Source: Opitutia bacterium (GTDB lineage: Bacteria; Verrucomicrobiota; Verrucomicrobiia; Opitutales; T3Sed10-336). Taken from it: a stretch of 64,000 bases of DNA. The position numbers and the translations under genes were made by a program. Within the stretch, counting starts at the first letter, position 1, and each line of letters opens with the position of its first letter. This document shows, piece by piece, positions 1 to 64,000 of the stretch. The notes under the pieces are model-generated. The model saw only the letters and a list, made by a program, of their open reading frames with translations. It searched no databases and had not been told where the DNA came from. The stretch is from the NCBI GenBank assembly GCA_050506795.1, contig JBJHCF010000001.1, positions 60,556-124,555 on the forward strand, given 5' to 3'.

Positions 1-141
1 TAAATCCTTGTTCATCAGCTTCACTGGATGTCAGGAGTTTTTCTCCCGACCCGATCCTGATCTCTTCGGTCATTATGGTGCTTTACATGGTTTTCGGGGC
101 CGGTTACAAGTTTTCCCTTTTCTCTCAGCCATCGAATTTTC

Positions 142-1479
142 ATGAAGCAACGCTCAATTCAGCGGGAAGTGACCGTAAAAGGAAAGGCCCTCCACACGGG
201 CGACGACGTCACGCTAACCCTGAAACCGGCCCCGGCGGGACACGGGATTATTTTTCGTCGCGTCGATATTTACAACAAACCGGAGATCCGGCCGCACGTT
301 TCCCTCGTTTCCGACCTGGTGCGCAGCACGACCCTGTCGTCCGGTCACACCAAGGTGCATACCGTGGAGCATGTTTTGAGCGCCCTGCACGGCTGCGGGA
401 TCGACAATGTGGTGATCGAGATGAACGCCAGCGAACCGCCCATCCTGGATGGATCGGCGCGGCCCTTTGTGGAGGCGATCAAGGAAGCGGTGCCGGTGGA
501 ACAGGACGCCGATCGCAAGTATTATGTGCTCGATGCCCCGGTTTCCGTGAGTCGCAACGCGTCCTCCATGGTGGCTCTGCCCTACGACGGTTTGAAGATT
601 TCCTGCACCTCGACCGACGACCGCGGGGTGCACACCCAGCACCTTTCGCTGGAAATCGATCCGGAGACCTACATGGAGCAGGTGGCGGCGGCGCGCACGT
701 TCACCATTTACGAGGAGATCGAGGAACTGCTGAGGATGGGTAAAATCCGCGGAGGCAGCCTGGAGAACGCGGTGGTGTTGAAAGGGGACAAGATCCTTTC
801 CAAGGAGCCCTTGCGGTTCAAGGACGAGTTCGTGCGTCACAAGATCCTCGATATTATCGGTGATATCTTTCTGCTCGGAGTCCCCATCAAGGCGCACATC
901 ATCGCCATGCGCCCCGGACACGCGGTGAATTCCGAGCTCACCCAGGCCTTGTTCGAACGAATGGACGAAGCCGGCAAAGCAAAGAAGACGAAACCGGCTC
1001 CGGGCAAACCCAAAGTGGTGGATCCGACGACGACTTCCCTCACCATCGGTGAGATTCTGGAGACCGTTCCGCACCGCTATCCGTTTGTGCTTATTGATCG
1101 GGTGGTGGAGTTTTCCGAAGATGATCGATTGACCGCGCTAAAGAACGTGACAATCAACGAACCGTACTTTCAGGGGCACTTTCCCGGTGAACCGGTCATG
1201 CCGGGAGTACTGCAGATCGAAGCCATGGCTCAGGCCGCCGGCCTCATGATGCTGCGCAAGATTAAGAATACCGCCAAGCTGGCCTACTTCATGAGTTGCG
1301 ACAAAGTGAAGTTCCGGAAGGCCGTCGTGCCGGGGGATCAATTGGTGATCGATGTGAAACTGCTCAAGTCGCGTGGAAATAAAATCGGCGTGGCGGAAGC
1401 GACCTGCAAGGTGAATGACAAGGTGGTTTCCTCGGCGGAATTGATGTTCCTTATCGCGGAACCGGGTGATGTCACCTGA
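142..1479 (+). CDS. lpxC/fabZ: bifunctional UDP-3-O-acyl-N-acetylglucosamine deacetylase / 3-hydroxyacyl-ACP dehydratase (LpxC-FabZ fusion)
   Basis: N-terminal LpxC-like sequence ([41 protein letters not shown]). C-terminal FabZ hot-dog motifs ([36 protein letters not shown]). ATG at 142. Confidence 0.9.
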
Positions 1480-1497
1480 GATGATGATGAATCCGTT

Positions 1498-2289
1498 ATG
1501 ACCAGCGAGGCGATTCATCCCACGGCCATAATTGAATCCGGCGCCCGGTTGGAGAAGGGTGTCACCGTTGGCGCTTATGCTTATATCGGAGTGTCGGTTC
1601 AGATCGGGGCGGGAACGCGTGTGGGACACCATGCGGTGGTGGAGGGGCGGACTTCGATTGGCCGGGATTGCGAGATCTTTCCCTATGCCTGCCTAGGCCT
1701 TAAGACACAGGACCTGAAATATCGCGGGGGAAATCCGGGGTTGCGGATCGGCGACCGCAATGTCTTCCGCGAATTCTGCACCATTCACGCGGCCACGTTC
1801 GATGGGGACTTCACTGTGATCGGTGACGACAACCTTTTCCTGGCCTATTCGCATGTGGCGCACGACTGTCTGATAGGAAACAACGTGATCATGAGCAACA
1901 ACGCCACTCTGGCCGGTCACGTGCAGGTGGACGATCACGTCATTTTCGGCGGCTTGTCCGGCGCTCACCAGTTCTGCCGTATCGGGACGCGGGCCATGAT
2001 AGGAGGGTGTTCCAAGATTGTGCAGGATGTTCCGCCGTATCTCATTGCCGATGGCAATCCCGCTTTGATCCGCTCCTACAACAAAGTGGGTCTGGAGCGG
2101 GCCGGATACAGCCCGGAACAGATTTCCCGCATCAAAGAGGCGTACCGGATTTTTTACCGCCGGGGCCTGAACCGGTCGCAAGCTGTGGAGGCCCTGCGAG
2201 CACAAGGTTTGGAGCAACACCCGGAAACCGAACGGTTTGTGGCGTTCGTCGTCCACAGCGAACGCGGGTTTGTTCCCGGCGCGAAATAA
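1498..2289 (+). CDS. lpxA: acyl-ACP--UDP-N-acetylglucosamine O-acyltransferase
   Basis: Left-handed beta-helix hexapeptide repeats (IHPTAIIESGARLEKGVTVGAYAYIG). C-terminal LpxA helical domain. Sits directly after lpxC/fabZ. Confidence 0.9.
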   Translation: MTSEAIHPTAIIESGARLEKGVTVGAYAYIGVSVQIGAGTRVGHHAVVEGRTSIGRDCEIFPYACLGLKTQDLKYRGGNPGLRIGDRNVFREFCTIHAATFDGDFTVIGDDNLFLAYSHVAHDCLIGNNVIMSNNATLAGHVQVDDHVIFGGLSGAHQFCRIGTRAMIGGCSKIVQDVPPYLIADGNPALIRSYNKVGLERAGYSPEQISRIKEAYRIFYRRGLNRSQAVEALRAQGLEQHPETERFVAFVVHSERGFVPGAK

Positions 2290-2391
2290 CCCCAAAGATT
2301 GATTTTCCTCCGCGGGCGGGTAGGTTGGACGCTGTTTGTGTCCGCGCGACCACTTTCGGTGTCACTCGCGGGCGTACCTGAAACGTGAATT

Positions 2392-3915
2392 ATGGCAACG
2401 GAGAATATTATGGACGACGGACGAGATACGGGCGAGCAGGTAAATAGGAGTTGGGCCGGTTACATCCGGCCGGTAGCGCTGATTCTGCTTCTGGCTTTGG
2501 TGGGTGGCACCGGATTTGTCTGGCTCTCCTCCTCCGGGGCCGATTCCTACCTTGACGACGTGGTCGAGGTGCAACGCGGCGATATGACCATCACGGTGAC
2601 CGAAGCGGGCGTGTTGCGCAGCCGTGAACTCGTGACGGTGACCAATCGGGTCGAAGGACGAAGCACGATTCTCTGGATTATAGATGAAGGCGCCTACGTC
2701 GAGGAGGGCGACCTTTTGGTCGAATTGGATGCCAGCGAGTGGGAGGATCGTCTGGTGGGTCAGGAGATTTCGGTCGATAACGCGGAGGCGAATTATATTC
2801 AGGCCGAGCAGGAACTGAAAGTGACGCGCAGCCGGGTCGAAAGTGAAATCGCGGAAGCGGAGTTGGCGGCGCGATTTGCCCGGATGGATCTCGAAGTCTA
2901 CGTTGGGGATGAGGGCGAATACAACCAGACGGTGGAGCAGATGCGTTCCGATATCGACCTCGCACGCGAGGAACTGGTGCGTGCCGAGCAGGAATACGAA
3001 GATTCACGAATGTTGGCGGATCGTGGTTTCGTCACCGAACTGGAAATGGAGGGTGACCGCATCGCCATGCAGCGGGCTCAGATTTCACTGGATCTTGCCG
3101 AAAGCGAATACCGTTTGTTTCAGGACTACACCCATGACCGCAATCTCCAGGAATTGGAGAGCGGGGTTCAGGAAACCGCCGAGAGTCTGGAACGAACCCG
3201 GTTGCGCGGTGAATCGGATATCATTCAGGCCGAGGCCAACTACCGGGCCCGACGGTTGCGGTTTGAACAGGAGCAGCGCCGGCTGGATCATATTAGCGAT
3301 CAGATCGACAGAAGTCGCATGACGGCTCCGGTGGCCGGCATGGTGGTCTATGATTCAAGCGTCAATCCGGGCTGGCGCGGAAATCGTGAGCCTCTGGCTG
3401 AGGGCGATAGGGTCAGGCAACGGCGTGATCTCGTGCATATTCCGGCTTCCGACGGCATGATCGCCGATGTGTCGGTCCACGAATCCAGTTTAACCGAAAT
3501 CGAGGTCAGCATGCCGGCGGCGGTGTATGTGGATGCCCGTCCCGGAGAACGTTTCGAGGGAAGAGTGACTCGTATCGCGCCGATTCCCGATGCCCAGAGC
3601 ATTTGGCAAAATCCGGACCTGGTGGTGTATCAGACGCAGATTCAAGTGGATGCGGCGGGCCTGCGCACAGGAATGACCTGCCGCGTGGAGATTGTGGTGG
3701 CCGAGCTTGAGGACGTGATCAAGGTGCCCCTGAGCGCGGTGGCCGGTTCGGGGGATTATTATCAGGTGTGGGTTGCCACCGCTGAGGGGACGGAGATTCG
3801 ACCGGTCGAAATCGGGAGCGATGACGGTGAGTACGTGCACATCGAATCCGGACTCGAGGCCGGCGAGTTGATTCTCGCCGACCCTGTCGCCGCCCCCGCG
3901 GTGGCGCAATTATGA
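2392..3915 (+). CDS. HlyD-family / efflux periplasmic adaptor (membrane fusion protein)
   Basis: N-terminal TM (VALILLLALVGGTGFVWL), long coiled-coil hairpin region, C-terminal beta-barrel domain typical of MFPs. No cognate pump gene is adjacent. Confidence 0.7.
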   Translation: MATENIMDDGRDTGEQVNRSWAGYIRPVALILLLALVGGTGFVWLSSSGADSYLDDVVEVQRGDMTITVTEAGVLRSRELVTVTNRVEGRSTILWIIDEGAYVEEGDLLVELDASEWEDRLVGQEISVDNAEANYIQAEQELKVTRSRVESEIAEAELAARFARMDLEVYVGDEGEYNQTVEQMRSDIDLAREELVRAEQEYEDSRMLADRGFVTELEMEGDRIAMQRAQISLDLAESEYRLFQDYTHDRNLQELESGVQETAESLERTRLRGESDIIQAEANYRARRLRFEQEQRRLDHISDQIDRSRMTAPVAGMVVYDSSVNPGWRGNREPLAEGDRVRQRRDLVHIPASDGMIADVSVHESSLTEIEVSMPAAVYVDARPGERFEGRVTRIAPIPDAQSIWQNPDLVVYQTQIQVDAAGLRTGMTCRVEIVVAELEDVIKVPLSAVAGSGDYYQVWVATAEGTEIRPVEIGSDDGEYVHIESGLEAGELILADPVAAPAVAQL

Positions 3916-3922
3916 TCCTCCC

Positions 3923-5113
3923 TCAAAACCGGTGCCTCACTGGTCCGAGACTTACAATTGAGATGCCGATGAGAATCGCCGCGAACCACGCCACGGTGGT
4001 GGGAGCGTAGAGAGCGATTAGGTAAAACCCGAGAAAGGGAGCCAGAACGCCTCGTATGCCGGTGGTGAAGGTGTGCACGCTCATGTAGTCGGCCGCTTTG
4101 CCTTCGGGGGCGAGTTTGGTCACCCACAGGTTCCAGGCGATGTGGCCGCCGGCCGCACCGATGCCGAAAATGGCGGAGGCGATTCCGAGCACAATCAGAT
4201 TCTGGGAGTTGAAAAAGAGGAGTATCGCCACCAGGAAACAGCCGTTCAGCAGGGTGCGTATTACGATGAAGTTGATACGGTCAAAAAGGTAACCCCACAT
4301 ATGGGTGGTCAGCAGGCGCGAGACCGACGGGATAACCGCAGTCATCAGCGCGATCTGGGCATTGGTGGCGTTTATCCCGAAACGGGGTTGCGCCATGTAC
4401 TCCACTCGCAGCGGCAACGTCATGAGATTTCCGATGCCCATCAACATCCAGATCAGGAGCATCCAGCCGAAAACCTTGTCCGTCCAGGCCAGGCTGAGAT
4501 TGCCGAATGGGTTGCGTGACGCCTGGGCGGTGAGCGGATTGGAGGGCATGCGAGAAACCGCCCAGGCGGACACCAGACACGCGACCGCGAGGACCAGCAT
4601 GATGTAGGAGTAGTTGTTCAGATCCGCATCCAGCATACGTCCGCCGGCATAGGCGAACAGGGCGGACGCCAGGACGGCGATAAAGATGCTGTTGGACAGC
4701 AGGGAGCCTCGCCGGCTCGGGTGGTAGTTGTCGGAATAAATGTGAACCATGAACGGCACCTGCTGATGCAGAAGGAGGTACCCGAGCACCGTAGCCACGA
4801 CAAAGACGTACAGATTGCCCGTCCAGGCCGACACCAGCAAGGCGGTGCAGGCAAGGGTCAGAAAGAAACCCGCGGCCCGGGCCGCGGGCGTACGCAAACG
4901 TGAGACGAGATAGAGGCTGACCGGAGTCAGCAGCAACCCGTAGGGTCCGGCGCCGGCCAGGAGTGATTTCATGATCGGAGAAGCGTCGAAGACCCGCACC
5001 GCGATGAGCAGGACAAAGGTTTGCATTCCGGCTTCGAGAAACCCCTGGCAACCGCCCCGGACCAGATCGTACCGAAAGGTCAGTTGCGCCCGCCTCTTAC
5101 GATCGTCCTCCAT
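3923..5113 (-). CDS. MFS transporter
   Basis: 396 aa with about 12 hydrophobic segments and MFS-like topology. Substrate unknown. Confidence 0.6.
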   Translation of the reverse strand: MEDDRKRRAQLTFRYDLVRGGCQGFLEAGMQTFVLLIAVRVFDASPIMKSLLAGAGPYGLLLTPVSLYLVSRLRTPAARAAGFFLTLACTALLVSAWTGNLYVFVVATVLGYLLLHQQVPFMVHIYSDNYHPSRRGSLLSNSIFIAVLASALFAYAGGRMLDADLNNYSYIMLVLAVACLVSAWAVSRMPSNPLTAQASRNPFGNLSLAWTDKVFGWMLLIWMLMGIGNLMTLPLRVEYMAQPRFGINATNAQIALMTAVIPSVSRLLTTHMWGYLFDRINFIVIRTLLNGCFLVAILLFFNSQNLIVLGIASAIFGIGAAGGHIAWNLWVTKLAPEGKAADYMSVHTFTTGIRGVLAPFLGFYLIALYAPTTVAWFAAILIGISIVSLGPVRHRF

Positions 5114-5272
5114 GTGGTGAGCAAACCGGGAAAGAGCGCGATGGAAAAGGAAAAAGGTGTTTTATCCGTACCAGGGAATGCCCGGGGCGACAATCGAGGC
5201 ATGGTATTTAACAATAGATGCCCGGACGCGAATGGTATCCCGGAGTAAAGTTGAAAATCTGAATTACCCGAT

Positions 5273-5617
5273 ATGCACGAAGTCAGTCTCATGGCGCAGA
5301 TGCTTGAAATCGCGCGCTCCGAAGCGGCCAACGCCGGAGCCAGGAGGATCGACTTGATCCAGATTCGGGCCGGGGCGCTTTCGGGTGTCGTTCCGGAGGC
5401 GCTTCGCTTCGCTTTCGAGGTTCTGCGCGGCTCCGATGCGGTCACCGCCGGAGCCCGCATCGAAATCGAACCGGTGGCGGTCCGCTGCCGCTGTCGAACC
5501 TGCGGACGGGAATTCGAGCCGTCCGACGCGGTTTTCGTTTGTCCGGACTGCGAGAGTCCGGATGCGGAAATCCTTTCCGGCCGCGAATTGGAATTGACTC
5601 GGATGGAAGTCCTTTAA
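5273..5617 (+). CDS. hypA: hydrogenase nickel-insertion protein HypA
   Basis: Starts MHEVSL. Zn ribbon CRTCG...CPDCES. 114 aa. Confidence 0.9.
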   Translation: MHEVSLMAQMLEIARSEAANAGARRIDLIQIRAGALSGVVPEALRFAFEVLRGSDAVTAGARIEIEPVAVRCRCRTCGREFEPSDAVFVCPDCESPDAEILSGRELELTRMEVL

Positions 5618-5648
5618 CCCCAGATCCAACGGCGAACTCAGGAGTTTT

Positions 5649-6512
5649 ATGTGTGAATCGTGCGGCTGTAACCGGGAAGAAGATTTTGGGTTGTCCACCG
5701 GTAAGGAGGGCGGAACTGGGTTTCACGTTCATCGAAACGCGGACGGGCACCTGCACGTTCATCGGCACCAGCCCGGGGAACACGCCGGACCGAACCCGGA
5801 AGACGGCGGTCACACCGCGTCCACCCGCCGGGTGGAGGTTCGTCAGTCGGTGCTGTCCGCCAACGATCGGCAGGCGGAAAGGAATCGCGGATTTTTCCAG
5901 GCCAGGAACGTTCGGGTTCTCAACCTGATGTCGTCACCTGGTGCGGGCAAGACCACCTTGCTGGAACGGACGTTGCGGGATTTGTCGGGGTTCGTTCGCA
6001 TGGCGGTTATTGTCGGCGATCTGGCGACCGAGAACGATGCCCGGCGTCTGCGGGAGCACGGCGCCGAAGTGATACAGGTGACCACCGGAACGTTGTGTCA
6101 CCTCGATGCCGGCATGGTTCGTTCGGCATTGGACGCGATTGACCTGGATAAGGTGGACCTCCTGTTGATTGAGAACGTGGGTAACCTCGTTTGCCCCGCT
6201 TCCTTCGATCTGGGAGAGTCCGGCCGGGTGGTTTTGCTGTCGGTGACCGAAGGGGAGGACAAACCGTTGAAATACCCGCCGATTTTCAAGGCCGCCGACC
6301 TGGTGGTTCTGACGAAAACCGATCTACAGGAGGCGGCGGGCTATGACCGCGACCTCGCCTTGGAGACCCTGCGAAGCGTGGCTCCGCAGGCTCGAGTTAT
6401 CGAGGTTTCCGCTCGCAGCGGAGACGGCTTGGAGGATTGGGGACGGTATATCGCGGAGGAGACGAGGGTGTATGAAAACCTCAGGAAAGGCGTCCAGAGT
6501 TGTGGAGAGTAG
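5649..6512 (+). CDS. hypB: hydrogenase nickel-incorporation GTPase HypB
   Basis: N-terminal CxxCGC (MCESCGC) plus a His-rich stretch, and P-loop SSPGAGKTTLL. AGGAG at 5640-5644 lies upstream of the ATG. Confidence 0.9.
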   Translation: MCESCGCNREEDFGLSTGKEGGTGFHVHRNADGHLHVHRHQPGEHAGPNPEDGGHTASTRRVEVRQSVLSANDRQAERNRGFFQARNVRVLNLMSSPGAGKTTLLERTLRDLSGFVRMAVIVGDLATENDARRLREHGAEVIQVTTGTLCHLDAGMVRSALDAIDLDKVDLLLIENVGNLVCPASFDLGESGRVVLLSVTEGEDKPLKYPPIFKAADLVVLTKTDLQEAAGYDRDLALETLRSVAPQARVIEVSARSGDGLEDWGRYIAEETRVYENLRKGVQSCGE

Positions 6513-8859
6513 CTTTCCGGACGAAACTTCCTTGGTGGAACTCCGGTGCCGGGTGCGCGGTGTTGTTCAGGGTGTGGGATTTCGACCGTTTGCCTACCGT
6601 TTGGCCGGTCGTTTTGGTGTTCTGGGTTGGGTGGGAAATGATCCCGGAGGTGTGAGGCTGCGGCTGTACGCGACGAATGAGCGGCTGCAATGGTTTCAGA
6701 AAGCACTTGTCAGCGAAGCGCCTCCGGGAGCACGGGTGGATGGCCTCGAAACGGTGGATGGCGTGGATGGTCTTTGGCCTCCGCTTCCGGATGAAAGGTT
6801 TGTTATATTGCCGAGCGATAGCAGCGTTCCGATAGAGACGGAACTGCCACCCGACCTCGCGGTTTGCGGGGACTGTCTTCGCGAAATGCGGGATCCTTCG
6901 GATCGGAGGTACCGTTATCCGTTTATCAGTTGCGCCCATTGCGGTCCCCGTTATTCCATCATCGAAAACATTCCTTATGATCGCGATCAGACGACCATGC
7001 GGGGTTTTGTGATGTGTCAGGAGTGTCGTGCGGAATACGAGGACCCCGCCGACCGCCGTTTCCACGCCCAGCCAATTGCGTGTCCGCATTGCGGACCGAG
7101 TTTGAGCTACCACGAAGGTATGGAAAACCCGGTCCGTCATGGCGAACCCGCGTTGCGGGGCGCGGTCGATTGTTTGCGGGCCGGCGGTATTATTGCGGTA
7201 AAGGGGGTGGGCGGATTCCACCTGATGTGTGATCCGGGCAACGATGAAGCGGTCGCTGCCCTGCGTGCGAGAAAGGGCCGGGAGGAGAAACCGTTTGCGC
7301 TGATGGCGCCTTCTCGCCTGGCTGCGCGGCGGCTTTGCCGTTTTTCTCCCGTGGAAGAAACCGTGCTGACTTCGGTGCGGGCGCCGATCGTGCTTGCCGT
7401 TCGACAGCCGGATTCGGTGTACCGAATCAGCGACCTGGTGGCGCCTAAGAATCAGCTTTACGGGGTGATGTTGCCGTATTCCCCCCTGCACCACCTGATT
7501 GTTGATTCCTGGCTTGGCTTCCTGGTGGCTACCAGCGGGAATCTTTCCGAGGAACCGATTTGTATCGACAATGCCGATGCGATGAGGCGTCTGGCGGGAA
7601 TCGCAGATGGCTTTCTCATGCACAACCGTCCGATCGCGCGCCCGTTGGACGATTCCGTGGTGCGGGTCATGCGAAATGAGCCGGTAATTCTTCGTCGGGC
7701 CCGGGGTTACGCACCGGGCTCGGCGCCGGCTCAGTCCCGGTTGCCTTCTCTTCTGGCGACCGGCGGTCAGCTCAAGAACACTTTGGCGGTGACGGCCGGA
7801 GGCCGGATGTTTCCCAGCCAGCATATCGGCGACCTTTCCACTCGCGAGGCCCGTGCCTTGTTCGAGGAAGAGGCTTCCAGTTTGTCGCGGCTATACGCGG
7901 TTAAGCCGGAGGCAGTCGCCTGTGATCTTCATCCAGAATACGCCTCGACCCTCTGGGCGGAGCGTCAGGGGCTGCCGGTGGTGCGGGTCCAGCATCACCG
8001 GGCCCATGTGCTTTCCTGTATCAGCGACAACAAACTGTCGGGTTCAGTACTGGGAGTCGCCTGGGATGGGTCCGGGTACGGGCCGGATGGGGTCATTTGG
8101 GGAGGGGAGTGGCTGCAATGCGCGGCCGGGAGTTCCAGCTGGCGCCGGGTGGCTTGTTTTCGTGAGTTCCTTTTGCCGGGTGGAGACGCCGCTATTCGGC
8201 GCCCGGCGTTGAGCGCGCTCGGTTTGCTCTGGGAGGCCTATGGCAACCGCTCGTTTCCCGGCGACACTTTAGGCGAGCGACTGGGAATAGGAGAACGGGA
8301 AATGGGAATTCTGGTGAAAATGCTGTCACGACGCCTTCGGACACCCGCGACCACCAGCGCCGGACGGTTGTTCGATGGCGTCGCCGCGCTGCTGGGAATG
8401 GAAACCACGATTTCCTACGAGGGGCAGGCGGCAATGAGGGTGGAAGAGTTGGCCGGTCGGTCCGCGGACGGCGGCGAATATCCGTTCGATTGTCTGACCG
8501 CCGCGCGCAATGGTAATCCGGAGATCTATCCGGAACTGGTGGTGGATTGGATTCCCATGCTGCGGGCGATCCTGAGGGAAATCGATCGCAACGTACCGAG
8601 GGCGACCGTTGCGCGCAGGTTTCACAATACGCTCGCGCGGATGATCGCCGTGGTCGCCAGAAAGAGACCGGACCTTCCAGTCGTGCTCACCGGAGGTTGT
8701 TTCCAGAACAAGCTTTTATACGAAAGCACGGCTGCGCTACTCGAGAAAGAAGGCATCGCCGTTTACGGCCACCGCGACATTCCGCCCAACGATGGAGGCC
8801 TTTCGACCGGCCAGCTTCTGGCCGCCGCCGGCCTTACGCCCGACAACTTGCCATCCTGA
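6472..8859 (+). CDS. hypF: carbamoyltransferase HypF
   Basis: Acylphosphatase domain (VRGVVQGVGFRPFAYRLA), two Zn-finger pairs (CGDC...CAHCGPRYS; CQEC...CPHCGP), then YrdC-like and Kae1-like domains. The ORF opens at 6343 but that part overlaps hypB, so ATG 6472 was chosen. The start is uncertain. Confidence 0.88.
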   Translation: MKTSGKASRVVESSFPDETSLVELRCRVRGVVQGVGFRPFAYRLAGRFGVLGWVGNDPGGVRLRLYATNERLQWFQKALVSEAPPGARVDGLETVDGVDGLWPPLPDERFVILPSDSSVPIETELPPDLAVCGDCLREMRDPSDRRYRYPFISCAHCGPRYSIIENIPYDRDQTTMRGFVMCQECRAEYEDPADRRFHAQPIACPHCGPSLSYHEGMENPVRHGEPALRGAVDCLRAGGIIAVKGVGGFHLMCDPGNDEAVAALRARKGREEKPFALMAPSRLAARRLCRFSPVEETVLTSVRAPIVLAVRQPDSVYRISDLVAPKNQLYGVMLPYSPLHHLIVDSWLGFLVATSGNLSEEPICIDNADAMRRLAGIADGFLMHNRPIARPLDDSVVRVMRNEPVILRRARGYAPGSAPAQSRLPSLLATGGQLKNTLAVTAGGRMFPSQHIGDLSTREARALFEEEASSLSRLYAVKPEAVACDLHPEYASTLWAERQGLPVVRVQHHRAHVLSCISDNKLSGSVLGVAWDGSGYGPDGVIWGGEWLQCAAGSSSWRRVACFREFLLPGGDAAIRRPALSALGLLWEAYGNRSFPGDTLGERLGIGEREMGILVKMLSRRLRTPATTSAGRLFDGVAALLGMETTISYEGQAAMRVEELAGRSADGGEYPFDCLTAARNGNPEIYPELVVDWIPMLRAILREIDRNVPRATVARRFHNTLARMIAVVARKRPDLPVVLTGGCFQNKLLYESTAALLEKEGIAVYGHRDIPPNDGGLSTGQLLAAAGLTPDNLPS

Positions 8860-8896
8860 TGACGTCATGATCTTATAAACTCAACCCTTGCCATCA

Positions 8897-9157
8897 ATGT
8901 GCCTCGCGATTCCAGGAAAAGTTCTCTCGATCTCCGGTGAGACGCCGTTTGATTTGAAAGGCCGCGTCAGCTTCGGAGGATTGATCAAAGAGGTCAGCCT
9001 GGCCTGTGTTCCCGATGTTCTCCCGGGCGAGTACGTCATCGTTCATGTCGGTTTCGCTTTGAGCAAGCTCGACGAGCAGGAGGCGCGGCGCGTTTTCGCC
9101 TACCTGGAGGAAAATGAGGACCTCGACGAACTGAATGCGGGAGAGGAGGCGCCTTGA
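8897..9157 (+). CDS. hypC: hydrogenase assembly chaperone HypC/HupF
   Basis: Starts MCLAIPGKV, with the essential Cys2. The track start at 8888 is a TTG 3 codons upstream. Confidence 0.9.
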
Positions 9158-10266
9158 AGTATATCGATGAATACCGTGATGCCGCCGACGCCAAACGCCT
9201 GGCTGAAGCGATCGAGAGTATTGTCACCCGGCCGTGGAATATCATGGAGGTGTGCGGCGGGCAGACCCACGCCATTATTCGGTTTGGGGTGGAGCGGCTT
9301 CTGCCGAAGGAGGTCAACCTGATCCATGGCCCCGGTTGCCCGGTTTGTGTGACGCCTCTGGAGCTGATTGATCGCGCCATCGAGCTGGCCCGGCGTCCCG
9401 AGGTGACTCTTTGCTCCTTCGGAGACATGCTCCGGGTTCCCGGCTCGGAATGCGATCTCCTGACGGTTAAAGCGGACGGCGGCCAGGTGAAGGTGGTCTA
9501 TTCTCCCCTGGACGCCCTGGAATTCGCCCGGGCGAACCCGAATCGGGAAGTGGTTTTTTTCGCGGTGGGATTTGAAACCACCGCCCCCGCCAACGCCTTT
9601 GCTGTGTTTCAGGCGAAACGGCTGCAGGTGCCGAATTTTTCCCTGCTGGTTTCCCACGTGCTGGTTCCTCCAGCCATGGAGGCGATCTTAGGATCGGCCG
9701 AGAATCGCGTTCAGGGTTTCCTCGGCGCCGGGCATGTCTGCACCGTAATGGGTCTCGAAGAATACCGGCCGTTGGCCGAACGGTATAGGGTTCCGATTGT
9801 GGTGACCGGTTTTGAGCCGATCGATATCCTGCAGGGCATCTTCATGTGTGTGAAACAACTGGAGGAGGGCAGGGCGGTAGTGGAAAATCAATACGCCCGC
9901 TCGGTGCGGCCGCAGGGGAATCCGCACGCGGTGGAACTGATACAGGAGGTGTTCGAACCCGGTCCACGCCAGTGGCGGGGAATCGGAGAAATTCCCCTGA
10001 GCGGACTACATTTGCGAGCGCCTTACCGGGAATTCGATGCCGAGCGGCGGTTCACTTTGCAAAACCGCACCAGCGAGGAACCATCCGAATGTATCAGCGG
10101 CCTGGTTCTGCAGGGACGAAAGAAACCATTTGAATGCCCGGCCTTTGGCACGCGCTGCACTCCGGAGCGTCCGCTGGGTGCTCCCATGGTCTCGGCGGAA
10201 GGCGCCTGCGCGGCTTATTATCGGTATCGAACTGTTGGTGACACGGGGGAGGCGGTGAATTCATGA
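9154..10266 (+). CDS. hypD: hydrogenase formation protein HypD
   Basis: [17 protein letters not shown] and FETTAP motifs. TTG start overlaps the hypC stop (TTGA). Confidence 0.9.
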
Positions 10267-11357
10267 GTGATTCCTCCGGCAAACCTTCTGGAACTCAAGG
10301 GAGCCTTCCGGAGAGCGGGGTCACCTGTCCGGTTCCGCTTTCCAAATGGAGCGCGGTACAGATGGCCCATGGAGGCGGGGGGCGCGTTTCCCGGGAGTTG
10401 ATGGAGAGTCTCTTTCTTCCGGCGTTTTCCAATCCGGCGCTGGATATTCTGCATGACGGCGCCCTGCTCACTTTGGGCGCGGAGCGGTTGGCTTTCACTA
10501 CCGACTCCCACGTGGTCAGTCCATTGTTTTTTCCCGGCGGCGACATCGGCAAACTGGCGGTTTGCGGCACGGTGAACGACCTGGCGATGTGTGGTGCGCG
10601 CCCGCTCTGGCTGAGCGCCGGATTTATCATGGAGGAAGGTTTGCCCATGGAGACCCTGAAAAGGGTGGTGGATTCCATGCGCGAAGCAGCGGCTGAGTCC
10701 GGGGTTCAACTGGTCACGGGGGATACCAAGGTGGTCGATCGAGGGAAGGGAGACGGACTGTTTATCAACACCGCCGGTATCGGTCGGATCGAGGGCCGGG
10801 GTGTCTCGCCCGGTGAGATTCGGTCGGGAGACGTGATTCTGCTCAGCGGCGACCTGGCGCGGCACGGCATCGCCGTTATGGCTCAGCGCGAGGATCTGGC
10901 TTTTGAGGGCGATATCGAAAGCGATTGCGCGTCGCTCGTGGACCCGGTGATGGCCCTGCTGGAAGCGGAGATTGAAGTCCATTGCCTGCGTGATCTCACG
11001 CGAGGAGGGCTGGCGACGGCCCTGGTGGAATTGGCCCGCTCGGCCGGATGGCAGTTTCGCATCCGCGAAGGGCTGTTGCCGGTGCAGGAAACCATTCGCG
11101 GCGCCTGCGAAATTTTGGGACTGGACCCGCTTTACGTGGCGAACGAAGGCCGTTTCGTGGCCATTCTTTCCGAACACCACGCGGCGCGTGCCCTGGAGAT
11201 CCTGCGGACCTTTGCCACCACAGCCGGCGCGCGAATCATCGGACAGGTGCACAGCTTGTCGAAAAACGCCTCCGGCGGGGTCACTCTGACCAGCTCAATC
11301 GGAGTCGACCGGGTGGTCGACTTTCTCAGCGGCGAGCAGCTGCCCCGGATCTGCTGA
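10263..11357 (+). CDS. hypE: hydrogenase expression/formation protein HypE
   Basis: AIR-synthase-like fold and the C-terminal PRIC motif. ATGA overlap with hypD. Confidence 0.9.
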
Positions 11358-11546
11358 TAGGGCGATAAGGGGATAGGCGATAGACGATAGGGGGATAGGC
11401 GATAGACGATAGGGCGATAGACGATAGACGATAGGGCGATAGACGATAGACGATAGGGGGATAGGCGATAGACGATAGGGGGATAGGCGATAGACGATAG
11501 GGGGATAGGCGATAGACGATAGGGCGATAGACGATAGGCGATAGAA
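11358..11546. repeat. tandem array of 25 GATA-initiated 7-8 nt units (GATAGGGG/GATAGGC/GATAGAC; 22-nt higher-order unit)
   Basis: Read directly. It begins at the first base after the hypE stop. Units parsed by hand sum to 189 nt. Confidence 0.95.
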
Positions 11547-11612
11547 TCACCGGCAACCAATGTCTCTTCTTACCTTTCCACCCAGCTGCTCCAGATACGT
11601 CCTTTGTCCACT

Positions 11613-11654
11613 AATATCGTCTATCGCCTATCCCCCTATCGCCTATCGCCTATC
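11613..11654. repeat. inverted partner of the GATAG array (CTATCGCCTATCCCCCTATCGCCTATCGCCTATC)
   Basis: Reverse complement of the same words, 66 nt after the forward array. Overlaps the last codons and stop of the four-helix-bundle gene. Confidence 0.9.
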
Positions 11655-12178
11655 TCTTTCTTTCTTGCTTCACGGGCTTCTTTCGACTCGTAGAGGGGAT
11701 GATCCGGCGTGAGGGTGATGAGGAATTGGTGCCGCAGGTTGTCGGCGGCCGAGCGCGCCTGGCGTAGTTTTCTTTCCTGGCTTGTCAGGTGGCGTTTGCC
11801 CTGTACCGGGCCGCTTTCAATTTGAGCCGCCCAGGCGGCGAGTTGACGAACGCAGGAATCCGCGGTGTCGTGGATTGTTTTCAGTCGGTCCTTCGCGGGA
11901 AGCAAGCCATGCCGGTCTTTTACCACCAGAACCATGGACCTGACTTCTCCAGCGGATCCACGCGCGTACCCAAGGAAGGTGAGAAGTTCGTTCGTGGTCA
12001 CCCGGTCGAACCCTTCAGCGATATTGTTGGAAACCGAAAGCGCGGCCCGGTCGAGCTGCCCGCGAAAGCCCGTTGTGAAGAGTCGGCTGTGAGCTTCAAA
12101 AAGGTCGAGCACTTGATTGTAGAGTCGAGAGCCCGTTTTCCAGGCGGGCAGTTCGTGAAAATGGCGATATCGGGGCAT
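11636..12178 (-). CDS. four-helix-bundle protein (23S rRNA intervening-sequence protein / Avd-like family)
   Basis: The last 180 aa of track ORF 11636..13192 match the family signature (FHELPAWKTGSRLYNQVLDL, SVSNNIAEGFDR, FLGYARGSAGEV). ATG at 12176-12178. The upstream part of that ORF is antisense to msrBA. Confidence 0.75.
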   Translation of the reverse strand: MPRYRHFHELPAWKTGSRLYNQVLDLFEAHSRLFTTGFRGQLDRAALSVSNNIAEGFDRVTTNELLTFLGYARGSAGEVRSMVLVVKDRHGLLPAKDRLKTIHDTADSCVRQLAAWAAQIESGPVQGKRHLTSQERKLRQARSAADNLRHQFLITLTPDHPLYESKEAREARKKEIGDRR

Positions 12179-12247
12179 TAAATCGGGGGTTCGGGATTGA
12201 TTTCTCCTGGCGGGTTGCTTTTGAAACGAGTCGGGATACGATGGAAC

Positions 12248-13213
12248 ATGCACATTTTCGGGAAAGTCGCGAGGGGATTTGTCCTGAGTCTGCTGTTGAC
12301 CGGGGTGATATTGGCTTTTACGGGGTGTTCTGAGGCTGCCATGAGCGAACAAAAAGACGACGACGGATTCAATCAACTGACGCCCGAGGAAGAATACGTG
12401 ATTCTTCGCAAGGGCACCGAACGGCCTGGCACGGGCCGCTGGCTCGACCATGAGGAAAAGGGCACTTACGTCTGTCGGCGCTGTGACGCGCCCCTTTACG
12501 AATCGAGCTCCAAGTTTGATTCCGGATGCGGCTGGCCGAGTTTCGACGACGAAATCGCGGGTGCGGTGGAACGGCTTCCGGATCCGGACGGACGGCGAAC
12601 CGAGATCGTTTGTGCCAATTGCGGAGGGCATCTGGGTCACGTTTTCCTGGGCGAGGGATTTACCGAAAAGGACACCCGGCATTGTGTGAATTCGATCTCC
12701 ATGGATTTTGTGCCCGCCGGACAATTGGTGCGGAAACAGACGGCGATCTTTGCCTCCGGCTGTTTCTGGGGGACGGAGTACTTTCTGCAGCGCAGCGAGG
12801 GCGTCCTTTCCACCGAATCGGGCTATATCGGCGGTACCACTCCGAATCCCACCTACAAACAGGTTTGCACCGGAGAAACCGGACACGCGGAAGCGGTACG
12901 GGTGGTTTTTGACGCCGACAAAACCGATTACCGCACCCTGGCCAAACTCTTTTTCGAGACCCACGACCCGACCCAGGTCAACCGTCAGGGGCCGGATATC
13001 GGGACTCAATACCGATCCGGCATTTTTTATCTGGATGAAGATCAGAAGGCGATCGCCGAGGAACTCATAGCCGTTTTGCGCGCCAAGGGAATCGACGTGG
13101 CGACGGAGGTCACCGCGGCCTCCACCTTCTGGGTGGCTGAGGACTACCACCAGGATTACTACACCAAAACCGGCGGCACCCCATACTGTCACGCCTACCG
13201 TCCGCTCTTCTAG
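12248..13213 (+). CDS. msrB/msrA: peptide-methionine sulfoxide reductase MsrB-MsrA fusion, predicted lipoprotein
   Basis: Lipobox LAFTGC after a signal peptide. MsrB Zn and catalytic motifs (CRRCDAPLY, CGWPSF, CANCGGHLGHVF). MsrA motif GCFWG. ATG 12248 chosen over the track start at 12197. Confidence 0.88.
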   Translation: MHIFGKVARGFVLSLLLTGVILAFTGCSEAAMSEQKDDDGFNQLTPEEEYVILRKGTERPGTGRWLDHEEKGTYVCRRCDAPLYESSSKFDSGCGWPSFDDEIAGAVERLPDPDGRRTEIVCANCGGHLGHVFLGEGFTEKDTRHCVNSISMDFVPAGQLVRKQTAIFASGCFWGTEYFLQRSEGVLSTESGYIGGTTPNPTYKQVCTGETGHAEAVRVVFDADKTDYRTLAKLFFETHDPTQVNRQGPDIGTQYRSGIFYLDEDQKAIAEELIAVLRAKGIDVATEVTAASTFWVAEDYHQDYYTKTGGTPYCHAYRPLF

Positions 13214-13227
13214 AATCCCAAAACCTC

Positions 13228-13353
13228 GAAAGTTGTTGTAGTTAAGTCAAGTTTTTCAAATGGATGCGAAAAAAAGTAGCTCACGCTTCCAGCGTGAAAT
13301 TCGCACGCAAGATACGTGCACTACTTTGGGTCTGAGGCTACGCCTCGCTAGTC
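13228..13353. repeat. dispersed ~130-bp intergenic element, copy 1 (AAAGTTGTTGTAGTTAAG ... GGCTACGCCTCGCTAGT)
   Basis: Shares both termini and internal blocks (TCACGCTTC, GCAAGAT-CG) with 39407-39550. Contains hairpins at 13281-13297 and 13303-13319. Confidence 0.5.
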
Positions 13354-13355
13354 TG

Positions 13356-14615
13356 TTATTCTAATTCGCGCACGTACAGATTGGCGAATTCAAATGCGCC
13401 GGGCACGTCGGCCAAACCGAATGCGCCATGATCGGCGGTTCCCTCGGGCAGATCAAAGGCATCGATTTCCCTCGCGGGATCGCCACGGAAAACGGTCACC
13501 CGGTCCCCGCGAATCCGGATGGTGAATCGGTGCCAACTCCCCGGCACGGCATCCAACGAGACCGGTACTCCATCTCCGCTTTCCCCTCGCAGATAGACGA
13601 TCGGCGCGACGAAATTGTCGGAATCGGAGGCGGCGGCCGGACGGCAATCGACGATGAATTCGGCGTCGGAAAAACCGTCGGTCGTCCACAAAGTCCGTCC
13701 CTCGTCCGCGCCTTCGTTCAACCTGAGGCGCCAGTCATCGACCTGCCACCGTCCCGCGGATTGGCGCAGGGCGGCACCGGCGGCCTCATCCTCTCCCGCA
13801 GTGCGCCAGCCCCGCAGATCGGTTCCGGTATAGAGAGTGCGGTGTCCTTGTGCTTTAGGGGCTGTTTTTTCTGGGGGAGCACCGCTTCCCGGCAATTCCA
13901 GGAGCCGCAAATTTCGAAAATCGATCGGCGCTCCCTCCGCCTCCAGGGCGATATAGCCCTTTCGGTAGTTGGCGTCCGTTCCGCCCGAAACCTCCTTGCC
14001 GTTCACGTGCAGGCGTATGACTCCATCAATGCACTCGATCCGGTAATGGTTCCATTCCGGAAAGCCCCTGCTTCGCTCTTCCGACGGAAAACTCCTCATA
14101 CCGTGGCTCGGCGGGAAGGGAGTCATCGTCGAGCCATGGATCGGAAACACATCGCCATGGGTGGTAAACCAGTCGGCCTCTCCGTAACCGTGATCGAGTA
14201 CCTGCGCTTCGATCGAGCGCAGGAAGGGAACGCCGGGAGCCGCCAGTGGTGAAGCCCATAGGAAAATCCCGGAGTTGCCGCCATCGGTGAGGTGCCGCCA
14301 TTCAAGCTCAAGAATGAAGTTCTCGTACTGCCGCTCCGTCCGCAAGGCACTGATTGGTTTTCCGGTGCAATGGAGCATGCCATCCCGCACACTCCAAGTC
14401 TCGGGAGCCGAGTTCACATTCACCCACCCCTCCAGGTCCTCCCCGTTGAACAAGTCCACCCATGCCTCGTCGTCGGAGCCCGAACCGGGTGCATCGAAAC
14501 TGTCCGCGCGAATCGCACCAGCTTGAAACAGAACGGCGCCGGCAAGAAGCGTCACTCCGGCGAACCAGGTCCCGGGTCCATAATAAAAATGGTTTGTATC
14601 GAGGTTGTTTTTCAT
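13356..14615 (-). CDS. DUF1080 (3-keto-disaccharide hydrolase-like) domain protein, secreted
   Basis: Signal peptide. EGWVNVNSAPETWSVRDGMLHC ... NSGIFLWA ... YIALEAEGAPIDFRNLRLLEL. A second DUF1080-like half follows. Confidence 0.8.
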   Translation of the reverse strand: MKNNLDTNHFYYGPGTWFAGVTLLAGAVLFQAGAIRADSFDAPGSGSDDEAWVDLFNGEDLEGWVNVNSAPETWSVRDGMLHCTGKPISALRTERQYENFILELEWRHLTDGGNSGIFLWASPLAAPGVPFLRSIEAQVLDHGYGEADWFTTHGDVFPIHGSTMTPFPPSHGMRSFPSEERSRGFPEWNHYRIECIDGVIRLHVNGKEVSGGTDANYRKGYIALEAEGAPIDFRNLRLLELPGSGAPPEKTAPKAQGHRTLYTGTDLRGWRTAGEDEAAGAALRQSAGRWQVDDWRLRLNEGADEGRTLWTTDGFSDAEFIVDCRPAAASDSDNFVAPIVYLRGESGDGVPVSLDAVPGSWHRFTIRIRGDRVTVFRGDPAREIDAFDLPEGTADHGAFGLADVPGAFEFANLYVRELE

Positions 14616-14799
14616 GTCGGCAGTGGTTGAGCGTTTGGATCCAAGGTGTGTGGCTGAGCGAATTGTACTGTGTTCTGGCTTTTTTCAAAATCAAAAAGTA
14701 CGCTTAAGGTTCCAAGCTTTTGGTGAGGCCTCCGTGAACAACAGTGAGGATCGGTGAAATTGTGTTGCCAATTGCGTCCAATGCGTGGGGAATTCCATC

Positions 14800-16092
14800 A
14801 TGCGTTATGATGCCATCGATCGGGAGTTGTTCGTGCGGAACCGGAATCGCCTGGCCGCTTTGATGCGGCCGGGTACCCTGGCGGTGCTTCATGCAAACGA
14901 CATTTTGCCGACCAATGCCGACGGGACTCTGCCGTTCAAGCAGAACGCCGATTTGCTCTACCTCACCGGCGTCGACCAGGAGGAGACGATCCTGCTGGTC
15001 TTTCCCGACGCGCGGGAACCGGCGGACCGGGAGATTTTGTTTGTTAAGCGAACCAGCGAACTGATCGCCATCTGGGACGGGGAAAAGCTGAGCAAGGAAC
15101 GGGCCACGGAGGTTTCCGGTGTGGCCAGGGTCGAGTGGACCGACGCTTTTGAGGGCATTTTTCAACGGTTGGCTTCGGAGGCGGAGGGATTCTACCTCTC
15201 GACCAACGAACACCCGCGGGCGTCCAACCCGGTGGAAACCCGGAATGACCGTTTTATTAAATCCTGCCGCGAGCGTTACCCGCTCCATCGACTGGAACGG
15301 CTGTCGGTTCTCACCCGGCGTCTTCGGGTGCAGAAGGATCCGGTGGAAGTGGATATGATCCGCAGGGCCTGTGAGATCACCGAGGCCGGATTCCGGCGTG
15401 TGCTCGGTTTTATTCGTCCGGAGGTGGCCGAATGGGAAATCGAAGCCGAATACCTGCACGAGTTTGTGCGTCGGCGTTCGCGGGGGTTTGCCTACTCTCC
15501 CATTATCGGCTCGGGCGGCAACGCCTGTGTTCTGCATTACCTGGAGAACCATTCCGTTTGCCGTGACGGCGAGTTGGTGCTGATGGATGTCGGTGCGGAG
15601 TGGGCGGGTTGGAACAGCGATCTGACCCGTACCGTACCGGTAAACGGCCGTTTTACCGAGCGTCAAAGGGCGGTCTACGACGCCGTCCTTAGGGTGTATC
15701 ATGGCGCCAATAGCCTCCTGAGGCCCGGCTGCACGCCGGTCGAGTATCAGCGTCAGGTGGTCGAGCTGATGGAGGCTGAGTTGATCGGACTGGGTTTGAT
15801 TGGTGTGGATGAAGCCAGGGCGCAGTCCAAGGAAAAAGAGGCGGTCAAAAAGTATTTCATGCACGGAACGTCGCACTCCATCGGTATCGACGTGCACGAT
15901 GTCTGCCCGCCGCACGAACCCTTTGCCCCCGGGATGGTGTTCACGATCGAGCCGGGCATTTACATCCGGGAGGAAAAACTTGGTATCCGCTTGGAAAATA
16001 CCGTGCTGATAGGTGACACCGAAAACATCAATCTGATGGCTTCGATTCCGATCGAAGCCGACGAGATTGAAGATCTGATGAACCGGAAATAA
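14800..16092 (+). CDS. Xaa-Pro aminopeptidase (M24B, aminopeptidase P family)
   Basis: Creatinase/AMP_N N-domain and M24 metal ligands (DVGAEWAGWNSD, HGTSHSIGIDVHD, TIEPGIY). ATG 14800; the track start at 14785 is a GTG. Confidence 0.85.
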   Translation: MRYDAIDRELFVRNRNRLAALMRPGTLAVLHANDILPTNADGTLPFKQNADLLYLTGVDQEETILLVFPDAREPADREILFVKRTSELIAIWDGEKLSKERATEVSGVARVEWTDAFEGIFQRLASEAEGFYLSTNEHPRASNPVETRNDRFIKSCRERYPLHRLERLSVLTRRLRVQKDPVEVDMIRRACEITEAGFRRVLGFIRPEVAEWEIEAEYLHEFVRRRSRGFAYSPIIGSGGNACVLHYLENHSVCRDGELVLMDVGAEWAGWNSDLTRTVPVNGRFTERQRAVYDAVLRVYHGANSLLRPGCTPVEYQRQVVELMEAELIGLGLIGVDEARAQSKEKEAVKKYFMHGTSHSIGIDVHDVCPPHEPFAPGMVFTIEPGIYIREEKLGIRLENTVLIGDTENINLMASIPIEADEIEDLMNRK

Positions 16093-16102
16093 CCCGAACC
16101 GT

Positions 16103-16130
16103 GGCGGCGTGCTTCAGCCGCCGGGGTTTT
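16103..16130 (+). terminator. rho-independent terminator after the aminopeptidase gene
   Basis: GGCGGC-gtgcttca-GCCGCC stem-loop followed by GGGGTTTT. The loop belongs to the TGCTTCAGC hairpin family. Confidence 0.55.
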
Positions 16131-16189
16131 CCGATTCCGTTTAGGCGCTTTTAAGCAATCGCGCGCTCAACCCGAATCTACCGATCGGG

Positions 16190-18613
16190 TCATTCCAGGT
16201 GCCGGTTCAGCCAATCGATGGTTTCCGCAAGCACATGATTGACGGATTCCCGCGCCACGTACCCGTGGCTTTCGTGGGGCAGCATGACCAGTCGAGCGGT
16301 GCCGCCGTTTCCGACGATCGCCTGATACATGCGTTCGCTCTGCATCGGGAAGGTTCCGGAGTTGTTGTCCTCCTGACCGTGTATCAGCAGTATCGGCGCC
16401 CGGATTTGGTTGGCGTGGAAAAAGGGACTCATCTCCAGGTAGGTCTCCCGGGCTTCCCACAGGGATCGCGGTTCGGCCTGGAAACCGAAGGGGGTGAGCG
16501 ACCGGTTGTAGGCGCCCGAGCGGGCCACGCCGGCCCGGAACAGGTCGGAGTGGGCCAGGAGGTTGGCGGCCATGAAGGCGCCGTAGGAGTGGCCCGCGAT
16601 GGCGATGCGGCTCCGCTCCGCCACACCGAGTTCGACAATTTTGTCCACCGCCGCCTCGGCGCTGGCAACCAGTTGTTCGATGTAGGTGTCGTTGGGCTCG
16701 TCGTCGCCAACCCCGATTATCGGCATGGCCGGACCGCTCAGCACCGCATAGCCCTGGGTCAAGAGGAACAGGGGCGAGGTGCCCCCAGGGCGGCTAAAGC
16801 GGTTGGGGGAGTCGCGGACCTGGGCGGCGGCATCGGCGTCGCGGAATTCCCGCGGGTAGGCCCAGAGCACGGTGGGCAGCGGACCGTCATTCTCGGCGTC
16901 GTAGCCGGGTGGAGTGAGCAGCGTTGCGCTCAGCAGGATGCCGTCCGCACGCATGTAAGTAATGATCTGGCTCTGCAGACCCGCCAATTGCGGAGCGGGA
17001 TCCGAAAAATCGGTCAGCGCCCGTTCACCGTAATCGTATCCCTGTTCGATCAAAAAGAAGTTGGGCGGCATTTCCCGGGATTCCCTTCTCGTGATCAGAC
17101 GGGCGGCGTCAGGGTCCGCCAGACTCACCACTTCCTCATAATACGGATCGACCGCCTGCCAGAGCCTTTCGGTGTTCCCGGTGTCGAAGTCGTACCGGTC
17201 CAGAAACGGATAATCGCCCAACGGAGAGGCCCCTTCGCCCCGCAAAAAAATGGCCCCGCCGCCGGAATCGAATTGCAGCACGGTTTGTCCCGCGCGGTCG
17301 GATCGGGTCAGCGGAGATCCGGGATCGCCGTAACGGTCTTCAAAGGAACGGTCCCAGAGAAGCCGTGGCTCCGCATCGGAGTTTTCCGGTTGAATACGGT
17401 AGGTTTTGGTGCGACTGGAGGTTCGCCAGATGGTGTGCACCAGCGCCAGGTCGTCCCGTCCCCAGTCGATGGTCCGGTAACGCTGATCGAGATCGATCAG
17501 CACGCGAGGTTCGCCGTCGAAAGGGGCTTCAAGCAGGAAAACCCTGTCGCGGACCTCCGCTTCGCTCCGCGCGTCGCCCCCGTCCATGGCTTCCGCCCAC
17601 ACCAGGGAGGCGGGGGAGTCGGCTCGCCAGTGGGCGAAACGAGGCCCGGTGTTGACCATGTCGCGGCCGATCGGAGGAAGCGCGATTTCGGTGCGGTCTT
17701 CGAGGACGTGGACCGTGCGGCCCGTTCGATCGATGACCCGGGTCTCCGTCGCGAAGGTGAAAAACGGCGCCAGACGGGTGAACGGAGGTTTTATCTGCCG
17801 AATTAAAATGTATTCGCCGTTCGGTGACACCTGGGTGTCGCGGAAAATTCCCGGTGCCGCGATGGGTCGAATCTCGTTCTCGTCGAGCCGGACTGTGGCG
17901 AGCTGCGAGGTGAAATAGTGTTCGAAAAGCAGTTCATCGTGAGCGTCCTGCAAGAGATCCTGGTAGGTGCGGACGGGACCCGTGGCTTGAGCGCCGTCGA
18001 ATATCACCGGGCCGGCGGGGGCGCTGGGTGGTTCGGGCGGCGAAACGCGCTCGGACGGGACCTGATGAATAAGGAGCGAGGCTCCATCGGGCATCCAGGC
18101 GAACGGAACGCCGAAGGCGGCATTGAGGCGCGGACCGGTGAGCTGGATGGCCTCGGCGGTTGCGGTGTCGGCGTACCAGAGCTCGATGCCATCGGGCCTG
18201 GTCAGGGTGAAGGCGAGGCGGGATCCGTCCGGCGACCAGCGGGGGTAGGAAAGGAGGGCCTCCTCGGGCAAGGTCACGGTCCGTGAATCGCCGCCGTCCA
18301 GGTCATTGAAGGCAAGCCCCAGGAAGAAAAGGCCGCGGCTGGGACCGTTGGTGTTGGGATTGATACGCACCCCCGCCAGCCGCAGTTCCGGCTCGGCGAG
18401 ACGTCCGATCGGCGGCAGCGCCTCCCGTTCCAGCACGGCGAACACGGACCGGTCCGGGCTGAATGATACCGCCGGCGTCGGCGGCGTATCCAGGATGGCC
18501 GGAATCGGGTCCGGCGGCGTCCGGTAGGTTTCAGAGTTCCCGTACAGTGCCGAAGCCGGCAGGAGCAATGCGATGGTAATGAGCCTACGGAATGCGGATT
18601 TAGTGACAAGCAT
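16190..18613 (-). CDS. S9 family serine peptidase (prolyl oligopeptidase/DPP-like), secreted
   Basis: Signal peptide, beta-propeller region, catalytic GHSYGAF, and a C-terminal Asp/His region (HGQEDNN ... ESHGY). Confidence 0.85.
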   Translation of the reverse strand: MLVTKSAFRRLITIALLLPASALYGNSETYRTPPDPIPAILDTPPTPAVSFSPDRSVFAVLEREALPPIGRLAEPELRLAGVRINPNTNGPSRGLFFLGLAFNDLDGGDSRTVTLPEEALLSYPRWSPDGSRLAFTLTRPDGIELWYADTATAEAIQLTGPRLNAAFGVPFAWMPDGASLLIHQVPSERVSPPEPPSAPAGPVIFDGAQATGPVRTYQDLLQDAHDELLFEHYFTSQLATVRLDENEIRPIAAPGIFRDTQVSPNGEYILIRQIKPPFTRLAPFFTFATETRVIDRTGRTVHVLEDRTEIALPPIGRDMVNTGPRFAHWRADSPASLVWAEAMDGGDARSEAEVRDRVFLLEAPFDGEPRVLIDLDQRYRTIDWGRDDLALVHTIWRTSSRTKTYRIQPENSDAEPRLLWDRSFEDRYGDPGSPLTRSDRAGQTVLQFDSGGGAIFLRGEGASPLGDYPFLDRYDFDTGNTERLWQAVDPYYEEVVSLADPDAARLITRRESREMPPNFFLIEQGYDYGERALTDFSDPAPQLAGLQSQIITYMRADGILLSATLLTPPGYDAENDGPLPTVLWAYPREFRDADAAAQVRDSPNRFSRPGGTSPLFLLTQGYAVLSGPAMPIIGVGDDEPNDTYIEQLVASAEAAVDKIVELGVAERSRIAIAGHSYGAFMAANLLAHSDLFRAGVARSGAYNRSLTPFGFQAEPRSLWEARETYLEMSPFFHANQIRAPILLIHGQEDNNSGTFPMQSERMYQAIVGNGGTARLVMLPHESHGYVARESVNHVLAETIDWLNRHLE

Positions 18614-18800
18614 GGGGGATTAAGGCTGCTGGTTGTTATTGGTCGGTTGGTGGATTCGTAACCCAGGATGAGTAATCACGAAGGCCACCGCAAAGGCAAA
18701 GAAGCGCGGATTGGAGGAAAGTCAATGAATCCTGCCTCGTCTGAATGGCACTCATATAAGGCGTTTCATCGTTTGATGAAGCAAAAAATACCGCGGAATT

Positions 18801-18875
18801 GGGCTCACACGGAGCCACGGAGCTCACGGAGGTGGGTCCTGTAAAAATCTCCGTGACTTTGTGGCTCCGAGTGAG
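18801..18875. repeat. CACGGAG-word imperfect inverted repeat
   Basis: CTCACACGGAGCCACGGAGCTCACGGAG ... CTCCGTGACTTTGTGGCTCCGAGTGAG with a 17-nt loop. The left arm is homologous to 49115-49150. Confidence 0.6.
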
Positions 18876-18900
18876 AATCTTCACAGTTCAGCAATGCTTT

Positions 18901-18918
18901 AAAACCGGGCGCGGTTTT
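18901..18918. terminator. possible bidirectional terminator hairpin
   Basis: AAAACCG-ggcg-CGGTTTT. Lies about 160 nt downstream of the minus-strand gene ending at 19080. Confidence 0.3.
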
Positions 18919-19079
18919 GGGTGAACTCGCCAAAGCAGGACTACGCTGCTTCGATTAACGGCCTTAATCAAGTGCCATCCTGCCTAGTCTCCCGGCGGTC
19001 CTGTGGCGACCCGGCCGAAGTATGCCCTCCAGCGGCATCCAGCGGCACGAAATCAGGAACGGGCGCAGCCGATAGCCGT

Positions 19080-19499
19080 TCACCGAAACCAGTTTTGGAT
19101 TTTCTGCAGCAGGCGGCCGGAAGGGTCCTGGATGGTGTTGAGTTTCAGTTCCGCGCGTCCCGGGGCGATGGTGAGTTCCCGGCGCGCGGAATGGCGGCCC
19201 GGTTTCAGATTGGCTTCGAGTGCCCAGTGAATGGACAGGTTATCCGCCTGCAGGGAATACGGCGCCCTCGGCAGACGAATTTCAAAGTGGCGTTCGCCTT
19301 GCGCTGGAAGCGACTCCCATTGCAGGGTTTCCACCACCCGGCTGTCCTGTTCGCCTATTCCGAGGGTGTACCACAGCAGGTGGAGTTCGATTTTGGCCAC
19401 CGGTTTGGCCAAGTTCCAATTGACCGTGCCCAGCAGATCCTGCCCCGGTTCGTAGGCGGGGGTGCTTTCGGGGAATTCAATTTGCAGCGGTTCGTTCAT
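19080..19499 (-). CDS. small arrestin/Spo0M-like beta-sandwich protein (hypothetical)
   Basis: 139 aa from MNEPLQIEF. ATGA overlap with the upstream gene at 19496-19499. Motif PYSLQADNLSIHWALEA parallels PHSFEASKNRIRYTLHI in the C-terminal half of the upstream protein. Confidence 0.5.
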   Translation of the reverse strand: MNEPLQIEFPESTPAYEPGQDLLGTVNWNLAKPVAKIELHLLWYTLGIGEQDSRVVETLQWESLPAQGERHFEIRLPRAPYSLQADNLSIHWALEANLKPGRHSARRELTIAPGRAELKLNTIQDPSGRLLQKIQNWFR

Positions 19500-20773
19500 G
19501 AGATCGGCCTCGGAGGAACGTACGCGCGGTACTCGTTTTTCAGGTTGGGCATAAGGGGAATGTCTCCCTGGATATGCAATGTATAACGTATCCGGTTTTT
19601 GGAGGCTTCGAATGAATGGGGCAGGGAATCGGGCACCTGGTATTCCAGGTCCCCGTGCGGAAGCTCCATCCGGTTGTCGCTCTGGAAGAGGGTCTCGCGG
19701 AGAAAGGTCTTTCGGTTGGTTACCGTGCTCCGGTTTTTGCCGCTTCCGGTGGTGTATTCGGCTTCGGTGATGCCCTCCAGAAAGATCTTCAGGTTGCGGA
19801 GGCCGGTGCTGCCTCTGGTGAAACGCCAGGAGATTTTTACCGGGTGTCCCGGGTTCAGGGTGGCCGCGTCGGCCTCCACCTGGATGCGGGGCCCGAAGAA
19901 AAAGGAAACGCCGGAATAAACCGCACCCAGAAACACGCCCACTCCGATCAGGGCAAAAAGCCCAAGGACCAGGCGCGGAACGATATCGCCTCCGGGTTCC
20001 AGCGGTCCGCCGACACTCAGGAACAGAAAAATGACCCCGTTCCACAGCAGGGCGAAGATCAGGAGCCCGACGAATTTTCCCAGTGGGCTGTGAACCGGCT
20101 TGAGGGGGACGGTCCCTCCGGGCGGAGGTTCGGGAGGGAACTCCGGCAGACCCAACAGCGACGCGTCACGCAGCGCCCGCGGGGCTTCCGAATCGCCCGA
20201 ACGCACGGAGGCGGAGGTTTGTTTTTTGCGAATGGTCAGCACTCCTCCGGTCACAACGCCCAACCCGACCAATACAAAAACGAGCGGTAGCAGAGTTAAG
20301 ATAAACGAGGCTCCCATGCGTCGGTCCAGGACGGCTTCCTCGGGATTCCGGGGGTTGACCAACGCGGTGTGGGAGGAACCCGCGGGGTAACGCGCCACGA
20401 CCTCTCCGGCCCATCCGCGGTTGCTGGACGACACCTCCATGAAGCGGTAGGAGTCGCTTTCGTACTCGGTTCCATCCCAGGTGTACCGGAATAAGATTCC
20501 CGGACGGTAATTGACGCCGTCGGAGGTGCTGCGCCGGACCACCTCGCTTGAGACGATCACACAGGAGACTTCCTCCCATTGCCTGGAGTCGCTGGACTTC
20601 TTCCACACGTCGACGGACATGAACCAGGTGAAGGCCGACCCCGCGAGAGTGAAAATCAGGCCAAAGAGAATCAGGAACACGCCGGCGCCGCGTCCGCCGC
20701 GCCCCGCGTGTTTGGCTTTTGGGGGTTTCGCCGATCTGTGGCGACGATTGCCGAAGTTCAGTTTGAGGTTCAT
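19496..20773 (-). CDS. DUF3592-domain membrane protein with C-terminal arrestin-like module
   Basis: TM plus DUF3592-like core (VSCVIVSSEVV...YRPGILFRYTWDGTEYES), further TMs, then a soluble C-terminal domain. ATG 20771-20773 (MNLKLNF) chosen over the track start at 20911. Confidence 0.6.
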   Translation of the reverse strand: MNLKLNFGNRRHRSAKPPKAKHAGRGGRGAGVFLILFGLIFTLAGSAFTWFMSVDVWKKSSDSRQWEEVSCVIVSSEVVRRSTSDGVNYRPGILFRYTWDGTEYESDSYRFMEVSSSNRGWAGEVVARYPAGSSHTALVNPRNPEEAVLDRRMGASFILTLLPLVFVLVGLGVVTGGVLTIRKKQTSASVRSGDSEAPRALRDASLLGLPEFPPEPPPGGTVPLKPVHSPLGKFVGLLIFALLWNGVIFLFLSVGGPLEPGGDIVPRLVLGLFALIGVGVFLGAVYSGVSFFFGPRIQVEADAATLNPGHPVKISWRFTRGSTGLRNLKIFLEGITEAEYTTGSGKNRSTVTNRKTFLRETLFQSDNRMELPHGDLEYQVPDSLPHSFEASKNRIRYTLHIQGDIPLMPNLKNEYRAYVPPRPIS

Positions 20774-20900
20774 GGGAAATTCGCGGTTGCAAGAGTGAAG
20801 GATCCACCCGCGAATAACAAGTGAAGAATCAACATCTCCGCCAGACAGTGCCAATTTCATTCTGACACCCTCCGACGCCACGCGAACGCCACCCCCGTTT

Positions 20901-20957
20901 ACCAAAACCAAGAACGACGAACCAAGAACAAAGAACCAAAAACCAAGAACGAAGAAA
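20901..20957. repeat. ACCAAGA heptamer array (complement GGTTCTT family)
   Basis: accaaa|accaaga|acgacga|accaaga|acaaaga|accaaaa|accaaga|acgaaga. Lies immediately downstream, in gene orientation, of the minus-strand gene ending at 20958. Confidence 0.85.
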
Positions 20958-21338
20958 CTACCCCGCCGCCACCCGGGAGGGAACCGGGGCCTTGCGGAAG
21001 GTCCAGAGCACCGCGAGGGAGGCCAGGGTGCCGAGGAGCATCAGGGTGATCAGGGCGGCCGCGAACGCTTTGGGTTCGCCCGCCGCCGTATCCATCCAGC
21101 TGACACTTGAACGCCAGATAAACACCAGGGACAGGAAGCCCGTGGTTACCGCCGCCGCGATTCGTGCCCAGGGAATGCCACTGAGCATCAGCACCCCCCA
21201 GCCGAATGACAGCGCGCCGAAGACGCTGCCGGAAATCAGGGCCGTCTTGGCCGCCTCGGGATTGGAGAGGTAGCCGGTCAGTCCGCACAGAAAAAGAAAC
21301 AGCCCGTACCCCAGAAACCATTTGCCGCAAAATCGCAT
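20958..21338 (-). CDS. small four-TM membrane protein (TMEM14-like)
   Basis: 126 aa. GLTGYLSNPEAAKTALISGSVFGALSFGWG resembles the TMEM14/UPF0136 pattern. Confidence 0.45.
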   Translation of the reverse strand: MRFCGKWFLGYGLFLFLCGLTGYLSNPEAAKTALISGSVFGALSFGWGVLMLSGIPWARIAAAVTTGFLSLVFIWRSSVSWMDTAAGEPKAFAAALITLMLLGTLASLAVLWTFRKAPVPSRVAAG

Positions 21339-21380
21339 GATTCTTGTATGAACGATGAAACCGGCCGCGGCGCAAGCCGT

Positions 21381-21773
21381 TCAATCCGATTTTTTCGCTT
21401 CTTCCTGGGGAAAGAGCCGCTTGCAGTCGAGGCAGCGCAGGTTTTTCTGGGAAAAAGGCAAAAGAGTCCCGAACACCACGATCAGCAGCACGGCAAAGAA
21501 GGGGAGACGCCGGTGGTCGATTTCGGTGGAGTTACAGAAGGGACAGTGAAGCAGCTTTTCCGGCTCCAGCGGCTTCAATTCGAGAACTTCGCGCGCCAGG
21601 GCCACCTGATCCTCGGGAACCCGAACTTCGACTCCACCGACCGCGTGGGATGCCAGCGGATAAACACCGGCGATCAAGTCGTTGTTCAACACCGCGTCAA
21701 CCCCGTGGCCCCGCAGACGACTCTGCGTCATGTGGGCGTCGACCACGTGGTCGTATGTGGCCACGATCACCAT
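21381..21773 (-). CDS. DUF2007-like protein with C-terminal zinc ribbon
   Basis: MVIVATYDHVVDAHMTQSRLRGHGVDAVL resembles the DUF2007 N-terminus. CPFC...CLDC. The start at the internal Met (21773) is assumed. Confidence 0.45.
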   Translation of the reverse strand: MVIVATYDHVVDAHMTQSRLRGHGVDAVLNNDLIAGVYPLASHAVGGVEVRVPEDQVALAREVLELKPLEPEKLLHCPFCNSTEIDHRRLPFFAVLLIVVFGTLLPFSQKNLRCLDCKRLFPQEEAKKSD

Positions 21774-21815
21774 GGAAAAGACCTTAAACTTTTCCGCGGC
21801 GCCTGGCAAATTCAA

Positions 21816-22034
21816 TCACCGGCCGGACTGGCTCTCCGCCTTGCGCTTCTTTTCATCGGCCACGATGGCCTTGAACATGTGCATGGCGATCCAGGCGGTC
21901 AGGGTCATCCCCAGGGCGCCCAGGGCCGCCCAAAAGGCCACCCAGGTGCCGTCGAACGACGGCACGGTGGGCCTCAGCGCAAAAAAGCTGATAAAGAAAA
22001 ACGGAACGATGAAAAAGAGTTCGCGAATGGTCAT
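21816..22034 (-). CDS. small hydrophobic protein (hypothetical)
   Basis: 72 aa with two hydrophobic helices. Its stop abuts the next ORF. Weak support. Confidence 0.3.
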   Translation of the reverse strand: MTIRELFFIVPFFFISFFALRPTVPSFDGTWVAFWAALGALGMTLTAWIAMHMFKAIVADEKKRKAESQSGR

Positions 22035-22233
22035 GTCTGAAAGACAGTATTTATGGCATGCCCCTTACCCCCATGCCAAGGAAAAATCAGTCCGGCAAAA
22101 CGTGCCCCTCCTATCCCCTGTTTCCTATCCCACGTCCCTCTCCCCCCGCCCTGAGCCCGCCGAAGGGCTCGCCCCTCGTCCCACGCCCCACTTTCCTGTT
22201 GCCCGCTGCTCAGGGCGTTTCTATATCCTTCCC

Positions 22234-23514
22234 ATGATCGATCTGAAAGTACTGAGGGAACAACCCGCGCGGGTCCGGGCCGCGATCGAAGCGAAGGGAG
22301 TCGACTGCGATCTGGATGCCGTGCTGGAAGCGGATCAGGCCCGCCGGGCCGGTTTGCGGGAGGTGGAGAGTCTGCGGGCCCGGCAGAAGGCGGCCAACGG
22401 TGAAATGGCGGCTCTCCCCAAGGGATCCCCCGAGTTCCGGGAAAAGGTGTCTGAAATGAAAGCCCTGGCGGCCGAGCTCAAGGAGCGGGAAGCCGCCTTG
22501 CGGGTGACGGAAGCCCGGTGGACCGAGCTTTTCCTGGCGGTGCCCAATCTGCCGCACGAAAGTGTGCCGGTGGCGCCGGATCCCTCGGGCAACGTGGTGT
22601 TTTCCAACTGGGGCGAAGAGCTCAAGGCATGTCCGCACGCACGGCCGCATTACGAGATTCCCTGGCTGGAGCAGTTGATCGATTTTCAGCGGGGTGTGAA
22701 AGTGGCCGGAGCCGGTTTTCCTTTCTATCGGGGCGATGGCGCGCGGCTGATTCGGGCGCTGGTGCAGTTTTTTCTCAACGAGGCCCGGGACCGGGGCTAC
22801 GAGGAGATCTATCCGCCGCTGGTGGTGAACGAAAAGAGTGCCACCGCCACCGGCCAGTTGCCGGACAAGGAGGGGCAGATGTATCAGACGGTGGAGGACG
22901 ATCTCTACCTGATCCCCACCGCCGAGGTTCCGGTGACCAATTTTCTGCGTGACGAAATTCTTCCCGAGGCTTCGCTGCCGGTCAAGGCCACCGCCTACAC
23001 CCCTTGCTTTCGGCGGGAGGCCGGCAGTTACGGGAAAGACGTTCGCGGACTGAACCGGTTGCACCAGTTCGACAAGGTGGAGTTGGTGAAGTGGGTGCAT
23101 CCCGAGAAAAGCTATGACGAACTGGAAAGCCTGCGCGAGGATGCGGAGGCGCTGGTGCGCAAGCTGGAACTGCCTTACCGCGTGTTGCTGATGTGTACCG
23201 GCGACCTCGGTTTCACCCAGAGCAAGAAATACGACATCGAGGTTTGGGCCGCCGGACAGCAACGCTGGCTGGAGGTTTCCAGTTGCAGCAATTTCGAGGC
23301 GTTCCAGGCGCGTCGGGCCTCCACCCGTTTTCGCGATGCCGACGGAAATATCGCTCCGGTGCATACGCTCAACGGATCGGCCCTGGCCGTGCCTCGCATC
23401 ATGGCGGCCTTGCTGGAAAACAATCTGCAGGAGGACGGATCGGTCCGGGTGCCGGAGGTGTTGCGCCCCTGGCTGGGGAAGGACGTGATCAGTCCGGTTG
23501 GCGGCGGGGGATGA
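22234..23514 (+). CDS. serS: serine--tRNA ligase
   Basis: MIDLKVLREQP start, coiled-coil arm, and class II core motifs (FRREAGS, GSALAVPR). The track ORF extends spuriously to 21682. Confidence 0.92.
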   Translation: MIDLKVLREQPARVRAAIEAKGVDCDLDAVLEADQARRAGLREVESLRARQKAANGEMAALPKGSPEFREKVSEMKALAAELKEREAALRVTEARWTELFLAVPNLPHESVPVAPDPSGNVVFSNWGEELKACPHARPHYEIPWLEQLIDFQRGVKVAGAGFPFYRGDGARLIRALVQFFLNEARDRGYEEIYPPLVVNEKSATATGQLPDKEGQMYQTVEDDLYLIPTAEVPVTNFLRDEILPEASLPVKATAYTPCFRREAGSYGKDVRGLNRLHQFDKVELVKWVHPEKSYDELESLREDAEALVRKLELPYRVLLMCTGDLGFTQSKKYDIEVWAAGQQRWLEVSSCSNFEAFQARRASTRFRDADGNIAPVHTLNGSALAVPRIMAALLENNLQEDGSVRVPEVLRPWLGKDVISPVGGGG

Positions 23515-24975
23515 ATGGACGCTTTTGTCAACGAGTGGGAGGAACGCGGCCGGGGCCTGGCCGCGCGTTTTCCTCTTGATCGGCTCGATACCGGCGCGGT
23601 CGCGCGACTGCGGGCTTCGCCGCCAGGGGCGTTGTGGGGAATCGCCTGTTCCGGGGGAGCCGATTCGGTTTGCCTGGCGATTTTGCTCCACGCGCATTTT
23701 CCCGGGCGTCGCGCCGATATGCGGATTTTGCATTTCAACCACCGGTTGCGCGGGGTCGAATCCGACCGCGACGCGGCTTCCGTGGAGGCGCTGGCACGCC
23801 GGCTCGGTTTGCGCTGCGAAGTGGGGGCGTGGGAATCGGCGCCGGCCGGCGGCGCTTCGGCGGCGGAAGCCCGTCAGGCTCGGTTCGGTTTTTTCCAGCG
23901 GGTCCTGGCTGCCGCCGACAAGCCTTTGCTGATCCTTGGTCAGCAGCGAGACGACATTGTGGAATCACAACTGATGGCGCTTTCGCGAGGCGGCGGCACG
24001 GCTTCTCTCGCCGCGCCCAGGCCGGTTTCGACGCCCGAGCGCGAGGTGGTGCGGCTGCGGCCTTTGCTGGATCTGGGCGCCGATGAGATTCGTCGGGTGT
24101 TGCAAGAGCTTTCCATTCCCTGGCGGGAGGACGCCAGCAACAGTTCGCGCGACTATTACCGCAACCGCCTGCGGCAGGCGGTCCTGCCGGTTTGGCGCGA
24201 AGCGTCTCCGTTTGATGTCGCCCGGGGCGCCGCCGCCGCGCGGATTCGGCTGGAGGAGGACGATGCCGCCCTCAAGGTGTGGACGGACCGGGTGATGGAA
24301 TCCTGGTCCCACGAGGACGGCTTTCCCGCCGCCGCGGTGCGCGATCTGCCCCGCGCCGTGGTTCGTCGCGCGCTTACCCACTGGCTGGCGGGCGAGGGGC
24401 TGCGGGAACATTTGGCATCGTCCGGGTTTGAGGAACTCATGGCGGCGATGGCCGGAAAGGATCCGTTCCGCCGCAGTGCGGGTCCGGAGGCGCTGTTATG
24501 CTTTGATGGCGAAGTTCTGAGACGGGAAGGCGCCGCCGTGGCGGATCCGCCCTGGACCGGTGAAGTTTATTGTCCGTTGGGCGCCGAGGTCCATTTCCCC
24601 GGTGGACGCCGGTTACGGGTTGGTGACCAGAACCTGGATGCACGCGATCGAGAGGCGGTGTTGGCAGGGGAGGTCGATCATTCGGTGGAAGCAGTTGTTG
24701 ACTCTGCCGGGATGGAGGCTCGCGGAGTTCTGGTTCGTTTTTGGAGACCCGGCGACCGATTTCATCCTCTGGGCGCCCCCGGTTCGCGCAAGCTTCAGGA
24801 TATTTTTACCGATCGAAAAATTGATGTGGAGGAACGACGGCGGCTTCCCCTTGTCTGCACGGATGAAGGCTCCATTATCTGGTGCCCGGGCTTCCCCCCC
24901 GCCGAACGTTTTAAGATTGGAGGATTGACGAGACGTGTTGTGCGTTTGACATATCGGAGCGGTGGGGCAAGCTGA
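23515..24975 (+). CDS. tilS: tRNA lysidine(34) synthetase
   Basis: PP-loop ACSGGADS and TilS substrate-binding C-domains. Starts one base after the serS stop. Confidence 0.85.
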   Translation: MDAFVNEWEERGRGLAARFPLDRLDTGAVARLRASPPGALWGIACSGGADSVCLAILLHAHFPGRRADMRILHFNHRLRGVESDRDAASVEALARRLGLRCEVGAWESAPAGGASAAEARQARFGFFQRVLAAADKPLLILGQQRDDIVESQLMALSRGGGTASLAAPRPVSTPEREVVRLRPLLDLGADEIRRVLQELSIPWREDASNSSRDYYRNRLRQAVLPVWREASPFDVARGAAAARIRLEEDDAALKVWTDRVMESWSHEDGFPAAAVRDLPRAVVRRALTHWLAGEGLREHLASSGFEELMAAMAGKDPFRRSAGPEALLCFDGEVLRREGAAVADPPWTGEVYCPLGAEVHFPGGRRLRVGDQNLDARDREAVLAGEVDHSVEAVVDSAGMEARGVLVRFWRPGDRFHPLGAPGSRKLQDIFTDRKIDVEERRRLPLVCTDEGSIIWCPGFPPAERFKIGGLTRRVVRLTYRSGGAS

Positions 24976-25009
24976 AGATGAGATAGTATAGAGCCTGTTC
25001 CCGTTTATT

Positions 25010-27037
25010 ATGTCCGACAACCAACAGCAGGGTCCCGCCAAACCGCCGACCCCCGACAATAATAACAAGTACCAGCCAAAGGTCTTGTTCATCTGGCTCG
25101 CGATTTTCGCGGCGATCGCCAGCTTGTGGATTTTGAATCCCACCCCCGACATGGAGCGGCCGGTCACGGTGAAACAGGTCCTTGATCTGGCCCAGGAGGG
25201 GAGAATTGAGGCTGCCACTGTCAGAGCCAACAAGCGGGGCGGACACGATTTTGTGGACATCACCGGGACTTTCGCCACCCGGGTGCCGGAGCTCAACGTG
25301 GATATGGGAGAGCGCTTCAAGGCCAGCGGTCGTTTGACCGAGGGCAATCTGGACATCCTGCGTGACAGTCTGGGCGCGGATGCCTTGAAGGAGGAGCCGT
25401 CATCCACCGTGATGTCGGATATCCTCATCTCGCTGTTGCCGTTCATTCTCATTATCGCGCTTCTCTATTTTCTTTTCATCCGCCAACTGCGAATGGCCGG
25501 CAAGGGCGCCATGAGTTTCGGCAAGAGCAAGGCCAAGATGCTCACCCGTGACCGGCAAAAGGTGTATTTCCGGGATGTCGCCGGCTGTGATGAGGCCAAG
25601 GAGGAGGTCCAGGAGGTCGTCGATTTTCTGCGCGACCCCAAGAAGTTTCAACATGTCGGCGGACGTATTCCCAAGGGCTTCCTGATGGTGGGGCCTCCCG
25701 GAACGGGTAAGACATTGCTGGCCAAAGCGGTGGCCGGTGAGGCCGACGTTCCCTTTTTCACTATCAGCGGTTCCGACTTCGTGGAAATGTTTGTCGGGGT
25801 CGGCGCCAGCCGGGTGCGCGATATGTTCGAGCAGGGTCGCAAGAACGCGCCCTGCCTGATTTTCATTGACGAAATCGACGCCGTCGGCCGGCAACGCGGC
25901 GCCGGAGTGGGCGGAGGCAATGATGAACGCGAACAGACGCTGAATTCGCTGCTGGTGGAAATGGACGGCTTCGAAGGGCATGAGGGAGTGATCATCATCG
26001 CCGCCACCAACCGTCCGGACGTTCTCGATAGCGCACTGCTCCGTCCGGGGCGTTTCGATCGTCAGATTATGATCGATCTCCCCGACCTGGCCGGTCGGCG
26101 CCAGATTCTGGATGTCCACGCGAAGAAGATCAAGTTGGAGGAGGATGTCGATCTCGATGTGGTGGCCCGCAGCACACCGGGGCTCTCCGGTGCGGACCTG
26201 GCCAACCTGCTGAACGAATCCGCGCTCATCGCGGTGCGTTACGGGGCGAAAAAGGTTTCCCTCTCCCACATTGAAGAAGCCCGGGAAAAGATCCAGTACG
26301 GCCGCGAGCGGCGCCGTATCATGGACGACGAGGACAAGCGCCTGATCGCCTACCACGAGGCGGGTCATGCCTTGATCCAGGCGGTGGTCGACGACGGCAG
26401 CCTTCCGCTGCACAAGGTGACCATCATCCCGCGCGGGCAAAGTCTCGGCAGCACCATGTTCCTGCCGAAGAAGGACACTTACAATTATTCAAAAAAGCGG
26501 CTTCTTAACCAGATCGCCAGCATCATGGGCGGCCGCATCGCGGAAGAGCTGGTGCTGGGAGATATTTCCAGCGGGGCCAGCGGCGATATCAAACAGGCGA
26601 CCAAGATTGCCCGTCACATGGTCTGCGACTGGGGTATGAGCAGTCTCGGCCCGCTTTCGCTGGGCGAGAATCAGGACACGGTGTTTCTCGGAAAGGAAAT
26701 CAACCGCACGCAGAACTACAGCGAGGAAACCGCGCGAAAAATCGACGCGGAATTGCATCGCATCATCGACGAGCAATACGAGCGGGCCACCGGGATCATG
26801 AAAGAGCGGCGATCAGCGCTCGATGCCATCGCCGACGCCCTGATGGAACACGAAACCATCGACGGCAAACACGTCCATGAGATCGTGGAGCACGGGGAAA
26901 TTCGTTCGCCGGTGGAAAAGGCGCCCTCGGTCATCCACCAGGAAAAGAAAAAGCGCGAAAAGGAGAAAGCCGCTGCCGAAAAGAAGAGCAAGAAAGTCGA
27001 CGATCCCCCCGGCGATCCCGCCGGGGCGGTGGCTTGA
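25010..27037 (+). CDS. ftsH: ATP-dependent zinc metalloprotease FtsH
   Basis: Walker A GPPGTGKT, the SRH region, and the HEAGHA zinc motif. Confidence 0.95.
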
Positions 27038-27072
27038 TCCGCGGATTGCTCCACTTTAGCCCCTTAATTCTG

Positions 27073-27100
27073 AAATCTTGCGCAAATCGCGCAAGATTTT
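27073..27100 (+). terminator. rho-independent terminator of ftsH
   Basis: 11-bp stem AAATCTTGCGC / GCGCAAGATTT, loop AAATC, followed by a T run. Confidence 0.65.
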
Positions 27101-27102
27101 CT

Positions 27103-27166
27103 GGAGGGCAACGCTCCGCCGTTGCCGCCCGATCGGCAAATCGGAAGCGGCGGAGCGTTGCCCTCC
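27103..27166. repeat. perfect 19-bp inverted repeat with nested hairpin (GGAGGGCAACGCTCCGCCG ... CGGCGGAGCGTTGCCCTCC)
   Basis: Arms at 27103-27121 and 27148-27166 with a 26-nt loop. The left arm contains a 7-bp hairpin (27107-27126) that recurs with compensatory changes at 40407-40433. Confidence 0.85.
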
Positions 27167-27226
27167 ACGTAACTCCTGATTGGTAACGGCTAGGCCGGAT
27201 TATGGATCAGGAGTCTCCCGCGCGGC

Positions 27227-28807
<1,581 letters not shown>

Positions 28808-28861
28808 TCATAGGGAGACGCGGGAATTGGCGGAGTCGTCTCGCCGGACAAAATTTCTCTA

Positions 28862-31429
28862 TTACGCCATCGTTTCCGTCACCGGTCCGGCGGCCAGCAA
28901 TCGCAGGGGAACTTCCCCCCGGTCGCGGGCCTCGGACAGATCGACTTCGAAAACGACGGACCAGTCGTTCAGGTCCTGGGTGTCGACAAGGATCTGCTGC
29001 ACGACCCAGCGGCGGGGTTCTTCCCGGATAAAGGTGTTTTTGGTGTTGCGCGCTTCGGGGTCGAGGCGGATCCGTTCGTGTTCCGCGAAGTAGGGGGCGA
29101 AGAGACGCTCCAGCCGCTCCGGTGTCCAGGCTTCGCCGTCGACGTCATCGGGCGAAACGAGACCGGCCAGGGCCTCCTCCCAGTTGCCGCGCGCCACCGC
29201 CCGGACCCGGTCGAATACCGCGTTGCGCACCATGGCGCCAAACTGCCGGCGGTGGCGGGTGATGTCGGGAGGGCCGGCGACCCGGGGAGCCGCCTTACCG
29301 TCGGCGGCTTCCTCCGGCGAACGGTATTCCGGATCGCGCATCCGTTCCCATTCCTCCAGCAGACTGGAGTCCACTCCGCGAATCATTTCCGCGAGATAGG
29401 TTTCGATTTCCAGAATCGGTTCGGTTTTTTCCGTTTCCGGGACGGTCTGGACCAGCGTTTTGTAGACTCCGGAAAGGTGGCGCAGGAGGATCCCTTCCGA
29501 CCGGTGCAGGTCGTAATCCTTGATGTAATCGGCGAACGACATCCAGCGTTCGAACATTTCCCGGGCGATGGATTTGGGCTGAATGTTGGCTTCGCCCACC
29601 CAGGGGTGTTTTTCGGCAAAAGCGTTGAAGGTTCCGTAGATGAACTCCCGCCTCGGCTTGGGATATTCCACGGAGTCGAGCGCGGCCATGCGACGATCGT
29701 ATTCCACGCCTTCGGCTTTCAGGCGCGCCACTTCCTCCGATTTGGCGCGGGCCAGTTGCCGGCGCAGAATCACATCGGGGTTCTCCACGATTGACTCGAC
29801 CAGTGAGAGGACATCCAACGCGTGATCCGGATGTTCCGGGTCGAGCAGCGACAAGGCGTCGATCAGGAAAAGCGAGAGGGTCTGGTGCAGGGAGAAGTTG
29901 TCCTGCAAATCCACGTTGACCCGAAGCCGGCTCTTGGTCTCGTCCGGTTCCCGCGGCAGAATTTCCACGATGCCGCGATCGAGCAGGGTGCGAAACAATT
30001 GCCAGGCGTTGCGCAGGTGACGCTGCTTCTCCCGGGGTGGCTCGTGACTGTCGCGAATCAACTGTCGCATGGCCTGGCAGCCGTCGCGGGGACGGCCCAG
30101 GACTTGCAGCAGGATGCCGTGATTGATGGCGAAATTCGAGTTCAACGCTTCCGGCGGCGACTCCCTCAGCCGGCGAAAGGTTTTGGCGTCCCAGGTGATG
30201 AATCCCTTGGGCGGAGTGCGCTTCACCATCTTGCGCTTCTTTCCCGGATTGGCGGCCGCCTTTTCGTCCAGTATCCGGTTTTCAATGATATGTGCCGGAG
30301 CCTGCGCGACCACCCAGCCCTGATCGTCGAATCCCTTGCGTCCGGCGCGGCCGCAAACCTGCTGAAAATCCCGGACGCTCAAAATGCGGTTCTTTTCGCC
30401 GTCGTATTTGCTGAGCTGGGTGAGAAGGACGGTGCGAATCGGGACATTGATTCCGACCCCCAGGGTGTCGGTGCCGCAGATCAGTTTCAACAAACCCTGT
30501 TGGGCCAGTTTCTCCACCAGCACCCGGTACTTGGGCAGGAGTCCGGCATGGTGCAGGCCGATGCCCTGACGCAGAATCCGTTTCATTTCCTGACCGTACG
30601 GACTGCTGAAACGAAATCCGTCCAGTTCACGTGAGATGAGTTCCCGGTCGTCGCGCGAACAAAGGCCCAGGCTGGTGAAACTCTGCGCGTTCTCGGCCGC
30701 TTCGCGTTGAGTAAAGTGCACCACGTAAACGGGCGTTTTTTTGGTGGCGACAAGTTCTTCGATGGTTTGGGTGAGCGGGGTTTCCGCGTAGGAGAATTCG
30801 AGCGGCACCGGGCGTTCGCTGGAGGTCACCACGGCCGTCGGGTGATTATTGAGCGCGGTCAGGCGTTCGGCGAACTGGTCGAGGTTTCCCATGGTGGCCG
30901 ACATCAAAAGAAAGCGCGCCTGGGGCAGGGTGAGCAGCGGGATTTGCCAGGAGACACCCCGGTCGCGGTCGGAGTAGTAATGGAACTCATCCTGGATGAC
31001 GTCGTGCACTTCCGCCTCCCGCCCCTCCGCGCACCCCATGTTGGCGAGAATTTCAGCCGTGCAACACAGGATGGGCGCCCGGCGGTTGACCGTGGCGTCG
31101 CCCGTCATCATGCCGACCATTTCCGGTCCGAAGTCCCGGCACAGCGCCAGGAATTTCTCGTTGACCAGCGCCTTGATGGGACAGGTGTAAACCGAACGCC
31201 GTCCCATCGCCGCCGATTTAAAATGCATCGCCAGCGCCACCAGGGATTTTCCCGAGCCGGTCGGGGTGTTGAGAATGACATTCTGGTCCGCGAAAACCGC
31301 GAGAATCGCCTCCTCCTGGGCCGGATAAAGCTCGATTCCGGCAGCGTTCACATAGGCCAGGAATCGATCGAGCAATTCATCCGGACCAAAACGTTCTCCC
31401 GGCGACGGCATTGACAAAGCAGGAACCAT
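28862..31429 (-). CDS. DEAD/DEAH-box (Ski2-like) helicase with DUF3516-type C-terminal region
   Basis: Motif [19 protein letters not shown], and the helicase C domain. About 855 aa, as in DUF3516 helicases. Confidence 0.85.
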
Positions 31430-31532
31430 TAATCGAGGGAATACCGTTTATCCGGGGGAAAAGGCAATGCCCGTCCGCGACCGCCTTCCACTCCGCGGAC
31501 GATGTGGTACGACACCGTTTTTAGCATCCTGC

Positions 31533-33650
31533 TTATTCCGGCGGGTTCAGTTGACGGTGAAGGTAGGCGTAAATCAGACTGTTGATGTAGGCCTGTTGCC
31601 GCAGATTCGCCGCGCCGGAGTGACCGCCCTCGATGTTTTCGTAGTAGAGCACGTCGTGCCCCAACGATTTCATCATGGCCACCATTTTGCGGGCGTGGGC
31701 CGGGTGAACGCGGTCGTCACGGGTGGAGGTGGTGAAAAAAATCTTCGGGTATTCGGTTTCCGGATGCACATTCTGGTAGGGAGAATAGCGGCTCAGGAAG
31801 GCCCAGTCCTCGGTAACATCCGGGTTGCCGTATTCCGCCACCCAACTGGCGCCGGCCAGCAGAAGGTGGTAGCGGCGCATGTCCAGCAGCGGCACCTGGC
31901 AAACCACCGCGTTGAAGAGATCGGGACGCTGGGTGACGGCGGCGCCGACCAGCAGGCCACCGTTGCTGCCGCCCTGAATGCCGAGTTGCTCCGGCGTGGT
32001 CAGGCCCCGGGCGATCAGATCTTCGGCGACGGCGATGAAATCGTCGAAAGCCCGTTGACGGTTTTCGCGGAGGGCGGCCTGATGCCAGGCCGGACCGAAT
32101 TCGCCGCCGCCCCGGATGTTGGCCAGAACAAACAGACCTCCGCGTTCCAGCCAGGAGGCGCCCATGACTCCGGAATAGAACGGTGTCCGGGAAATCTCGA
32201 ATCCGCCGTAGGCGTTGAGGAGAGTGGGCCGTGGCCCGCCGGTTTCCAGGGGTTCCGGGCCCGCCACGAAGTAGGGAATCCTGGTGCCGTCGGCGGATTC
32301 CGCCTCGAACTGTGCGACCGCGAGCCCGCTGGCGTCGAACCGTGCCGGCTCGGAGCGCACTTCAAGGTGTTCGTCGGCGGCCGCGTCCGCACGGAAGAGG
32401 GTGGTCGGGGTCAGGAATCCGGTGAAGGCATAAAAGAAAGCGTCGCTGCGATCGTCTGTTGTGATCAACTGAATGGTTCCCATTTCCGGCGCGGTCAACG
32501 TCTGTTGCTCCCAGCCCTGATCCTGATGGCGGAAGGCGTACAGACGGCTGGTGACGTTGTCCAGGACGTGGACCAGCACCCGTGTTTTGGTCAACGCCAC
32601 GCCGGCGATGGAGGCGCGGGGACCGGGAGCGTAGAGCACTTCAAAAGCCGGGTCTTCCCCCAGGACGGCTTCGAATTCGGTCGCGATGAGCGAACCCTGC
32701 CGGTAGGTTTCGCCTCCGGTGGTCCAGTCGGATTTGAGGTCAATCAGGACGCGTCCGTCGAGGATTCCCGCCAGCCGGGCGTCGTCGGGGATGTGAATGC
32801 GGTGCAGTTGTTCGTCGCGGTAGAGATGGTAGTGCCGGGTGAAAAATCCCGGAGCGCGAACGATAAGATCGTAGGGCGTTTCGTCGTCCCATACCCGGAA
32901 TCCCGATACGGAGACGTCAGATCTTTCGCCCCGGAAGACGGTTTCGGCTTCCACCAGCGGATCGCCCCGTCTCCAGAGACGGACTTCGCGCGGGTAACCG
33001 GAATCGGTCAGGCTGTCTTCTCCGAAATCGGTGCCCACAAAAACACTGTCGAGGTCCCGCCAACTGATCCGGCTCTTGGCTTCGGGCAGTTGAAAGCCGT
33101 CTTCGACAAACCGGCGTGTTTCCCGGTCGAATTCCCGCCGCACCACCGCGTCGGATCCGCCCCGCGACAGGCCGATGATGAACCGGTCGTAGTCGGGATA
33201 CCGTCCGCTGGAACCGGCCCATACCCAGTTTTCGTTTTCCTTTTCCGCCAACGCGTCCACATCCAGCAGAATTTCCCATTCGGGATCTCCCCGGACGTAA
33301 CTTTCCTGAGAAGTGGTTCGCCAGAGGCCGCGCACATGGGACTCATCACGCCAGAAATTGTCCACCCGGCCTCCGCGCAGGCCCGGGAAGGGAATGCGGT
33401 CGGGGGAGGTGATGATTTCCAGCGCCCGCTGATGAAGGGGATCGAACAGCGGGTGTTGTTCCAGCAGTTCCGTACTGTGACTGTTCTGCTCGCGAGCCCA
33501 GGCGAGCGCGGCTTCGCCTTCGACTTCTTCGAGCCAGAGATAAGGATCGGTTTCGGCCATAAGCAAAAAGGAAAAAAACAGGCCCGCCGGCAGGCAGGCG
33601 AGAAGGCGGCAATGATGTAACGGCATAGGAAAAAGAATGATCTGCCCCAT
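31533..33650 (-). CDS. prolyl oligopeptidase family serine peptidase (S9A)
   Basis: DPYLWLEEVEGEAALAWAREQN N-terminus, propeller, and GGSNGGLL catalytic Ser. The start is 33650 or 33626. The track start at 33749 would run into a repeat. Confidence 0.85.
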   Translation of the reverse strand: MGQIILFPMPLHHCRLLACLPAGLFFSFLLMAETDPYLWLEEVEGEAALAWAREQNSHSTELLEQHPLFDPLHQRALEIITSPDRIPFPGLRGGRVDNFWRDESHVRGLWRTTSQESYVRGDPEWEILLDVDALAEKENENWVWAGSSGRYPDYDRFIIGLSRGGSDAVVRREFDRETRRFVEDGFQLPEAKSRISWRDLDSVFVGTDFGEDSLTDSGYPREVRLWRRGDPLVEAETVFRGERSDVSVSGFRVWDDETPYDLIVRAPGFFTRHYHLYRDEQLHRIHIPDDARLAGILDGRVLIDLKSDWTTGGETYRQGSLIATEFEAVLGEDPAFEVLYAPGPRASIAGVALTKTRVLVHVLDNVTSRLYAFRHQDQGWEQQTLTAPEMGTIQLITTDDRSDAFFYAFTGFLTPTTLFRADAAADEHLEVRSEPARFDASGLAVAQFEAESADGTRIPYFVAGPEPLETGGPRPTLLNAYGGFEISRTPFYSGVMGASWLERGGLFVLANIRGGGEFGPAWHQAALRENRQRAFDDFIAVAEDLIARGLTTPEQLGIQGGSNGGLLVGAAVTQRPDLFNAVVCQVPLLDMRRYHLLLAGASWVAEYGNPDVTEDWAFLSRYSPYQNVHPETEYPKIFFTTSTRDDRVHPAHARKMVAMMKSLGHDVLYYENIEGGHSGAANLRQQAYINSLIYAYLHRQLNPPE

Positions 33651-33734
33651 ATTCGTCAAATTGAGCGGAAAATGAACACAAATCTTTTTGGGGCGCCGCT
33701 GGGCCTGTTGAAAACGGGAGAGACGGAATTCAGG

Positions 33735-33765
33735 GGAACCACGAAACACACAAAAGGCACGAAAT
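33735..33765. repeat. CACGAAA-word repeat, solo copy (GGAACCACGAAACACACAAAAGGCACGAAAT)
   Basis: Matches the consensus of the inverted-repeat pairs at 40149, 43864 and 45881. Confidence 0.8.
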
Positions 33766-33850
33766 AATAATTCTACCCTCTTTGGCTGAAATGGAAGGGA
33801 AATTTCAATAGAAAACCCCCGGCGCCTCGCTGTTTACAGTGGGTTCGATA

Positions 33851-33916
33851 CGCCGGCTGAAGCACGGCGCTACGCATTCATGGCTCCGAATTCGTAGGTC
33901 CGTGCTTTAGCCGGAC
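33851..33916. repeat. pair of oppositely oriented hairpins with the conserved loop TGCTTCAGC / TGCTTTAGC
   Basis: CGCCG-gctgaagca-CGGCG (33851-33869) and GTCCG-tgctttagc-CGGAC (33898-33916). Confidence 0.7.
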
Positions 33917-34319
33917 GCTTCATGGTACGCAAGATGCTGAGGTACGGCATCAGAGCCCATCCCAAAACAGCGAAGTCCCGAAACCTCAGCCTCTCCGTTC
34001 CCCCGCGCGGTGCCATCCGTTTCGTGGCTATTGTGTTTCGTTGTCTCCAAAATTCACCCACACCAATTTCGGTGATTGATTCACTTGGCGTGATGCTCCA
34101 CGATCTCCACAACCCCGGCTTCATGCGATCCATGGAACACCCACCCCACACCCGCACAACAAGCTCTTCAAACGGAGTTTTGGCGACCCAACCACCGCGG
34201 CAAACTTTCTTCGCCACGAGTTCTCCGAGCCGCTCGCCCGTGCCATCCACTGGGACACTCTGAAACTCGAGTCCGGCTCCTTCATCGACTCACAATACCG
34301 CTCGTCCGAAAGCGACCTG

Positions 34320-35054
34320 TTGTTCTCGACGCTTGTGGGCGGCAAACCGGCCCGTATCTACCTGCTTTTCGAGCACCAGCGCTCACCCCAACGCATGATC
34401 GCCCTGCGACTGCTCCGCTACATGGTGCGCATCTGGGAGCAGTTTCACGAATCTAATTCGACCCAACCTCTGCCGGTCATTCTCCCGGTCGTTTTGGCCC
34501 ACAACGCCGAGCATTGGGATATCCCAGACAGCTTTGCCCCTCTTCTCGATATTCCCGAAAACCTGCATGGAGAACTCGACGCTGTCGTGCCCGACTTCGT
34601 TTTCAAGCTCATCCAGCTCTCCGACATTCCCTTCGACCGAATCCGCGGCACTCCGGCCGGGATTCTCACCCTGCGGGTCATGAAAGCCGAACGCCTCGGT
34701 ATGCTGCTCGATGATCCGGTCTGGGACGAGGAGCTCGTCGGCAAAGCGTCCCTGGAACTCTTCGAGCAGATCCTGCGTTACATCGCCTCCGCCGCCGATC
34801 TTGACAAGCCGGCCTTTTTCGAGAGGCTTAAAATGGTAAAAGATGAAAGCATTCGGCAAACGGCCATGACACTCGAACAACAGTTTCGTCAGGAAGGGGA
34901 GCGCCTGCTTTTAGAGCGTTTGCTTATTCGCCGGTTCGGTCATCTTCCCGAATGGGTTTGTCGATTGCTTGAAGACGCCACGACCGACCAGATTGAGCAA
35001 TGGGGCGAGGCTATTCTGGACGCCCCCTCGCTGGAATCGGTTTTCCGGCAATAG
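34320..35054 (+). CDS. Rpn-family recombination-promoting nuclease / putative transposase (YhgA-like, PD-(D/E)XK); 5' end unresolved
   Basis: IYLLFEHQRSPQRMIALRLLRYMVRIW core and a DUF4351-like C-terminus. 34320 (TTG) is the only canonical start in frame, but family-like sequence continues upstream in frame to about 34146 (see findings). Confidence 0.7.
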   Translation: MFSTLVGGKPARIYLLFEHQRSPQRMIALRLLRYMVRIWEQFHESNSTQPLPVILPVVLAHNAEHWDIPDSFAPLLDIPENLHGELDAVVPDFVFKLIQLSDIPFDRIRGTPAGILTLRVMKAERLGMLLDDPVWDEELVGKASLELFEQILRYIASAADLDKPAFFERLKMVKDESIRQTAMTLEQQFRQEGERLLLERLLIRRFGHLPEWVCRLLEDATTDQIEQWGEAILDAPSLESVFRQ

Positions 35055-35197
35055 GCACGCTTTTTTTGGCGGCGCTGTCGTTCTGCGCTTCGTGGTTTCA
35101 CCGAATCCGCTTCTCCCGGCATTCACGACGATTTCGTTCCCAGGCTCCGCGGCCGGTTCGAATGGGATTGACATGGCCGATAAGTTTTGCTTTCTCA

Positions 35198-35241
35198 ATC
35201 GATAAACCCAGGTCCTAGGTTCCCACAAATGATTTATCGAT
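35198..35241. promoter_or_regulatory. 9-bp perfect inverted repeat ATCGATAAA ... TTTATCGAT upstream of the pseudopilin-like gene
   Basis: Arms at 35198-35206 and 35233-35241. The right arm abuts the AGGAGG Shine-Dalgarno (35242-35247). Operator role is speculative. Confidence 0.2.
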
Positions 35242-35252
35242 AGGAGGTTCCC

Positions 35253-36026
35253 ATGAAAACATCCCCTCTCCCCCAGGAACCCTTTCGGCGACGCGGTTTT
35301 ACCCTGGTCGAGCTCCTCACGACGATAGGGGTGATCGCCATCTTGGCGGCGATTGCGTTTCCGGTATACCGGATGGCGCGCGAATCGGCGAGGCGGGCTT
35401 CCTGCGCGAGCAATCTGCGTCAGATTGGGATCGCCAGTCAGCTTTACGCCGATGAAAACCGGGGGCGCCTCCCGGTGATCGAGGCGGAGGAGGCGTTGTG
35501 GCCGTGGGACGTCTCGCTTGCGGTGATGAACGCCTTGCTGCGCACGGGCGGTGGCGAGCGTGACATGTTTTTTTGCCGTTCGGGGCAGTACGGGGAGCGG
35601 TTCGAGCACTGGGATTTCGGGGTTCAGCGTCCCGGAGGCGAGGAGGAGGGCTTCCGCGTTATCCGCTACGTGCTGCTGTTCGAAGGGGCGGTGCGGGTGC
35701 TGCCCGAGCACACGAACGCGCGGATGGAGGATCCGGTGCGGGTTTTGGTCTCGGAGGGACGGCAGCCAGAGTACGTGACGGTACCCGCGAGCGAGCGGGA
35801 ACTGGCGGTGGACGCGGTGCTGTCGGTCGGCAGCGGCGAGGAATTGAACTTTCACGCCGTTCCCGGGGGAGCGACGATCCCCGACCGGACGAACCACCTC
35901 GACGGGACGACTCCCCTTGGGGGGAACATCCTTTTCATGGACGGTCACGTCGCCTGGCGCGACTTCGCCGAGATGGACGACACGAAAGTGGAACCCGCCC
36001 CGCCGCACCCGATGTTTTGGTGGTGA
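35253..36026 (+). CDS. prepilin-type N-terminal cleavage/methylation domain protein (H-X9-DG, DUF1559-like pseudopilin)
   Basis: RRGFTLVELLTTIGVIAILAAIAFP leader, and near the C-terminus GGNILFMDGHVAWRDF. Strong SD AGGAGG. Confidence 0.82.
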   Translation: MKTSPLPQEPFRRRGFTLVELLTTIGVIAILAAIAFPVYRMARESARRASCASNLRQIGIASQLYADENRGRLPVIEAEEALWPWDVSLAVMNALLRTGGGERDMFFCRSGQYGERFEHWDFGVQRPGGEEEGFRVIRYVLLFEGAVRVLPEHTNARMEDPVRVLVSEGRQPEYVTVPASERELAVDAVLSVGSGEELNFHAVPGGATIPDRTNHLDGTTPLGGNILFMDGHVAWRDFAEMDDTKVEPAPPHPMFWW

Positions 36027-36027
36027 A

Positions 36028-36047
36028 AGTCCCGCTGTCGCGGGACT
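36028..36047 (+). terminator. hairpin directly after the stop codon
   Basis: AGTCCCG-ctgtcg-CGGGACT followed by T-rich CTTGGTT repeats. Confidence 0.5.
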
Positions 36048-36050
36048 GTG

Positions 36051-36082
36051 CTTGGTTCTTGGTTTGGTGTTTTTGGTTTGGG
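36051..36082. repeat. CTTGGTT heptamer array
   Basis: cttggtt|cttggtt|tggtgtt|tttggtt|tggg. Same word family as 20901-20957 (complement) and 46811-46840. Confidence 0.8.
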
Positions 36083-36146
36083 ATCAGATACGAAGCCGAG
36101 CTTGAAATCACGCGGTATCGGCCCTTCCGCCGATGAGAACGGAGCA

Positions 36147-36176
36147 GGGGGAAACAACGAAACACACGAAAATGAG
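36147..36176. repeat. CACGAAA-word repeat, solo/truncated copy
   Basis: GGGGAAACAACGAAACACACGAAAATGAG. No inverted partner was found downstream. Confidence 0.8.
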
Positions 36177-36234
36177 TTGCAGGATGACTGAACCCATTAA
36201 CCGACAACGGATAACCGATAACCGGACTTCGCTC

Positions 36235-36274
<40 letters not shown>

Positions 36275-36338
36275 GGAATGGCGGGACGGGGGCGTTTGGT
36301 TGCCTATCCGGACGCTGCGAGCAAGCGGCGCTGAGGTT

Positions 36339-36929
36339 ATGGCGCTCGAATATCTGGCAGTCATGAACGATCGGAGTGACAAGGCATTGATCCTGCACCT
36401 CCAGGCGAATTCTGGAGACGGGCACGCCGCGTTTGCGGTGCTGTACCGGCGGCATGGGGAAATGGTACGCAGGGTTGCCTGGCGGTATTTGATCGATAAA
36501 AATCACGTTGATGATGTGCACCAAAACACCTTTGTGCGCTTTTGGAAAAAGCGTCACCGGATCGGAGAGCCCTACCGGGTGAAGGGTTATCTCTCGCGCC
36601 TCGCGCACGATGAGGCGGTGAATCTAAACCGAAGCCCGATGGTGGAGGAATTGTTTTCTTCGTCGGACCTCGAGCGAATTTCCCTGCGGGCTGCATTGAG
36701 GAAAGGCATCGAGGGCCAAAGTGTTCGAATAGCACTACGAGAGTGGTGCGAAAAACACCTTGATGGGAAAACGTCCCGAATATTTATTCTGCGTTTTGTT
36801 GAGGGGTTAAAATATTCTCAAATAGCTGAACAAGAAAAGATCCCAGTGGGAAGCGTTAAACGGATCTTATGTGATTTGAGAAAAAAACTTAAGAAATCGA
36901 AAGATTTTCCGAACCTTTTCCGGATTTAA
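36339..36929 (+). CDS. ECF-type RNA polymerase sigma-70 family factor
   Basis: Region 2 (DDVHQNTFVRFWKK) and region 4 HTH (LKYSQIAEQEKIPVGSVKRILCDLRKKL). GAGG at 36333-36336 precedes ATG 36339. The track start at 36300 is a TTG. Confidence 0.85.
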   Translation: MALEYLAVMNDRSDKALILHLQANSGDGHAAFAVLYRRHGEMVRRVAWRYLIDKNHVDDVHQNTFVRFWKKRHRIGEPYRVKGYLSRLAHDEAVNLNRSPMVEELFSSSDLERISLRAALRKGIEGQSVRIALREWCEKHLDGKTSRIFILRFVEGLKYSQIAEQEKIPVGSVKRILCDLRKKLKKSKDFPNLFRI

Positions 36930-37020
36930 AACGGTTACCTTATTGAATGGGCGCAAACTTACGACGGGACGCGGAAAAGACTGATCGATTTAAATACCAA
37001 GCTTAAATGAACAAGTACCC

Positions 37021-37485
37021 ATGAACCCATTACAAGGAAAAGTCAGCCGAAACGGACGCCGGTTTTTGGTCGCAGCGGGGATTATCCTTGCAGTCACGGG
37101 GTTGGCCAAGCTTTTTACCGTTACCGGTGACACAACGTTGTTGCGGGTTTCTGACCCGATTTTCGGGGTCGAGTTTCGGTATTTGATAGCAATGGTAGGT
37201 CTAACCGAGCTAGTTATTGCAGGATTTTGTTTCTTTACCAGATGGGACGCGCTAAGCACCGTCATGGTCGCGTGGATTTCGTCCGGGTTTATGCTTTATC
37301 GGGTCGGGATTCGATCTGCTGATTGGCAGAGGCCGTGTGGGTGTTTGGGAAATCTTACGGATGTGCTAAGAATTCCCTCGCAGATTGCCGAATGGATTTC
37401 AATCGGATTGTTGGCGATTCTCCTTGTCGGCAGCTATTGCGCTCTTTGTGAGGGAATAAGATCGAAAAGGTACGAAACGACGTAA
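37021..37485 (+). CDS. four-TM membrane protein with a CGC motif (MauE/DoxX-like, putative redox-associated)
   Basis: 154 aa with four hydrophobic helices. RPCGCLGN lies in the loop between helices 3 and 4, resembling the xCGCFG motif of MauE-type proteins. Assigned from memory of the family, not from a search. Confidence 0.45.
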   Translation: MNPLQGKVSRNGRRFLVAAGIILAVTGLAKLFTVTGDTTLLRVSDPIFGVEFRYLIAMVGLTELVIAGFCFFTRWDALSTVMVAWISSGFMLYRVGIRSADWQRPCGCLGNLTDVLRIPSQIAEWISIGLLAILLVGSYCALCEGIRSKRYETT

Positions 37486-37549
37486 AATTGATTCAGGAAA
37501 ATCATCATAAGGAATCAGTAATTAAAGCAGCTTAAGATTCTAAATTTCA

Positions 37550-38722
37550 ATGCACAGACTGAGTAATATAATACTAATTCGATTTCGGGTCCCAAACTGT
37601 TGGATTATCCTTATAGGAATCTTCTTTCTCGTCTCTTTCCCGGTTCGTTCGACGGGAGAAGTCGTGATGGCGCTTGAGGGGAAAGGTACTGCCGGAGTTG
37701 TACTTGGAACACAAACGCTTATTTACGAAACTTCCTTTAGCGTTATCCTTGCCGTCGATGGTCGGTTTTTGTTCGATTATGACGATCATGTCCATTATCG
37801 AAATCGAAATGTGGAATTCGGATATGATGGGGAAAACTTTTTGTATTTGATTCGTCCGGGTGACGAAGCGGGCAACCAAGAGGGATTTGCTTATTTGAGT
37901 CTGGATACGGAGCATGTACCGATTTTTGGAATTCAAGATGATGTTCGTGATGCTCTATGGTTGACACTAGGAAGTGGAAGGTTATTTCGCGATCCAGGCT
38001 TGTCGGGCACCGAAATCCCCAATCCGTTCCTAGATCCAAGACACTCTATTGAAGCTCACGGATTTACCTTTGACGCAAAAGTCGTTAATGAACGATTTCC
38101 GTTGACATCAGAATTTTTGCTTGTCCGAGATTATGCAGTCGATAAGGCAACACGAGAGGAAGAAGAACGTCGTTTTGGTTTGAATAGGCTTCATTCATCA
38201 GGTGATTTTCAATGGAACCGACGGCAAGAGTGGAAAGACGGACAGCGTGCCGTCTATTTTGCTTGGGAGAGGGATATCGAGGTAGCCGATTCAGTCAGCG
38301 CACCACTTTCATTGGAGGTTTCTGTGTATGATGTTCGACGCCCTGATGTGAGTGTCCCTCTTAAGCGGATCCATCTTAGATTTGATTCATGGGAGATCGG
38401 CGAACTTGAGAACAAGCGTTTCCTTCCAATGATCGAGGGAAGAATTTACGTGACGGATTTCCGCGTGCGGCGCCGAGATAGCGATTTTGATATCGATTTC
38501 GTGAATTATTACGTTGGACCTGAATCTGAAACAGGCGAGTGGCGCAGAAAAGATGATCCTTGGCTTCTAGAACGTGCGGCCTATCAAGCGACAACGCATA
38601 CCAACATAGAAGGAAGGATTGTCTCGAATCGTATTGTTGTTATTGTGATTGGATTGAGTGCGCTCTTACTTCCATTAGTGATTGTAAAGATGACACAGAA
38701 AGGTAATATGAGTGAGGATTAG
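37550..38722 (+). CDS. hypothetical bitopic protein (N-terminal signal/anchor, C-terminal TM)
   Basis: 390-aa ORF in an AT-rich region where long ORFs are unlikely by chance. N-terminal CWIILIGIFFLVSFPV and C-terminal IVVIVIGLSALLLPLVIV. No recognisable family. Confidence 0.6.
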   Translation: MHRLSNIILIRFRVPNCWIILIGIFFLVSFPVRSTGEVVMALEGKGTAGVVLGTQTLIYETSFSVILAVDGRFLFDYDDHVHYRNRNVEFGYDGENFLYLIRPGDEAGNQEGFAYLSLDTEHVPIFGIQDDVRDALWLTLGSGRLFRDPGLSGTEIPNPFLDPRHSIEAHGFTFDAKVVNERFPLTSEFLLVRDYAVDKATREEEERRFGLNRLHSSGDFQWNRRQEWKDGQRAVYFAWERDIEVADSVSAPLSLEVSVYDVRRPDVSVPLKRIHLRFDSWEIGELENKRFLPMIEGRIYVTDFRVRRRDSDFDIDFVNYYVGPESETGEWRRKDDPWLLERAAYQATTHTNIEGRIVSNRIVVIVIGLSALLLPLVIVKMTQKGNMSED

Positions 38723-38791
38723 GGTTGTTGAAACTTGGAAATGAAAACTTTTTGTGAGTCCTGTAATGTTAATGAACGAAGGGTTAAATCA

Positions 38792-39193
38792 ATGAATAAA
38801 AAAATATCGTTAATCAGAATGAGACTACCTGCTTTCTTACTTCTATTGGTGATCTCGGGAATAGCCGGCGTTGGGCATTTGGTTCTTTATGCTGGTGGAG
38901 GTGGTTCTCCGCCTGGATATCAGTGTCAAGCGGCCGGAGGGCCGAAGCAGTTTCCACCAGCAGACGGGGTGAATCCTTGTGAGAGTCAACTTAACCCAAC
39001 CTGTGAGCCAACCAGATGTGCGTCAATACGTCGACCAAGGGCCTGTAATTTGGTTCCAGGTGGATCTGGCGATTGCACCGAGGAATCTGGTTGTAACTCT
39101 ATTTTCGTTAGTCATGTATATTGCGAGTGGAGTTCACAACAAATCTGTGTTTGCCCACAACAACACCCCCCTGGTAGTCCCGGTGAATTATGA
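38792..39193 (+). CDS. small exported/anchored cysteine-rich protein (10 Cys)
   Basis: MNKKISLIRMRLPAFLLLLVISGIAG anchor, GGGGSPPG linker, then 10 Cys in about 85 residues. AAGGG lies 9 nt upstream of ATG 38792. Alternative starts at 38735 and 38741. Confidence 0.55.
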   Translation: MNKKISLIRMRLPAFLLLLVISGIAGVGHLVLYAGGGGSPPGYQCQAAGGPKQFPPADGVNPCESQLNPTCEPTRCASIRRPRACNLVPGGSGDCTEESGCNSIFVSHVYCEWSSQQICVCPQQHPPGSPGEL

Positions 39194-39406
39194 AGTATTA
39201 TACTTGATGTAGAGATGCGTTCCGTTAGTCAATTCGATATGTCGGACCGAAGGCATTCATGTTAGAGTCGATCATACTTGGCAGGGTATTTCCTTGGCTA
39301 TTGGGTCCGACCGTCCTGTGGGTTGGCCTTTTTGACATGACATTCTATGCGCCTAGTATTTGAGGCGAGGCGCGATTGATTTTCTGTGAGAAAATGCGAG
39401 AACGAG

Positions 39407-39550
39407 TAAAGTTGTTGCAGATAAGAAAAATTCAGACACGATTTTAACTTATCGATCACGCTTCAACCCGATCAGCCAGGGCGGGTCGGGTGTTAGTTTA
39501 ACAAGCAAGATTCGATAACTACACTTTTACTAGGCTACTCCTCGCTAGTA
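39407..39550. repeat. dispersed ~130-bp intergenic element, copy 2 (AAAGTTGTTGCAGATAAG ... GGCTACTCCTCGCTAGT)
   Basis: Homologous termini and internal blocks with 13228-13353. Confidence 0.5.
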
Positions 39551-39601
39551 TTCGGGAGTCGTAGCGAATCAATTGCTTAATTTGAATTAGCGATTCGGGT
39601 A

Positions 39602-40138
39602 ATGCGGCTACCAGGAATTATGGCATGTTTGGATTATCAGGTAATGCGATTTCTGCTTGTGGGATTTCTCGCGGCGGGCGTGGAATTTGTTTTTTTTAAC
39701 TGGTTCGTTCGGTTCTTCTGGTGTTCGGTTCGTGTGCGGGCTAATCTGGTTGCGGTAACGGTCGCCATGTCGCTAAGTTTTCTTTTGAACCGAAATTGGA
39801 CCTTCGCGGATACGAATTCTGGGAGTTGGCCGGTGATGGAGTTTGTGGTGGTGACGCTTATTGCGGCTTATGGCCTTCAGTCGTTTGTGATTTGGGTCCT
39901 TTCGGTTAATTCGGCTGAAGCTGTATCCGGCGAGGATGTGGGACGACGGATTGATGTATCGTGGATTGGGTTGCCTGGGCGCGAAGTGAAGCGGTTGGCT
40001 TACGGTCTGGCGGGGTGCGGTGGCGCCGCGTCGGCGGGTCGGGTGGATTTTGTGGAGCGTAATTTGGTCAAGGGGGCGGCGTTGGGAGTGGCCTTGATTT
40101 GGAATTTTTCATGGTACCGGTGGTATGTGTTTTCTTAA
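39602..40138 (+). CDS. GtrA-family membrane protein
   Basis: RFLLVGFLAAGVEFVFFNWFVRFF and NRNWTF motifs, four TM helices. The start may be 39644. Confidence 0.72.
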   Translation: MRLPGIMACLDYQVMRFLLVGFLAAGVEFVFFNWFVRFFWCSVRVRANLVAVTVAMSLSFLLNRNWTFADTNSGSWPVMEFVVVTLIAAYGLQSFVIWVLSVNSAEAVSGEDVGRRIDVSWIGLPGREVKRLAYGLAGCGGAASAGRVDFVERNLVKGAALGVALIWNFSWYRWYVFS

Positions 40139-40148
40139 ACTGATCGGA

Positions 40149-40469
40149 GGAACAACGAAACACACGAAACACACGAAAGACACGAAATGAGGGGAATGAA
40201 ATGATATTGAATGGGATCCTCGGGTGGAGGCACGGAGATGGAGGCGGGCAGCGATGTCGGCGTTCGCGGGATGGTGTTCAGGCAGAGGTACGAAGATAAT
40301 GAAGAAGGGTATTGGCCACAGAGATCACAAAGAACACAGACTGGTGAATTTAGCTGAGAACCGACAACGTTTGCGCGCCGATGCGGTAGGTGACGATTTC
40401 CAGTCCGGCGGCACGGGCGGAGCCGTGCCCTCCAGGATTTTTTCGTGCTTTTCGTGTGTTTCGTTGTCC
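40149..40469. repeat. CACGAAA-word inverted-repeat pair enclosing a ~250-bp spacer
   Basis: Left arm 40149-40188 (with an internal CACACGAAA duplication). Right arm 40437-40469 (ATTTTTTCGTGCTTTTCGTGTGTTTCGTTGTCC). Confidence 0.85.
40407..40433. repeat. second copy (reverse orientation) of the GGAGGGCA..GCTCCGCC..TGCCGCC hairpin element
   Basis: The reverse complement GGAGGGCACGGCTCCGCCCGTGCCGCC differs from 27103-27129 at 4 positions. All 4 are compensatory within the 7-bp stem. Confidence 0.8.
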
Positions 40470-40497
40470 GAAATATTTCCGCGGTCCAGGCTGCTCT

Positions 40498-41994
40498 ATG
40501 GAGAATAGAAAGAGGACTGTCATCGTTGGGGCGGGTCCGGCGGGGTTGACGGCGGCGGCGGAGTTGACCGGGTCGGGGTATGAGGTGACGGTGCTGGAGG
40601 CGGACAAGGACTATGTGGGAGGGATTTCGCGTACCGTCCGGTACAAGGATTTTCGCTTCGATATCGGCGGACACCGGTTTTTCAGCAAGAATGCTTCCAT
40701 CGTGGCTTGGTGGAAGGCGCGGTTGCCGGACGATTTTTTAAGCGTCCGGAGGCAGTCCCGGATTTTTTACGGTGGACGGTTTTACGACTATCCGTTGCGT
40801 CCGGCAAACGCTTTGCGGAATCTGGGCGTTTTCAAGAGTACCGCTTGTGTCATCAGCTACCTCCGCAGACGGGTGTTTCCGGTGAAGCCGGAGGTGACGT
40901 TTGAGGATTGGGTGACCAATCGGTTCGGCGACAGGCTGTTCGAGACTTTCTTCAAAACGTATACGGAAAAGGTCTGGGGTATGCCGTGTTCCGAGATCAG
41001 CGCGGACTGGGCGAGCCAGCGGATTAAGGGGCTTTCGTTAAAGGAGGCGGTGCTGGGTGCGTTTCGGGCTCAGGGGAGCGGCAACGGCGTCATCAAGACC
41101 TTGATCGACGAGTTCCAGTACCCGCGCCTGGGGCCGGGGATGATGTGGGAGAGGACCCGCGATGATCTTGCGGATGCCGGAATCCGGGTTCGCATGGGGC
41201 GAAAGGTTACGGAGATCCATCGGCACCACGGTCGAGTGGGGTTTATGCGGACGGTCGATGCGTCCGGGAAGATGGAGGATTGGGAGGCGGACGAATTCAT
41301 CGTGTCGATGCCTCTGCGCGATTGCGTGCTGGCGCTGCGGCCGGGGTTGAGTGAGGAGGCGTGCGTGGCGGCTCGCGGTTTGCGGTACCGTGATTTTCTT
41401 ACCGTGGCCTTGATTGTCGAGGCGGAGGACTTGTTTCCGGACAACTGGATTTACATCCATGACGCGACGGTTTCGGTCGGACGAATCCAGAACTTCAACA
41501 ACTGGAGTTCCGAGATGGTGGGGCGGCCGGGGGTGAGCTGTCTCGGGCTTGAATATTTCTGCAACGAGGGCGATTCCCTCTGGGAGAGTTCCGATGAGGC
41601 TTTGCTCGCGCTGGCGAAATCCGAAATCGGCAAGGTGGGACTGGCGCGGCCGGAGTCGGTGATTGACGGGTGCGTGGTGCGGATGGAGAAGGCGTATCCG
41701 GTTTACGACGGGGAATATGTCGAGCGGGTGAACACGATTCGCCAGGGGCTTTCGGTCCTGCAGAACTTACAGGTGGCCGGGCGGAACGGGATGCACAAGT
41801 ACAACAACCAGGACCATTCGATGATGACGGGCATCCTGGCGGCGCAACGGATCCAGGGCGGGACGCTGGACCCGTGGCGGGTGAACACCGACGCCGAGTA
41901 TCACGAAGGCGGTTCCAGCGAGCGCGAGGTCGGTCGCTTGGTGCCGGGCCGAGTGGAAAAGGATACTGTGGAAAGGACGACGGGGATCGAATAA
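40498..41994 (+). CDS. Rossmann-type FAD/NAD(P)-dependent oxidoreductase (amine-oxidase / UDP-galactopyranose-mutase-like)
   Basis: VIVGAGPAGLTAAAEL dinucleotide-binding motif, EADKDYVGG, DIGGHRFFSK. ATG 40498. The track extension to 40390 is encoded by repeat DNA. Confidence 0.8.
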   Translation: MENRKRTVIVGAGPAGLTAAAELTGSGYEVTVLEADKDYVGGISRTVRYKDFRFDIGGHRFFSKNASIVAWWKARLPDDFLSVRRQSRIFYGGRFYDYPLRPANALRNLGVFKSTACVISYLRRRVFPVKPEVTFEDWVTNRFGDRLFETFFKTYTEKVWGMPCSEISADWASQRIKGLSLKEAVLGAFRAQGSGNGVIKTLIDEFQYPRLGPGMMWERTRDDLADAGIRVRMGRKVTEIHRHHGRVGFMRTVDASGKMEDWEADEFIVSMPLRDCVLALRPGLSEEACVAARGLRYRDFLTVALIVEAEDLFPDNWIYIHDATVSVGRIQNFNNWSSEMVGRPGVSCLGLEYFCNEGDSLWESSDEALLALAKSEIGKVGLARPESVIDGCVVRMEKAYPVYDGEYVERVNTIRQGLSVLQNLQVAGRNGMHKYNNQDHSMMTGILAAQRIQGGTLDPWRVNTDAEYHEGGSSEREVGRLVPGRVEKDTVERTTGIE

Positions 41995-43136
41995 TGCGTG
42001 TCCTACTTGCCGCGTATTTTTCCGTGGTGATCACCGCCGGTGTCCTGGTGGCGACGGGGCTGGTGCCGGATTGGGGGCGGTGGTACTCCAATCACCTGGC
42101 TTACCGCTGGCAGACGGAGGCGCTGCTGAGCGGGTCGGTGTCGATCGGTACCGAGGCGCGGTACCTGGTGTGGGACAAGGTCTGGGCGAATGGAAACGTG
42201 CAACAGGCCTGGGGCCTGGGCGTGCCGTTCTGGAGGTTGCCTTTTGAAGCGGCGGCCGGAGTTTTGGGGCTGGGCATGTTTCCCGACCGAATCGCGTTCG
42301 GGGTGGCGTGGGCATCGGTTGTTTTTCTTTTGATGCGTCTGTTCGTTTTGCCGGGAAACACGAAAGACCCGATGGCGTTCTTGAGACAGAAGCCGGAAGC
42401 CTTTTGTGCGTTTGTCGTGTTGGCGCTGTTTCCCCCTCTGCTCACGATGTGCCGGTTCCGGTTCGTGGTGTACGAGGAGGCGGCGGCTTACAGTTTCCTG
42501 GCGGGGATGGGGTTGTTCGCCGGGACCTTGCTGTTTTTCCGTCGGCCCACGTTGCGGGTGTTCCTGGTGCTGGCCGCCCTGGCGGGTCTGGCCCCGTTCG
42601 TGCGTCCGACGTTGTTGGCTTACGGCGTGACAACAATGCTGGTGATCTCGTACGGCGCGTGGCGGCTCGGATGGTCCTATCCGAGGATGGCCGCGGGGCT
42701 GGGCTTGTTCGCGCTGGGGAGCGTCCTGCTTTTCGCCTCCAATCATGTCCGGTTTGGAGCCCCGCTTGAGTTCGGGCACGGAGTCAACTTGAACACGGTC
42801 GATTCAATGCGCTACACGAGCCGGTTCGATCATCCGTTCCGTTCGGAGCCGCCTGGCTCGGCCGCGGTGGAATTGACCTCCGCGTTGTTTGTCGCCGGGA
42901 ATACGTTCACCGGATATCAATGGTACGCCCCGGAATTGATTCCGGGACAGTCGTCCACGCATCGGTGGCGGGAGTTTTATTTCAAGACGTACGATGTAAG
43001 CTTCGCCCTGATGCTGGTTATTGCCTGGGGATGGGGGATTTGGGGGAAAGGACGAGGGTGGAGGGGCGAGGGTGGAGGGGCGAAGGAGAAGGGGCGAGGG
43101 GCGAGGGGGGTGGTGCGTGGCCGGAGATTGGGGTGA
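41994..43136 (+). CDS. polytopic membrane protein, N-terminal part of a split paralog of 44031-45854 (GT-C-like, putative glycosyltransferase)
   Basis: ATG overlaps the upstream stop (TAATG). Aligns along its whole length with the N-terminal two thirds of the downstream paralog (WGLGVPFWRLPFEAAA, MFPDRIA, FVRPTLLAYG, GAPLEFGH). Ends in a Gly/Arg/Glu tail encoded by the 14-nt repeat. Confidence 0.65.
   Translation: MRVLLAAYFSVVITAGVLVATGLVPDWGRWYSNHLAYRWQTEALLSGSVSIGTEARYLVWDKVWANGNVQQAWGLGVPFWRLPFEAAAGVLGLGMFPDRIAFGVAWASVVFLLMRLFVLPGNTKDPMAFLRQKPEAFCAFVVLALFPPLLTMCRFRFVVYEEAAAYSFLAGMGLFAGTLLFFRRPTLRVFLVLAALAGLAPFVRPTLLAYGVTTMLVISYGAWRLGWSYPRMAAGLGLFALGSVLLFASNHVRFGAPLEFGHGVNLNTVDSMRYTSRFDHPFRSEPPGSAAVELTSALFVAGNTFTGYQWYAPELIPGQSSTHRWREFYFKTYDVSFALMLVIAWGWGIWGKGRGWRGEGGGAKEKGRGARGVVRGRRLG
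43053..43110. repeat. G-rich tandem repeat: CGAGGGTGGAGGGG x2, degenerate third unit, then CGAGGGG x2
   Basis: Read directly. Units at 43053-43066, 43067-43080, 43081-43094, 43095-43101 and 43102-43110. Confidence 0.92.
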
Positions 43137-43855
43137 TGGTGGCTTGGTCGCTGATTGCTTCGGTTCCGATTTTTCTGTTCTATTTGCGGGCGCCGTTTTT
43201 GGCGTCCCGGTATTTGCTGGATTTCGGACCGGCGTTTGCGGTGGCGGCGGCGGTTTTTGTGTTCTGGTGCGGAGGGGTGGCGCGGGCGTACGTTCGCTCG
43301 CGGCGGTACGCGAACGGGATCGTTGTGACGGTGTTTTTCCTGTGGTGGGGGTGGCAGGTTTTTACGGCGCAAGGCGCTTTCGATCCGGCGCCGGTTCTGA
43401 CGCGCGAGCAACTGTCGACGCGCATGGCGATGGTGAGGGGAGAGGCTTCCGAGGTTCGGTTGCCGGACGAGTACCGGGCGGGGATGGATGCGGAGCGCGC
43501 GTGGCCGCCGTTCAACGCGGCCGGATGGGACCTTGAAACCGGGCCCACCAGGGCGGCGGTCACCCTTTTTGTTCCCGGAGTGAAGGAGTTGATATTGGAA
43601 ATAGCGCCTGCCGAAGAGGCGTCGCTCGCGGCTGACGACTACAAACGGATCCAAGCGAAGGTGGGCGTGGAATTCCTGGAGCGTATGCGTATCGAGGAGA
43701 CGGACGAGGGGCGTCGTTTGGTGTTCCGGGGACCGAAGCGGGAGATCTATCGAAACGGTATGCAGGCGGCGTTTTTAGGTTTCGCATGCGCCGAAACGGT
43801 GACCGATGGGGATTCGGATTTCCGGCTTTTGCGGGTCGAGTGGAAAGAATGGTAA
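43136..43855 (+). CDS. C-terminal part of the split membrane-protein paralog
   Basis: ATG overlaps the stop of 41994-43136 (GTGATGG). Aligns with the C-terminal third of 44031-45854 (SRYLLDFGPAF, FLWWGWQVF, C-terminal soluble domain). Confidence 0.6.
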   Translation: MVAWSLIASVPIFLFYLRAPFLASRYLLDFGPAFAVAAAVFVFWCGGVARAYVRSRRYANGIVVTVFFLWWGWQVFTAQGAFDPAPVLTREQLSTRMAMVRGEASEVRLPDEYRAGMDAERAWPPFNAAGWDLETGPTRAAVTLFVPGVKELILEIAPAEEASLAADDYKRIQAKVGVEFLERMRIEETDEGRRLVFRGPKREIYRNGMQAAFLGFACAETVTDGDSDFRLLRVEWKEW

Positions 43856-43863
43856 AGGAGGGG

Positions 43864-44001
43864 GAAACAACGAAACACACGAAAGGCACGAAAAAATACA
43901 GAGGAGAAAATTTTGATTCAGAAAACCACCTTGCTGACTCTTCTTCAAAAAAGGCACAGATTGTTATCCATTTTCGTGCCTTTCGTGTGTTTCGTTGTTT
44001 C
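43864..44001. repeat. perfect 31-bp inverted repeat GAAACAACGAAACACACGAAAGGCACGAAAA with a 76-nt spacer
   Basis: Arms at 43864-43894 and 43971-44001, verified base by base. Lies between the two membrane-protein paralogs. Confidence 0.95.
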
Positions 44002-44030
44002 AAAATAAATCCGAGCACAGGCTCCAATCA

Positions 44031-45854
44031 ATGCGGCTTCGAATTTTATTAATCTATTTTGCCATTGTGGCGGCTGTGGGGGTGGTGGTGGGTACGGGGC
44101 TGATCACCGGGCCGGGGGCTTGGTACTCGGTGAGCATGCCTTATCGGTACCAGACGGAAGCGTTTCTTCGGGGGGAGATCGCTCTGTCCAAAGAACCGAC
44201 CGGATTGATGCACGACCATGTGTGGGCCGAGGGAGGCGTGCATCAGGTTTGGGGGCTGGGAGTTCCGGTGTGGCGGTTGCCGTTCGAGGCGGCGGCCAAA
44301 CTTGTGGGGCAACCGATGTTTCCCGACCGGATCGCCTTGGCACTGGCCCTGGCGCTGTTCGCCTACGTTGTGCTGGCGTCGGTGACGAATCGCGCGGGCG
44401 CGGGTAGTGTGACGGAATGGATCGACGGGATAAGGCGGCATCCCGAGCTCATCATGGTCGCAGTGCTGCTAATCCTGTTTCCGCCACTACTGGCATTGTT
44501 GCGGGGGCCGTTCAACGTGTACGAAGAAGCGGTTGCGTACGGGTGCCTGGTGGCCATTGGCCTTCTGGCAGCCCTGCTTGCGCTGGCTCGTCGTCCTGTG
44601 ATGAGGAATTACCTGTTCTTATGTTTGGCCGCGGGACTCATCGGTTTCGTCCGACCGACCATGTTGGCCTACGGAATGGCTACCGTGCTGCTCGCCTTTT
44701 GCATCGCCTGGCGTTCCGGTTGGAGCTGGAGGCTCCAATGGAGCGGATGGGTGGCTTTTGTCGCGGGGGTTGGGTTGTTGTTCGCGACCAACGCAATGCG
44801 TTACGGGTCCCCCTTTGAGTTCGGGCACCGGTTGAACGTGACCGGACTGGATCTGATCTACGCCTCCCGTTTCGAAGCCTTGTACCATAGCGAATCTTTT
44901 GTGGCGGCGGCGAAGGAGTTGTTCGGTTCGGTTTTTCTGACCAGGGAAATGAACGGCTTTGCCGTGTATCAGGAAGGGGTGGTGCCCATGCAGGCGCCGA
45001 GCCCGCGATGGCGTCATTTCTACCAGCCGACTTTCGGTCCGACCTATTTGGTGTTGCTCGCGGCCGGTTGGTTGCTGGGCCTTCGCAAGTTGGTGATGGA
45101 GTTCGTCAGGCACCGCGATCTTCGATTGGATGCCACCACGGTGGCCGCCGCGTGGTCGTTCGGGGCCATGATTCCGATCGCTTATTTTCTCCTGCATTTT
45201 CACGCCAGTTCTTCGCGCTACATCCTGGATTTCGCGCCCGGAATCGCGGCCGGAATAGCGGCGGGGCTGTACGCGCTGAAGGACCTTCCGCAACGATGGA
45301 GGGGCCGGCGGACAATGGGGGCGCTCGCCGCGGTTTTCTTGTTGTGGTGGGGATGGCAGGTGTTTCAAGCCGACTACGATCCACCGGGCCGCGCGCCGCT
45401 GAACCGAGCACAGGCTGAGGCGTTTTTCAGGGATAACGTGCCTCCTTTTGGCGGGCTTCCCTCGGAGTACGCCCTCGGTGACGGTTCATTGGCCCGTTCG
45501 GGAATCCACGGTAATGTGCTTGGATGGCGAGCGGATGACGGTCGGGTGCGGCCGACGGCGGTGGTATTCGTCGAAGACATGGAATGGCTGAAAATCGACC
45601 TGGCGCCGGCATTGGGGGAATTTTTGCCACGGGAGCACTACGCCATGGTCCGGGCCAAAGTCGGACTGGAGGAGTTGGTGCTGACGTCGATGGAAGAGAC
45701 GGAGGACGGTTGGCGCTTGGAGTTCGCCGCACCCGAGAGGGCGGCGTACCGCGAAGGGGTGCAAGTGGTTTTCCTGGCCTTGGTTCCGGTGGAGGATTTT
45801 CTGGAAAGCTACTCTCCGTTCGTACTTTCCCGCGTGGCCTGGAGGAGCGAATAG
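44031..45854 (+). CDS. polytopic membrane protein with C-terminal soluble domain (GT-C-like, putative glycosyltransferase), intact paralog
   Basis: 607 aa from MRLRILLIYF, with about 11-13 hydrophobic segments. Paralogous to 41994-43855. The family assignment is tentative. Confidence 0.68.
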   Translation: MRLRILLIYFAIVAAVGVVVGTGLITGPGAWYSVSMPYRYQTEAFLRGEIALSKEPTGLMHDHVWAEGGVHQVWGLGVPVWRLPFEAAAKLVGQPMFPDRIALALALALFAYVVLASVTNRAGAGSVTEWIDGIRRHPELIMVAVLLILFPPLLALLRGPFNVYEEAVAYGCLVAIGLLAALLALARRPVMRNYLFLCLAAGLIGFVRPTMLAYGMATVLLAFCIAWRSGWSWRLQWSGWVAFVAGVGLLFATNAMRYGSPFEFGHRLNVTGLDLIYASRFEALYHSESFVAAAKELFGSVFLTREMNGFAVYQEGVVPMQAPSPRWRHFYQPTFGPTYLVLLAAGWLLGLRKLVMEFVRHRDLRLDATTVAAAWSFGAMIPIAYFLLHFHASSSRYILDFAPGIAAGIAAGLYALKDLPQRWRGRRTMGALAAVFLLWWGWQVFQADYDPPGRAPLNRAQAEAFFRDNVPPFGGLPSEYALGDGSLARSGIHGNVLGWRADDGRVRPTAVVFVEDMEWLKIDLAPALGEFLPREHYAMVRAKVGLEELVLTSMEETEDGWRLEFAAPERAAYREGVQVVFLALVPVEDFLESYSPFVLSRVAWRSE

Positions 45855-45880
45855 GACGGTGGAAAGGTGGCTGATGGAGA

Positions 45881-46002
45881 GGGAACAACGAAACACACAA
45901 AAGGACTATGTTTTATGGGTGGAAAAGGAAATATTCCAAGGAGGGAAAGCCACCGCGTGATGTCATCCATTTTCGTGCTTTTTGTGTGTTTCGTTGTTTC
46001 CC
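45881..46002. repeat. CACGAAA-word imperfect inverted-repeat pair (~60-nt spacer)
   Basis: Left arm GGGAACAACGAAACACACAAAAGGAC (45881-45906). Right arm ATTTTCGTGCTTTTTGTGTGTTTCGTTGTTTCCC (45969-46002). Confidence 0.85.
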
Positions 46003-46058
46003 AAAATCCGAATAATAATTAACCTATCCTCTAGTCAGATTAACTGCTGATTCTTACC

Positions 46059-46793
46059 ATGAAATCAATATCCCGAAATCTCCCGAACCCTGAGGTAACG
46101 AGAAGCGGGTTCACTTGGATTGAGTGCCTGGTGGTGGTGGCGGTGCTTGGCGTGCTGGCGGCGGTGCTGGTTCCGGTGGTCGGGAAAATGCGCGAATCGG
46201 CCCGGCGGGCGGCGTGCGCGGAGAACCTTCGGGTGATCGGCAACGCGGCGTTGCATTATGCCGAGGAATGGGACGGTCGTTTTCCCAGGATGGATCCGGG
46301 GGGAAGGTGGCCGTGGGATGTGTCGGTAAACGTCACCTATGCGCTGAGCCCATACGGGACGATCCGTGACACCTTTTATTGCCCTTCCGGGCCGTTTGAT
46401 GAGCGGGCGGTGCTTTGGGATCACGGGGTGAGTTTTACCCGCGGAGGGGAGCGGGGAAGTCGTACGATATCGTACGTTCTTTTATTTGAGCGCGCGCCCA
46501 GGGTTTTGCCTCAATACACGCATTCGCGCCTCCCGGCGACCGGTTCGGGGGGTGAGGCGGTGGGCCCGCAAGAACTCGCGGTCGATGCCGTTCTTTCCGC
46601 GGGCGGCGGACGACACGCCAACTTTCATCGTATCATTCACGGCAGCATGCCGCGCCCGGATCGGACGAATCACCTGAACGGCACCCAACCCGCCGGCGGA
46701 AACGTGTTGTTCCTGGATGGGCATGTCGCCTGGCGGGATTTTGAGGAAATGGACGAGACCAAAGTCACCGGCGTTCCGGTGTTTTGGTGGTGA
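46059..46793 (+). CDS. prepilin-type N-terminal cleavage/methylation domain protein (H-X9-DG pseudopilin-like), paralog of 35253-36026
   Basis: SGFTWIECLVVVAVLGVLAAVLVP leader, GGNVLFLDGHVAWRDF, and C-terminal FWW shared with the paralog. Confidence 0.82.
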   Translation: MKSISRNLPNPEVTRSGFTWIECLVVVAVLGVLAAVLVPVVGKMRESARRAACAENLRVIGNAALHYAEEWDGRFPRMDPGGRWPWDVSVNVTYALSPYGTIRDTFYCPSGPFDERAVLWDHGVSFTRGGERGSRTISYVLLFERAPRVLPQYTHSRLPATGSGGEAVGPQELAVDAVLSAGGGRHANFHRIIHGSMPRPDRTNHLNGTQPAGGNVLFLDGHVAWRDFEEMDETKVTGVPVFWW

Positions 46794-46810
46794 GCGGCTT
46801 GCGCCGGCTG

Positions 46811-46840
46811 CTGGTTCCTGGTTCCTGGTTTGGAGGTTTG
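46811..46840. repeat. CTGGTTC heptamer array
   Basis: ctggttc|ctggttc|ctggttt|gg, directly after the pseudopilin-like gene, as at 36051. Confidence 0.8.
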
Positions 46841-46848
46841 CTGCGCAC

Positions 46849-46876
46849 TTGACACTCTAAATGGTGAAAATATGTT
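46849..46876 (+). promoter_or_regulatory. candidate sigma-70 promoter of imuA (-35 TTGACA, 16-nt spacer, -10 TATGTT)
   Basis: TTGACA at 46849-46854 and TATGTT at 46871-46876. The predicted start site falls at about the imuA ATG (46883). Confidence 0.4.
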
Positions 46877-46878
46877 CA
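46865..46878. promoter_or_regulatory. candidate LexA operator (GAAC-N4-GTTC class)
   Basis: tGAAAATATGTTCa versus the Bacillus-type consensus CGAACATATGTTCG: 11 of 14 positions, 7 of 8 core positions. Part of the 16-bp near-palindrome GTGAAAATATGTTCAC (46864-46879), which overlaps the -10. Confidence 0.55.
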
Positions 46879-46882
46879 CTTT

Positions 46883-47608
46883 ATGGGGGTGTTATGCAAA
46901 AAGAGCCAATTGGCGTTGTTGCGGGAGAAGTTGCGGCGGGAGTTTCCCGGGAGTTTGCCTGCGGGTGAAAGGGTCAAAGTTTTCCCCACCGGGGTGCCGG
47001 GGTTGGATGGCTTGCTGGAGGGCGGGTTGCCGCGGGGCGGGGTGACGGAAGTCAGGGTGTGGGCCGCCAGCGCGGGCGGACAGACCTTATTGATGACGGT
47101 GCTCGATGCGGTGACCGCCCGGCCGGCGCCCGTCGCTATCATCGACCGGGCGGATGCCTGGGATTTTTCTGTCCTGAGCCCGGATCGGCGGCAGTGGGTG
47201 CTTTGGGTGCGTTGCCGGGGGGAGGGAGAGGCGGTGCGCGCGACCGACCTGTTGGTGCGCGACGGCAATTTTCCGCTGGTGGTGATGGATCTGCGGCGTC
47301 CGCCGGGGGAGCGTCGCGGGCGAAGCCTGCCGTCGCGAATCTGGTACCGTTTGCAACGGGGCGCGGAGCGTTCGGGGTGCGCGCTGGTGGCGGTCACCGG
47401 CGGGGAGTCTCTGCCCTGCGCCCGGCTTAAATTGAGTTTGCGCGTGTCCCTGAGCCTGGAGCACTTGGAGGCGCTGCACGAAAGACGGGTTTCCTGGGAA
47501 AGCGTGTTGGAAGTCTGTCAGGACGGGGAAATCTTCACCGGGCCGGATGGCCTTCCCGCGGCGCGGACGGAGCCACGCTCTCCAGGAGTTTTGTCCGTCT
47601 CGAATTAA
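46883..47608 (+). CDS. imuA: ImuA-like (RecA/SulA-fold) translesion-cassette protein
   Basis: FPTGVPGLDGLLEGGLPRGGVTEV motif. Positioned first in the imuA-imuB-dnaE2 cassette. Confidence 0.75.
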   Translation: MGVLCKKSQLALLREKLRREFPGSLPAGERVKVFPTGVPGLDGLLEGGLPRGGVTEVRVWAASAGGQTLLMTVLDAVTARPAPVAIIDRADAWDFSVLSPDRRQWVLWVRCRGEGEAVRATDLLVRDGNFPLVVMDLRRPPGERRGRSLPSRIWYRLQRGAERSGCALVAVTGGESLPCARLKLSLRVSLSLEHLEALHERRVSWESVLEVCQDGEIFTGPDGLPAARTEPRSPGVLSVSN

Positions 47609-47621
47609 ACAAGCACGACCT

Positions 47622-49079
47622 ATGAGTTACGCGGCGATCGGGATTCCAGGGTTTGCGCTGCAGGCGGCTTTGCGCTGCAGGGGTGGGGTTGGGGATCGGG
47701 TGGTGGTGTTGATGGACGAGACCTCACGCCGGGCGCGGGTTGTCGCGATGACCGCCTCGGCGGCGCGTCGCGGGATCAGGATGGGAATGACCGCTCCGCA
47801 AGTCTTGGCGCGCGAGCCCCGGGCCGAGATCGTTTCCCGTTCGCCGGAAGGAGAGGCGGCGGCCGCGACCCTTTTGCTTCGTCACGGTGGCTCGCTGGCG
47901 CCCCGCGCCGCCTGTGTCGAACCCGGGTTGTGCCTGGTGGACCTGGCAGGGGTTCCGCTGAAACGGCGGGAGCGGCAGCCCCGGGAAATCGTGACGGCGT
48001 TGCAACGCGAAGGGTTGAGCGCGCGTATCGGAATCGCTCGTACATCCGGACTCGCCCGGCTCGCCTGGCGGCGGGCGGAGCCGGTGCTGGAGGTGACCGA
48101 TGAAAAGGCGTTTGTCACTGATTTTCCCGTACACCTGGCCGGGCTGTCTCCGGCGGGAGAGAGGCTGATGAGGCATTGGGGGATGCGCACCCTGGGCGCG
48201 TTCGCCGCGCTTTCGCGCCAGGCGGTGGCGGAACGGCTGGGCGCGGAGGGGGTGGCGTTGTGGGATGTGGTCAACGGACGCGACAGCGCGCCGTTGCAGC
48301 CGGCGAGAGAGGAGGAGGTGTTTGAGGAGCGGATCGAATTCGAAACCGGGGTGGAAGCGCTCGATCCGGTTCGGCGTCAGGTGCAAATACTGGTGGAGCG
48401 TTTGATGGGGCGTTTGCGGTCCGGTCATCTGGCGGTAGACGAGTTGCTGCTGGAATTGGGGCAGGAATACGCCGCGCCGCTCGGACGGAGGTTTCGCCTG
48501 CCCGAGCCGGCCACCCGCGAGGATGTGGTCCTGCGCACTTTGGGGATCTGGCTGGAGTCGCTCAAGAGCGAACGCCGGGTGACCGGCGTGTATTTGCGAA
48601 TGTTTCCCGGCCGCATGCAGGCGAGGCAGGGCGAGCTCTTTGATGCCGGCATGGCCGACGCCCGTCGCCTGGCCGAAACGCTGGCCAACCTGACCGCCGT
48701 GGTCGGCGCCGACCGGGTGGGGTCACCCGGCCTGCTTCCCACCCACCGGCCGGACGCTTTCCGGATGGAACGGTTTTTTCCTGCCGGGAAGCGTATTGAT
48801 AATTCTATGACAGAGAATCCGGTTATGCCGCGGCCGCGCCGGTTTCGTCCTCCGCTTCCGGTTGCGGTGACACTGATCCGGGGACGCCCGCTGCGGCTGG
48901 CGGGAGCCTTTACCAATGACGAGATCGCCGGTTTGCAGGGACCCTGGTGTTTGTGCGGGGACTGGTGGCGCGAGGATCGCTGGTGGCGGGAGGAGTGGGA
49001 TGTCAAACTGCGGGGCGGCGGGGTTTACCTGTTGGTTCGCAGCGCGCGCGGTTGGCGCCTGGAGGGGATGTATGATTAG
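47622..49079 (+). CDS. imuB: ImuB, Y-family DNA polymerase-like protein
   Basis: MSYAAIGIPGFALQAAL start and a Y-family palm/fingers-like N-terminal half. Middle position in the cassette. Confidence 0.8.
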   Translation: MSYAAIGIPGFALQAALRCRGGVGDRVVVLMDETSRRARVVAMTASAARRGIRMGMTAPQVLAREPRAEIVSRSPEGEAAAATLLLRHGGSLAPRAACVEPGLCLVDLAGVPLKRRERQPREIVTALQREGLSARIGIARTSGLARLAWRRAEPVLEVTDEKAFVTDFPVHLAGLSPAGERLMRHWGMRTLGAFAALSRQAVAERLGAEGVALWDVVNGRDSAPLQPAREEEVFEERIEFETGVEALDPVRRQVQILVERLMGRLRSGHLAVDELLLELGQEYAAPLGRRFRLPEPATREDVVLRTLGIWLESLKSERRVTGVYLRMFPGRMQARQGELFDAGMADARRLAETLANLTAVVGADRVGSPGLLPTHRPDAFRMERFFPAGKRIDNSMTENPVMPRPRRFRPPLPVAVTLIRGRPLRLAGAFTNDEIAGLQGPWCLCGDWWREDRWWREEWDVKLRGGGVYLLVRSARGWRLEGMYD

Positions 49080-49114
49080 GGTCCGGTACCCTGAAATGGT
49101 AGCCAGCGGAAGCA

Positions 49115-49150
49115 GGGCTCACACGGAGACACGAAGACACGGAGTGAAGG
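49115..49150. repeat. CACGGAG-word repeat copy (GGGCTCACACGGAGACACGAAGACACGGAGTGAAGG)
   Basis: Homologous to 18801-18836. Contains three 8-nt units acacggag|acacgaag|acacggag. Confidence 0.75.
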
Positions 49151-49171
49151 CATGCGCGAAGAGCAGGACTT

Positions 49172-49203
49172 AAATCCAAAATCCGCAATCCAAAATCCAA
49201 AAT
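49172..49203. repeat. AAAATCC heptamer array
   Basis: aaatcc|aaaatcc|gcaatcc|aaaatcc|aaaat. Ends 8 nt before the dnaE2 ATG. Confidence 0.85.
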
Positions 49204-49210
49204 ATAATAT

Positions 49211-52200
49211 ATGTCGACTTACGTGGAGTTGCATCTGTCGAGCGCTTTCAGCTTTTTGCGAGGCGCGTCGGCGCCGGAGGAGTTGGCTCGGGTGACGGCC
49301 GATCGGGGCATGAGTGCGGCCGCGTTGTGCGACCGCAACGGGCTTTACGGGGCGGCGCGTTTTTACCAGGCGGCGCGGGAGCACGGGATACGTCCGCTGG
49401 TCGGGTGTGAACTCGACTGGGTGGGGGGGGGGGTGCTGCCGGTGCTGGTGGCGTCGCGCCGGGGTTACCGCAACCTGTGCCGTTTGCTGACCCGGGTGCA
49501 TTTGCGGGGCGCCAAGGGGGAGTTCCGGGCCGGATTGGCGGATATGGAGGGGCGCTCCGAGGGATTGATCGCCCTGACCGGCGGCCGGGACGGTCCCTTG
49601 CGGGAGGCCTGGGAGCGGGGCGGCCGGCGGGCGGTGGAGGGGACTCTGGATTGGCTTTTACGGATCTTCCCCGACGGTAATCTTTACGTGGAACTGCAGC
49701 GTCACCTGTTGCGGGAAGAGATGCGGTGGGAGGGTTTGTTGCGGGACCTGGCCGCTACCCGGGGATTGTCCCTGGTGGCCACCAACGGGGTGCTTTATGC
49801 CAAAAGCGAAGGGCGGATGGTGACCGATGTGTTCACCTGCCTGCGTCACCACACCCATCTCGACCGGGCGGGAACTTTGCTGGAGCGCAATGCCGAGCGC
49901 CGCATCAAAAGCCCTGAGGAAATGGCGTTGCTGTTCGCGGATGTTCCGGAGGCGATCGCCAATTCCGTGGTCGTCGCGGAGCGGCTGGAGTTCACTCTGG
50001 ACGACATCGGGTACCGTTTTCCCACTTACCCGGCGCCGTCCGGGGAAACCATGGATTCCTACCTGCGGAAACTCACGTTGGCCGGGGCCGGGGAACGTTA
50101 CGGAAAGCCCGGGCCGGCGGTGCGGGCGCAGCTTGACCGGGAACTGGCGCTTATCGCGAAACTGGGATTCAGCGGCTATTTTCTCGTGGTGTGGGATCTG
50201 GTGGAGTTTTGCCGGCGCAACGACATCATGGTCCAGGGCCGGGGGAGCGCTGCCAACAGCGCGGTGTGTTACTGTCTGGGCATCACCGCGGTCGATCCGG
50301 TGGGCGGGCGCTTGCTTTTCGAGCGTTTTTTAAGCGAGGGAAGAAAAACCTGGCCGGATATCGATCTCGATCTTCCCAGCGGGGAGCGCCGGGAGGCGGT
50401 GATCCAGGAGGTTTACCGTCGCTACGCGCCCAACGGTGCCGCCATGACCGCCAACGTTATCACCTACCGGGGACGCAGCGCGATACGGGAGATCGGCAAG
50501 GTCCTGAATTTTCCGGAGGAAACCCTGAACCGGTTTTCGAGCCTCTATGCCGGCGGAGATTATCCCCATACGCTCGATTTCGGAAAACAACTTTCCCAGG
50601 CCGGGATTTCGCCGCGTCATCCGAGGGCGGGGATTCTGCAACGGCTTTACGGCATGATTTACGGGTTGCCCCGTCACCTGGGGCAGCATCCCGGCGGCAT
50701 GATCGTTTGCCAGGGGGAACTGGACGGCGTGATGCCGCTGGAAAACGCGTCAATGCCCGGGCGGGTGGTGGCGCAGTGGGACAAGGACGATTGTGAGGAT
50801 CTGGGAATCGTCAAGGTGGACCTGTTGGGGCTCGGAATGATGTCGGCCCTGCAGGATGCGCTGAAGACAGCCGAACGACGCGGCCGCCCGGTCGATCTCG
50901 CACGGATTCCGAAGGATGACCCCGCCACTTACGATTTGATGTGCCGGGCCGATACCGTCGGGGTGTTTCAGATCGAAAGCCGGGCGCAGATGGCGACCCT
51001 TCCGCGGATGCAACCTCGAACTTTCTACGACCTGGTGATCGAGGTGGCTATCATTCGTCCGGGTCCGATTCAGGGAAATCTGGTGCACCCTTATCTGGAA
51101 CGCCGGGCGGGCCGGCAACCGGTGCGTTATTTCGATGAACGTCTGATTCCCGTCCTCGAGCGCACTCTGGGGGTGCCGCTGTTCCAGGAGCAGGTGCTCA
51201 AAATAGCCATGGAAATGGCCGATTTCAGCGGGACCGAGGCGGAGGAGTTGCGGCGGGCGCTGAACTTTCACCGTTCGCCGGAACGTTTGGACAAAGCCAC
51301 CGCCAAGCTGCGCGAAGCCATGCGGAGGAAGGGAGTTGACGATCGTACCATCGAGGAGATCGCGGAGGCGGTGGGTTCGTTCGCGCTGTACGGTTTTCCG
51401 GAATCCCACGCCATCAGTTTCGCTTTACTCGCCTACGCCAGCGCCTACCTGAAAGTGCATCGTCCGGCGGAGTTTTACATGGCCCTGCTGAACAATCAGC
51501 CCATGGGATTTTATTCTCCGGCGACACTGGTGCGGGACGCGAAAGCCCGCGGTATTCGGGTCCTGCCGGTGTGTGTGACTCTTTCCGGCTGGGATTGCTC
51601 GGTGGAGGACGATCACACGATTCGGCTGGGATTCGCCGTCATCCGTGACCTGCGCCGCGCGTCCGTCGAAAAGGTGTGCCGCGAACGCGCGCGGGCGCCG
51701 TTCCGTTCCATACGCGATCTGCTGGCGCGTACGGGTCTGAATCTGACGGAAAGACGGGCGCTGGCCCTGGTGGGCGCGTTGAACGCGCTGGCCGGTCACC
51801 GGCGTAACGCGCTCTGGCTGGTGGACGAAGCGGTGGCGGGCATGGGGTTGTTTCTGGCCGCGGCGGATGAGACGGAAACCGAAGAAAGCGCCGCCGGGCC
51901 CCTGGCCATGATGTCTTACCTGGAGCGCCTGCACGCCGATTACGCGGGCATGGAATTGAGCACCGGCGCGCACCCGATGAAGTGCCTGCGATCAGGATTG
52001 CAGGGGATTCTGAGCGCCGCGGATTTGAAAGGGGAAAAAGCCGGACGCCGGGTCACCCTGGCCGGCAGTGTGATCTGCCGTCAGAGACCGGCAACCGCCA
52101 GGGGAGTGGTGTTTATCAGTCTGGAGGACGAAACCGGCATCGGTAACGCGGTGGTGTCGTCCGGCCTGTTCGAACGTTATCGCCTGCTGATTTCCCGGGA

Positions 52201-52327
52201 ACCGTTTTTGGCCGTTACCGGTGTCCTGCAATCCATGGACGGCGTGGTATGTGTCCGTGCCGAACGGATACGCCGATTGGATGAGGCCGACGCCCTGCCA
52301 TCCGAAGTCTCCCATGACTTTTTTTGA
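49211..52327 (+). CDS. dnaE2: error-prone DNA polymerase DnaE2 (Pol III alpha-like)
   Basis: 1038 aa with PHP domain start YVELHLSSAFSFLRGAS, a Pol III alpha core and an OB fold. Cassette context with imuA and imuB. Confidence 0.92.
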   Translation: MSTYVELHLSSAFSFLRGASAPEELARVTADRGMSAAALCDRNGLYGAARFYQAAREHGIRPLVGCELDWVGGGVLPVLVASRRGYRNLCRLLTRVHLRGAKGEFRAGLADMEGRSEGLIALTGGRDGPLREAWERGGRRAVEGTLDWLLRIFPDGNLYVELQRHLLREEMRWEGLLRDLAATRGLSLVATNGVLYAKSEGRMVTDVFTCLRHHTHLDRAGTLLERNAERRIKSPEEMALLFADVPEAIANSVVVAERLEFTLDDIGYRFPTYPAPSGETMDSYLRKLTLAGAGERYGKPGPAVRAQLDRELALIAKLGFSGYFLVVWDLVEFCRRNDIMVQGRGSAANSAVCYCLGITAVDPVGGRLLFERFLSEGRKTWPDIDLDLPSGERREAVIQEVYRRYAPNGAAMTANVITYRGRSAIREIGKVLNFPEETLNRFSSLYAGGDYPHTLDFGKQLSQAGISPRHPRAGILQRLYGMIYGLPRHLGQHPGGMIVCQGELDGVMPLENASMPGRVVAQWDKDDCEDLGIVKVDLLGLGMMSALQDALKTAERRGRPVDLARIPKDDPATYDLMCRADTVGVFQIESRAQMATLPRMQPRTFYDLVIEVAIIRPGPIQGNLVHPYLERRAGRQPVRYFDERLIPVLERTLGVPLFQEQVLKIAMEMADFSGTEAEELRRALNFHRSPERLDKATAKLREAMRRKGVDDRTIEEIAEAVGSFALYGFPESHAISFALLAYASAYLKVHRPAEFYMALLNNQPMGFYSPATLVRDAKARGIRVLPVCVTLSGWDCSVEDDHTIRLGFAVIRDLRRASVEKVCRERARAPFRSIRDLLARTGLNLTERRALALVGALNALAGHRRNALWLVDEAVAGMGLFLAAADETETEESAAGPLAMMSYLERLHADYAGMELSTGAHPMKCLRSGLQGILSAADLKGEKAGRRVTLAGSVICRQRPATARGVVFISLEDETGIGNAVVSSGLFERYRLLISREPFLAVTGVLQSMDGVVCVRAERIRRLDEADALPSEVSHDFF

Positions 52328-52591
52328 TCCGCCGCCCTCGCATTGACAACCGTATCCTCGGAGCGGTGTTTCCGGTTGTGTTGCCGGAAGTAATTAGCTA
52401 ACATTCATCGTGCACCCACGCTGTCTAATAGATGGGTCGAATCGGGCGGAATCGATTTGGAATAGCCGGGATTCGATTGACAGGGATACGGGGCTGTCGT
52501 GTAGGATCACTTATATAGAGAGATTGCTTAATTGCTCTATACTTATTGCGGTCTTTCTTGAGAACGATTAACCATTGATTGGACACAAGCT

Positions 52592-54829
52592 ATGAAATTG
52601 GGGTTTTACTGCATCTTAATGGGCATTGGCGGCCTGGTGGCCTGCCAGGCGGAATGGGCGCCGGCCGAAGGCCGGATAATGACGCCCTGGGCGGAAGAAG
52701 TGTCGCCCGACAACGCGCTGCCAGAATACCCGCGTCCGATGATGGTGCGTTCGGATTGGCTGAATCTGAACGGCCTGTGGGATTACGCGGTTGTCGCCCG
52801 CACGGCGGATCGACCGGCTGATTTTGATGGCAGGATTCTGGTTCCCTTTCCGATCGAGTCCGCGCTTTCCGGAGTCGGGGAACGGATCGATGCCGACGAA
52901 CGCCTTTGGTATCATCGCACCTTCGAAGTTCCTTCGGAATGGAACGGCCAACGTATTCTACTGCACTTTGGCGGGGTTGACTGGGAAACCGATGTCTGGG
53001 TGAACGGCCAGCATGTCGGCAATCACCGTGGCGGCCACACGCCCTTCAGCTTCGATGTCACCACCGCGGTGCGTGATGCCGGCGAGCAGGAGATCGTGGT
53101 GGCGGTTTGGGATCCCACCGACGCGGGGGATCAGCCGCTGGGGAAGCAGGTGCACAGTCCTTCGGGGATCTGGTACACCCCGGTGTCCGGAATCTGGCAG
53201 ACGGTATGGCTTGAGCCGGTTCCCATGACGGGAATCAAGGACCTCAAGATAACCCCGGACCTGGACGCGGGCCGGGTAAACGTCGAAGTGGCAACTTTCC
53301 GTGAGCTCGCTGACCGGACGGTGAGGGTTACGGCATCCGGCGACGGATTTTCTTCCACCGTGGAGGCGAATGGGTCGTCTATGCAGGTGGACATTCCCGA
53401 TGCGCGGTGGTGGTCTCCAGACGATCCGTTCCTCTACGATCTCAAAGTGGAACTGGTCCATGACGGCGGTGTGATCGACGAAGTGGAAAGTTACTTCGGC
53501 ATGCGCAAGATCGAGATCGCCAAGGATGAACACGGTATCAACCGCCTGTTCCTCAACAACGAACCGCTCTTTCAGTACGGCTTGCTCGATCAGGGGTGGT
53601 GGCCCGACGGGCTTTACACCGCGCCGACCGACGAGGCTTTGCGTTACGATGTTGAGATCACCCGGGATCTTGGTTTCAACATGTTGCGCAAGCACGTGAA
53701 GATCGAACCGCAGCGGTTGTATTACTGGACCGATAAACTCGGAGTGATCGTCTGGCAGGACATGCCGAGCGGTGATGGGCACATCGGCGGCAGCGATCCC
53801 GACTTGAATCGGAACGTTCATTCCGCGACCCAATTTGAGTTTGAGTACCGCCGGATGATCGAAAGCCTGTACAATCACCCGAGCATTGTCATGTGGGTGC
53901 CCTTCAACGAAGGTTGGGGCCAGTTTGACACCGAAAGGATTGTGGAGTGGACCTACGAACTCGATTCCACCCGTCTGGTGAACAACGCCAGTGGCTGGAC
54001 CGACAGGGGAGTCGGTGACGTGCATGACATCCATGCCTATCCGGGACCATCCATCCCGCCTCTGGAAGAAGAGCGGGCCGTGGTGCTGGGAGAATTCGGC
54101 GGACTGGGTCTGCCGGTAAGCGGGCACACCTGGCAGGACGAAGGCATGTGGGGCTATCGGAGTTATGAATCCGCGGAGGAGCTTACGGAAGCCTATTCCG
54201 ATCTCCTGGATCAGCTTTGGATACTCATCGGCGAGGGTCTGGCCGCGGCGGTGTACACCCAGACCACCGATGTGGAGGTGGAAGTGAACGGGTTGCTGAC
54301 TTATGACCGGAGGGTAATCAAAATGGATCCGGACCGCACCCGCGCCATGCATGAGCGCTTGTACGAACCGCCTCCCCGCCGGTACACCATTGTACCCGAT
54401 GCCCGCGAAGCCGATGTGACCTGGAGTTACACCTTTCAGCGGCCCGCTTCGGGTTGGTACGAGGAGGATTTCGACGATTCCGGCTGGCAATCCGGTATCG
54501 GCGGATTCGGTACGGAAATGACTCCGAACGCGATCATTGGAACCGTGTGGAGCGGAGACGCCATCTGGTTGCGCCGGACGTTCACGCTGGATTCGACCGA
54601 TTTTGAAAATCTCATGCTCTCCATCTACTACGATGAGGACGCGGTGATTTACATCAACGGAGTGAGGGCGGCGAGCTTCCGCGGTTACGTCACCAACTAC
54701 CGGGTGGCGGACATCAGTGACGAAGCCAAGGCGGCCTTGCGGACCGGCGAAAACGTCATCGCGATTCGTTGCATCAATGTGACCGGCGGCCAGTTTATCG
54801 ATGCCGGGCTGGTTGAGATTCGGCATTAA
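52592..54829 (+). CDS. glycoside hydrolase family 2 protein, predicted lipoprotein
   Basis: Lipobox GGLVAC. GH2 sugar-binding domain (WYHRTFEVPSEWNGQRILLHFGGVDWETDVWVNGQHVGNHRGGHTPF) and TIM barrel (FNMLRKHVK, WVPFNEGWGQ). Confidence 0.85.
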   Translation: MKLGFYCILMGIGGLVACQAEWAPAEGRIMTPWAEEVSPDNALPEYPRPMMVRSDWLNLNGLWDYAVVARTADRPADFDGRILVPFPIESALSGVGERIDADERLWYHRTFEVPSEWNGQRILLHFGGVDWETDVWVNGQHVGNHRGGHTPFSFDVTTAVRDAGEQEIVVAVWDPTDAGDQPLGKQVHSPSGIWYTPVSGIWQTVWLEPVPMTGIKDLKITPDLDAGRVNVEVATFRELADRTVRVTASGDGFSSTVEANGSSMQVDIPDARWWSPDDPFLYDLKVELVHDGGVIDEVESYFGMRKIEIAKDEHGINRLFLNNEPLFQYGLLDQGWWPDGLYTAPTDEALRYDVEITRDLGFNMLRKHVKIEPQRLYYWTDKLGVIVWQDMPSGDGHIGGSDPDLNRNVHSATQFEFEYRRMIESLYNHPSIVMWVPFNEGWGQFDTERIVEWTYELDSTRLVNNASGWTDRGVGDVHDIHAYPGPSIPPLEEERAVVLGEFGGLGLPVSGHTWQDEGMWGYRSYESAEELTEAYSDLLDQLWILIGEGLAAAVYTQTTDVEVEVNGLLTYDRRVIKMDPDRTRAMHERLYEPPPRRYTIVPDAREADVTWSYTFQRPASGWYEEDFDDSGWQSGIGGFGTEMTPNAIIGTVWSGDAIWLRRTFTLDSTDFENLMLSIYYDEDAVIYINGVRAASFRGYVTNYRVADISDEAKAALRTGENVIAIRCINVTGGQFIDAGLVEIRH

Positions 54830-54844
54830 TCCGAAAATTATGCG

Positions 54845-54885
54845 GCGGCCCGGGATGCGTATAATCGCACCGGGCCGCTTTTTTT
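54845..54885 (+). terminator. rho-independent terminator between convergent GH2 and GH43 genes
   Basis: 9-bp stem GCGGCCCGG / CCGGGCCGC (54845-54853 and 54870-54878) followed by T7. Confidence 0.7.
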
Positions 54886-56947
54886 ATGGGCCGCTTTCCG
54901 CGCTCAAATTGACCGGTCCCACCCCGGTATCCGTCATGACAACCGGTTTGATCATGCCGTTTTCATCGTATTCCAGGCGGTCGATGGCGGTTACCCGACT
55001 ACCCTCGAACGGCCCTTGTCCGGCGCGATTGTTCCAGCGGTGGTAAATGATGTACCACTCATCCTGAGCGGGATTGTACAGGATGGAGTGGTGTCCGGGC
55101 CCTTTGTGGGTGTCGTCGCTGGAGAGGATCACCCCTTGATAGGTCCATGGCCCGGTGGGGTTCCGGGCGGTGGAATGGTGGACCCGGTAGCTGGCGTCGC
55201 GCCAGTAGCCCTGACTGTAGGTGAAGTGGTAGATTCCCTCGCGATAGTGCATGAACGATCCCTCGGTGAAATGGAGCGGTGTATCCACTTCGATCTCGCG
55301 GGCGAAACTGATCATGTCCGGATTAAGCTCAAACACCCGTAGAGTGGCGCCCGCGCTTCCGCCGGCGTACAGATAGGACGTGCCGGAATGGGGGTCGGTG
55401 AAAACCATGGCGTCGATGGCCTCGAACCCGGGTTCCCCGTCGTCGAAAAGCAGAGGTTCGCCGCTGTCGACAAACGGACCGGCAGGAGACTCGGCGACCG
55501 CGACTCCGATGTAGGAGGGTTTGGGTCCGGCCGAAAAGTAGAGGTAGTATCGCCCGTCCTTCTCGGCCAGACCGGGAGCCCAGGCGTGTTTACCCGTGGG
55601 AATCCATGGGATGTCGCCGTATTCCAGGACCGGGCCGTGAATGCGCCAACTGACGAGGTCCCGGGAGGAAAAGGCGAAAAAACGGCGTTCCCCGGACCGG
55701 TAGGTGGGGTAGATCCAGAGGGTGTCGTCAACCAGCAGGGCACCGGGATCCGCCCCCGGAAACGCGGGATTGCGCGGTGAATCCGACAGCACTCGGGCTC
55801 GCAGGAACCCGGGCATAGCGGCCGGTTCGGCTTCCAGGTCGCTGATCAGACGAAGGAGGCTCGGAGAATTGTTCTCCGGATCCAATTCCCATTCAAACGG
55901 AATCCAGTCCCAATGTTTCAGGTCTCTGGAGCCTTGAAGGAAAACCGTTTGAGGATCCCAGGCGTTGTTGGCCGGCAGAGTCAACTCCAGGGCCAGCCGG
56001 GCATCGCCGGTGCTTTCATCCGGACGATTGACCCAGGTAGCGGCGGGCTGAATCTCCCGGGCCTGAGCCGCATGTCGCCGGTTGGCCAGAAACCGGTCCG
56101 GCGTCAGCGCCTCATCCGTGATGCGCACCTCGTCGATCAAACCAACGAACCATTCCGCGGGTTGTTCGTTGGCCGGCCGGCGACCGATCGTCCAGGAGCC
56201 TGCGCCGGGGAACGCGGCCCCCTCCAACGGCACCGTTCCCTGGGAAAGCCATTCCGATTCTCCGGCCCTTTTCAGCCAGAACTCCAGGCTATCGCCGGTG
56301 GCCACTGCGGCTACGTGGTACCAGTTGTCCGGGGTGATCGGCTGGAGGCTGGTCAGGGTCCGGCGGGTGCCGCTTTCATTGGTGGCGCCAAGCTCCAGAT
56401 GGCCGTCCTGCCCTTTGATCCTCAGCATGAAGGGCTGCGAAGTGTTGTTGTCGGTTGCGGCTTTTGCCAGGATGGTTTGTCCCCGATCGGAAAAGTGAGC
56501 CTTAAAGGAGGCTTCCACGGTCCATTGGGCGAACTCATGTGAATTAACGGGCCGGTCGGCGGCGATAAGGTAGCGGCCCGGGGTGAAGTGCAATGCCAGG
56601 CGGTTGGCTTCGCCGGTTTCAGGGTTCCAGGGAAAGGGGGTGTCGCCGAGATAGGTCGGTCCGGGCGGGTTTCCCGGAATTCGCAGGTGATTTCCGTTTC
56701 CGGACACGTCCTGAACGGGGTCGACTCGTGACGGTGGAGGCACATCCGCCCCCACAAGACCTTCTTCAAAGGTCCAGTGAGCCACGGTTTCGGCCGCGGC
56801 CGTGCTCAGGAAGGAAATCTCCGGCTTGGGACTGGTGAAAAGCAAAAATGCCCCGGTTGATACTAGGCAAAGATAAACGAAACGGCTTGGCCGAGGGAGA
56901 GTCACAGTGGTAGAAAAATAACTGTTGAAGGGTGTTTTGGTCAACAC
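54884..56947 (-). CDS. LamG-domain + glycoside hydrolase family 43 protein
   Basis: N-terminal concanavalin/LamG-like region (WTVEASFKAHF, WYHVAAVATGDSLEFWL). C-terminal GH43 five-bladed propeller motifs (ADPGALLVDDTLWIYPT, HAWAPGLAEKDGRYYLYFS). Confidence 0.8.
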   Translation of the reverse strand: MLTKTPFNSYFSTTVTLPRPSRFVYLCLVSTGAFLLFTSPKPEISFLSTAAAETVAHWTFEEGLVGADVPPPSRVDPVQDVSGNGNHLRIPGNPPGPTYLGDTPFPWNPETGEANRLALHFTPGRYLIAADRPVNSHEFAQWTVEASFKAHFSDRGQTILAKAATDNNTSQPFMLRIKGQDGHLELGATNESGTRRTLTSLQPITPDNWYHVAAVATGDSLEFWLKRAGESEWLSQGTVPLEGAAFPGAGSWTIGRRPANEQPAEWFVGLIDEVRITDEALTPDRFLANRRHAAQAREIQPAATWVNRPDESTGDARLALELTLPANNAWDPQTVFLQGSRDLKHWDWIPFEWELDPENNSPSLLRLISDLEAEPAAMPGFLRARVLSDSPRNPAFPGADPGALLVDDTLWIYPTYRSGERRFFAFSSRDLVSWRIHGPVLEYGDIPWIPTGKHAWAPGLAEKDGRYYLYFSAGPKPSYIGVAVAESPAGPFVDSGEPLLFDDGEPGFEAIDAMVFTDPHSGTSYLYAGGSAGATLRVFELNPDMISFAREIEVDTPLHFTEGSFMHYREGIYHFTYSQGYWRDASYRVHHSTARNPTGPWTYQGVILSSDDTHKGPGHHSILYNPAQDEWYIIYHRWNNRAGQGPFEGSRVTAIDRLEYDENGMIKPVVMTDTGVGPVNLSAESGP

Positions 56948-57118
56948 GCTGCGCGAAACTGTTGGCGGCGGTATTGTTCCTCATCCGCATTCTACAGGTC
57001 ATTCTTCGGAATTGACCTCCGCTGCCGGTACGGTCAAGGTCCCCTTACTGTTTCCAAGGCTTCAGTCGGTTCCGAGTCAGGGTCCGGCCTTTACCGTAAC
57101 TTCTAAACTCAGGAACTT

Positions 57119-58501
57119 ATGAAAAACTCCTCCAATATGAATCGCCGGTCCTTTTTACAGCGTAGCGCCCTGGCGGGTGCGGCGATCGCGGTTTCCCCAA
57201 TGATCCTTCCCAAACGGGTGCTGGGGATCAACGGTGAGCCGGGCGCCAACGAACGTGTCTCGATCGGTGTTATCGGGGTGGGAAACCAGGGGCGTTACCT
57301 GGCGCGCACTTTAGCCGGGGATTCCCTGTCCGACCGATGTCGGATAACCGCGATATCCGATGTGTATCTGCCGCGCGGGCGGGAGGTCGCCGAGTCGTTG
57401 GGGGTCGCTCAGGACTCGGTTTATCAGGACTACCGGCGGATGCTGGATCGGAGTGATATCGATGCGGTGGTGGTGGCCACACCGCTCCACTGGCATGCGT
57501 TGAACTGTATCCATGCCGCCCAGGCCGGCAAAGACATCTTTTGTGAGAAACCCCTGACATTTTCCATCGTGGAGGGCCGCCGGGTGGTGGAAGCGGTGCG
57601 CAAGTATGAACGCGTGCTGCAGACCGGGATTCAGGGGCGAATGCATCGCAATGCGCATCGCGCCTGTGAATACGTTCGCAACGGGGTGCTGGGGAAAATC
57701 AACCGGCTTATCGCTCACAATTACCACAGCCCCATGGAGCCGGATTTTCCCGAGCAGGAGATTCCCGAGGGACTTGACTGGGACATGTGGTGCGGCCCGG
57801 CGGAAAAACCCCCGTTCAATTTTGTCGTCTGGGATAATCGCAGCGTTCCCAGTTGGGTTTCGCTGCGGCCTTTCTCCGGCAGTTCCATGACCGATTGGGG
57901 CAGTCACGGCCTGGACATCGCGCAGTGGGCGCTGGGAATGGACGATACCGGTCCCGAGGAAATCTGGGTCGAGGGCGAACCCTTCCAACCCATGTACAGC
58001 ACGCCGGACAATCCCGGTGCACGCCAGGAAGGGCCGAGATCGCCGGATATTTTCATGAAATATCCCGGCGATCTGGTGATGGAGTTTTCTCGCGAGGGCC
58101 GCTGGAACGAGGTAAACTTCCTCGGGGAAAACGGCACGATCAATATCACCCGCGACGGCTTCAGCTCTGATCCGGCCGAGCTTATGGGGCAACGTCTGGA
58201 AAACATGGAGCATACCCTGTATCGGGGGTTGGAATACACCCTGCAATACGGCATCCTTCATGATTGGCTAAACTGTATTCGCGAACGTCGGGATCCGGCC
58301 GCCAACGTGGAGGTCGGGCATCGCACCACCAGCCTTTGTCACCTGGGCAATATCGCGCGTTGGGTCAGCGGAGTGACCGGTGAGACGGGACAGCGGTTGA
58401 GGTGGGACTCGGTGAACGAGCGTTTCACCAACAGCGAGGAGGCCAACGCCTTCCTGAATCCGTATCGCCGGGAAGCCTACCCCCTGCCCGAGACGGTGTG
58501 A
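57119..58501 (+). CDS. Gfo/Idh/MocA family oxidoreductase with Tat signal
   Basis: NRRSFLQRSALAGAAIAVSP twin-arginine leader, a Rossmann segment IGVIGVGNQG, and EKP in FCEKPL. Confidence 0.85.
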   Translation: MKNSSNMNRRSFLQRSALAGAAIAVSPMILPKRVLGINGEPGANERVSIGVIGVGNQGRYLARTLAGDSLSDRCRITAISDVYLPRGREVAESLGVAQDSVYQDYRRMLDRSDIDAVVVATPLHWHALNCIHAAQAGKDIFCEKPLTFSIVEGRRVVEAVRKYERVLQTGIQGRMHRNAHRACEYVRNGVLGKINRLIAHNYHSPMEPDFPEQEIPEGLDWDMWCGPAEKPPFNFVVWDNRSVPSWVSLRPFSGSSMTDWGSHGLDIAQWALGMDDTGPEEIWVEGEPFQPMYSTPDNPGARQEGPRSPDIFMKYPGDLVMEFSREGRWNEVNFLGENGTINITRDGFSSDPAELMGQRLENMEHTLYRGLEYTLQYGILHDWLNCIRERRDPAANVEVGHRTTSLCHLGNIARWVSGVTGETGQRLRWDSVNERFTNSEEANAFLNPYRREAYPLPETV

Positions 58502-58549
58502 GGGGGGGCGGTTGCGCGCATTTGAATCGTCCGGGACGGAGACAACGCC

Positions 58550-59527
58550 ATGTTCATGATGTATAAAAAGGTTTCAATCGTTTCGGCCGTGAGAGCGGTG
58601 GTCGGGCTCCCGTTTTTTCTCGCGCCGCTGTTCGCCTCGGGCGATGAGCTCCGAGTGGAGCTGAATCACGACGACTCGGCGGGCACGGTCACGGTCAATG
58701 TCCGGGGGGAGCATTTCACCACCCTGCATTACGGCGACGAGGCGCGCACTCCCTTCCTTTGGCCGGTGAAGGCGGAAGGCGGGGTGGGGGTGACCCGCAA
58801 TTACCCCATGGGATCGGACGAACCCGCGAGCGGGGATCATCCGCACCACCGCTCCCTGTTTTTGACGTTCGGAGATGTCAACGGTTACGACCATTGGCAC
58901 CACCAAACGATTGCCACCCGCGAGGTGACCACGGGGCATGAGAACGATTACGCGTGGATTCGGTTGCGCAATGAATGGTTGGACGGGGACGGCGAACCGC
59001 TGCTGAGTGAATCGCAGGAACTCCGCTTCTACGACCGGCCGGCGGCATCCCGGATTATCGATGTCATTTCCACCTTGCGGGCGGAATTCGGCGATGTGGT
59101 GTTCGGCGACGACAAGGAGGGCCTGATCGCCTTTCGTATTCGGCCCGAGATTCAGGGCAATCGCGCCGGCGTACTCACCAACGCCGCGGGCGAGCGGGGT
59201 GAGCGCAATGTGTATGGTAAACCCTCCCCGTGGATGGACTACTCCGGCGAGATCGAGGGATACGGGACGCGCGGCATCGCGTTGTTCGATCATCCCGACA
59301 ATTTTCGGCATCCCACCTTTTGGCACGTCCGGGATTACGGTTTGGCGGCGGCCAATCCTTTCGGCGCGGGTTCTGTGGGGGGCGAAGACCGCGACGGCAG
59401 CCACCGGTTGGAGCACGGAGAATCCATGACTTTTGTTTACCGGATTTTGGTGCATTCCGGAAATGTCGAAGAAGCGCGTGTCGGCCGCCACTATCAGCGT
59501 TTTGCCGAAACCGCCTATCCGAGATAG
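58550..59527 (+). CDS. PmoA-family (DUF6807) protein, secreted
   Basis: GDHPHHRSLFLTFGDVNGYDHWH and HPTFWHVRDYGL are typical of DUF6807. Signal peptide present. Confidence 0.7.
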   Translation: MFMMYKKVSIVSAVRAVVGLPFFLAPLFASGDELRVELNHDDSAGTVTVNVRGEHFTTLHYGDEARTPFLWPVKAEGGVGVTRNYPMGSDEPASGDHPHHRSLFLTFGDVNGYDHWHHQTIATREVTTGHENDYAWIRLRNEWLDGDGEPLLSESQELRFYDRPAASRIIDVISTLRAEFGDVVFGDDKEGLIAFRIRPEIQGNRAGVLTNAAGERGERNVYGKPSPWMDYSGEIEGYGTRGIALFDHPDNFRHPTFWHVRDYGLAAANPFGAGSVGGEDRDGSHRLEHGESMTFVYRILVHSGNVEEARVGRHYQRFAETAYPR

Positions 59528-59556
59528 ACTGAATTATATTAAGATCGCACAGTGTC

Positions 59557-60831
59557 ATGAAAAGTTCATTACGAATCCAGCTCTCGATTATGATGTTTCT
59601 CCAGTTCTTTGTCTGGGGAGCCTGGTTTGTGACGATGGCGACTTATCTGAGCGAGCTCGGTTTCACCGGGGCGGAGATTGGGCGGGCCTACAGCACCACG
59701 GCGATCGCCGCCATGATATCACCGTTCTTTGTGGGAATGATCGCCGACCGGTTTTTTGCGACCGAGCGGGTTCTCGGAGTATTTCATCTGCTCGGAGGCA
59801 TCAGTCTCTTCTGGGCCTCCACCATCACATCCCCGGGACCCTTTTTCTGGGTGTTGATTCTACACACCATATTCTACATGCCCACCCTCGCGCTGGTAAA
59901 TGCGTTGTGCTTTCACCAGATGAAGGACCCGGGTAAAGAGTTTCCGCCCATCCGGGTGCTTGGGACCATCGGATGGATCGCCGCCGGATGGATGATTGTG
60001 ATGCTCAGTACACTCAGTGGAGCGAGCATCGAAGCCACCAGCACACCGCTCAAGCTCGCGGCCGGATTCGCGGTGGTGCTGGGGATTTACTGCTTTTTTC
60101 TCCCGCACACCCCGCCGCGGGCCGCCGGGAAAAAGGTGACCGTGCGCGACGTGTTGGGCCTCGATGCACTCGGTTTGCTCCGGGAGCGATCGTTCGCCGT
60201 TTTTGTGGTGAGTTCGCTGCTCATCTGTATCCCGCTCGCATTCTATTACAATTGGACGAATCCCTTTCTGAACGACGTCGGAATGGAAAATCCCGCGGGA
60301 AAGATGACCCTGGGGCAGATTTCGGAGATCGTCTTTCTGCTCGTGATGCCATTTCTGTTCGTTCGTCTCGGCATCAAGCGAATGCTGATGATCGGCATGC
60401 TGGCCTGGGTACTGCGGTACGTTCTTTTTGCCTACGGCAATAATGAGGCTCTGGTTTTTATGCTCTATGCCGGCATTATTCTGCATGGGATCTGTTACGA
60501 TTTCTTTTTTGTCGCGGGCCAGATCTACGTCGACAAAAAGGCGCCGGTGGAGATCCGGGGTGCGGCCCAGGGGTTTATTGCCTTTATCACGCTCGGATTG
60601 GGCATGTTTATCGGGTTTAACGTTTCCGGCTGGATCGTGGATACCAATACCATCGACGGCGTTTACGACTGGCGGGCGATTTGGATTCTGCCCGCCTTGA
60701 TGGCGTTGGTCGTGCTGATCGGGTTTGCCCTCCTGTTCAGGGAACGAAGCGTCTCCCCCGAATCCGGATTGACGGAAGAGGGGTTGCCCGCGCCGGCCAA
60801 TCCCGCGCCGGTGGACCAGTCGGAGCGGTAG
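59557..60831 (+). CDS. MFS nucleoside:H+ symporter family permease
   Basis: LRIQLSIMMFLQFFVWGAWFVTMATYL N-terminus characteristic of NupG/XapB-type permeases. 12 TM. Confidence 0.78.
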   Translation: MKSSLRIQLSIMMFLQFFVWGAWFVTMATYLSELGFTGAEIGRAYSTTAIAAMISPFFVGMIADRFFATERVLGVFHLLGGISLFWASTITSPGPFFWVLILHTIFYMPTLALVNALCFHQMKDPGKEFPPIRVLGTIGWIAAGWMIVMLSTLSGASIEATSTPLKLAAGFAVVLGIYCFFLPHTPPRAAGKKVTVRDVLGLDALGLLRERSFAVFVVSSLLICIPLAFYYNWTNPFLNDVGMENPAGKMTLGQISEIVFLLVMPFLFVRLGIKRMLMIGMLAWVLRYVLFAYGNNEALVFMLYAGIILHGICYDFFFVAGQIYVDKKAPVEIRGAAQGFIAFITLGLGMFIGFNVSGWIVDTNTIDGVYDWRAIWILPALMALVVLIGFALLFRERSVSPESGLTEEGLPAPANPAPVDQSER

Positions 60832-60871
60832 CCAAGGCCACCTATCCGCATCAAACGGCTATAGCGATTGC

Positions 60872-63800
60872 TCAGGGCAGTGTTACGTGGACCTTGGCGA
60901 ATAGGTGGTTGGTGGAAAATTGACTTAAGGGGACGATTATCATGGCCCGCTGCCATTCGGAGTCGATCTGGTGTACGGTCGGTTGAGTGGTGATCGCTTC
61001 CCATGTATTGAGATCGGTGGAAACGAGGGTGGTGTAAATTAATCCGCTTTCCCGGCGACGAATAAATTCGATACGCAGCGCCGGTCCGGTTCGTCCCACC
61101 CAGCCGACACTGGCAACCGGAAGCCCCTTTGTTTCGATGCCACCCGGTGTCAGGGTGCTGCGGTCGGGGGCGGCGAGATCCATGTTGAATGCGTACTTCA
61201 GGAGGTTTTCCACTCCGTCTTGAAACGGGATGGCTTCGGGAATGGCGTCGGCGCCGGTGAGTCCGCTTCCTTCCATGGCGGAGGCAAACCGGCCAGGCTC
61301 ATCGGTGAAGGCTCCGGTGATGCTTAAGTCTGTATCCAGGGTAATCGTTTGCAACCGCGAAAATCCGTCGAGGGCGCCGGACCAACCGCCAAACACGGAA
61401 TCTTTGGCGGGAACCGCTTCCACGTCGATAGAGTCGCCCTTCGGAAATTGGGTCCGGTAAGGGTATTCAGGGGGGGCGAGCGTGTTGACCATTATGATTC
61501 CCTCGCCGTTGCCGGTGCGATTCACTTCGATCATGCGGTATCCCGGAAGACGGAAGAACTGGATTGCAGTAGGAACCAGGCGGTTCTCCGTATCCCCGTG
61601 GCCGAGCCTTCCAGAAATCCCCGAGCCGAAGGTGAATACGGTGGCATCTTCGGAAAGGAGAATCGTATGCGACGCCCCGGCGGCGGCGCCCGAAAGAGTA
61701 TGTCCTGAAAGGTTTTGATGTTCCACAAGCACGGGTACCAGCGAATTTTCGGTTTCCCCGGATCCCAGTCGGCCGTCGGCGCCGGCTCCAAAAGTAAACG
61801 ATTCTCCTTCCGAGGTCAGGAGAATGGTATGGTTGTCTCCCAGGGCCGCTTTAATGACAGTATGCTCCGACAGGCTTTCGTCTTCAATGCGTGTCGGTAC
61901 CATCCGTGCCGCCATGTCACCATGCCCCAGTTGTCCCTCAAGGCCCCGCCCGAAAGTGAATACCGTTCCGTCCGAGGTCAAAATCAAGGAATGGGCTCCG
62001 CCCGCCGAAATGCCGGTTATGGTCTTTCCCGACAGGATTTCGTGGTCGATTTTCGTGGGGATACGATTGTTTTGGATTTCTGCTTGTCCAAGCCTGCCCG
62101 ACGCCGCGTGTCCGAAGCTGAAGGTGGTGCCATCGATCGCCCGCAAGAGAGTGTGTGCGGCGCCGGCGGCAATTTCGACGATGGCATGGCCGGCAAGGGA
62201 ATCGGCTTCGATTGGGGTGGGGACCGTGCGATTTCCGGAGTCGCCGTGACCGAGTTGCCCGTGGAATCCACTGCCGAACGTGAAGACTGTTCCGTCGGAC
62301 GACAATAAGACCGTGTATGACGAGCCGGCCGCAATGGCTTTTATGCTATTTCCGTCCAGGTTCTCGTGCGTGATTTCCGTTGGAACGTCTCGCGAAAGCA
62401 AGTCACCATGCCCAAGCGCGCCCAGGTTTCCCCAACCGAAGGTGAAAACCCGTCCGTCGGCGGAGAGTAAAACGGTGTGGTACTGTCCCGCCGCGACCTG
62501 GACTATCGCATGACCGGCGATACCTTCGTATTCGATCGGAATGGGAACGTGGCGTGGGTCGCTGTCTCCGTGGCCCAATGACCCGGCGGCCCCGGAGCCA
62601 AAGGTGAACACCGTTCCCTCGGAAGAGAGAACCACGGTATGCCATTGGCCGGCGGCTACCATGGGTTCGACAACCCCGGGGATCACCGAAATGGTAAGAG
62701 GACGCTCGAGAGACAAATCGTTCTGATTGGTCGCGCGGAGCCGGATAGCATACACTCCGACAGGAAGCGAAGAGGCGGTACGGAGTGTATCATCCACCAC
62801 CAGAAATTTTCCATTGTCCTGATCTCCCTCTCCGGGAACCAAACTGAACGAGAATGTATCGTTGATCAAGCCGGTGGCGAGGAGTCTGCTCACCGGAGCA
62901 TCGACTCCGGTGCGTTTGTTTCCGATCGTCCGGTTCCAGACAAAAATGAATTCCGGGGACACCGCGAGGCTGAAGGTGGCGACGATCGTTTGGTTGGAAG
63001 CGATGGTCACCGTTCTTTCCGGGGCGGTACCGCTGATGCTCCCGGACCATCCTTCGAAAACAAATCCGTAATCCGGCACAGCTTCGATGAGAAGGGTTGT
63101 TCCCTTCGCCACAGTAAGGGAATGCGGATAATCGACGATCGGTTCGCCGTTCACTCGAATCGATCCTTGTCCTTCGCCTGAGATGTCGATGGTTGCCGTC
63201 CGGTCGGGGGTTTCCGGCAACAGCCAGACCGTGGGGATTTCCTCAGGAACCAGCCGATCGTTGGTGTCGCCGTGCCCAAGTTCGTTGGAACGGCCGCGTC
63301 CGAAACTGAACACCGCGCCGTCGGAGACCATTATCAGGCTGTGTCTTCCTCTGCCGGATACGGCTATCGGCGTGTGCCCGGAAAGGTTTGCGTTTTCGAT
63401 CGGAGTCGGTACCGCTCGGTTCTCGGTATCGCCGTGCCCGAGGCGCCCGTCGCCCCCCGGTCCAAAGGTGAACACGGTGCTGTCGGAGGAGAGGAGCATT
63501 GTCGCAGCTCCGGCGGAGATATCGGTGATCGTATGTCCGGCCAGGTTATCGTGCTGGAGTGCCGTCGGAACCAGTCTGCCATCCAGATCTCCGAGCCCCA
63601 GGGTTCCCGAATGGCCTGCTCCGAAGACAAAGATGGTTCCGTCCTCGGCCAGCAAGACGGTATGCGCAATACCGGCCGCGATTTTCCGAACCGGGTGTCC
63701 GGCTAGAGAGGCGTGTTCGATCTTCGTCGGCACAAAACGATTCTCGATATCCCCGTGCCCCAATCTTCCGGACCAGCCGTGGCCGAAGGTGAAAACCTCG

Positions 63801-64000
63801 CCGTCGGAGGACAATAGCACCACATGTTCGGAACCCGCGGCGATATCAATGATGGTCGAGGAGGAGAGGCCCGCGTATTCAATCGGGGTAGGAACCAGTT
63901 TGTCGTCACGGTCGTCCCCGTGTCCCAGCCAGGCCCCCCTGCCGAATGTGAACACGGTGCCGTCTGCCGAGAGAAGGACCGTTTGACTGTATCCGGCCGC
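60872..64000 (-). CDS. RCC1-repeat (beta-propeller) giant surface protein with InlB-B-repeat-like Ig domains; 5' end beyond the window
   Basis: Dozens of ~52-aa RCC1 blades (VFTFGxGxxGxLGHGD). Two xGxGxIxVNG...FxGWSG modules. The frame stays open to base 64000 (..AAGYSQTVLLSADGTVFTFG). Confidence 0.82.
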   Translation of the reverse strand, partial: AAGYSQTVLLSADGTVFTFGRGAWLGHGDDRDDKLVPTPIEYAGLSSSTIIDIAAGSEHVVLLSSDGEVFTFGHGWSGRLGHGDIENRFVPTKIEHASLAGHPVRKIAAGIAHTVLLAEDGTIFVFGAGHSGTLGLGDLDGRLVPTALQHDNLAGHTITDISAGAATMLLSSDSTVFTFGPGGDGRLGHGDTENRAVPTPIENANLSGHTPIAVSGRGRHSLIMVSDGAVFSFGRGRSNELGHGDTNDRLVPEEIPTVWLLPETPDRTATIDISGEGQGSIRVNGEPIVDYPHSLTVAKGTTLLIEAVPDYGFVFEGWSGSISGTAPERTVTIASNQTIVATFSLAVSPEFIFVWNRTIGNKRTGVDAPVSRLLATGLINDTFSFSLVPGEGDQDNGKFLVVDDTLRTASSLPVGVYAIRLRATNQNDLSLERPLTISVIPGVVEPMVAAGQWHTVVLSSEGTVFTFGSGAAGSLGHGDSDPRHVPIPIEYEGIAGHAIVQVAAGQYHTVLLSADGRVFTFGWGNLGALGHGDLLSRDVPTEITHENLDGNSIKAIAAGSSYTVLLSSDGTVFTFGSGFHGQLGHGDSGNRTVPTPIEADSLAGHAIVEIAAGAAHTLLRAIDGTTFSFGHAASGRLGQAEIQNNRIPTKIDHEILSGKTITGISAGGAHSLILTSDGTVFTFGRGLEGQLGHGDMAARMVPTRIEDESLSEHTVIKAALGDNHTILLTSEGESFTFGAGADGRLGSGETENSLVPVLVEHQNLSGHTLSGAAAGASHTILLSEDATVFTFGSGISGRLGHGDTENRLVPTAIQFFRLPGYRMIEVNRTGNGEGIIMVNTLAPPEYPYRTQFPKGDSIDVEAVPAKDSVFGGWSGALDGFSRLQTITLDTDLSITGAFTDEPGRFASAMEGSGLTGADAIPEAIPFQDGVENLLKYAFNMDLAAPDRSTLTPGGIETKGLPVASVGWVGRTGPALRIEFIRRRESGLIYTTLVSTDLNTWEAITTQPTVHQIDSEWQRAMIIVPLSQFSTNHLFAKVHVTLP

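Follow-up and report, generated by a model that had tools for sequence, protein, structure and literature searches.

S23p/four-helix-bundle genes bracketed by heptamer repeat arrays look like inserted cassettes akin to rRNA intervening sequences

Abstract

The 64-kb stretch of Opitutia DNA analysed here (hereafter referred to as the window) contains, between hypE and msrAB, a long tandem array of GATAG-type words and a shorter inverted partner that reaches into the 3' end of a small gene for an S23p/four-helix-bundle (FHB) protein. We consider it probable that the array and its partner represent the 3' repeat module of an S23p/FHB insertion cassette resembling the intervening sequences (IVSs) of rRNA. 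Beyond this locus, arrays bracket PF05635 genes of two divergent subfamilies, from six or more phyla, in nearly every case. The package of an S23p gene and 7-base tandem repeats recurs in many bacterial phyla and has the look of a cassette that was inserted, is possibly mobile and is akin to rRNA intervening sequences. The cross-phylum pattern appears not to have been described previously, and no paper generalising the link between S23p/FHB genes and heptamers was found in the open-access literature.

Results

A GATAG array and an inverted partner separate hypE from a convergent FHB gene

The hypE gene (10263–11357, plus strand; Pfam AIRS/AIRS_C) runs directly into the far arm of the repeat, which comprises 26 tandem GATA-initiated units of 7 or 8 nt on the plus strand (11356–11546; units obtained by splitting at GATA). 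These are GATAGAC (ten copies), GATAGGC (six copies), GATAGGGC and GATAGGGG (four copies each), GATAAGGG (one copy) and a terminal GATAGAA. Analysis by TRF revealed a higher-order period of 22 nt with 8.3 copies, 95% matches and a score of 308. A previous sequence-only reading of this DNA had described 25 units beginning at the base after the hypE stop; the array itself and its 22-nt organization are borne out, whereas its start has to be moved into the stop codon and the count raised to 26. That is, the first word covers the last two bases of the hypE TGA (11355–11357) and the next codon in this frame is TAG. The HypE C-terminus ...GEQLPRIC* is identical in relatives lacking the array, and the hypE stop is therefore native. 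The far arm makes up 0.3% of the window, yet it contains 25 of all 49 GATAG pentamers present therein.

A unique spacer of ~68 nt, the prospective loop (11547–11614), separates the far arm from the near arm, which consists of 5.5 GATAG-type units on the minus strand (11615–11654) with five CTATC words at positions 11621, 11628, 11636, 11643 and 11650. The CTA at 11636–11638 is the TAG stop codon of the FHB gene (11636–12178, minus strand, 180 aa), whose terminal ...E-I-G-D-R-R-stop is encoded by the repeat words of the near arm, exactly as had been proposed from the sequence. On the other side, the gap between the FHB start codon and the divergent msrB/msrA gene (12179–12244) is free of arrays according to sequence, ORF and Pfam analysis. 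At the window locus the head-to-tail 7/8-nt units lie between two stop codons and an array of the same word is found nearby on the opposite strand, as in heptameric simple sequence repeats (SSRs).

The near arm is complementary to the far arm in several registers, extending over 40 nt at 98% or 45 nt at 93%, and the predicted fold of region 11340–11680 has an energy of −135.6 kcal/mol as compared to −109.7 ± 5.8 kcal/mol for shuffled sequences (z = −4.5). According to these predictions the two blocks could pair to form a long imperfect hairpin, in agreement with the earlier suggestion. On the plus strand of the far arm, the 7-nt period places a TAG in each of the three frames within three units, while the minus strand is completely devoid of stop codons, and a minus-strand ORF (11132–11560) spans the array. 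Both convergent genes, hypE and the FHB gene, first run into the GATAG sense of the array.

To exclude that the array is an assembly artefact, we inspected an independent short-read assembly (Logan SRR31311414), where two contigs carry the hypE and FHB genes in identical form and each stops within the array. The same array edges are thus recovered from an independent read set, ruling out an artefact and showing that the array is real. These short-read contigs, which break inside the array, are the only other data for the locus; variation in unit number was seen in homologous cassettes.

Several other identities were rejected. The units are contiguous and without spacers, which rules out a CRISPR array and confirms what the sequence-only reading had stated in this respect. 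An intrinsic terminator is ruled out by the lack of a U-tract and of any terminator-like site at the array. A known RNA family is excluded as well, as an Rfam search of the window at gathering thresholds returned neither rRNA nor any other family; a permissive search yielded only sub-threshold plant miRNA-precursor models, i.e. generic long hairpins. No tRNA genes were found. A G-quadruplex role, as proposed for GGGAATC repeats, is not favoured: judged by sequence, the G-runs are 17–19 nt apart with one per 22 nt, and a canonical quadruplex would not be expected.

The neighbouring gene belongs to the S23p/FHB family

The FHB gene matches PF05635 (23S-rRNA-IVS/S23p) with an E-value of 8.8e-18 and 64.9 bits (cut-off 33.8) as well as TIGR02436 with 63.1 bits (cut-off 24). 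Proteins of these families are alternatively named 23S rRNA intervening sequence protein, S23p or 'four helix bundle' (FHB). The only relative with a solved structure is XCC0516 of Xanthomonas (PDB 2GSC, five chains; E = 5e-8). No FHB paralogue exists elsewhere within the 64-kb window, none of the PADLOC defence-system models matches the protein, and no homologue was found in the phage collection.

A homologue search with the window protein returned 4875 matches, which define a large Verrucomicrobiota/Opitutaceae subfamily. The best 120 of these 4875 homologues are 174–263 aa long (most of them 174–190 aa), cover 92–100% of the query and share a conserved C-terminal extension with the motif FLxxLxPxHPLYxSxEARxARGE, after which comes a variable tail of 3–12 residues. 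As this 65-residue extension is common to the homologues of the subfamily, its origin from translational read-through can be ruled out. Many of the tails finish with IADRR, IANRR, IANSQ, IDDSQ or PDRQ, which is what NATAGNN heptamers encode.

ATAG/CTAT arrays accompany the FHB genes of the subfamily

To assess whether arrays are a regular companion of these genes, we analysed 80 metagenome loci that were selected by protein similarity alone, 77 of which carry complete FHB genes. An array was defined as at least three words at a spacing of 6–8 nt. Arrays occur at a density of 3.5/kb across the 260 nt preceding the start codon and 2.6/kb across the 330 nt following the stop codon, as compared to 0.015–0.02/kb in 277 kb of far flanking sequence. 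ATAG/CTAT arrays are thus enriched more than 100-fold within ~300 nt of the FHB gene ends in these 77 loci. The FHB stop codon is TAG in 62/77 genes, usually within an ATAGCCN heptamer, and TAGCC[AG]A is present in 32/77. Tetramer profiles show ATAG at the stop codon followed by CTAT at +50 to +125, each ~25-fold above background, and another ATAG-then-CTAT pair is located upstream of the FHB start codon. This 5' repeat module, present in most homologues, is missing at the window locus, where region 12179–12300 carries no array. ATAGCC[AG] accounts for 65% of all words and occurs in 73/77 loci; the ATAGGCG and ATAGACG words of the window share this ATAG core as minor variants.

Folding of the 3' modules yielded a median z of −2.1 relative to shuffled sequences with 53% of the loci below −2, as compared to −0.05 and 10% for control flanks. 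For 11 loci in cas context, RNAalifold returned a consensus hairpin of 20 pairs with ~90% of the cells paired, including one compensatory AU-to-GC pair in three sequences. In these loci, the near arm is almost invariant and the loop is variable. The ungapped inverted-repeat score of the arms, however, was barely above the controls, indicating that the arms of most homologues are only loosely complementary, and therefore a protein-binding model fits the relatives about as well as an RNA stem. Comparison of duplex energies between a locus' own arms and arms of other loci provided no discrimination, and is uninformative because the words are common to different loci. Orthologous loci have conserved flanks and differ by indels of whole units within the arrays. 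Overall, the FHB cassette occupies at least 31 distinct genomic neighbourhoods.

One of these neighbourhoods is the CRISPR adaptation module. In at least 13 metagenome loci (L096, L075, L081, L084, L086, L087, L089, L092, L093, L101, L123, L134 and L141) the FHB cassette resides between cas1 and cas2. Locus L096 (9–4942), the sole cas-context locus scanned with Pfam, encodes Cas12b (C2c1), a Cas4-Cas1 fusion and Cas2, which corresponds to type V-B. The first CTAT word overlaps the TGA stop codon of cas1, and the 3' hairpin ends just ahead of the cas2 ATG. Apart from this, many contigs bearing the FHB subfamily of the window are only 1–3 kb long; the arrays seem to break up short-read assemblies systematically, which may hide cassettes in metagenome-assembled genomes (MAGs).

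Plasmid-borne FHB genes from several phyla are flanked by arrays on both sides

We further searched a plasmid collection by tblastn, using the window protein (14 records) and a divergent FHB protein (the ORF at locus L013; 28 records). Eighteen loci were fetched, which together with a second gene on pNPUN01 gave 19 FHB genes from Cyanobacteriota, Bacteroidota, Chloroflexota, Gemmatimonadota and Spirochaetota hosts. Period-7 and sometimes period-8 tandem arrays are present within ~100 nt of both ends in 19/19 genes. The array pairs are mostly in inverted orientation, so that most plasmid homologues show the enclosure of the S23p ORF by inverted repeats that is typical of IVSs. Their words are locus-specific, e.g. 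AGTAGGG/TCCCTAC, AGGGAAC/CTGTTCC, GGTTTAA/TAAACCT, and CCAGTTA with ACTGGTC in 12.6 copies. Within four 50-kb plasmid regions, arrays on both sides were detected for 5/5 FHB genes as compared to 2/145 other annotated genes (Fisher p = 3.5e-8). The Riemerella region contains two such arrays in all, both flanking the FHB gene, and 6/7 arrays on pNPUN01 flank its two FHB genes.

Word cores are common to FHB proteins that are 54–69% identical and come from differing hosts and contexts: the GATTT core is found in Gloeocapsa, Chlorohelix and Planktothrix, the ATGAAG core in Chlorohelix and Pseudanabaena, the GGGTGT core in Calothrix and N. punctiforme, and the CAGT core in Euhalothece and Chondrinema. 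It is thus the clade of the FHB protein, and not the host or the adjacent genes, that the word core tracks. The sequence-only reading, which had described the array for a single locus and left its origin unclear, missed both the regular flanking of FHB genes at their two ends and the link to the 23S rRNA IVS. In fact, arrays are neither unique to the window locus nor absent beside other FHB genes, as they occur in the 77-locus set and at all 19 plasmid genes.

Plasmid pTS1 of Treponema saccharophilum carries a 288-nt array of 41 AGGAAAG units upstream of its FHB gene (L175, 48–335), followed by 6.6 copies of TCCGCTC, and 11 copies of CTCTCCG downstream; this expansion exceeds the 26 units of the window. 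In the Chlorohelix plasmid, a hairpin module of ~110 nt (GGATTTT words, spacer, AATCCAA words) flanks the FHB gene as a direct duplicate (L170, 269–431 and 827–928). It looks as if either a pre-existing hairpin was doubled on insertion or the cassette carries two copies.

An empty site lacks gene and arrays together

The DUF1156-Swt1 operon offers a comparison of empty and occupied sites. The slot is empty in Meiothermus, with a gap of 6 nt between the two genes. The same slot holds an array-FHB-array element of 414 nt in Gloeocapsa and of 671 nt in Chlorohelix, and in these occupied slots DUF1156 ends with ...EF* or ...GF*, its last codons and TAG stop being built of the array word GGATTTTAG. 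As the empty slot lacks both the FHB gene and the arrays, it follows that the arrays come with the gene and provide neighbouring genes with stop codons. The generation of the stop codon of the upstream DUF1156 gene from array words is the same phenomenon as observed at the window locus. FHB genes are also wedged within operons between RND adaptor and permease, DrmD and MmeI, nrdB and nrdA, and helicase and methylase genes.

For the window locus itself no direct empty site was found, as there is no sequenced relative with the same hypE-msrAB synteny; the test via HypE relatives failed because synteny downstream of hypE is not conserved. The closest relative, whose HypE is 81% identical and which carries no FHB gene, has a degenerate four-word remnant, TGATAGGCGGAGGGGATGAGGGAATAGAC, directly after the hypE stop. 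Hence, the hypE-side array of the window could be older than the FHB gene or unconnected with it. Neither a target duplication nor a recombinase for insertion of the cassette was identified.

The XisH/XisI gene pair turns up at related positions. On a Tolypothrix plasmid it occupies the DUF1156-Swt1 slot (L179, 1342–2078), and on pNPUN01 an FHB gene directly adjoins it (L167, 26797–28051). Small selfish-looking genes seem to use common insertion slots.

GATAGRC arrays also occur without an FHB gene

The reciprocal question is whether GATAGRC arrays imply the presence of an FHB gene. Searching species-representative genomes with the pattern GATAGRCGATAGRCGATAGGG, we obtained 70 loci from more than ten phyla. 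Many of them consist of an array, a spacer and an inverted array between genes, and some MAGs contain many copies. A broad FHB profile detected an FHB gene at 1/70 loci (L013, Pfam-confirmed), and tblastn together with the subfamily HMM found none at these loci. As 69/70 GATAGRC loci lack an FHB gene, the association of FHB genes with arrays runs one way only. The association proposed in the sequence-only reading is accordingly strong when viewed from the gene (TAG stop in 62/77 genes, more than 100-fold enrichment, 19/19 plasmid genes), but does not hold when viewed from the array. In addition, Nostoc plasmids harbour ORF-less array pairs, some of which use the same word as a nearby FHB cassette, and the window itself contains further word-repeat hairpins without an FHB gene.

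Discussion

Relation to known repeat systems

The closest parallel is the S23p-bearing IVS in the 23S rRNA of Coxiella burnetii and Leptospira, which is regarded as selfish (PMC4990558). In Coxiella, the S23p ORF is preceded by two to three GACAGAT heptamers whose number varies between strains, the inverted repeats form a stem, and RNase III makes its 5' cut at the start of the first heptamer (PMC4990558). The window element shares the PF05635 family, adjoining heptamers of variable copy number and an inverted-repeat stem with these IVSs. However, it is located between hypE and msrAB rather than in helix 25 or 45 of a 23S gene, its array has 26 units instead of two to three, and the stop codon of its ORF lies inside the repeat. 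Unlike in the rRNA IVS, the ORF is not enclosed in the stem because both arms of the window element are located 3' of the ORF, i.e. downstream of it rather than around it, with nothing upstream. RNase III cleavage has been demonstrated in Coxiella, whereas for the window it may occur on the potential 40–45-bp duplex.

In many bacteria, heptameric SSRs are more frequent than expected, for which slippage of the polymerase has been suggested as an explanation. In Xanthomonas there are 186 GGGAATC arrays, including 70–75 convergent inverted pairs per genome, with related GGGGAYT arrays in Nostoc (Rehm et al. 2015, PMC4692102). As at the window locus, these are tandem 7-nt intergenic units, in 2–26 copies, that form convergent inverted pairs and vary in length between strains at a kept position. 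Moreover, a distance of 6 nt separates GGGAATC repeat #15 from bccP, and the repeat runs into the start of XCC0516, which is the crystallised FHB protein (PMC4692102 supplement). They differ from the window in that its word is GATAGRC/ATAGCCN and in the G-quadruplex role proposed for them; PMC4692102 draws no link to S23p/FHB genes. The STRR heptamers of cyanobacteria and the TAACTGA repeats of Beggiatoaceae (PMC4679880) are likewise short, tandem, intergenic and close to gene ends, but they are mainly direct repeats upstream of start codons, and no association with a gene family has been reported. REP/REPIN elements with their RAYTs resemble the window element as intergenic hairpin doublets that often lie just past stop codons in many copies per genome; they are, however, single imperfect palindromes with a known tyrosine transposase, and none is linked to the window element. 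Finally, integron gene cassettes also combine a small promoterless-looking ORF with an imperfect 3' inverted repeat, attC, in varied contexts, whereas FHB cassettes lack attC core sites, integrase and attI and are scattered singly within operons instead of being stacked.

An IVS-like insertion cassette and its alternatives

We favour, as the probable explanation, that the GATAG array and its inverted partner form the 3' repeat module of an IVS-like S23p/FHB insertion cassette. This reading builds on the regular flanking by arrays across the family, a stop codon that forms part of a repeat word, a word core that goes with the protein clade, the joint absence of gene and arrays at the empty site and the variation in unit number. 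The cassette would consist of a small PF05635 gene and oppositely oriented tandem arrays of 7-nt words, occupying intergenic slots, and would have come in by insertion. The far arm may subsequently have been lengthened by replication slippage in steps of 22 nt, i.e. of three words, because its higher-order units are near-identical. At the RNA level, by analogy with the Coxiella 23S IVS, the arms may pair as a 40–45-bp duplex that serves as a substrate of RNase III or in another way insulates or ends the convergent hypE and FHB transcripts. The stop-rich sense orientation, in turn, would end read-through translation in any frame from either gene. Of the three origins left open by the sequence-only reading (slippage, boundary of a mobile cassette, or protein-binding array), the cassette boundary fits best in light of the empty DUF1156-Swt1 site, and slippage is plausible for the length of the far arm because whole-unit indels separate orthologous loci.

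The array could also be a generic heptameric SSR, in which case slippage would favour 7-nt units, the adjacency to the FHB gene would be incidental and the hairpin would do no more than terminate transcription in both directions or stabilise 3' ends. This has to be considered, since heptameric SSRs and convergent inverted pairs are over-represented in Xanthomonas and Nostoc (PMC4692102), 69/70 GATAGRC loci lack an FHB gene, many of them lying between large genes and several forming convergent pairs, other short-period arrays exist in the window away from any FHB gene, and a degenerate word remnant follows hypE in the FHB-less relative. We nevertheless judge it unlikely: incidental adjacency is difficult to reconcile with the more than 100-fold enrichment of arrays at FHB gene ends, the flanking of 19/19 plasmid FHB genes as opposed to 2/145 neighbouring genes, the word core that follows the protein clade across hosts and the empty site lacking both gene and arrays, and the stem is not followed by a U-tract. 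A different possibility, in line with the protein-binding array named in the sequence-only reading, is that the words are iterons, that is candidate DNA or RNA sites of a pentameric FHB protein serving autoregulation, packaging or mobility, the inverted layout reflecting site orientation with no stem being required. Most homologue arms indeed keep their words yet pair loosely, word core and protein clade vary together, the loop is variable whereas the near arm hardly changes, arrays typically have 3–8 units, and the solved relative is reported to be a homopentameric toroid (PDB 2GSC; PMC4990558). On the other hand, PF05635 is not known for sequence-specific recognition of nucleic acids, and ORF-less array pairs occur in stretches without a nearby FHB gene. 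As an explanation in its own right we give this reading a rather low probability as well, but it is compatible with the cassette explanation and not exclusive of it.

Least of all do we expect a REPIN- or MITE-like non-autonomous element, in which the arrays would serve as terminal repeats and a transposase from another locus (e.g. a RAYT or the TnpA of IS200/IS605) would mobilise them in trans, with the FHB gene as a neighbour or passenger. The arm-spacer-arm layout, the many copies in some MAGs (~17 loci in one Thermomicrobiales MAG) and the ORF-less pairs on Nostoc plasmids would suit such an element. However, copies within one genome have arm spacers that resemble each other neither in sequence nor in length, the arms are tandem words without internal palindrome rather than REP palindromes, no transposase is located next to the loci examined, and the window contains a single copy, which makes this identity highly improbable.

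The IVS-like cassette may have wider significance. If gene and arrays constitute one cassette, this would tie the over-representation of heptamer repeats in intergenic DNA to the nature of the S23p/FHB genes of IVSs. It would also define a new small insertion element that slips into operons, including CRISPR adaptation modules and defence operons, with its own stop codons and RNA stems, and would account for the breaking of short-read assemblies at FHB genes. Tentatively, and with more doubt than for the locus itself, one may go further and speculate that S23p/FHB genes with flanking inverted heptamer arrays are a widespread unrecognised class of insertion cassettes, of which the rRNA IVS would be a special case and ORF-less heptamer hairpins (STRR-type repeats, the GGGAATC pairs of Xanthomonas and the GATAGRC pairs in more than ten phyla) miniature derivatives, and that the pentameric FHB protein recognises its own heptamer word.

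Further repeat elements in the window

A second inverted-repeat family is present in the window at 43864–44001, 45881–46001 and 40152–40467, with additional single arms at 36156–36171 and 33740–33755. Its arm, GGAAACAACGAAACACACGAAAGGCACGAAAA, is made of 8–9-nt words, and the two arms are separated by 76–77 nt or by 262 nt. Each element begins a few bases past the stop codon of a plus-strand gene, with no FHB gene nearby. The 16-mer core of this family has 10 matches as compared to 0.03 expected. Further short-period arrays are located at 20901–20956, 36055–36081, 43053–43108, 49172–49203, 36198–36224 and 36236–36272; among them are eight copies of ACCAAGA, whose inverse word TTGGTTC is found 15 kb away, eight copies of CGAGGGG, 4.6 copies of AAATCCA, 3.9 copies of TAACCGA and a (TC)18 run. 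The genome thus seems to be generally rich in repeats of 7–9-nt words. A 26-nt inverted repeat at 27102–27167 consists of TGGAGGGCAACGCTCCGCCGTTGCCG and its complement, and a near-identical arm, ggagggcaacgctccgtcgttgccg, lies downstream of hypE in the relative with 81% identical HypE (L153, 5222–5246), which points to a separate dispersed hairpin family common to related genomes.

Follow-up and report, generated by a model that had tools for sequence, protein, structure and literature searches.

A small hairpin occurs at 27.1 and 40.4 kb of the 64-kb stretch of DNA analysed here (the window), and its two copies differ only by paired changes in the stem. What kind of element is this, and what has kept its stem paired? 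A preliminary description of the window took the paired changes as evidence of selection on structure rather than on sequence. The analyses below lead us to conclude with high confidence that the element is a REP (repetitive extragenic palindrome) unit of the REP/REPIN–RAYT kind (RAYT, REP-associated tyrosine transposase), belonging to a TGGAG-tagged repeat family whose spread by RAYT is putative.

Hairpin units in the window

Both 27-mers are present where they had been placed: positions 27103-27129 of the plus strand read GGAGGGCAACGCTCCGCCGTTGCCGCC, and the reverse complement of 40407-40433 reads GGAGGGCACGGCTCCGCCCGTGCCGCC. Their 7-bp stems (GGCAACG/CGTTGCC and GGCACGG/CCGTGCC) close the same loop, CTCCGC, within the same flanks (CT-GGAG ... 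GCC), and the copies differ at four positions, which make up two base pairs with compensatory changes (A-T to C-G and C-G to G-C), exactly as claimed. A search of the window with the pattern from the preliminary description, allowing up to three mismatches, returned three matches as compared to 0.01 expected from 100 shuffles. The third of these (27140-27166, minus strand) corresponds to the right arm of the 27.1-kb inverted repeat and is itself an inverted copy of the element.

A covariance model, which the preliminary description had suggested as a check, was built (model R1, see below). It detects four units in the window, two of them forming the inverted doublet at 27.1 kb and the others lying singly at 40.4 and 47.6 kb (Table 1). 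Model scores are poor (E >= 0.04) for further TGGAGGGCA sites at 4540, 19031 and 19779 and for a TGGAGGGC site at 47013, and all four are taken to be chance or coding sequence. Unit 2 has the tag, 5' arm and loop of unit 1; its 3' arm, CGCTTCC, carries two uncompensated mismatches, and it is a decayed copy. Unit 4 folded alone gave no stable structure (z = +0.9). The density of four units per 64 kb is low and two of the four are degenerate, so the window copies may be relics as opposed to active elements. Searches of the 64 kb with E. coli and PVC queries found no RAYT gene.

Table 1. Coordinates of the hairpin units and of the adjoining terminator-like hairpin (window positions).
Feature	Position	Strand	Model R1 score	Description
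REP unit 1	27102-27127	+	44.4 bits, E = 2e-8	T, GGAG (27103-27106), 5' arm GGCAACG (27107-27113), loop CTCCGC (27114-27119), 3' arm CGTTGCC (27120-27126), G; 7/7 stem pairs Watson-Crick
REP unit 2	27142-27167	-	23.6 bits, E = 0.0014	Inverted partner of unit 1
Inverted REP doublet (REPIN/BIME-like)	27102-27167	.		Tags outward; 20-bp perfect outer stem and 6-bp inner stem
REP unit 3, single	40409-40434	-	44.8 bits, E = 1.6e-8	T, GGAG, GGCACGG, CTCCGC, CCGTGCC, G
REP unit 4, single, degenerate	47559-47584	-	31.8 bits, E = 1.7e-5	T, GGAG, AGCGTGG, CTCCGT, CCGCGCC, G; five Watson-Crick pairs, one G-T, one mismatch
Terminator-like hairpin (context, outside the REP)	27072-27102	+		AAATCTTGCGC-AAATC-GCGCAAGATTT, then TCT; directly upstream of the doublet; read by eye

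The window holds further inverted repeats. At 18804-18875, 15-nt arms (CTCACACGGAGCCAC / GTGGCTCCGAGTGAG), 93% complementary and separated by a 42-nt spacer, lie in an intergenic stretch rich in CACGGAG/CTCCGTG words, and could represent a regulatory site or a repeat of another type. The second-longest inverted repeat of the window (33853-33914; CCGGCTGAAGCACGGCGCTACGCATTC / GAATTCGTAGGTCCGTGCTTTAGCCGG) has 27-nt arms that are 85% complementary and 8 nt apart, and its sequence is unrelated to the TGGAG family.

A family of TGGAG-tagged hairpins

The element is one member of an extensive family of repeats, which can be written as T-GGAG-[GGnnnnn]-CTYYGY-[nnnnnCC]-G. The GTDB collection (one genome per species) was scanned with the pattern TGGAGGGCNNNGCTCCGCC, which comprises the 5' arm and loop and leaves the 3' arm free, and yielded at least 122 matches in at least 117 loci. 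Among the matches listed, the 3' arm is a perfect 7/7 complement in 32 of the 59 from PVC-group genomes (Planctomycetes-Verrucomicrobia-Chlamydiae superphylum; here Verrucomicrobiota, Kiritimatiellales, Lentisphaeria/Victivallales and Planctomycetota) as compared to none of the 63 from other taxa. All three free positions are paired in 34 of these 59 matches and in one of the 63 listed elsewhere, where chance pairing is expected about once in 64. The matches listed include at least 12 distinct perfectly paired stems, and at least 10 loci each in the VER2 MAG and the Opitutus GAS368 isolate MH-08apr19-303. The family is widespread in Verrucomicrobiota and also present in other PVC-group genomes.

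Model R1, built from 36 distinct units, gave 109 matches in the PVC loci, representing 105 distinct copies. In the alignment of these copies, 95.9% of cells form standard pairs (69% in column shuffles), and changes on both sides occur at five of the seven stem pairs, with a covariation score of 0.611 as compared to 0.112. The signal collapses when the pairing partner is slid by one to three columns. Because the R1 alignment is fitted to the structure of the model, the scan with the free 3' arm matters as independent support. Taken together, the excess of paired cells and the free-arm test uphold selection on structure at the level of the family; the framing as a structured RNA fares far worse, as discussed below.

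A second profile, which required only GGAG and any perfect 7-bp hairpin with a 6-nt loop, was compiled from 292 distinct units. Here, T precedes GGAG in 84% of units and G follows the stem in 63%. The first two stem pairs are G-C in 100% and the last in 87%, positions 3-6 are free, and the loop reads C-T-C-C-G-T with 73-91% agreement per position.

Non-compensatory stem variation in additional copies, which the preliminary description would have counted against its reading, is indeed seen in units 2 and 4 (27142-27167 and 47559-47584) and in an Opitutus GAS368 sub-family with 5/7 pairs. It does not overturn the family-level signal, and such variation is the expected appearance of decaying copies in a repeat family. 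The sub-family in question, TGGAGGGCCGAGCTCCGCCGAGGCCG, is found in Opitutus sp. GAS368 and related MAGs (L028, L037, L066, L067, L076, L083, L089, L097 and L103). Its single-unit hairpin pairs at only five of seven positions. A unit is nevertheless usually accompanied, about 25 nt away, by an inverted partner, and the two make up a long, near-perfect palindrome. In this sub-family it is apparently the doublet that is maintained, and not the small hairpin.

A single 26-nt unit, with its 7-bp stem and 6-nt loop, falls within the size range of REP stem-loops (about 20-40 nt). Inverted doublets occur in loci L018, L025, L057, L085 and L107 and in the Opitutus GAS368 set; many copies sit in inverted doublets, whose two halves may bear different stems. 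In locus L095 (3195-3628), three units lie exactly 201 bp apart in a tandem array of doublets. Doublet arrays such as those of L077 and L095 also create long spurious ORFs.

Association with a RAYT transposase gene

All loci were screened with an E. coli RayT sequence, which served as a probe only. The one match, in locus L077, was confirmed independently of the probe by NCBIfam and PDB comparison. Its ORF (4510-5019, minus strand) scores 82.9 bits, above the cut-off of 80, with the NCBIfam model for 'REP-associated tyrosine transposase' (NF047646). The match to Pfam Y1_Tnp is weak (19.1 bits, cut-off 23), as has been reported for RAYTs in general (PMC6006769). A database search with the protein gave 902 relatives at E <= 1e-5, several of which bear the name RayT in their source, and in 26 homologues the residues H68, H70, Y128, N132 and P133 of the HUH and Y...NP motifs are invariant. 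The best PDB match of the homologues is E. coli TnpA-REP (4ER8, E = 2e-12).

In L077, arrays of hairpin doublets with the TGGAG tag lie to either side of the RAYT gene. Across 4190-5170, these arrays have a period of about 80-90 bp, and units with a TTTCAT loop alternate with units with a CTYYGT loop in both flanks. TGGAG hairpins likewise border the gene on both sides in three independent homologue loci (L118, from a Chthoniobacterales MAG, L122 and L125); a fourth, L121, holds a bulged variant of the TGGAG/CTCC-tagged palindrome, which was read by eye and is unscored by the scan.

A metagenome scan with the RAYT alignment added 80 loci. With no tag assumed, GGAG precedes 246 of 942 perfect 7-bp hairpins, in 60 of the 80 metagenomic loci; the runner-up tetranucleotide, TGGA, precedes 53, and GT[AG]G is absent from the 12 commonest tetranucleotides before hairpins at these loci. 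Among the 74 loci with enough flanking sequence, 52 have tagged hairpins within 300 bp on both sides and 17 have no GGAG hairpin within that distance. The density of tagged hairpins is 5.8 per kb near the RAYT gene and 0.32 per kb beyond. In related genomes, then, a RAYT gene is flanked by the same REPs as those of the window. The available text of two papers describes a RAYT gene bracketed by its REPs as the REPtron arrangement (PMC3733652; PMC6006769).

The inverted doublet in the ftsH spacer

The doublet at 27.1 kb lies between the convergent genes for FtsH (25010-27037, plus strand) and an alpha-L-arabinofuranosidase (27227-28729, minus strand). Its inverted repeat, previously given as a perfect 19 bp, extends to 20 perfect bp (27102-27121 with 27148-27167), or in a wider view to 26-nt arms that are 92% complementary. 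Folded as a single strand, the whole doublet is predicted to form one long hairpin of -34.7 kcal/mol (z = -9.1), from which the small 7-bp hairpin is absent. A doublet in a Chthoniobacterales MAG (L039) is 79% identical to it over 66 bp.

Immediately upstream, the hairpin at 27072-27102 had been called the ftsH terminator. It looks like one by eye but is not called by a consensus terminator scan, in our reading because its T-run pairs into the stem.

By its FtsH, the window belongs to an uncultured Opitutales-like verrucomicrobium: named hits at 66-74% identity are from Opitutales or Opitutaceae. The closest relative found (L131) has an FtsH that is 97% identical and the same convergent ftsH/arabinofuranosidase pair; the spacer between its two genes is unrelated in sequence to that of the window and contains no unit. 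The comparison shows turnover of REP units, by presence and absence, at an orthologous site. Exact-sequence look-ups returned no record for FtsH or the oxidase and, for the arabinofuranosidase, a single 3.3-kb contig. This short-read contig (L128; Logan SRR31311414_93665) carries an identical arabinofuranosidase gene and ends inside the doublet at window position ~27153, as would be expected if assembly broke off in repeated or palindromic sequence.

Genomic context of the single units

Unit 3 occupies a 359-bp spacer between a GtrA-like gene (39602-40138, plus strand) and an amine-oxidase/FAD gene (ATG at 40498, plus strand), and is antisense to both of these co-directional neighbours. The unit had been described as abutting the right arm of a CACGAAA pair; that repeat is direct, not inverted, and ends 7 nt from TGGAG. 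On the plus strand, where CACGAAA reads TTTCGTG, a T-rich tract with three direct TTTCGTG repeats (40438-40470) separates unit 3 from the start codon of the oxidase.

The final codons of an imuA-like ORF (46883-47608) overlap with unit 4, such that the C-terminus of the predicted protein (..PAARTEPRSP..) is REP-encoded. An imuB-like gene (47622-49079) and dnaE2 (49211-52327) follow downstream. The whole cassette (46883-52327) comprises the imuA-like gene, with a weak NCBIfam match, the imuB-like gene of the Y-family, and the dnaE2 error-prone polymerase gene (NF004225, 1180 bits). REPs inside DNA-repair and dnaE2 genes have been noted in the available text of Di Nocera et al. (PMC3733652).

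The gene context of 82 units in PVC loci was tallied with crude ORF calls and small numbers. By these crude calls, 24 units lie between tandem genes, nine between convergent genes and two between divergent genes. A further 30 of the 82 fall inside stop-to-stop ORF segments, a class that overestimates coding overlap. The same preference for tandem and convergent over divergent spacers is described in the text available from Di Nocera et al. (PMC3733652). A check of strand bias relative to transcription, also suggested in the preliminary description, gave none by the crude gene calls: single units between tandem genes are evenly divided, four sense and four antisense.

Alternative explanations

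Could the units owe their presence to a role in the host? REP-derived units might have been recruited, the doublet as a bidirectional transcription stop or 3'-end protector, and the 40.4-kb unit with its T-rich tract to terminate or attenuate transcription between the GtrA-like gene and the oxidase gene. The very stable fold of the doublet (-34.7 kcal/mol), placed between convergent genes and right after a terminator-like hairpin, is consistent with such a role, as is the sequence TTTTTTCGTGCTTTTCGTG that begins 8 nt past the 40.4-kb stem on the plus strand. Furthermore, mRNA stabilisation and transcription termination by REPs have been reported in other bacteria, as the available text of two papers relates (PMC3733652; PMC6006769). 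However, consensus terminator and promoter scans called nothing at the 27.1-kb or the 40.4-kb site, the T-run at 40.4 kb starts 8 nt after the stem whereas an intrinsic terminator has it directly after a G+C-rich hairpin, and the closest relative found keeps the same gene pair without the doublet. A host role of this kind would also be a secondary effect compatible with the REP explanation, not an alternative origin, and we regard it as unlikely.

The conserved tag and loop around a variable stem, together with the BIME-like architecture of the doublet, would also suit sites that are bound by a protein of the host, such as gyrase or IHF, and kept for chromosome organisation, and such binding is reported for E. 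coli REPs (PMC6006769). The enrichment of the hairpins at RAYT genes and their turnover by presence and absence are nonetheless more simply explained by transposase-driven spread, which makes this alternative rather improbable.

A structured RNA element, either a cis-regulatory motif or a small RNA kept by selection on RNA folding, would account for the strong stem covariation, the conserved loop and the location of units in transcribed spacers downstream of genes. Several observations speak against it. The comparison with Rfam that had been proposed assigned the element to no family: a window-wide scan at the gathering score gave no matches, and permissive scans gave only generic long-hairpin (miRNA-precursor) matches far below threshold at 27.1 kb and nothing at 40.4 kb. 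The units occur in both orientations relative to flanking genes, two of those in the window being antisense to local genes, and inverted doublets and arrays cluster around transposase genes. The doublet is missing from the orthologous ftsH spacer of the relative with the 97%-identical FtsH, and in the computed fold at 27.1 kb the long doublet hairpin out-competes the small one. We therefore consider a structured RNA to be very improbable.

Finally, a chance likeness between two window copies, or paired changes arising by an unconstrained mutational route, is compatible with there being only two intact copies in the window and with the capacity of template switching within a hairpin to produce paired changes, but is refuted by the shuffles (three matches as compared to 0.01 expected), the free-3'-arm scan (complementary arms only in PVC genomes), the covariation and the 292-unit profile, with hundreds of related copies and at least 12 stems across many genomes, leaving it a negligible probability.

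Proposed mechanism

By analogy with E. coli TnpA-REP and the IS200/IS605 transposases, a REP unit of the TGGAG family would fold into its 7-bp hairpin when the DNA is single-stranded. A RAYT of the HUH-Y1 type would then bind this putative single-stranded substrate at the hairpin and at the GGAG tetranucleotide at its 5' foot, used as a guide, and would cut and rejoin the DNA, such that copies spread and are maintained. The presence/absence difference at the ftsH spacer is indirect evidence for such mobilisation. In this model, recognition would require a paired stem with GG/CC at its base, together with the tag and the loop; which bases fill the inner stem would not matter. The inner positions would consequently be free to change as long as both sides change, which would explain why the copies at 27.1 and 40.4 kb differ by compensatory changes. 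Propagation would be restricted to units that retain the tag and can still fold. A restriction of this kind would act on the repeat family as selection on structure, and would account for sub-families with complementary stem changes. The window copies would be dispersed members of the family, with the cognate RAYT, if the genome retains one, encoded outside the 64 kb. Transcript 3'-end protection, termination and protein binding are possible host-level by-products.

With G-T pairs counted, the loop begins with a complement of the GGAG tag: CTCC, or in variants YTYY (TTTC among them). This complementarity raises the possibility that guide and loop pair at some step of recognition or cleavage. 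A pseudoknot in which GGAG pairs with the CTCC of the loop while the 7-bp stem is formed appears sterically implausible; GGAG-CTCC pairing in an alternative conformer or in trans is possible.

On a broader scale, the GGAG hairpins and their RAYT clade might constitute an uncatalogued REP super-family, widespread in Verrucomicrobiota and in soil and freshwater metagenomes. It would add a third class of tag, the first other than GT[AG]G that has a dedicated class-2 RAYT; we offer this wider reading tentatively, as a possibility we hold to be less probable than its converse. If true, it would represent a natural specificity switch in how Y1 transposases read their guide. Guide and enzyme may have co-varied in the GGAG RAYT clade, and the paired change in the guide and the guide-contact residues (see below) provides a testable handle on specificity.

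The GGAG REPs account for several hairpins and inverted repeats in the genomes of Opitutales and other Verrucomicrobiota, which without the REP explanation are open to being mistaken for regulatory RNAs or terminators. By analogy with the known enzymes, their existence suggests that GGAG can serve a RAYT clade as the foot tetranucleotide. It also means that finders requiring GT[AG]G under-count REPs in PVC bacteria.

Comparison with known systems

The element is of a known kind, REP/REPIN with RAYT; what sets it apart is the GGAG tag, and no new kind of system needs to be invoked. The GGAG foot is non-canonical. Described RAYT-associated REPs are defined by GT[AG]G, from which GGAG departs; the tags listed in the available text of two papers are GT[AG]G, degenerate GYAG, GYRG, GTRG and GTMG forms, and GTGG in O. 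terrae (PMC3733652; PMC6006769). Searches of the available literature, which included the running text of Di Nocera et al., turned up no GGAG-tagged REP.

The closest likeness is to the GTAG REPs and REPtrons (E. coli REP/BIME, Pseudomonas REPINs, and the families GTAG-17 to GTAG-20 that Di Nocera et al. 2013 describe in Opitutus terrae). Both are short, G+C-rich hairpins of 6-9 bp with a conserved tetranucleotide at the 5' foot, and both include sub-families that differ by complementary stem residues, a property already described for REPs as 'alternative complementary stem residues' in the available text of Di Nocera et al. 2013 (PMC3733652). Both occur as single units and as inverted dimers, including hetero-dimers with a different stem in each half, and both, the GGAG units by crude gene calls, lie mostly after genes, with occasional intragenic copies, some of them in DNA-repair genes. 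In each case, a gene for a single-domain HUH-Y1 transposase is flanked by the repeats, and the best structural relative is E. coli TnpA-REP (4ER8). Unlike the GTAG REPs, the GGAG family has the tag T-GGAG, outside GT[AG]G and the listed degenerate forms, and a strongly conserved loop (CTYYGY) whose first four bases are the complement of the tag. The enzymes differ as well. E. coli TnpA-REP contacts GTAG through W94, Q95, E100, H101 and R104 (PMC6006769), whereas the GGAG RAYT clade reads W, Q, D, T and R at these positions (motif WQKSFWDTQLR). That the substitution of D-T for E100-H101 underlies the different guide is a speculation prompted by this alignment of residues.

A second likeness is to the subterminal hairpins of IS200/IS605 elements (IS608, ISDra2), which are hairpins of ~20-25 nt with a 4-nt guide at the 5' foot, and in which the Y1 HUH transposase recognises single-stranded DNA (PMC6006769). 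The PDB search with the RAYT homologues also matches IS200/IS605 transposases weakly (2F4F, 2XM3). In contrast to these elements, the GGAG units are not the ends of a gene-carrying IS and are instead dispersed alone or as doublets, and the RAYT gene sits in a REPtron-like array and scores 17 bits against the NCBIfam IS200 model (cut-off 55).

The CGTC-tagged REPs and the CnGA-footed class 3 elements resemble the GGAG family in being tagged short palindromes with a non-GTAG tetranucleotide, as far as the available text of two papers describes them (PMC3733652; PMC6006769). The CGTC REPs differ in that this same text presents them without an associated transposase. The class 3 elements differ in their enzymes, which carry Y....Q (PMC6006769), whereas the GGAG RAYT clade has Y...NP and matches the RAYT model.

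Follow-up and report, generated by a model that had tools for sequence, protein, structure and literature searches.

Nine sites in the window, the 64,000-nucleotide (64-kb) stretch of Opitutia bacterium DNA that was analysed, are copies of one short portable module composed of an AAC-type head followed by two to four words of CACGAAANN. As far as can be judged from sequence, the module is one building block of a mosaic, fast-turnover class of extragenic repeats, akin to BIME/REP-REPIN and MITE-like elements. The reading we favour, which stops a little short of probable, is that the sites form a BIME/REPIN-like mosaic extragenic repeat that would give rise to intercistronic RNA hairpins and act as a processing or stability element.

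Searching the window with the 19-mer AACAACGAAACACACGAAA and allowing up to three mismatches returned nine matches (one an overlapping register) where 0.03 were expected. A profile built from the arms (nhmmer) gave nine sites, five on the plus strand and four on the minus strand, with no further scoring site across the 64 kb. The initial annotation had counted eight copies; the repeat itself stands, and the count becomes nine. The arms share a design of a (G/T)(G/T)AAC head followed by two to four tandem 9-nt units of CACGAAANN, and one strand of the module contains no T. TRF confirmed the 9-nt period and showed A3-4 tracts repeating every 9 bp. All nine arms lie within 33.7-46.0 kb and are organised as four inverted pairs and one solo arm (Table 1). 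Their home is a 12-kb accessory cell-envelope locus, in which they sit mostly as inverted doublets around intergenic spacers.

Table 1. Arms, loop and interior of the repeat elements, in window coordinates
Feature	Position	Strand	Remarks
Pair 0, A-rich arm	33733-33769	+	GGGGAACCACGAAACACACAAAAGGCACGAAAT; nhmmer
Pair 0, decayed partner arm	34015-34051	-	plus strand reads CCATCCGTTTCGTGGCTATTGTGTTTCGTTGTCTCCAAAAT; nhmmer, E = 0.002
Solo arm, two words	36148-36173	+	nhmmer
Pair 1, A-rich arm, four words	40146-40188	+	nhmmer, TRF
Pair 1, interior	40189-40434	+	mosaic of other word modules
Pair 1, arm U-rich on plus strand	40435-40472	-	nhmmer
Pair 2, A-rich arm	43861-43899	+	perfect core 43864-43894; nhmmer
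Pair 2, loop, 76 nt	43895-43970	+	between arm cores
Pair 2, U-rich arm	43966-44004	-	core 43971-44001; nhmmer
Pair 3, A-rich arm	45880-45906	+	core 45881-45902; third word lost; nhmmer
Pair 3, U-rich arm	45965-46004	-	core 45980-46001; nhmmer

The 19-mer search, the profile and pair alignment together confirmed that inverted repeats lie between the genes. The cores of pair 2 are 31 nt long and 100% complementary across their spacer; pair 1 (40152-40178 with 40441-40467) has 27-nt arms that are 93% complementary with a spacer of 253-262 nt, and pair 3 has 22-nt arms that are 95% complementary with a spacer of 77 nt, its stem running inward to 45969 if G.U pairs are allowed. These are the inverted pairs first described (40149/40437, 43864/43971 and 45881/45969), and each of them holds, but their total of three does not. 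The copy at 33735, taken for a solo forward copy, is not solo because a decayed partner, with a spacer of ~245 nt, makes a fourth pair (pair 0). Folding of pairs 1-3 predicted stems of 22-31 bp, in agreement with the proposal that each transcribed pair would form a very long stem. Two predicted stems have dG of -59.2 and -51.3 kcal/mol (z -8.5 and -6.1), and the predicted fold of pair 1 reaches -121 kcal/mol (z -3.9). A search of Rfam gave no match at the gathering score, and at E < 5 only spurious miRNA-precursor matches to the long stem. The ATCCATTTTCGTGC junction said to be shared by the right arms was found in two of them and, decayed to CCATCCGTTTCGTGG, in the fourth, but it is absent at 40437.

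On their left, pairs 1-3 begin 8-26 nt past the stop codon of a plus-strand gene; on their right, 29-57 nt separate them from the start codon that follows. The genes around them (GtrA, FAD oxidoreductase, two paralogous membrane proteins and DUF1559) all share this strand. In pair 1 the GtrA stop codon (40136-40138) precedes the A-rich arm by 8-11 nt, and the U-rich arm ends 29 nt ahead of the FAD-oxidoreductase start codon (40498). For pair 2, the A-rich arm begins 8 nt past the stop (43853-43855) of a frameshifted membrane-protein gene and the U-rich arm is 29 nt upstream of an ATG at 44031, while for pair 3 the distances are 26 nt from the stop codon at 45852-45854 and 57 nt to the DUF1559 gene start at 46059. 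The proposed placement right after plus-strand stops is therefore correct for pairs 1-3 and is a general trend elsewhere, but it fails for pair 0, which lies between divergent genes, a minus-strand S9 peptidase and a plus-strand Rpn/YhgA-like fragment, its A-rich arm ~85 nt ahead of where the peptidase gene probably starts. The solo arm follows a DUF1559 gene (35253-36026) and is upstream of an ECF sigma gene. Because the arms are 90-100% identical in DNA and the flanking paralogues only 36-44% identical in protein, the arms are not remnants of an old duplication.

Arms and interior modules occur independently of one another when the window is compared with syntenic and sister loci. Within the interior of pair 1 are ATGA words, GGAG and CGGAG words and CCACAGAGATCACAAAGAACACAGA, together with AACCGACAACG and a palindrome, CGGCGGCACGGGCGGAGCCGTGCCCTCCAG. 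This interior has homologues in intergenic sequence lacking arms in the related loci L138 and L124 (L138 has the interior without arms, L124 with one arm) and in L175/L176. Comparing the loops of pairs 2 and 3 revealed no relationship. Beyond the solo arm come modules of ATGAG and AACCGACAACG and a stretch of (CT)18, and the arm has a syntenic solo counterpart in L125 at 675-701. As for the kinship suggested between the copies at 36147 and 40149, only the short blocks ATGAG and AACCGACAACG are shared beyond the arm; that 36147 is a truncated composite is plausible, since AACCGACAAC sits inside the same composite element of sister strain L176.

Orthologous junctions, suggested earlier as a place to look for presence or absence, do differ in their arms. 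Sister strains, whose flanking genes are ~88-91% DNA-identical, have other module combinations at the same junctions, and more distant syntenic clusters have almost no arms; the L125 and L139-L142 clusters have tight junctions with no arms there. At the pair 3 site, L175/L176 carry another arm arrangement and a composite interior, with the U-rich arm reduced to a vestige. L124 retains only the right arm of pair 2; in L174 the pair persists, but its left arm has decayed and another gene lies upstream. At this one locus, compared in three lineages, the A-rich arm is decayed or replaced and the gene-proximal U-rich arm is kept. The U-rich arm is identical at 31/31 positions in L174 and 30/30 in L124, against CDS that are only 88-89% identical; the loop is 85.5% identical in L174, and third codon positions are 77% identical. 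The hairpin is not the conserved part at the pair 2 locus, and the conservation of the U-rich arm alone suggests either that one arm functions by itself or that gene conversion has acted.

If the favoured reading is correct, the doublets would act at the level of the transcript. Since the genes are co-directional and no promoter-like site lies between them (a scan of the pair loops found none), each doublet would most likely be transcribed within a polycistronic mRNA, where it would fold into a near-perfect stem of 22-31 bp. The likeliest outcome is an intercistronic double-stranded RNA hairpin, which would be an RNase III-type substrate whose stem would protect the 3′ end of the upstream cistron. 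By processing or stabilisation of this kind the fates of adjacent cistrons would become uncoupled, and any fitness effect is, like the cleavage or stabilisation itself, putative. Precedents of this kind are the RNase III sites that separate early genes of T7, the Correia/nemis elements and REP stabilisers. We infer that the elements spread by being copied and recombined where genes meet, their arms and interiors being swapped independently, which appears to fit better than cut-and-paste transposition.

The same word array is present in at least seven phyla and in ~24 IMG/VR phage contigs. Hairpins with loops of 10-260 nt were found in Verrucomicrobiota, Planctomycetota, Lentisphaerota, Kiritimatiellia, Acidobacteriota and Neomarinimicrobiota, and also in Geobacter and Desulforhopalus isolates. 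The Neomarinimicrobiota copies share ~165 nt, and the loop of one of them harbours a further palindromic element. Assemblies break at arms. The arrays of phage contigs are mostly solo, without a hairpin partner; they sit between a stop codon and the start that follows, with the A-rich strand as the coding one. Of 53 distinct arrays on the ~24 contigs, 28 have an ORF stop no more than 45 nt upstream (against 10 in antisense and 4.9 at random), 18 have the first ORF start codon no more than 45 nt downstream (against 6 and 4.4), and nine have both (against 0 and 0.7). Among solo arrays from the fetched phage and bacterial loci, 39 closely follow an ORF stop with their A-rich strand coding, versus 13 in the opposite orientation. 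Across 15 pairs, complementarity of an arm to its own partner (21.7/26) is close to its similarity to arms of other genomes (21.1/26), and no strand asymmetry of G.U versus A.C was found in the arms. On these two grounds selection seems to act on the word sequence rather than on pairing, and sequence conservation extends beyond pairing. Neither the hairpin nor a selfish-DNA model accounts for the cross-phylum recurrence of the 9-mer word.

We next considered explanations that dispense with an RNA hairpin as the functional unit. It is possible, albeit unlikely, that each arm is a set of about three tandem 9-bp double-stranded DNA sites for a candidate widely conserved protein, the hairpin being a by-product; such a protein could be a nucleoid-associated or global regulator, or a transposase of the Tn7/Mu/IS21 type with multi-site end-binding in trans. 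The arms do follow a cross-phylum consensus without co-variation with their partners, as protein sites would, and this idea would also suit the A-tract period, the lone gene-proximal arm preserved in three lineages as its partner decays, and the U-rich arms that several phyla have 13-35 nt upstream of starts, where operators or promoter-proximal sites are typical. The same idea was put forward for paired sites in Geobacter (PMC2700814). However, no candidate protein accompanies the arrays in 65 loci, DNA could not loop between partners spaced 10-21 nt apart (L008, L119, L135), solo arrays show a strong coding-strand bias that would not be expected of a double-stranded site, and repeats every 9 bp do not keep phase with the helix.

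A somewhat weaker candidate is that the A-rich, U-free array serves as an intercistronic mRNA leader, unstructured, lacking start and stop codons and associated with starts or re-initiation, so that the inverted U-rich copy of bacteria would be a masking anti-leader or a plain fold-back duplicate. The strand bias of the 53 phage arrays would suit such a role but could equally stem from purging of the more harmful orientation of a selfish insert. GGAGG-type sites or an immediate ATG follow many arrays, but an ATG right after phage arrays occurs at about the chance frequency. L122 arrays occupy exactly the non-overlapping junctions between tail genes and SMAG_U3089 copies lie immediately ahead of a conserved small ORF, yet in the window no credible ORF follows any A-rich arm and the ORFs of the loops are not conserved, because the right arm is read in different frames. 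Moreover, the start-adjacent arm in bacteria is the U-rich one, and no trans-acting factor or rRNA complementarity was identified.

We consider it improbable that the elements are classical MITEs, with the arms as terminal inverted repeats and a transposase encoded elsewhere in the genome. They do carry terminal inverted arms of 22-31 bp, measure 121-320 bp (MITEs are <600 bp) and are intergenic, multi-copy and present or absent according to strain, and the Rpn/YhgA-like fragment adjoining pair 0 is of the 'Transposase_31' kind. Against this, the outer ends of 14/14 pairs have no direct repeats that would mark a target-site duplication, pairs 2 and 3 have loops that are not related to each other, and elsewhere the interior of pair 1 is accompanied by one arm or none. 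Neither a transposase nor any other recurrent neighbouring protein was found across the 65 loci, no arm pair of kb scale encloses a gene, and hairpin loops of 10-20 nt are too small for the body of an element. We therefore rejected the classical MITE and keep, of the earlier MITE-like suggestion, a dispersed and strain-variable repeat.

Bidirectional intrinsic terminators or attenuators, in which CG clamps (CACG/CGUG then UUU) and a zipping stem would destabilise the RNA-DNA hybrid, are less probable again. The arms sit directly after stop codons and their layout, A-arm then U-arm, is identical on both strands; dependence on the universal RNA polymerase could also account for recurrence across phyla. 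A consensus terminator scan, however, found nothing terminator-like overlapping any arm, and stems of 22-31 bp with loops of 60-260 nt are far from the canonical intrinsic terminator (short GC-rich stem, 3-8 nt loop, U-tract), which we rejected. With right arms 29-57 nt from the next start and no promoter-like site between, efficient termination would silence the downstream genes of the apparent operon. In addition, the solo arrays of phage operons lack a stem, and 14 gene contexts comprise 13 tandem, one divergent and no convergent arrangement. Invertons, recombinase sites that would flip a promoter-bearing spacer for phase variation of surface-glycan genes, would suit the shared inverted repeats found here upstream of several envelope or glycosylation genes, an arrangement known from the Bacteroides capsule loci, but are highly improbable and were rejected, as the locus has no invertase or recombinase gene, the loops have no promoter-like site, related loops of 10-21 nt cannot invert, and the L174 pair 2 loop has the same orientation, with no flipped version seen.

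Other signals were also rejected. Integron attC sites have R'' RYYYAAC and R' GTTRRRY cores, extrahelical bases and an IntI integrase; here the outer ends GAAACAAC and GTTGTTTC misfit the cores, the stems are perfect and no integrase is present at the locus. A sigma-70 promoter scan found no site at the arms. By eye and against consensus sequences, an ECF promoter was set aside for CG dinucleotides at 12-13 and 21-22 nt past the AAC head rather than 17-18, and a sigma-54 promoter for having no TTGC after GGCACG; by the same inspection the T-less arm strand cannot carry a -10 T.

Among known systems, the 'paired tandem-repeat sites' of Geobacter metallireducens are the closest precedent for doublets of word arrays. 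These 'predicted global regulator binding sites' of classes 1-3 (Aklujkar et al. 2009, BMC Microbiol 9:109, PMC2700814) comprise 3-5 tandem words of 7-9 nt in opposite-strand pairs at variable distance, are intergenic and number tens per genome; these classes were described as confined to that one genome, and binding by IHF/HU was proposed. Our arrays have the same architecture of tandem words paired on opposite strands and are likewise intergenic and multi-copy, and the class 2 word TCTCCGTS (PMC2700814) is the complement of the CACGGAGA words that adjoin CACGAAA arrays in the window (40230 and 49120) and in L009 and L016. A CACGAAA hairpin is also present in a Geobacter isolate (L086). The Geobacter sites differ in using a word other than CACGAAANN, which spans many phyla and phages.

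Phages offer a lead in the SAS/ESAS of Cluster K mycobacteriophages, reportedly described by Pope et al. in 2011 as short repeats upstream of start codons on the coding strand. The SAS is said to be a 13-bp GGAG-containing motif of one phage cluster, sometimes with inverted repeats at a variable spacer. It shares with our arrays many copies per phage genome near starts on the coding strand, but the window motif is a 27-nt U-free word array that also occurs in the bacterial chromosomes of several phyla. The RNase III hairpins of T7 early genes and the stems flanking rRNA are similarly long stems between cistrons that partition transcripts, as putative cleavage would here, but unlike the window arms they are not dispersed repeats and lack word periodicity.

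BIME, REP and REPIN sequences are likewise extragenic, often follow genes in operons, form hairpins from inverted doublets, are mosaic and turn over rapidly from strain to strain; for REP stems, a stabilising effect on upstream mRNA is known. They differ in being imperfect palindromes, in contrast to T-less tandem words without a GTAG-type head (no RAYT occurs among the window genes scanned), and in being lineage-specific, whereas the word array is shared across phyla. Correia/nemis, ERIC and RUP elements match in size (100-320 bp), in terminal inverted repeats and in lying between co-transcribed genes. A TA target-site duplication and interiors that are homologous distinguish Correia elements from the window elements, which have no duplication and whose unrelated interiors assort independently of the arms. 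Transcribed Correia inverted repeats are RNase III substrates that alter mRNA stability, and by analogy this is the mechanism we propose for the window hairpins.

An arm in the window is a short tandem array. TRF reported a period of 9 nt in every arm, so each can be described as an AAC-type head (GGAAAC or GGAAC) followed by two to four units of CACGAAANN, with one strand lacking T and the other lacking A. The 32-mer consensus matched three sites in the window with at most two mismatches, against 0 expected, and the 19-mer core matched nine, against 0.03 expected. A profile built from the eight copies reported in the initial annotation recovered all eight and added a ninth that had been missed, a decayed minus-strand copy (34015-34051, E = 0.002), and a search of the whole 64 kb with this profile returned no further arm. 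The copy at 33735, previously taken to be solo, aligns with the ninth copy as its inverted partner. We therefore recognize four inverted pairs, three of them as first described, and one true solo arm at 36148-36173, with all nine arms contained in 12.3 kb. Pairs 1-3 begin 8-26 nt past a plus-strand stop codon, confirming the position first assigned to them, and the next start codon follows 29-57 nt after their ends; pair 0 is placed between divergent genes.

Repeat arms, genes and other word arrays in the window (inverted pairs 1-3 as delimited by inverted-repeat search)
Feature	Position	Strand	Remarks
Array of GATAGGCGATAGACGATAGGGG	11361-11659		~8 tandem copies of a 22-nt unit; inverted copy at 11615-11659
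GGTTC/TTGG array	20901-20958		complementary orientation
REP-like palindrome	27102-27167
S9 prolyl oligopeptidase	31533-33749	-	Pfam / look-up
Pair 0	33733-33769 / 34015-34051		second arm decayed
Rpn/YhgA-like Transposase_31 fragment	34320-35054	+	Pfam / look-up; probable pseudogene
DUF1559 pseudopilin	35253-36026	+	Pfam / look-up
Terminator-like stem	36027-36047		small
GGTTC/TTGG array	36046-36082
(TC)18.5 microsatellite	36236-36272		perfect
ECF sigma factor	36300-36929	+	Pfam / look-up
MauE-like	37021-37485	+	Pfam / look-up
Two genes	37550-39193	+	no Pfam match
GtrA	39602-40138	+	Pfam / look-up
Pair 1	40152-40178 / 40441-40467		27 nt, 93% complementary
GCGGAG(R)C words	40225-40250
REP-like palindrome	40405-40437
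FAD oxidoreductase	40498-41994	+	Pfam / look-up
Membrane protein, frameshifted	41994-43855	+	Pfam / look-up
GGGGCGAGG / GGTGGAGGGGCGAGG array	43040-43115		no T; TRF periods 7 and 14
Pair 2	43864-43894 / 43971-44001		31 nt, 100% complementary, 76 nt apart
Paralogue of the frameshifted membrane protein	44031-45854	+	Pfam / look-up
Pair 3	45881-45902 / 45980-46001		22 nt, 95% complementary
DUF1559	46059-46793	+	Pfam / look-up
GGTTC/TTGG array	46794-46833
imuA-like, imuB (IMS family), dnaE2 (Pol III alpha family)	46883-52327	+
Array CACACGGAGACACGAAGACACGGAG	49120-49144		CACGGAGA words
Array AAATCCAAAATCCGCAATCCAAAATCCAAAAT	49166-49203		ends in TATAAT

The gene map is based on Pfam matches and exact protein look-ups; a GC3-based gene caller was unreliable in this genome. 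All nine arms lie in or beside a low-GC island (36000-40000, 46-48% GC versus ~60%) that carries the ECF sigma factor, the MauE-like protein, the two proteins without a Pfam match and GtrA, and that was probably acquired horizontally. The microsatellite sits ~30-70 nt upstream of the sigma factor gene and could be a slippage-prone switch. Directly downstream of the decayed arm is the Transposase_31 gene (with 33922-34263), which has a DUF4351 tail and lacks the first ~60 profile positions. Homologues of the oxidoreductase were named from Verrucomicrobia, Methylacidiphilales, Opitutaceae and Planctomycetaceae, which would place the host among PVC-type bacteria. The repeat-rich locus is directly followed by an apparent imuA-imuB-dnaE2 error-prone polymerase cassette, in which imuA was assigned from a weak, sub-threshold RecA-family match.

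Orthologous intergenic sites were compared between relatives, as the initial annotation had proposed, and the arms were found to vary: the sister strains L124, L174, L175 and L176 differ, and the syntenic clusters L139-L142 have no arms. The gene downstream of pair 2 is present as orthologues in three lineages, the window among them (CDS DNA 88-91% identical). Upstream of it the window carries the full pair; L174 has the same loop (85.5% identical) with a right arm matching at 31/31 positions and a left arm decayed to ~24/31; and L124 has the right arm (30/30) with the left arm and loop swapped for other word modules. In L174 the gene upstream of pair 2 encodes PDDEXK_3 and not the membrane-protein paralogue. 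The gene-proximal arm alone is invariant in the three lineages, and at the loop identity of 85.5% 31 unchanged bases would arise by chance in <1% of comparisons (0.855^31, ~0.008), indicating that this arm is under purifying selection or homogenized by conversion from other copies.

The pair 3 site measures 490 nt in L175 and L176 versus 204 nt in the window. It holds a U-rich and an A-rich arm tail to tail, 33 nt apart, a REP-like palindrome, a composite interior with GCGGAG words (four to five copies), CACAGAGATCACAAAG and AACCGACAAC, and a right arm reduced to a vestige. The same interior fills pair 1 of the window and occurs without CACGAAA arms in L138, where it lies ahead of the oxidoreductase gene at the syntenic junction and includes a 30-mer, CGGCGGCACGGGCGGAGCCGTGCCCTCCAG, identical to that of the window. 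The more distant syntenic clusters have tight junctions; of these, L125 has a single arm, syntenic with the solo copy of the window. A search of the genome collection for an empty site at the GtrA/oxidoreductase junction returned no orthologue of >73% identity. An arm edge is repeatedly the homology breakpoint between strains. Based on these comparisons, arms and interior modules are independent building blocks reshuffled at gene boundaries, and the pattern is BIME-like mosaicism, not insertion of one defined transposon. We conclude that each arm represents one copy of a portable array of 9-nt words, a module present in this locus mostly as inverted doublets. The best-supported placement of this module is among extragenic repeats of a mosaic and fast-evolving class, which settles at gene boundaries.

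REP-like GC-rich palindromes (CGGCGGCACGGGCGGAGCCGTGCCCTCCAG, CTGGAGGGCAACGCTCCGCCGTTGCCG) occur twice in the window and at L138 4013-4043, L124 3594-3620 and L175 115-141, and look like a separate dispersed repeat family; the 30-mer is unchanged between the window and L138, against only ~73% identity in the flanking proteins. The composite interior has four to five tandem GCGGAG(R)C words (L175 330-375, L176 110-165), the copy number differing between L175 and L176, which with neighboring ATGGAGG and CACGGAG give six to nine GGA motifs on the sense strand. The purine-rich strand was sense in all five loci seen, an arrangement reminiscent of CsrA-titrating RNAs or arrays of Shine-Dalgarno-like sites.

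Transcribed pairs are predicted to form the long stems that were first proposed, with folds of -59.2 kcal/mol for pair 2 (z -8.5), -51.3 kcal/mol for pair 3 (z -6.1) and -121 kcal/mol for pair 1 (z -3.9). The genes around the doublets are co-directional and without internal promoter-like sites, and stems of this size (22-31 bp) are classic targets of RNase III and hold up 3′ exonucleases. The preferred reading, which we rate just short of evenly balanced, is that the doublets act as intercistronic RNA hairpins. The doublet would be transcribed within the mRNA and its stem cleaved, by analogy with Correia/nemis elements, REP stabilizers and T7 early mRNA. A pure hairpin model fits poorly because pairing is not conserved and solo arrays show a strand bias. 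Across 15 pairs, an arm matched the complement of its own partner at 21.7/26 positions versus 21.1/26 for arms of other genomes, with no co-variation between partners beyond the shared consensus. No consistent asymmetry of G.U versus A.C mismatches was found, each strand giving the more stable fold in 8 of 16 hairpins. Pairing is not the conserved feature.

Arms that keep their consensus and not their pairing, one of them invariant in three lineages at pair 2, favor an alternative that is still alive, in which some factor binds single arms sequence-specifically. A second live alternative is that the U-free array is an mRNA element at stop-to-start junctions. Only solo arrays inform on orientation, because on both strands of an inverted pair the A-arm comes first. 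In phage contigs, with the A-rich strand taken as sense, an ORF stop lay ≤45 nt upstream in 28 of 53 arrays (antisense, 10; random, 4.9), the first ORF start codon ≤45 nt downstream in 18 (antisense, 6; random, 4.4) and both in nine (antisense, 0; random, 0.7). Stop-adjacent arrays in bacterial loci were A-rich sense in 11 cases versus three in the opposite orientation. These counts show that, just past a stop codon, the mRNA preferentially carries the A-rich, U-free sequence, bearing out an orientation suspected in the initial annotation and favoring the mRNA role. In the phage L122, arrays fill exactly the non-overlapping junctions between tail genes, and in bacterial loci of several phyla the U-rich arm lies 13-35 nt upstream of start codons.

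A scan of the genome collection with a 17-mer was too short and gave mostly chance matches, and the fetched loci were then re-scored with the extended motif AACGAAACACACGAAAGRCACGAAAA. Among the matches listed, carriers were Neomarinimicrobiota (many copies), Verrucomicrobiota, Victivallales and Lentisphaeria, Kiritimatiellia, Planctomycetota, Pyrinomonadaceae, a MAG labelled Bacillota, and the isolates Geobacter argillaceus and Desulforhopalus vacuolatus, usually as a hairpin of A-arm, loop (10-260 nt) and U-arm. An exact 25-mer was found in three IMG/VR contigs versus none for two controls of equal composition with permuted words, and the generalized pattern ACCACGAAANACACGAAANACACGAAA gave 34 stretches in ~24 IMG/VR contigs, several with three to five copies; contigs with arrays encode tail proteins, an integrase, a primase and a Mu F-like protein. 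Neither GenBank phages nor PLSDB plasmids contained a BLAST match to arm-like queries. Searches of a literature library found no paper matching the exact arm sequence, and CACGAAA as a search word returned only the yeast SCB box. Five copies in the MAG SMAG_U3089 (L007, L092, L094, L097, L108) are reversed, with a U-rich array, ~40 nt and an A-rich array that runs straight into the ATG of a small hydrophobic ORF (MGI(A/T)L(I/V)AA..., conserved in three of four examined), a layout resembling a structured-leader small toxin gene. In Neomarinimicrobiota, a 126-nt palindromic element (GAGGCTCTTGCAAAACCTCC...GGAGGTTTTGCAAGCGCCTC, L044 5735-5860) is nested in one CACGAAA hairpin loop and is absent from another copy (L010).

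A bolder proposal, which we consider unlikely, is that (G/T)(G/T)AAC-(CACGAAANN)3 is an undescribed gene-boundary signal shared by several bacterial phyla and their phages and read sequence-specifically. Its reader would be a conserved factor or machine, for instance RNA polymerase, Rho, a ribosome in the course of termination or re-initiation, or a protein that binds RNA or DNA. The coding-strand copy would mark stop-to-start junctions, the inverted doublets of the window would be a masked or derived form, and arrays of CACGGAGA, CACAGAGA and CACGGAT would be further versions of this code.

Other readings were rejected. The initial interpretation holds in part: these are post-stop repeats with long stems, and they are neither a classical MITE nor a canonical intrinsic terminator. 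Fourteen pairs, drawn from the window and from seven further sources, had no target-site duplication at their outer ends, the loops of pairs 2 and 3 are unrelated to each other, and there is no linked transposase or kb-scale arm pair enclosing one. All-against-all BLAST of 1,182 ORFs ≤2.5 kb from arrays at 65 loci found no linked protein family recurring outside duplicated loci. A scan of the window placed no terminator-like or sigma-70-like site on any arm or loop, and the arms lack the defining features of sigma-70, ECF and sigma-54 promoters. Those of an inverton or attC are also lacking, with no recombinase or integrase gene within the locus and no promoter-like site in the loops. The membrane-protein paralogues are 36-44% identical versus 90-100% for the flanking arms, which are therefore not leftovers of gene duplication. 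Small loop ORFs of 31 and 35 codons, read by eye, were rejected as genes; their peptide is not conserved, since they run through the right arm in differing frames. Rfam gave no real family match to the arms in gathering or E-value mode, and likenesses to Mu/Tn3 ends, parS, the DnaA box, BoxA and 16S rRNA complementarity, presumably superficial, were dropped.

Further word arrays occur in the window. The GATAGGCGATAGACGATAGGGG array lies right after a stop codon and faces its inverted copy ~70 nt away (arms ≤45 nt, 93% complementary), forming a second word-array inverted repeat. The GGGGCGAGG/GGTGGAGGGGCGAGG array sits exactly at the frame shift of the membrane-protein gene (41994-43136 versus 42920-43855), where the intact paralogue has ~10 fewer codons, and is either a gene-breaking word-array insertion or a sequencing error in G runs. 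GGTTC/TTGG arrays (e.g. CTGGTTCCTGGTTCCTGGTTTGG) directly follow both plus-strand DUF1559 genes, the first preceded by the terminator-like stem. Both arrays of the imuB-dnaE2 gap are listed in the table, and the second reaches to within a few bases of the dnaE2 start codon. Words of the CAAAATCC type are also present after the right arms of pairs 0, 2 and 3.

The most interesting part of the finding is the recurrence of the same word in several phyla and phages. If the ordinary repeat reading is true, this is a new and unusually widespread extragenic hairpin family of poorly studied phyla (the PVC group, Acidobacteriota and Marinimicrobia) that fragments assemblies, gives rise to false small ORFs and lies at the points where strains have recombined; knowing it would help annotation and show how accessory envelope loci come to be rearranged. 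Should the word array prove to be a genuine signal, it would be an uncommon kind of cis-element, found exactly at stop-to-start junctions, conserved in sequence from phylum to phylum and shared with phages. Bacteria with sparse use of Shine-Dalgarno sequences would then offer a direct test of how junctions between cistrons are handled, and the Geobacter paired tandem-repeat sites, unexplained since 2009, would become easier to approach.

Compared with known systems, the family falls among extragenic palindromic and mosaic repeats, and its spread over phyla and phages is the unusual part. The only precedent for the arm architecture is the 'paired sites' of Geobacter metallireducens, three to five tandem repeats of 7-9 nt on opposite strands at a variable distance (PMC2700814). 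CACGGAGA words accompany CACGAAA arrays in the window (40230 and 49120-49144) and in two loci from other genomes (L009, L016), and the Geobacter class 2 word, TCTCCGTS (PMC2700814), is the complement of these CACGGAGA words.
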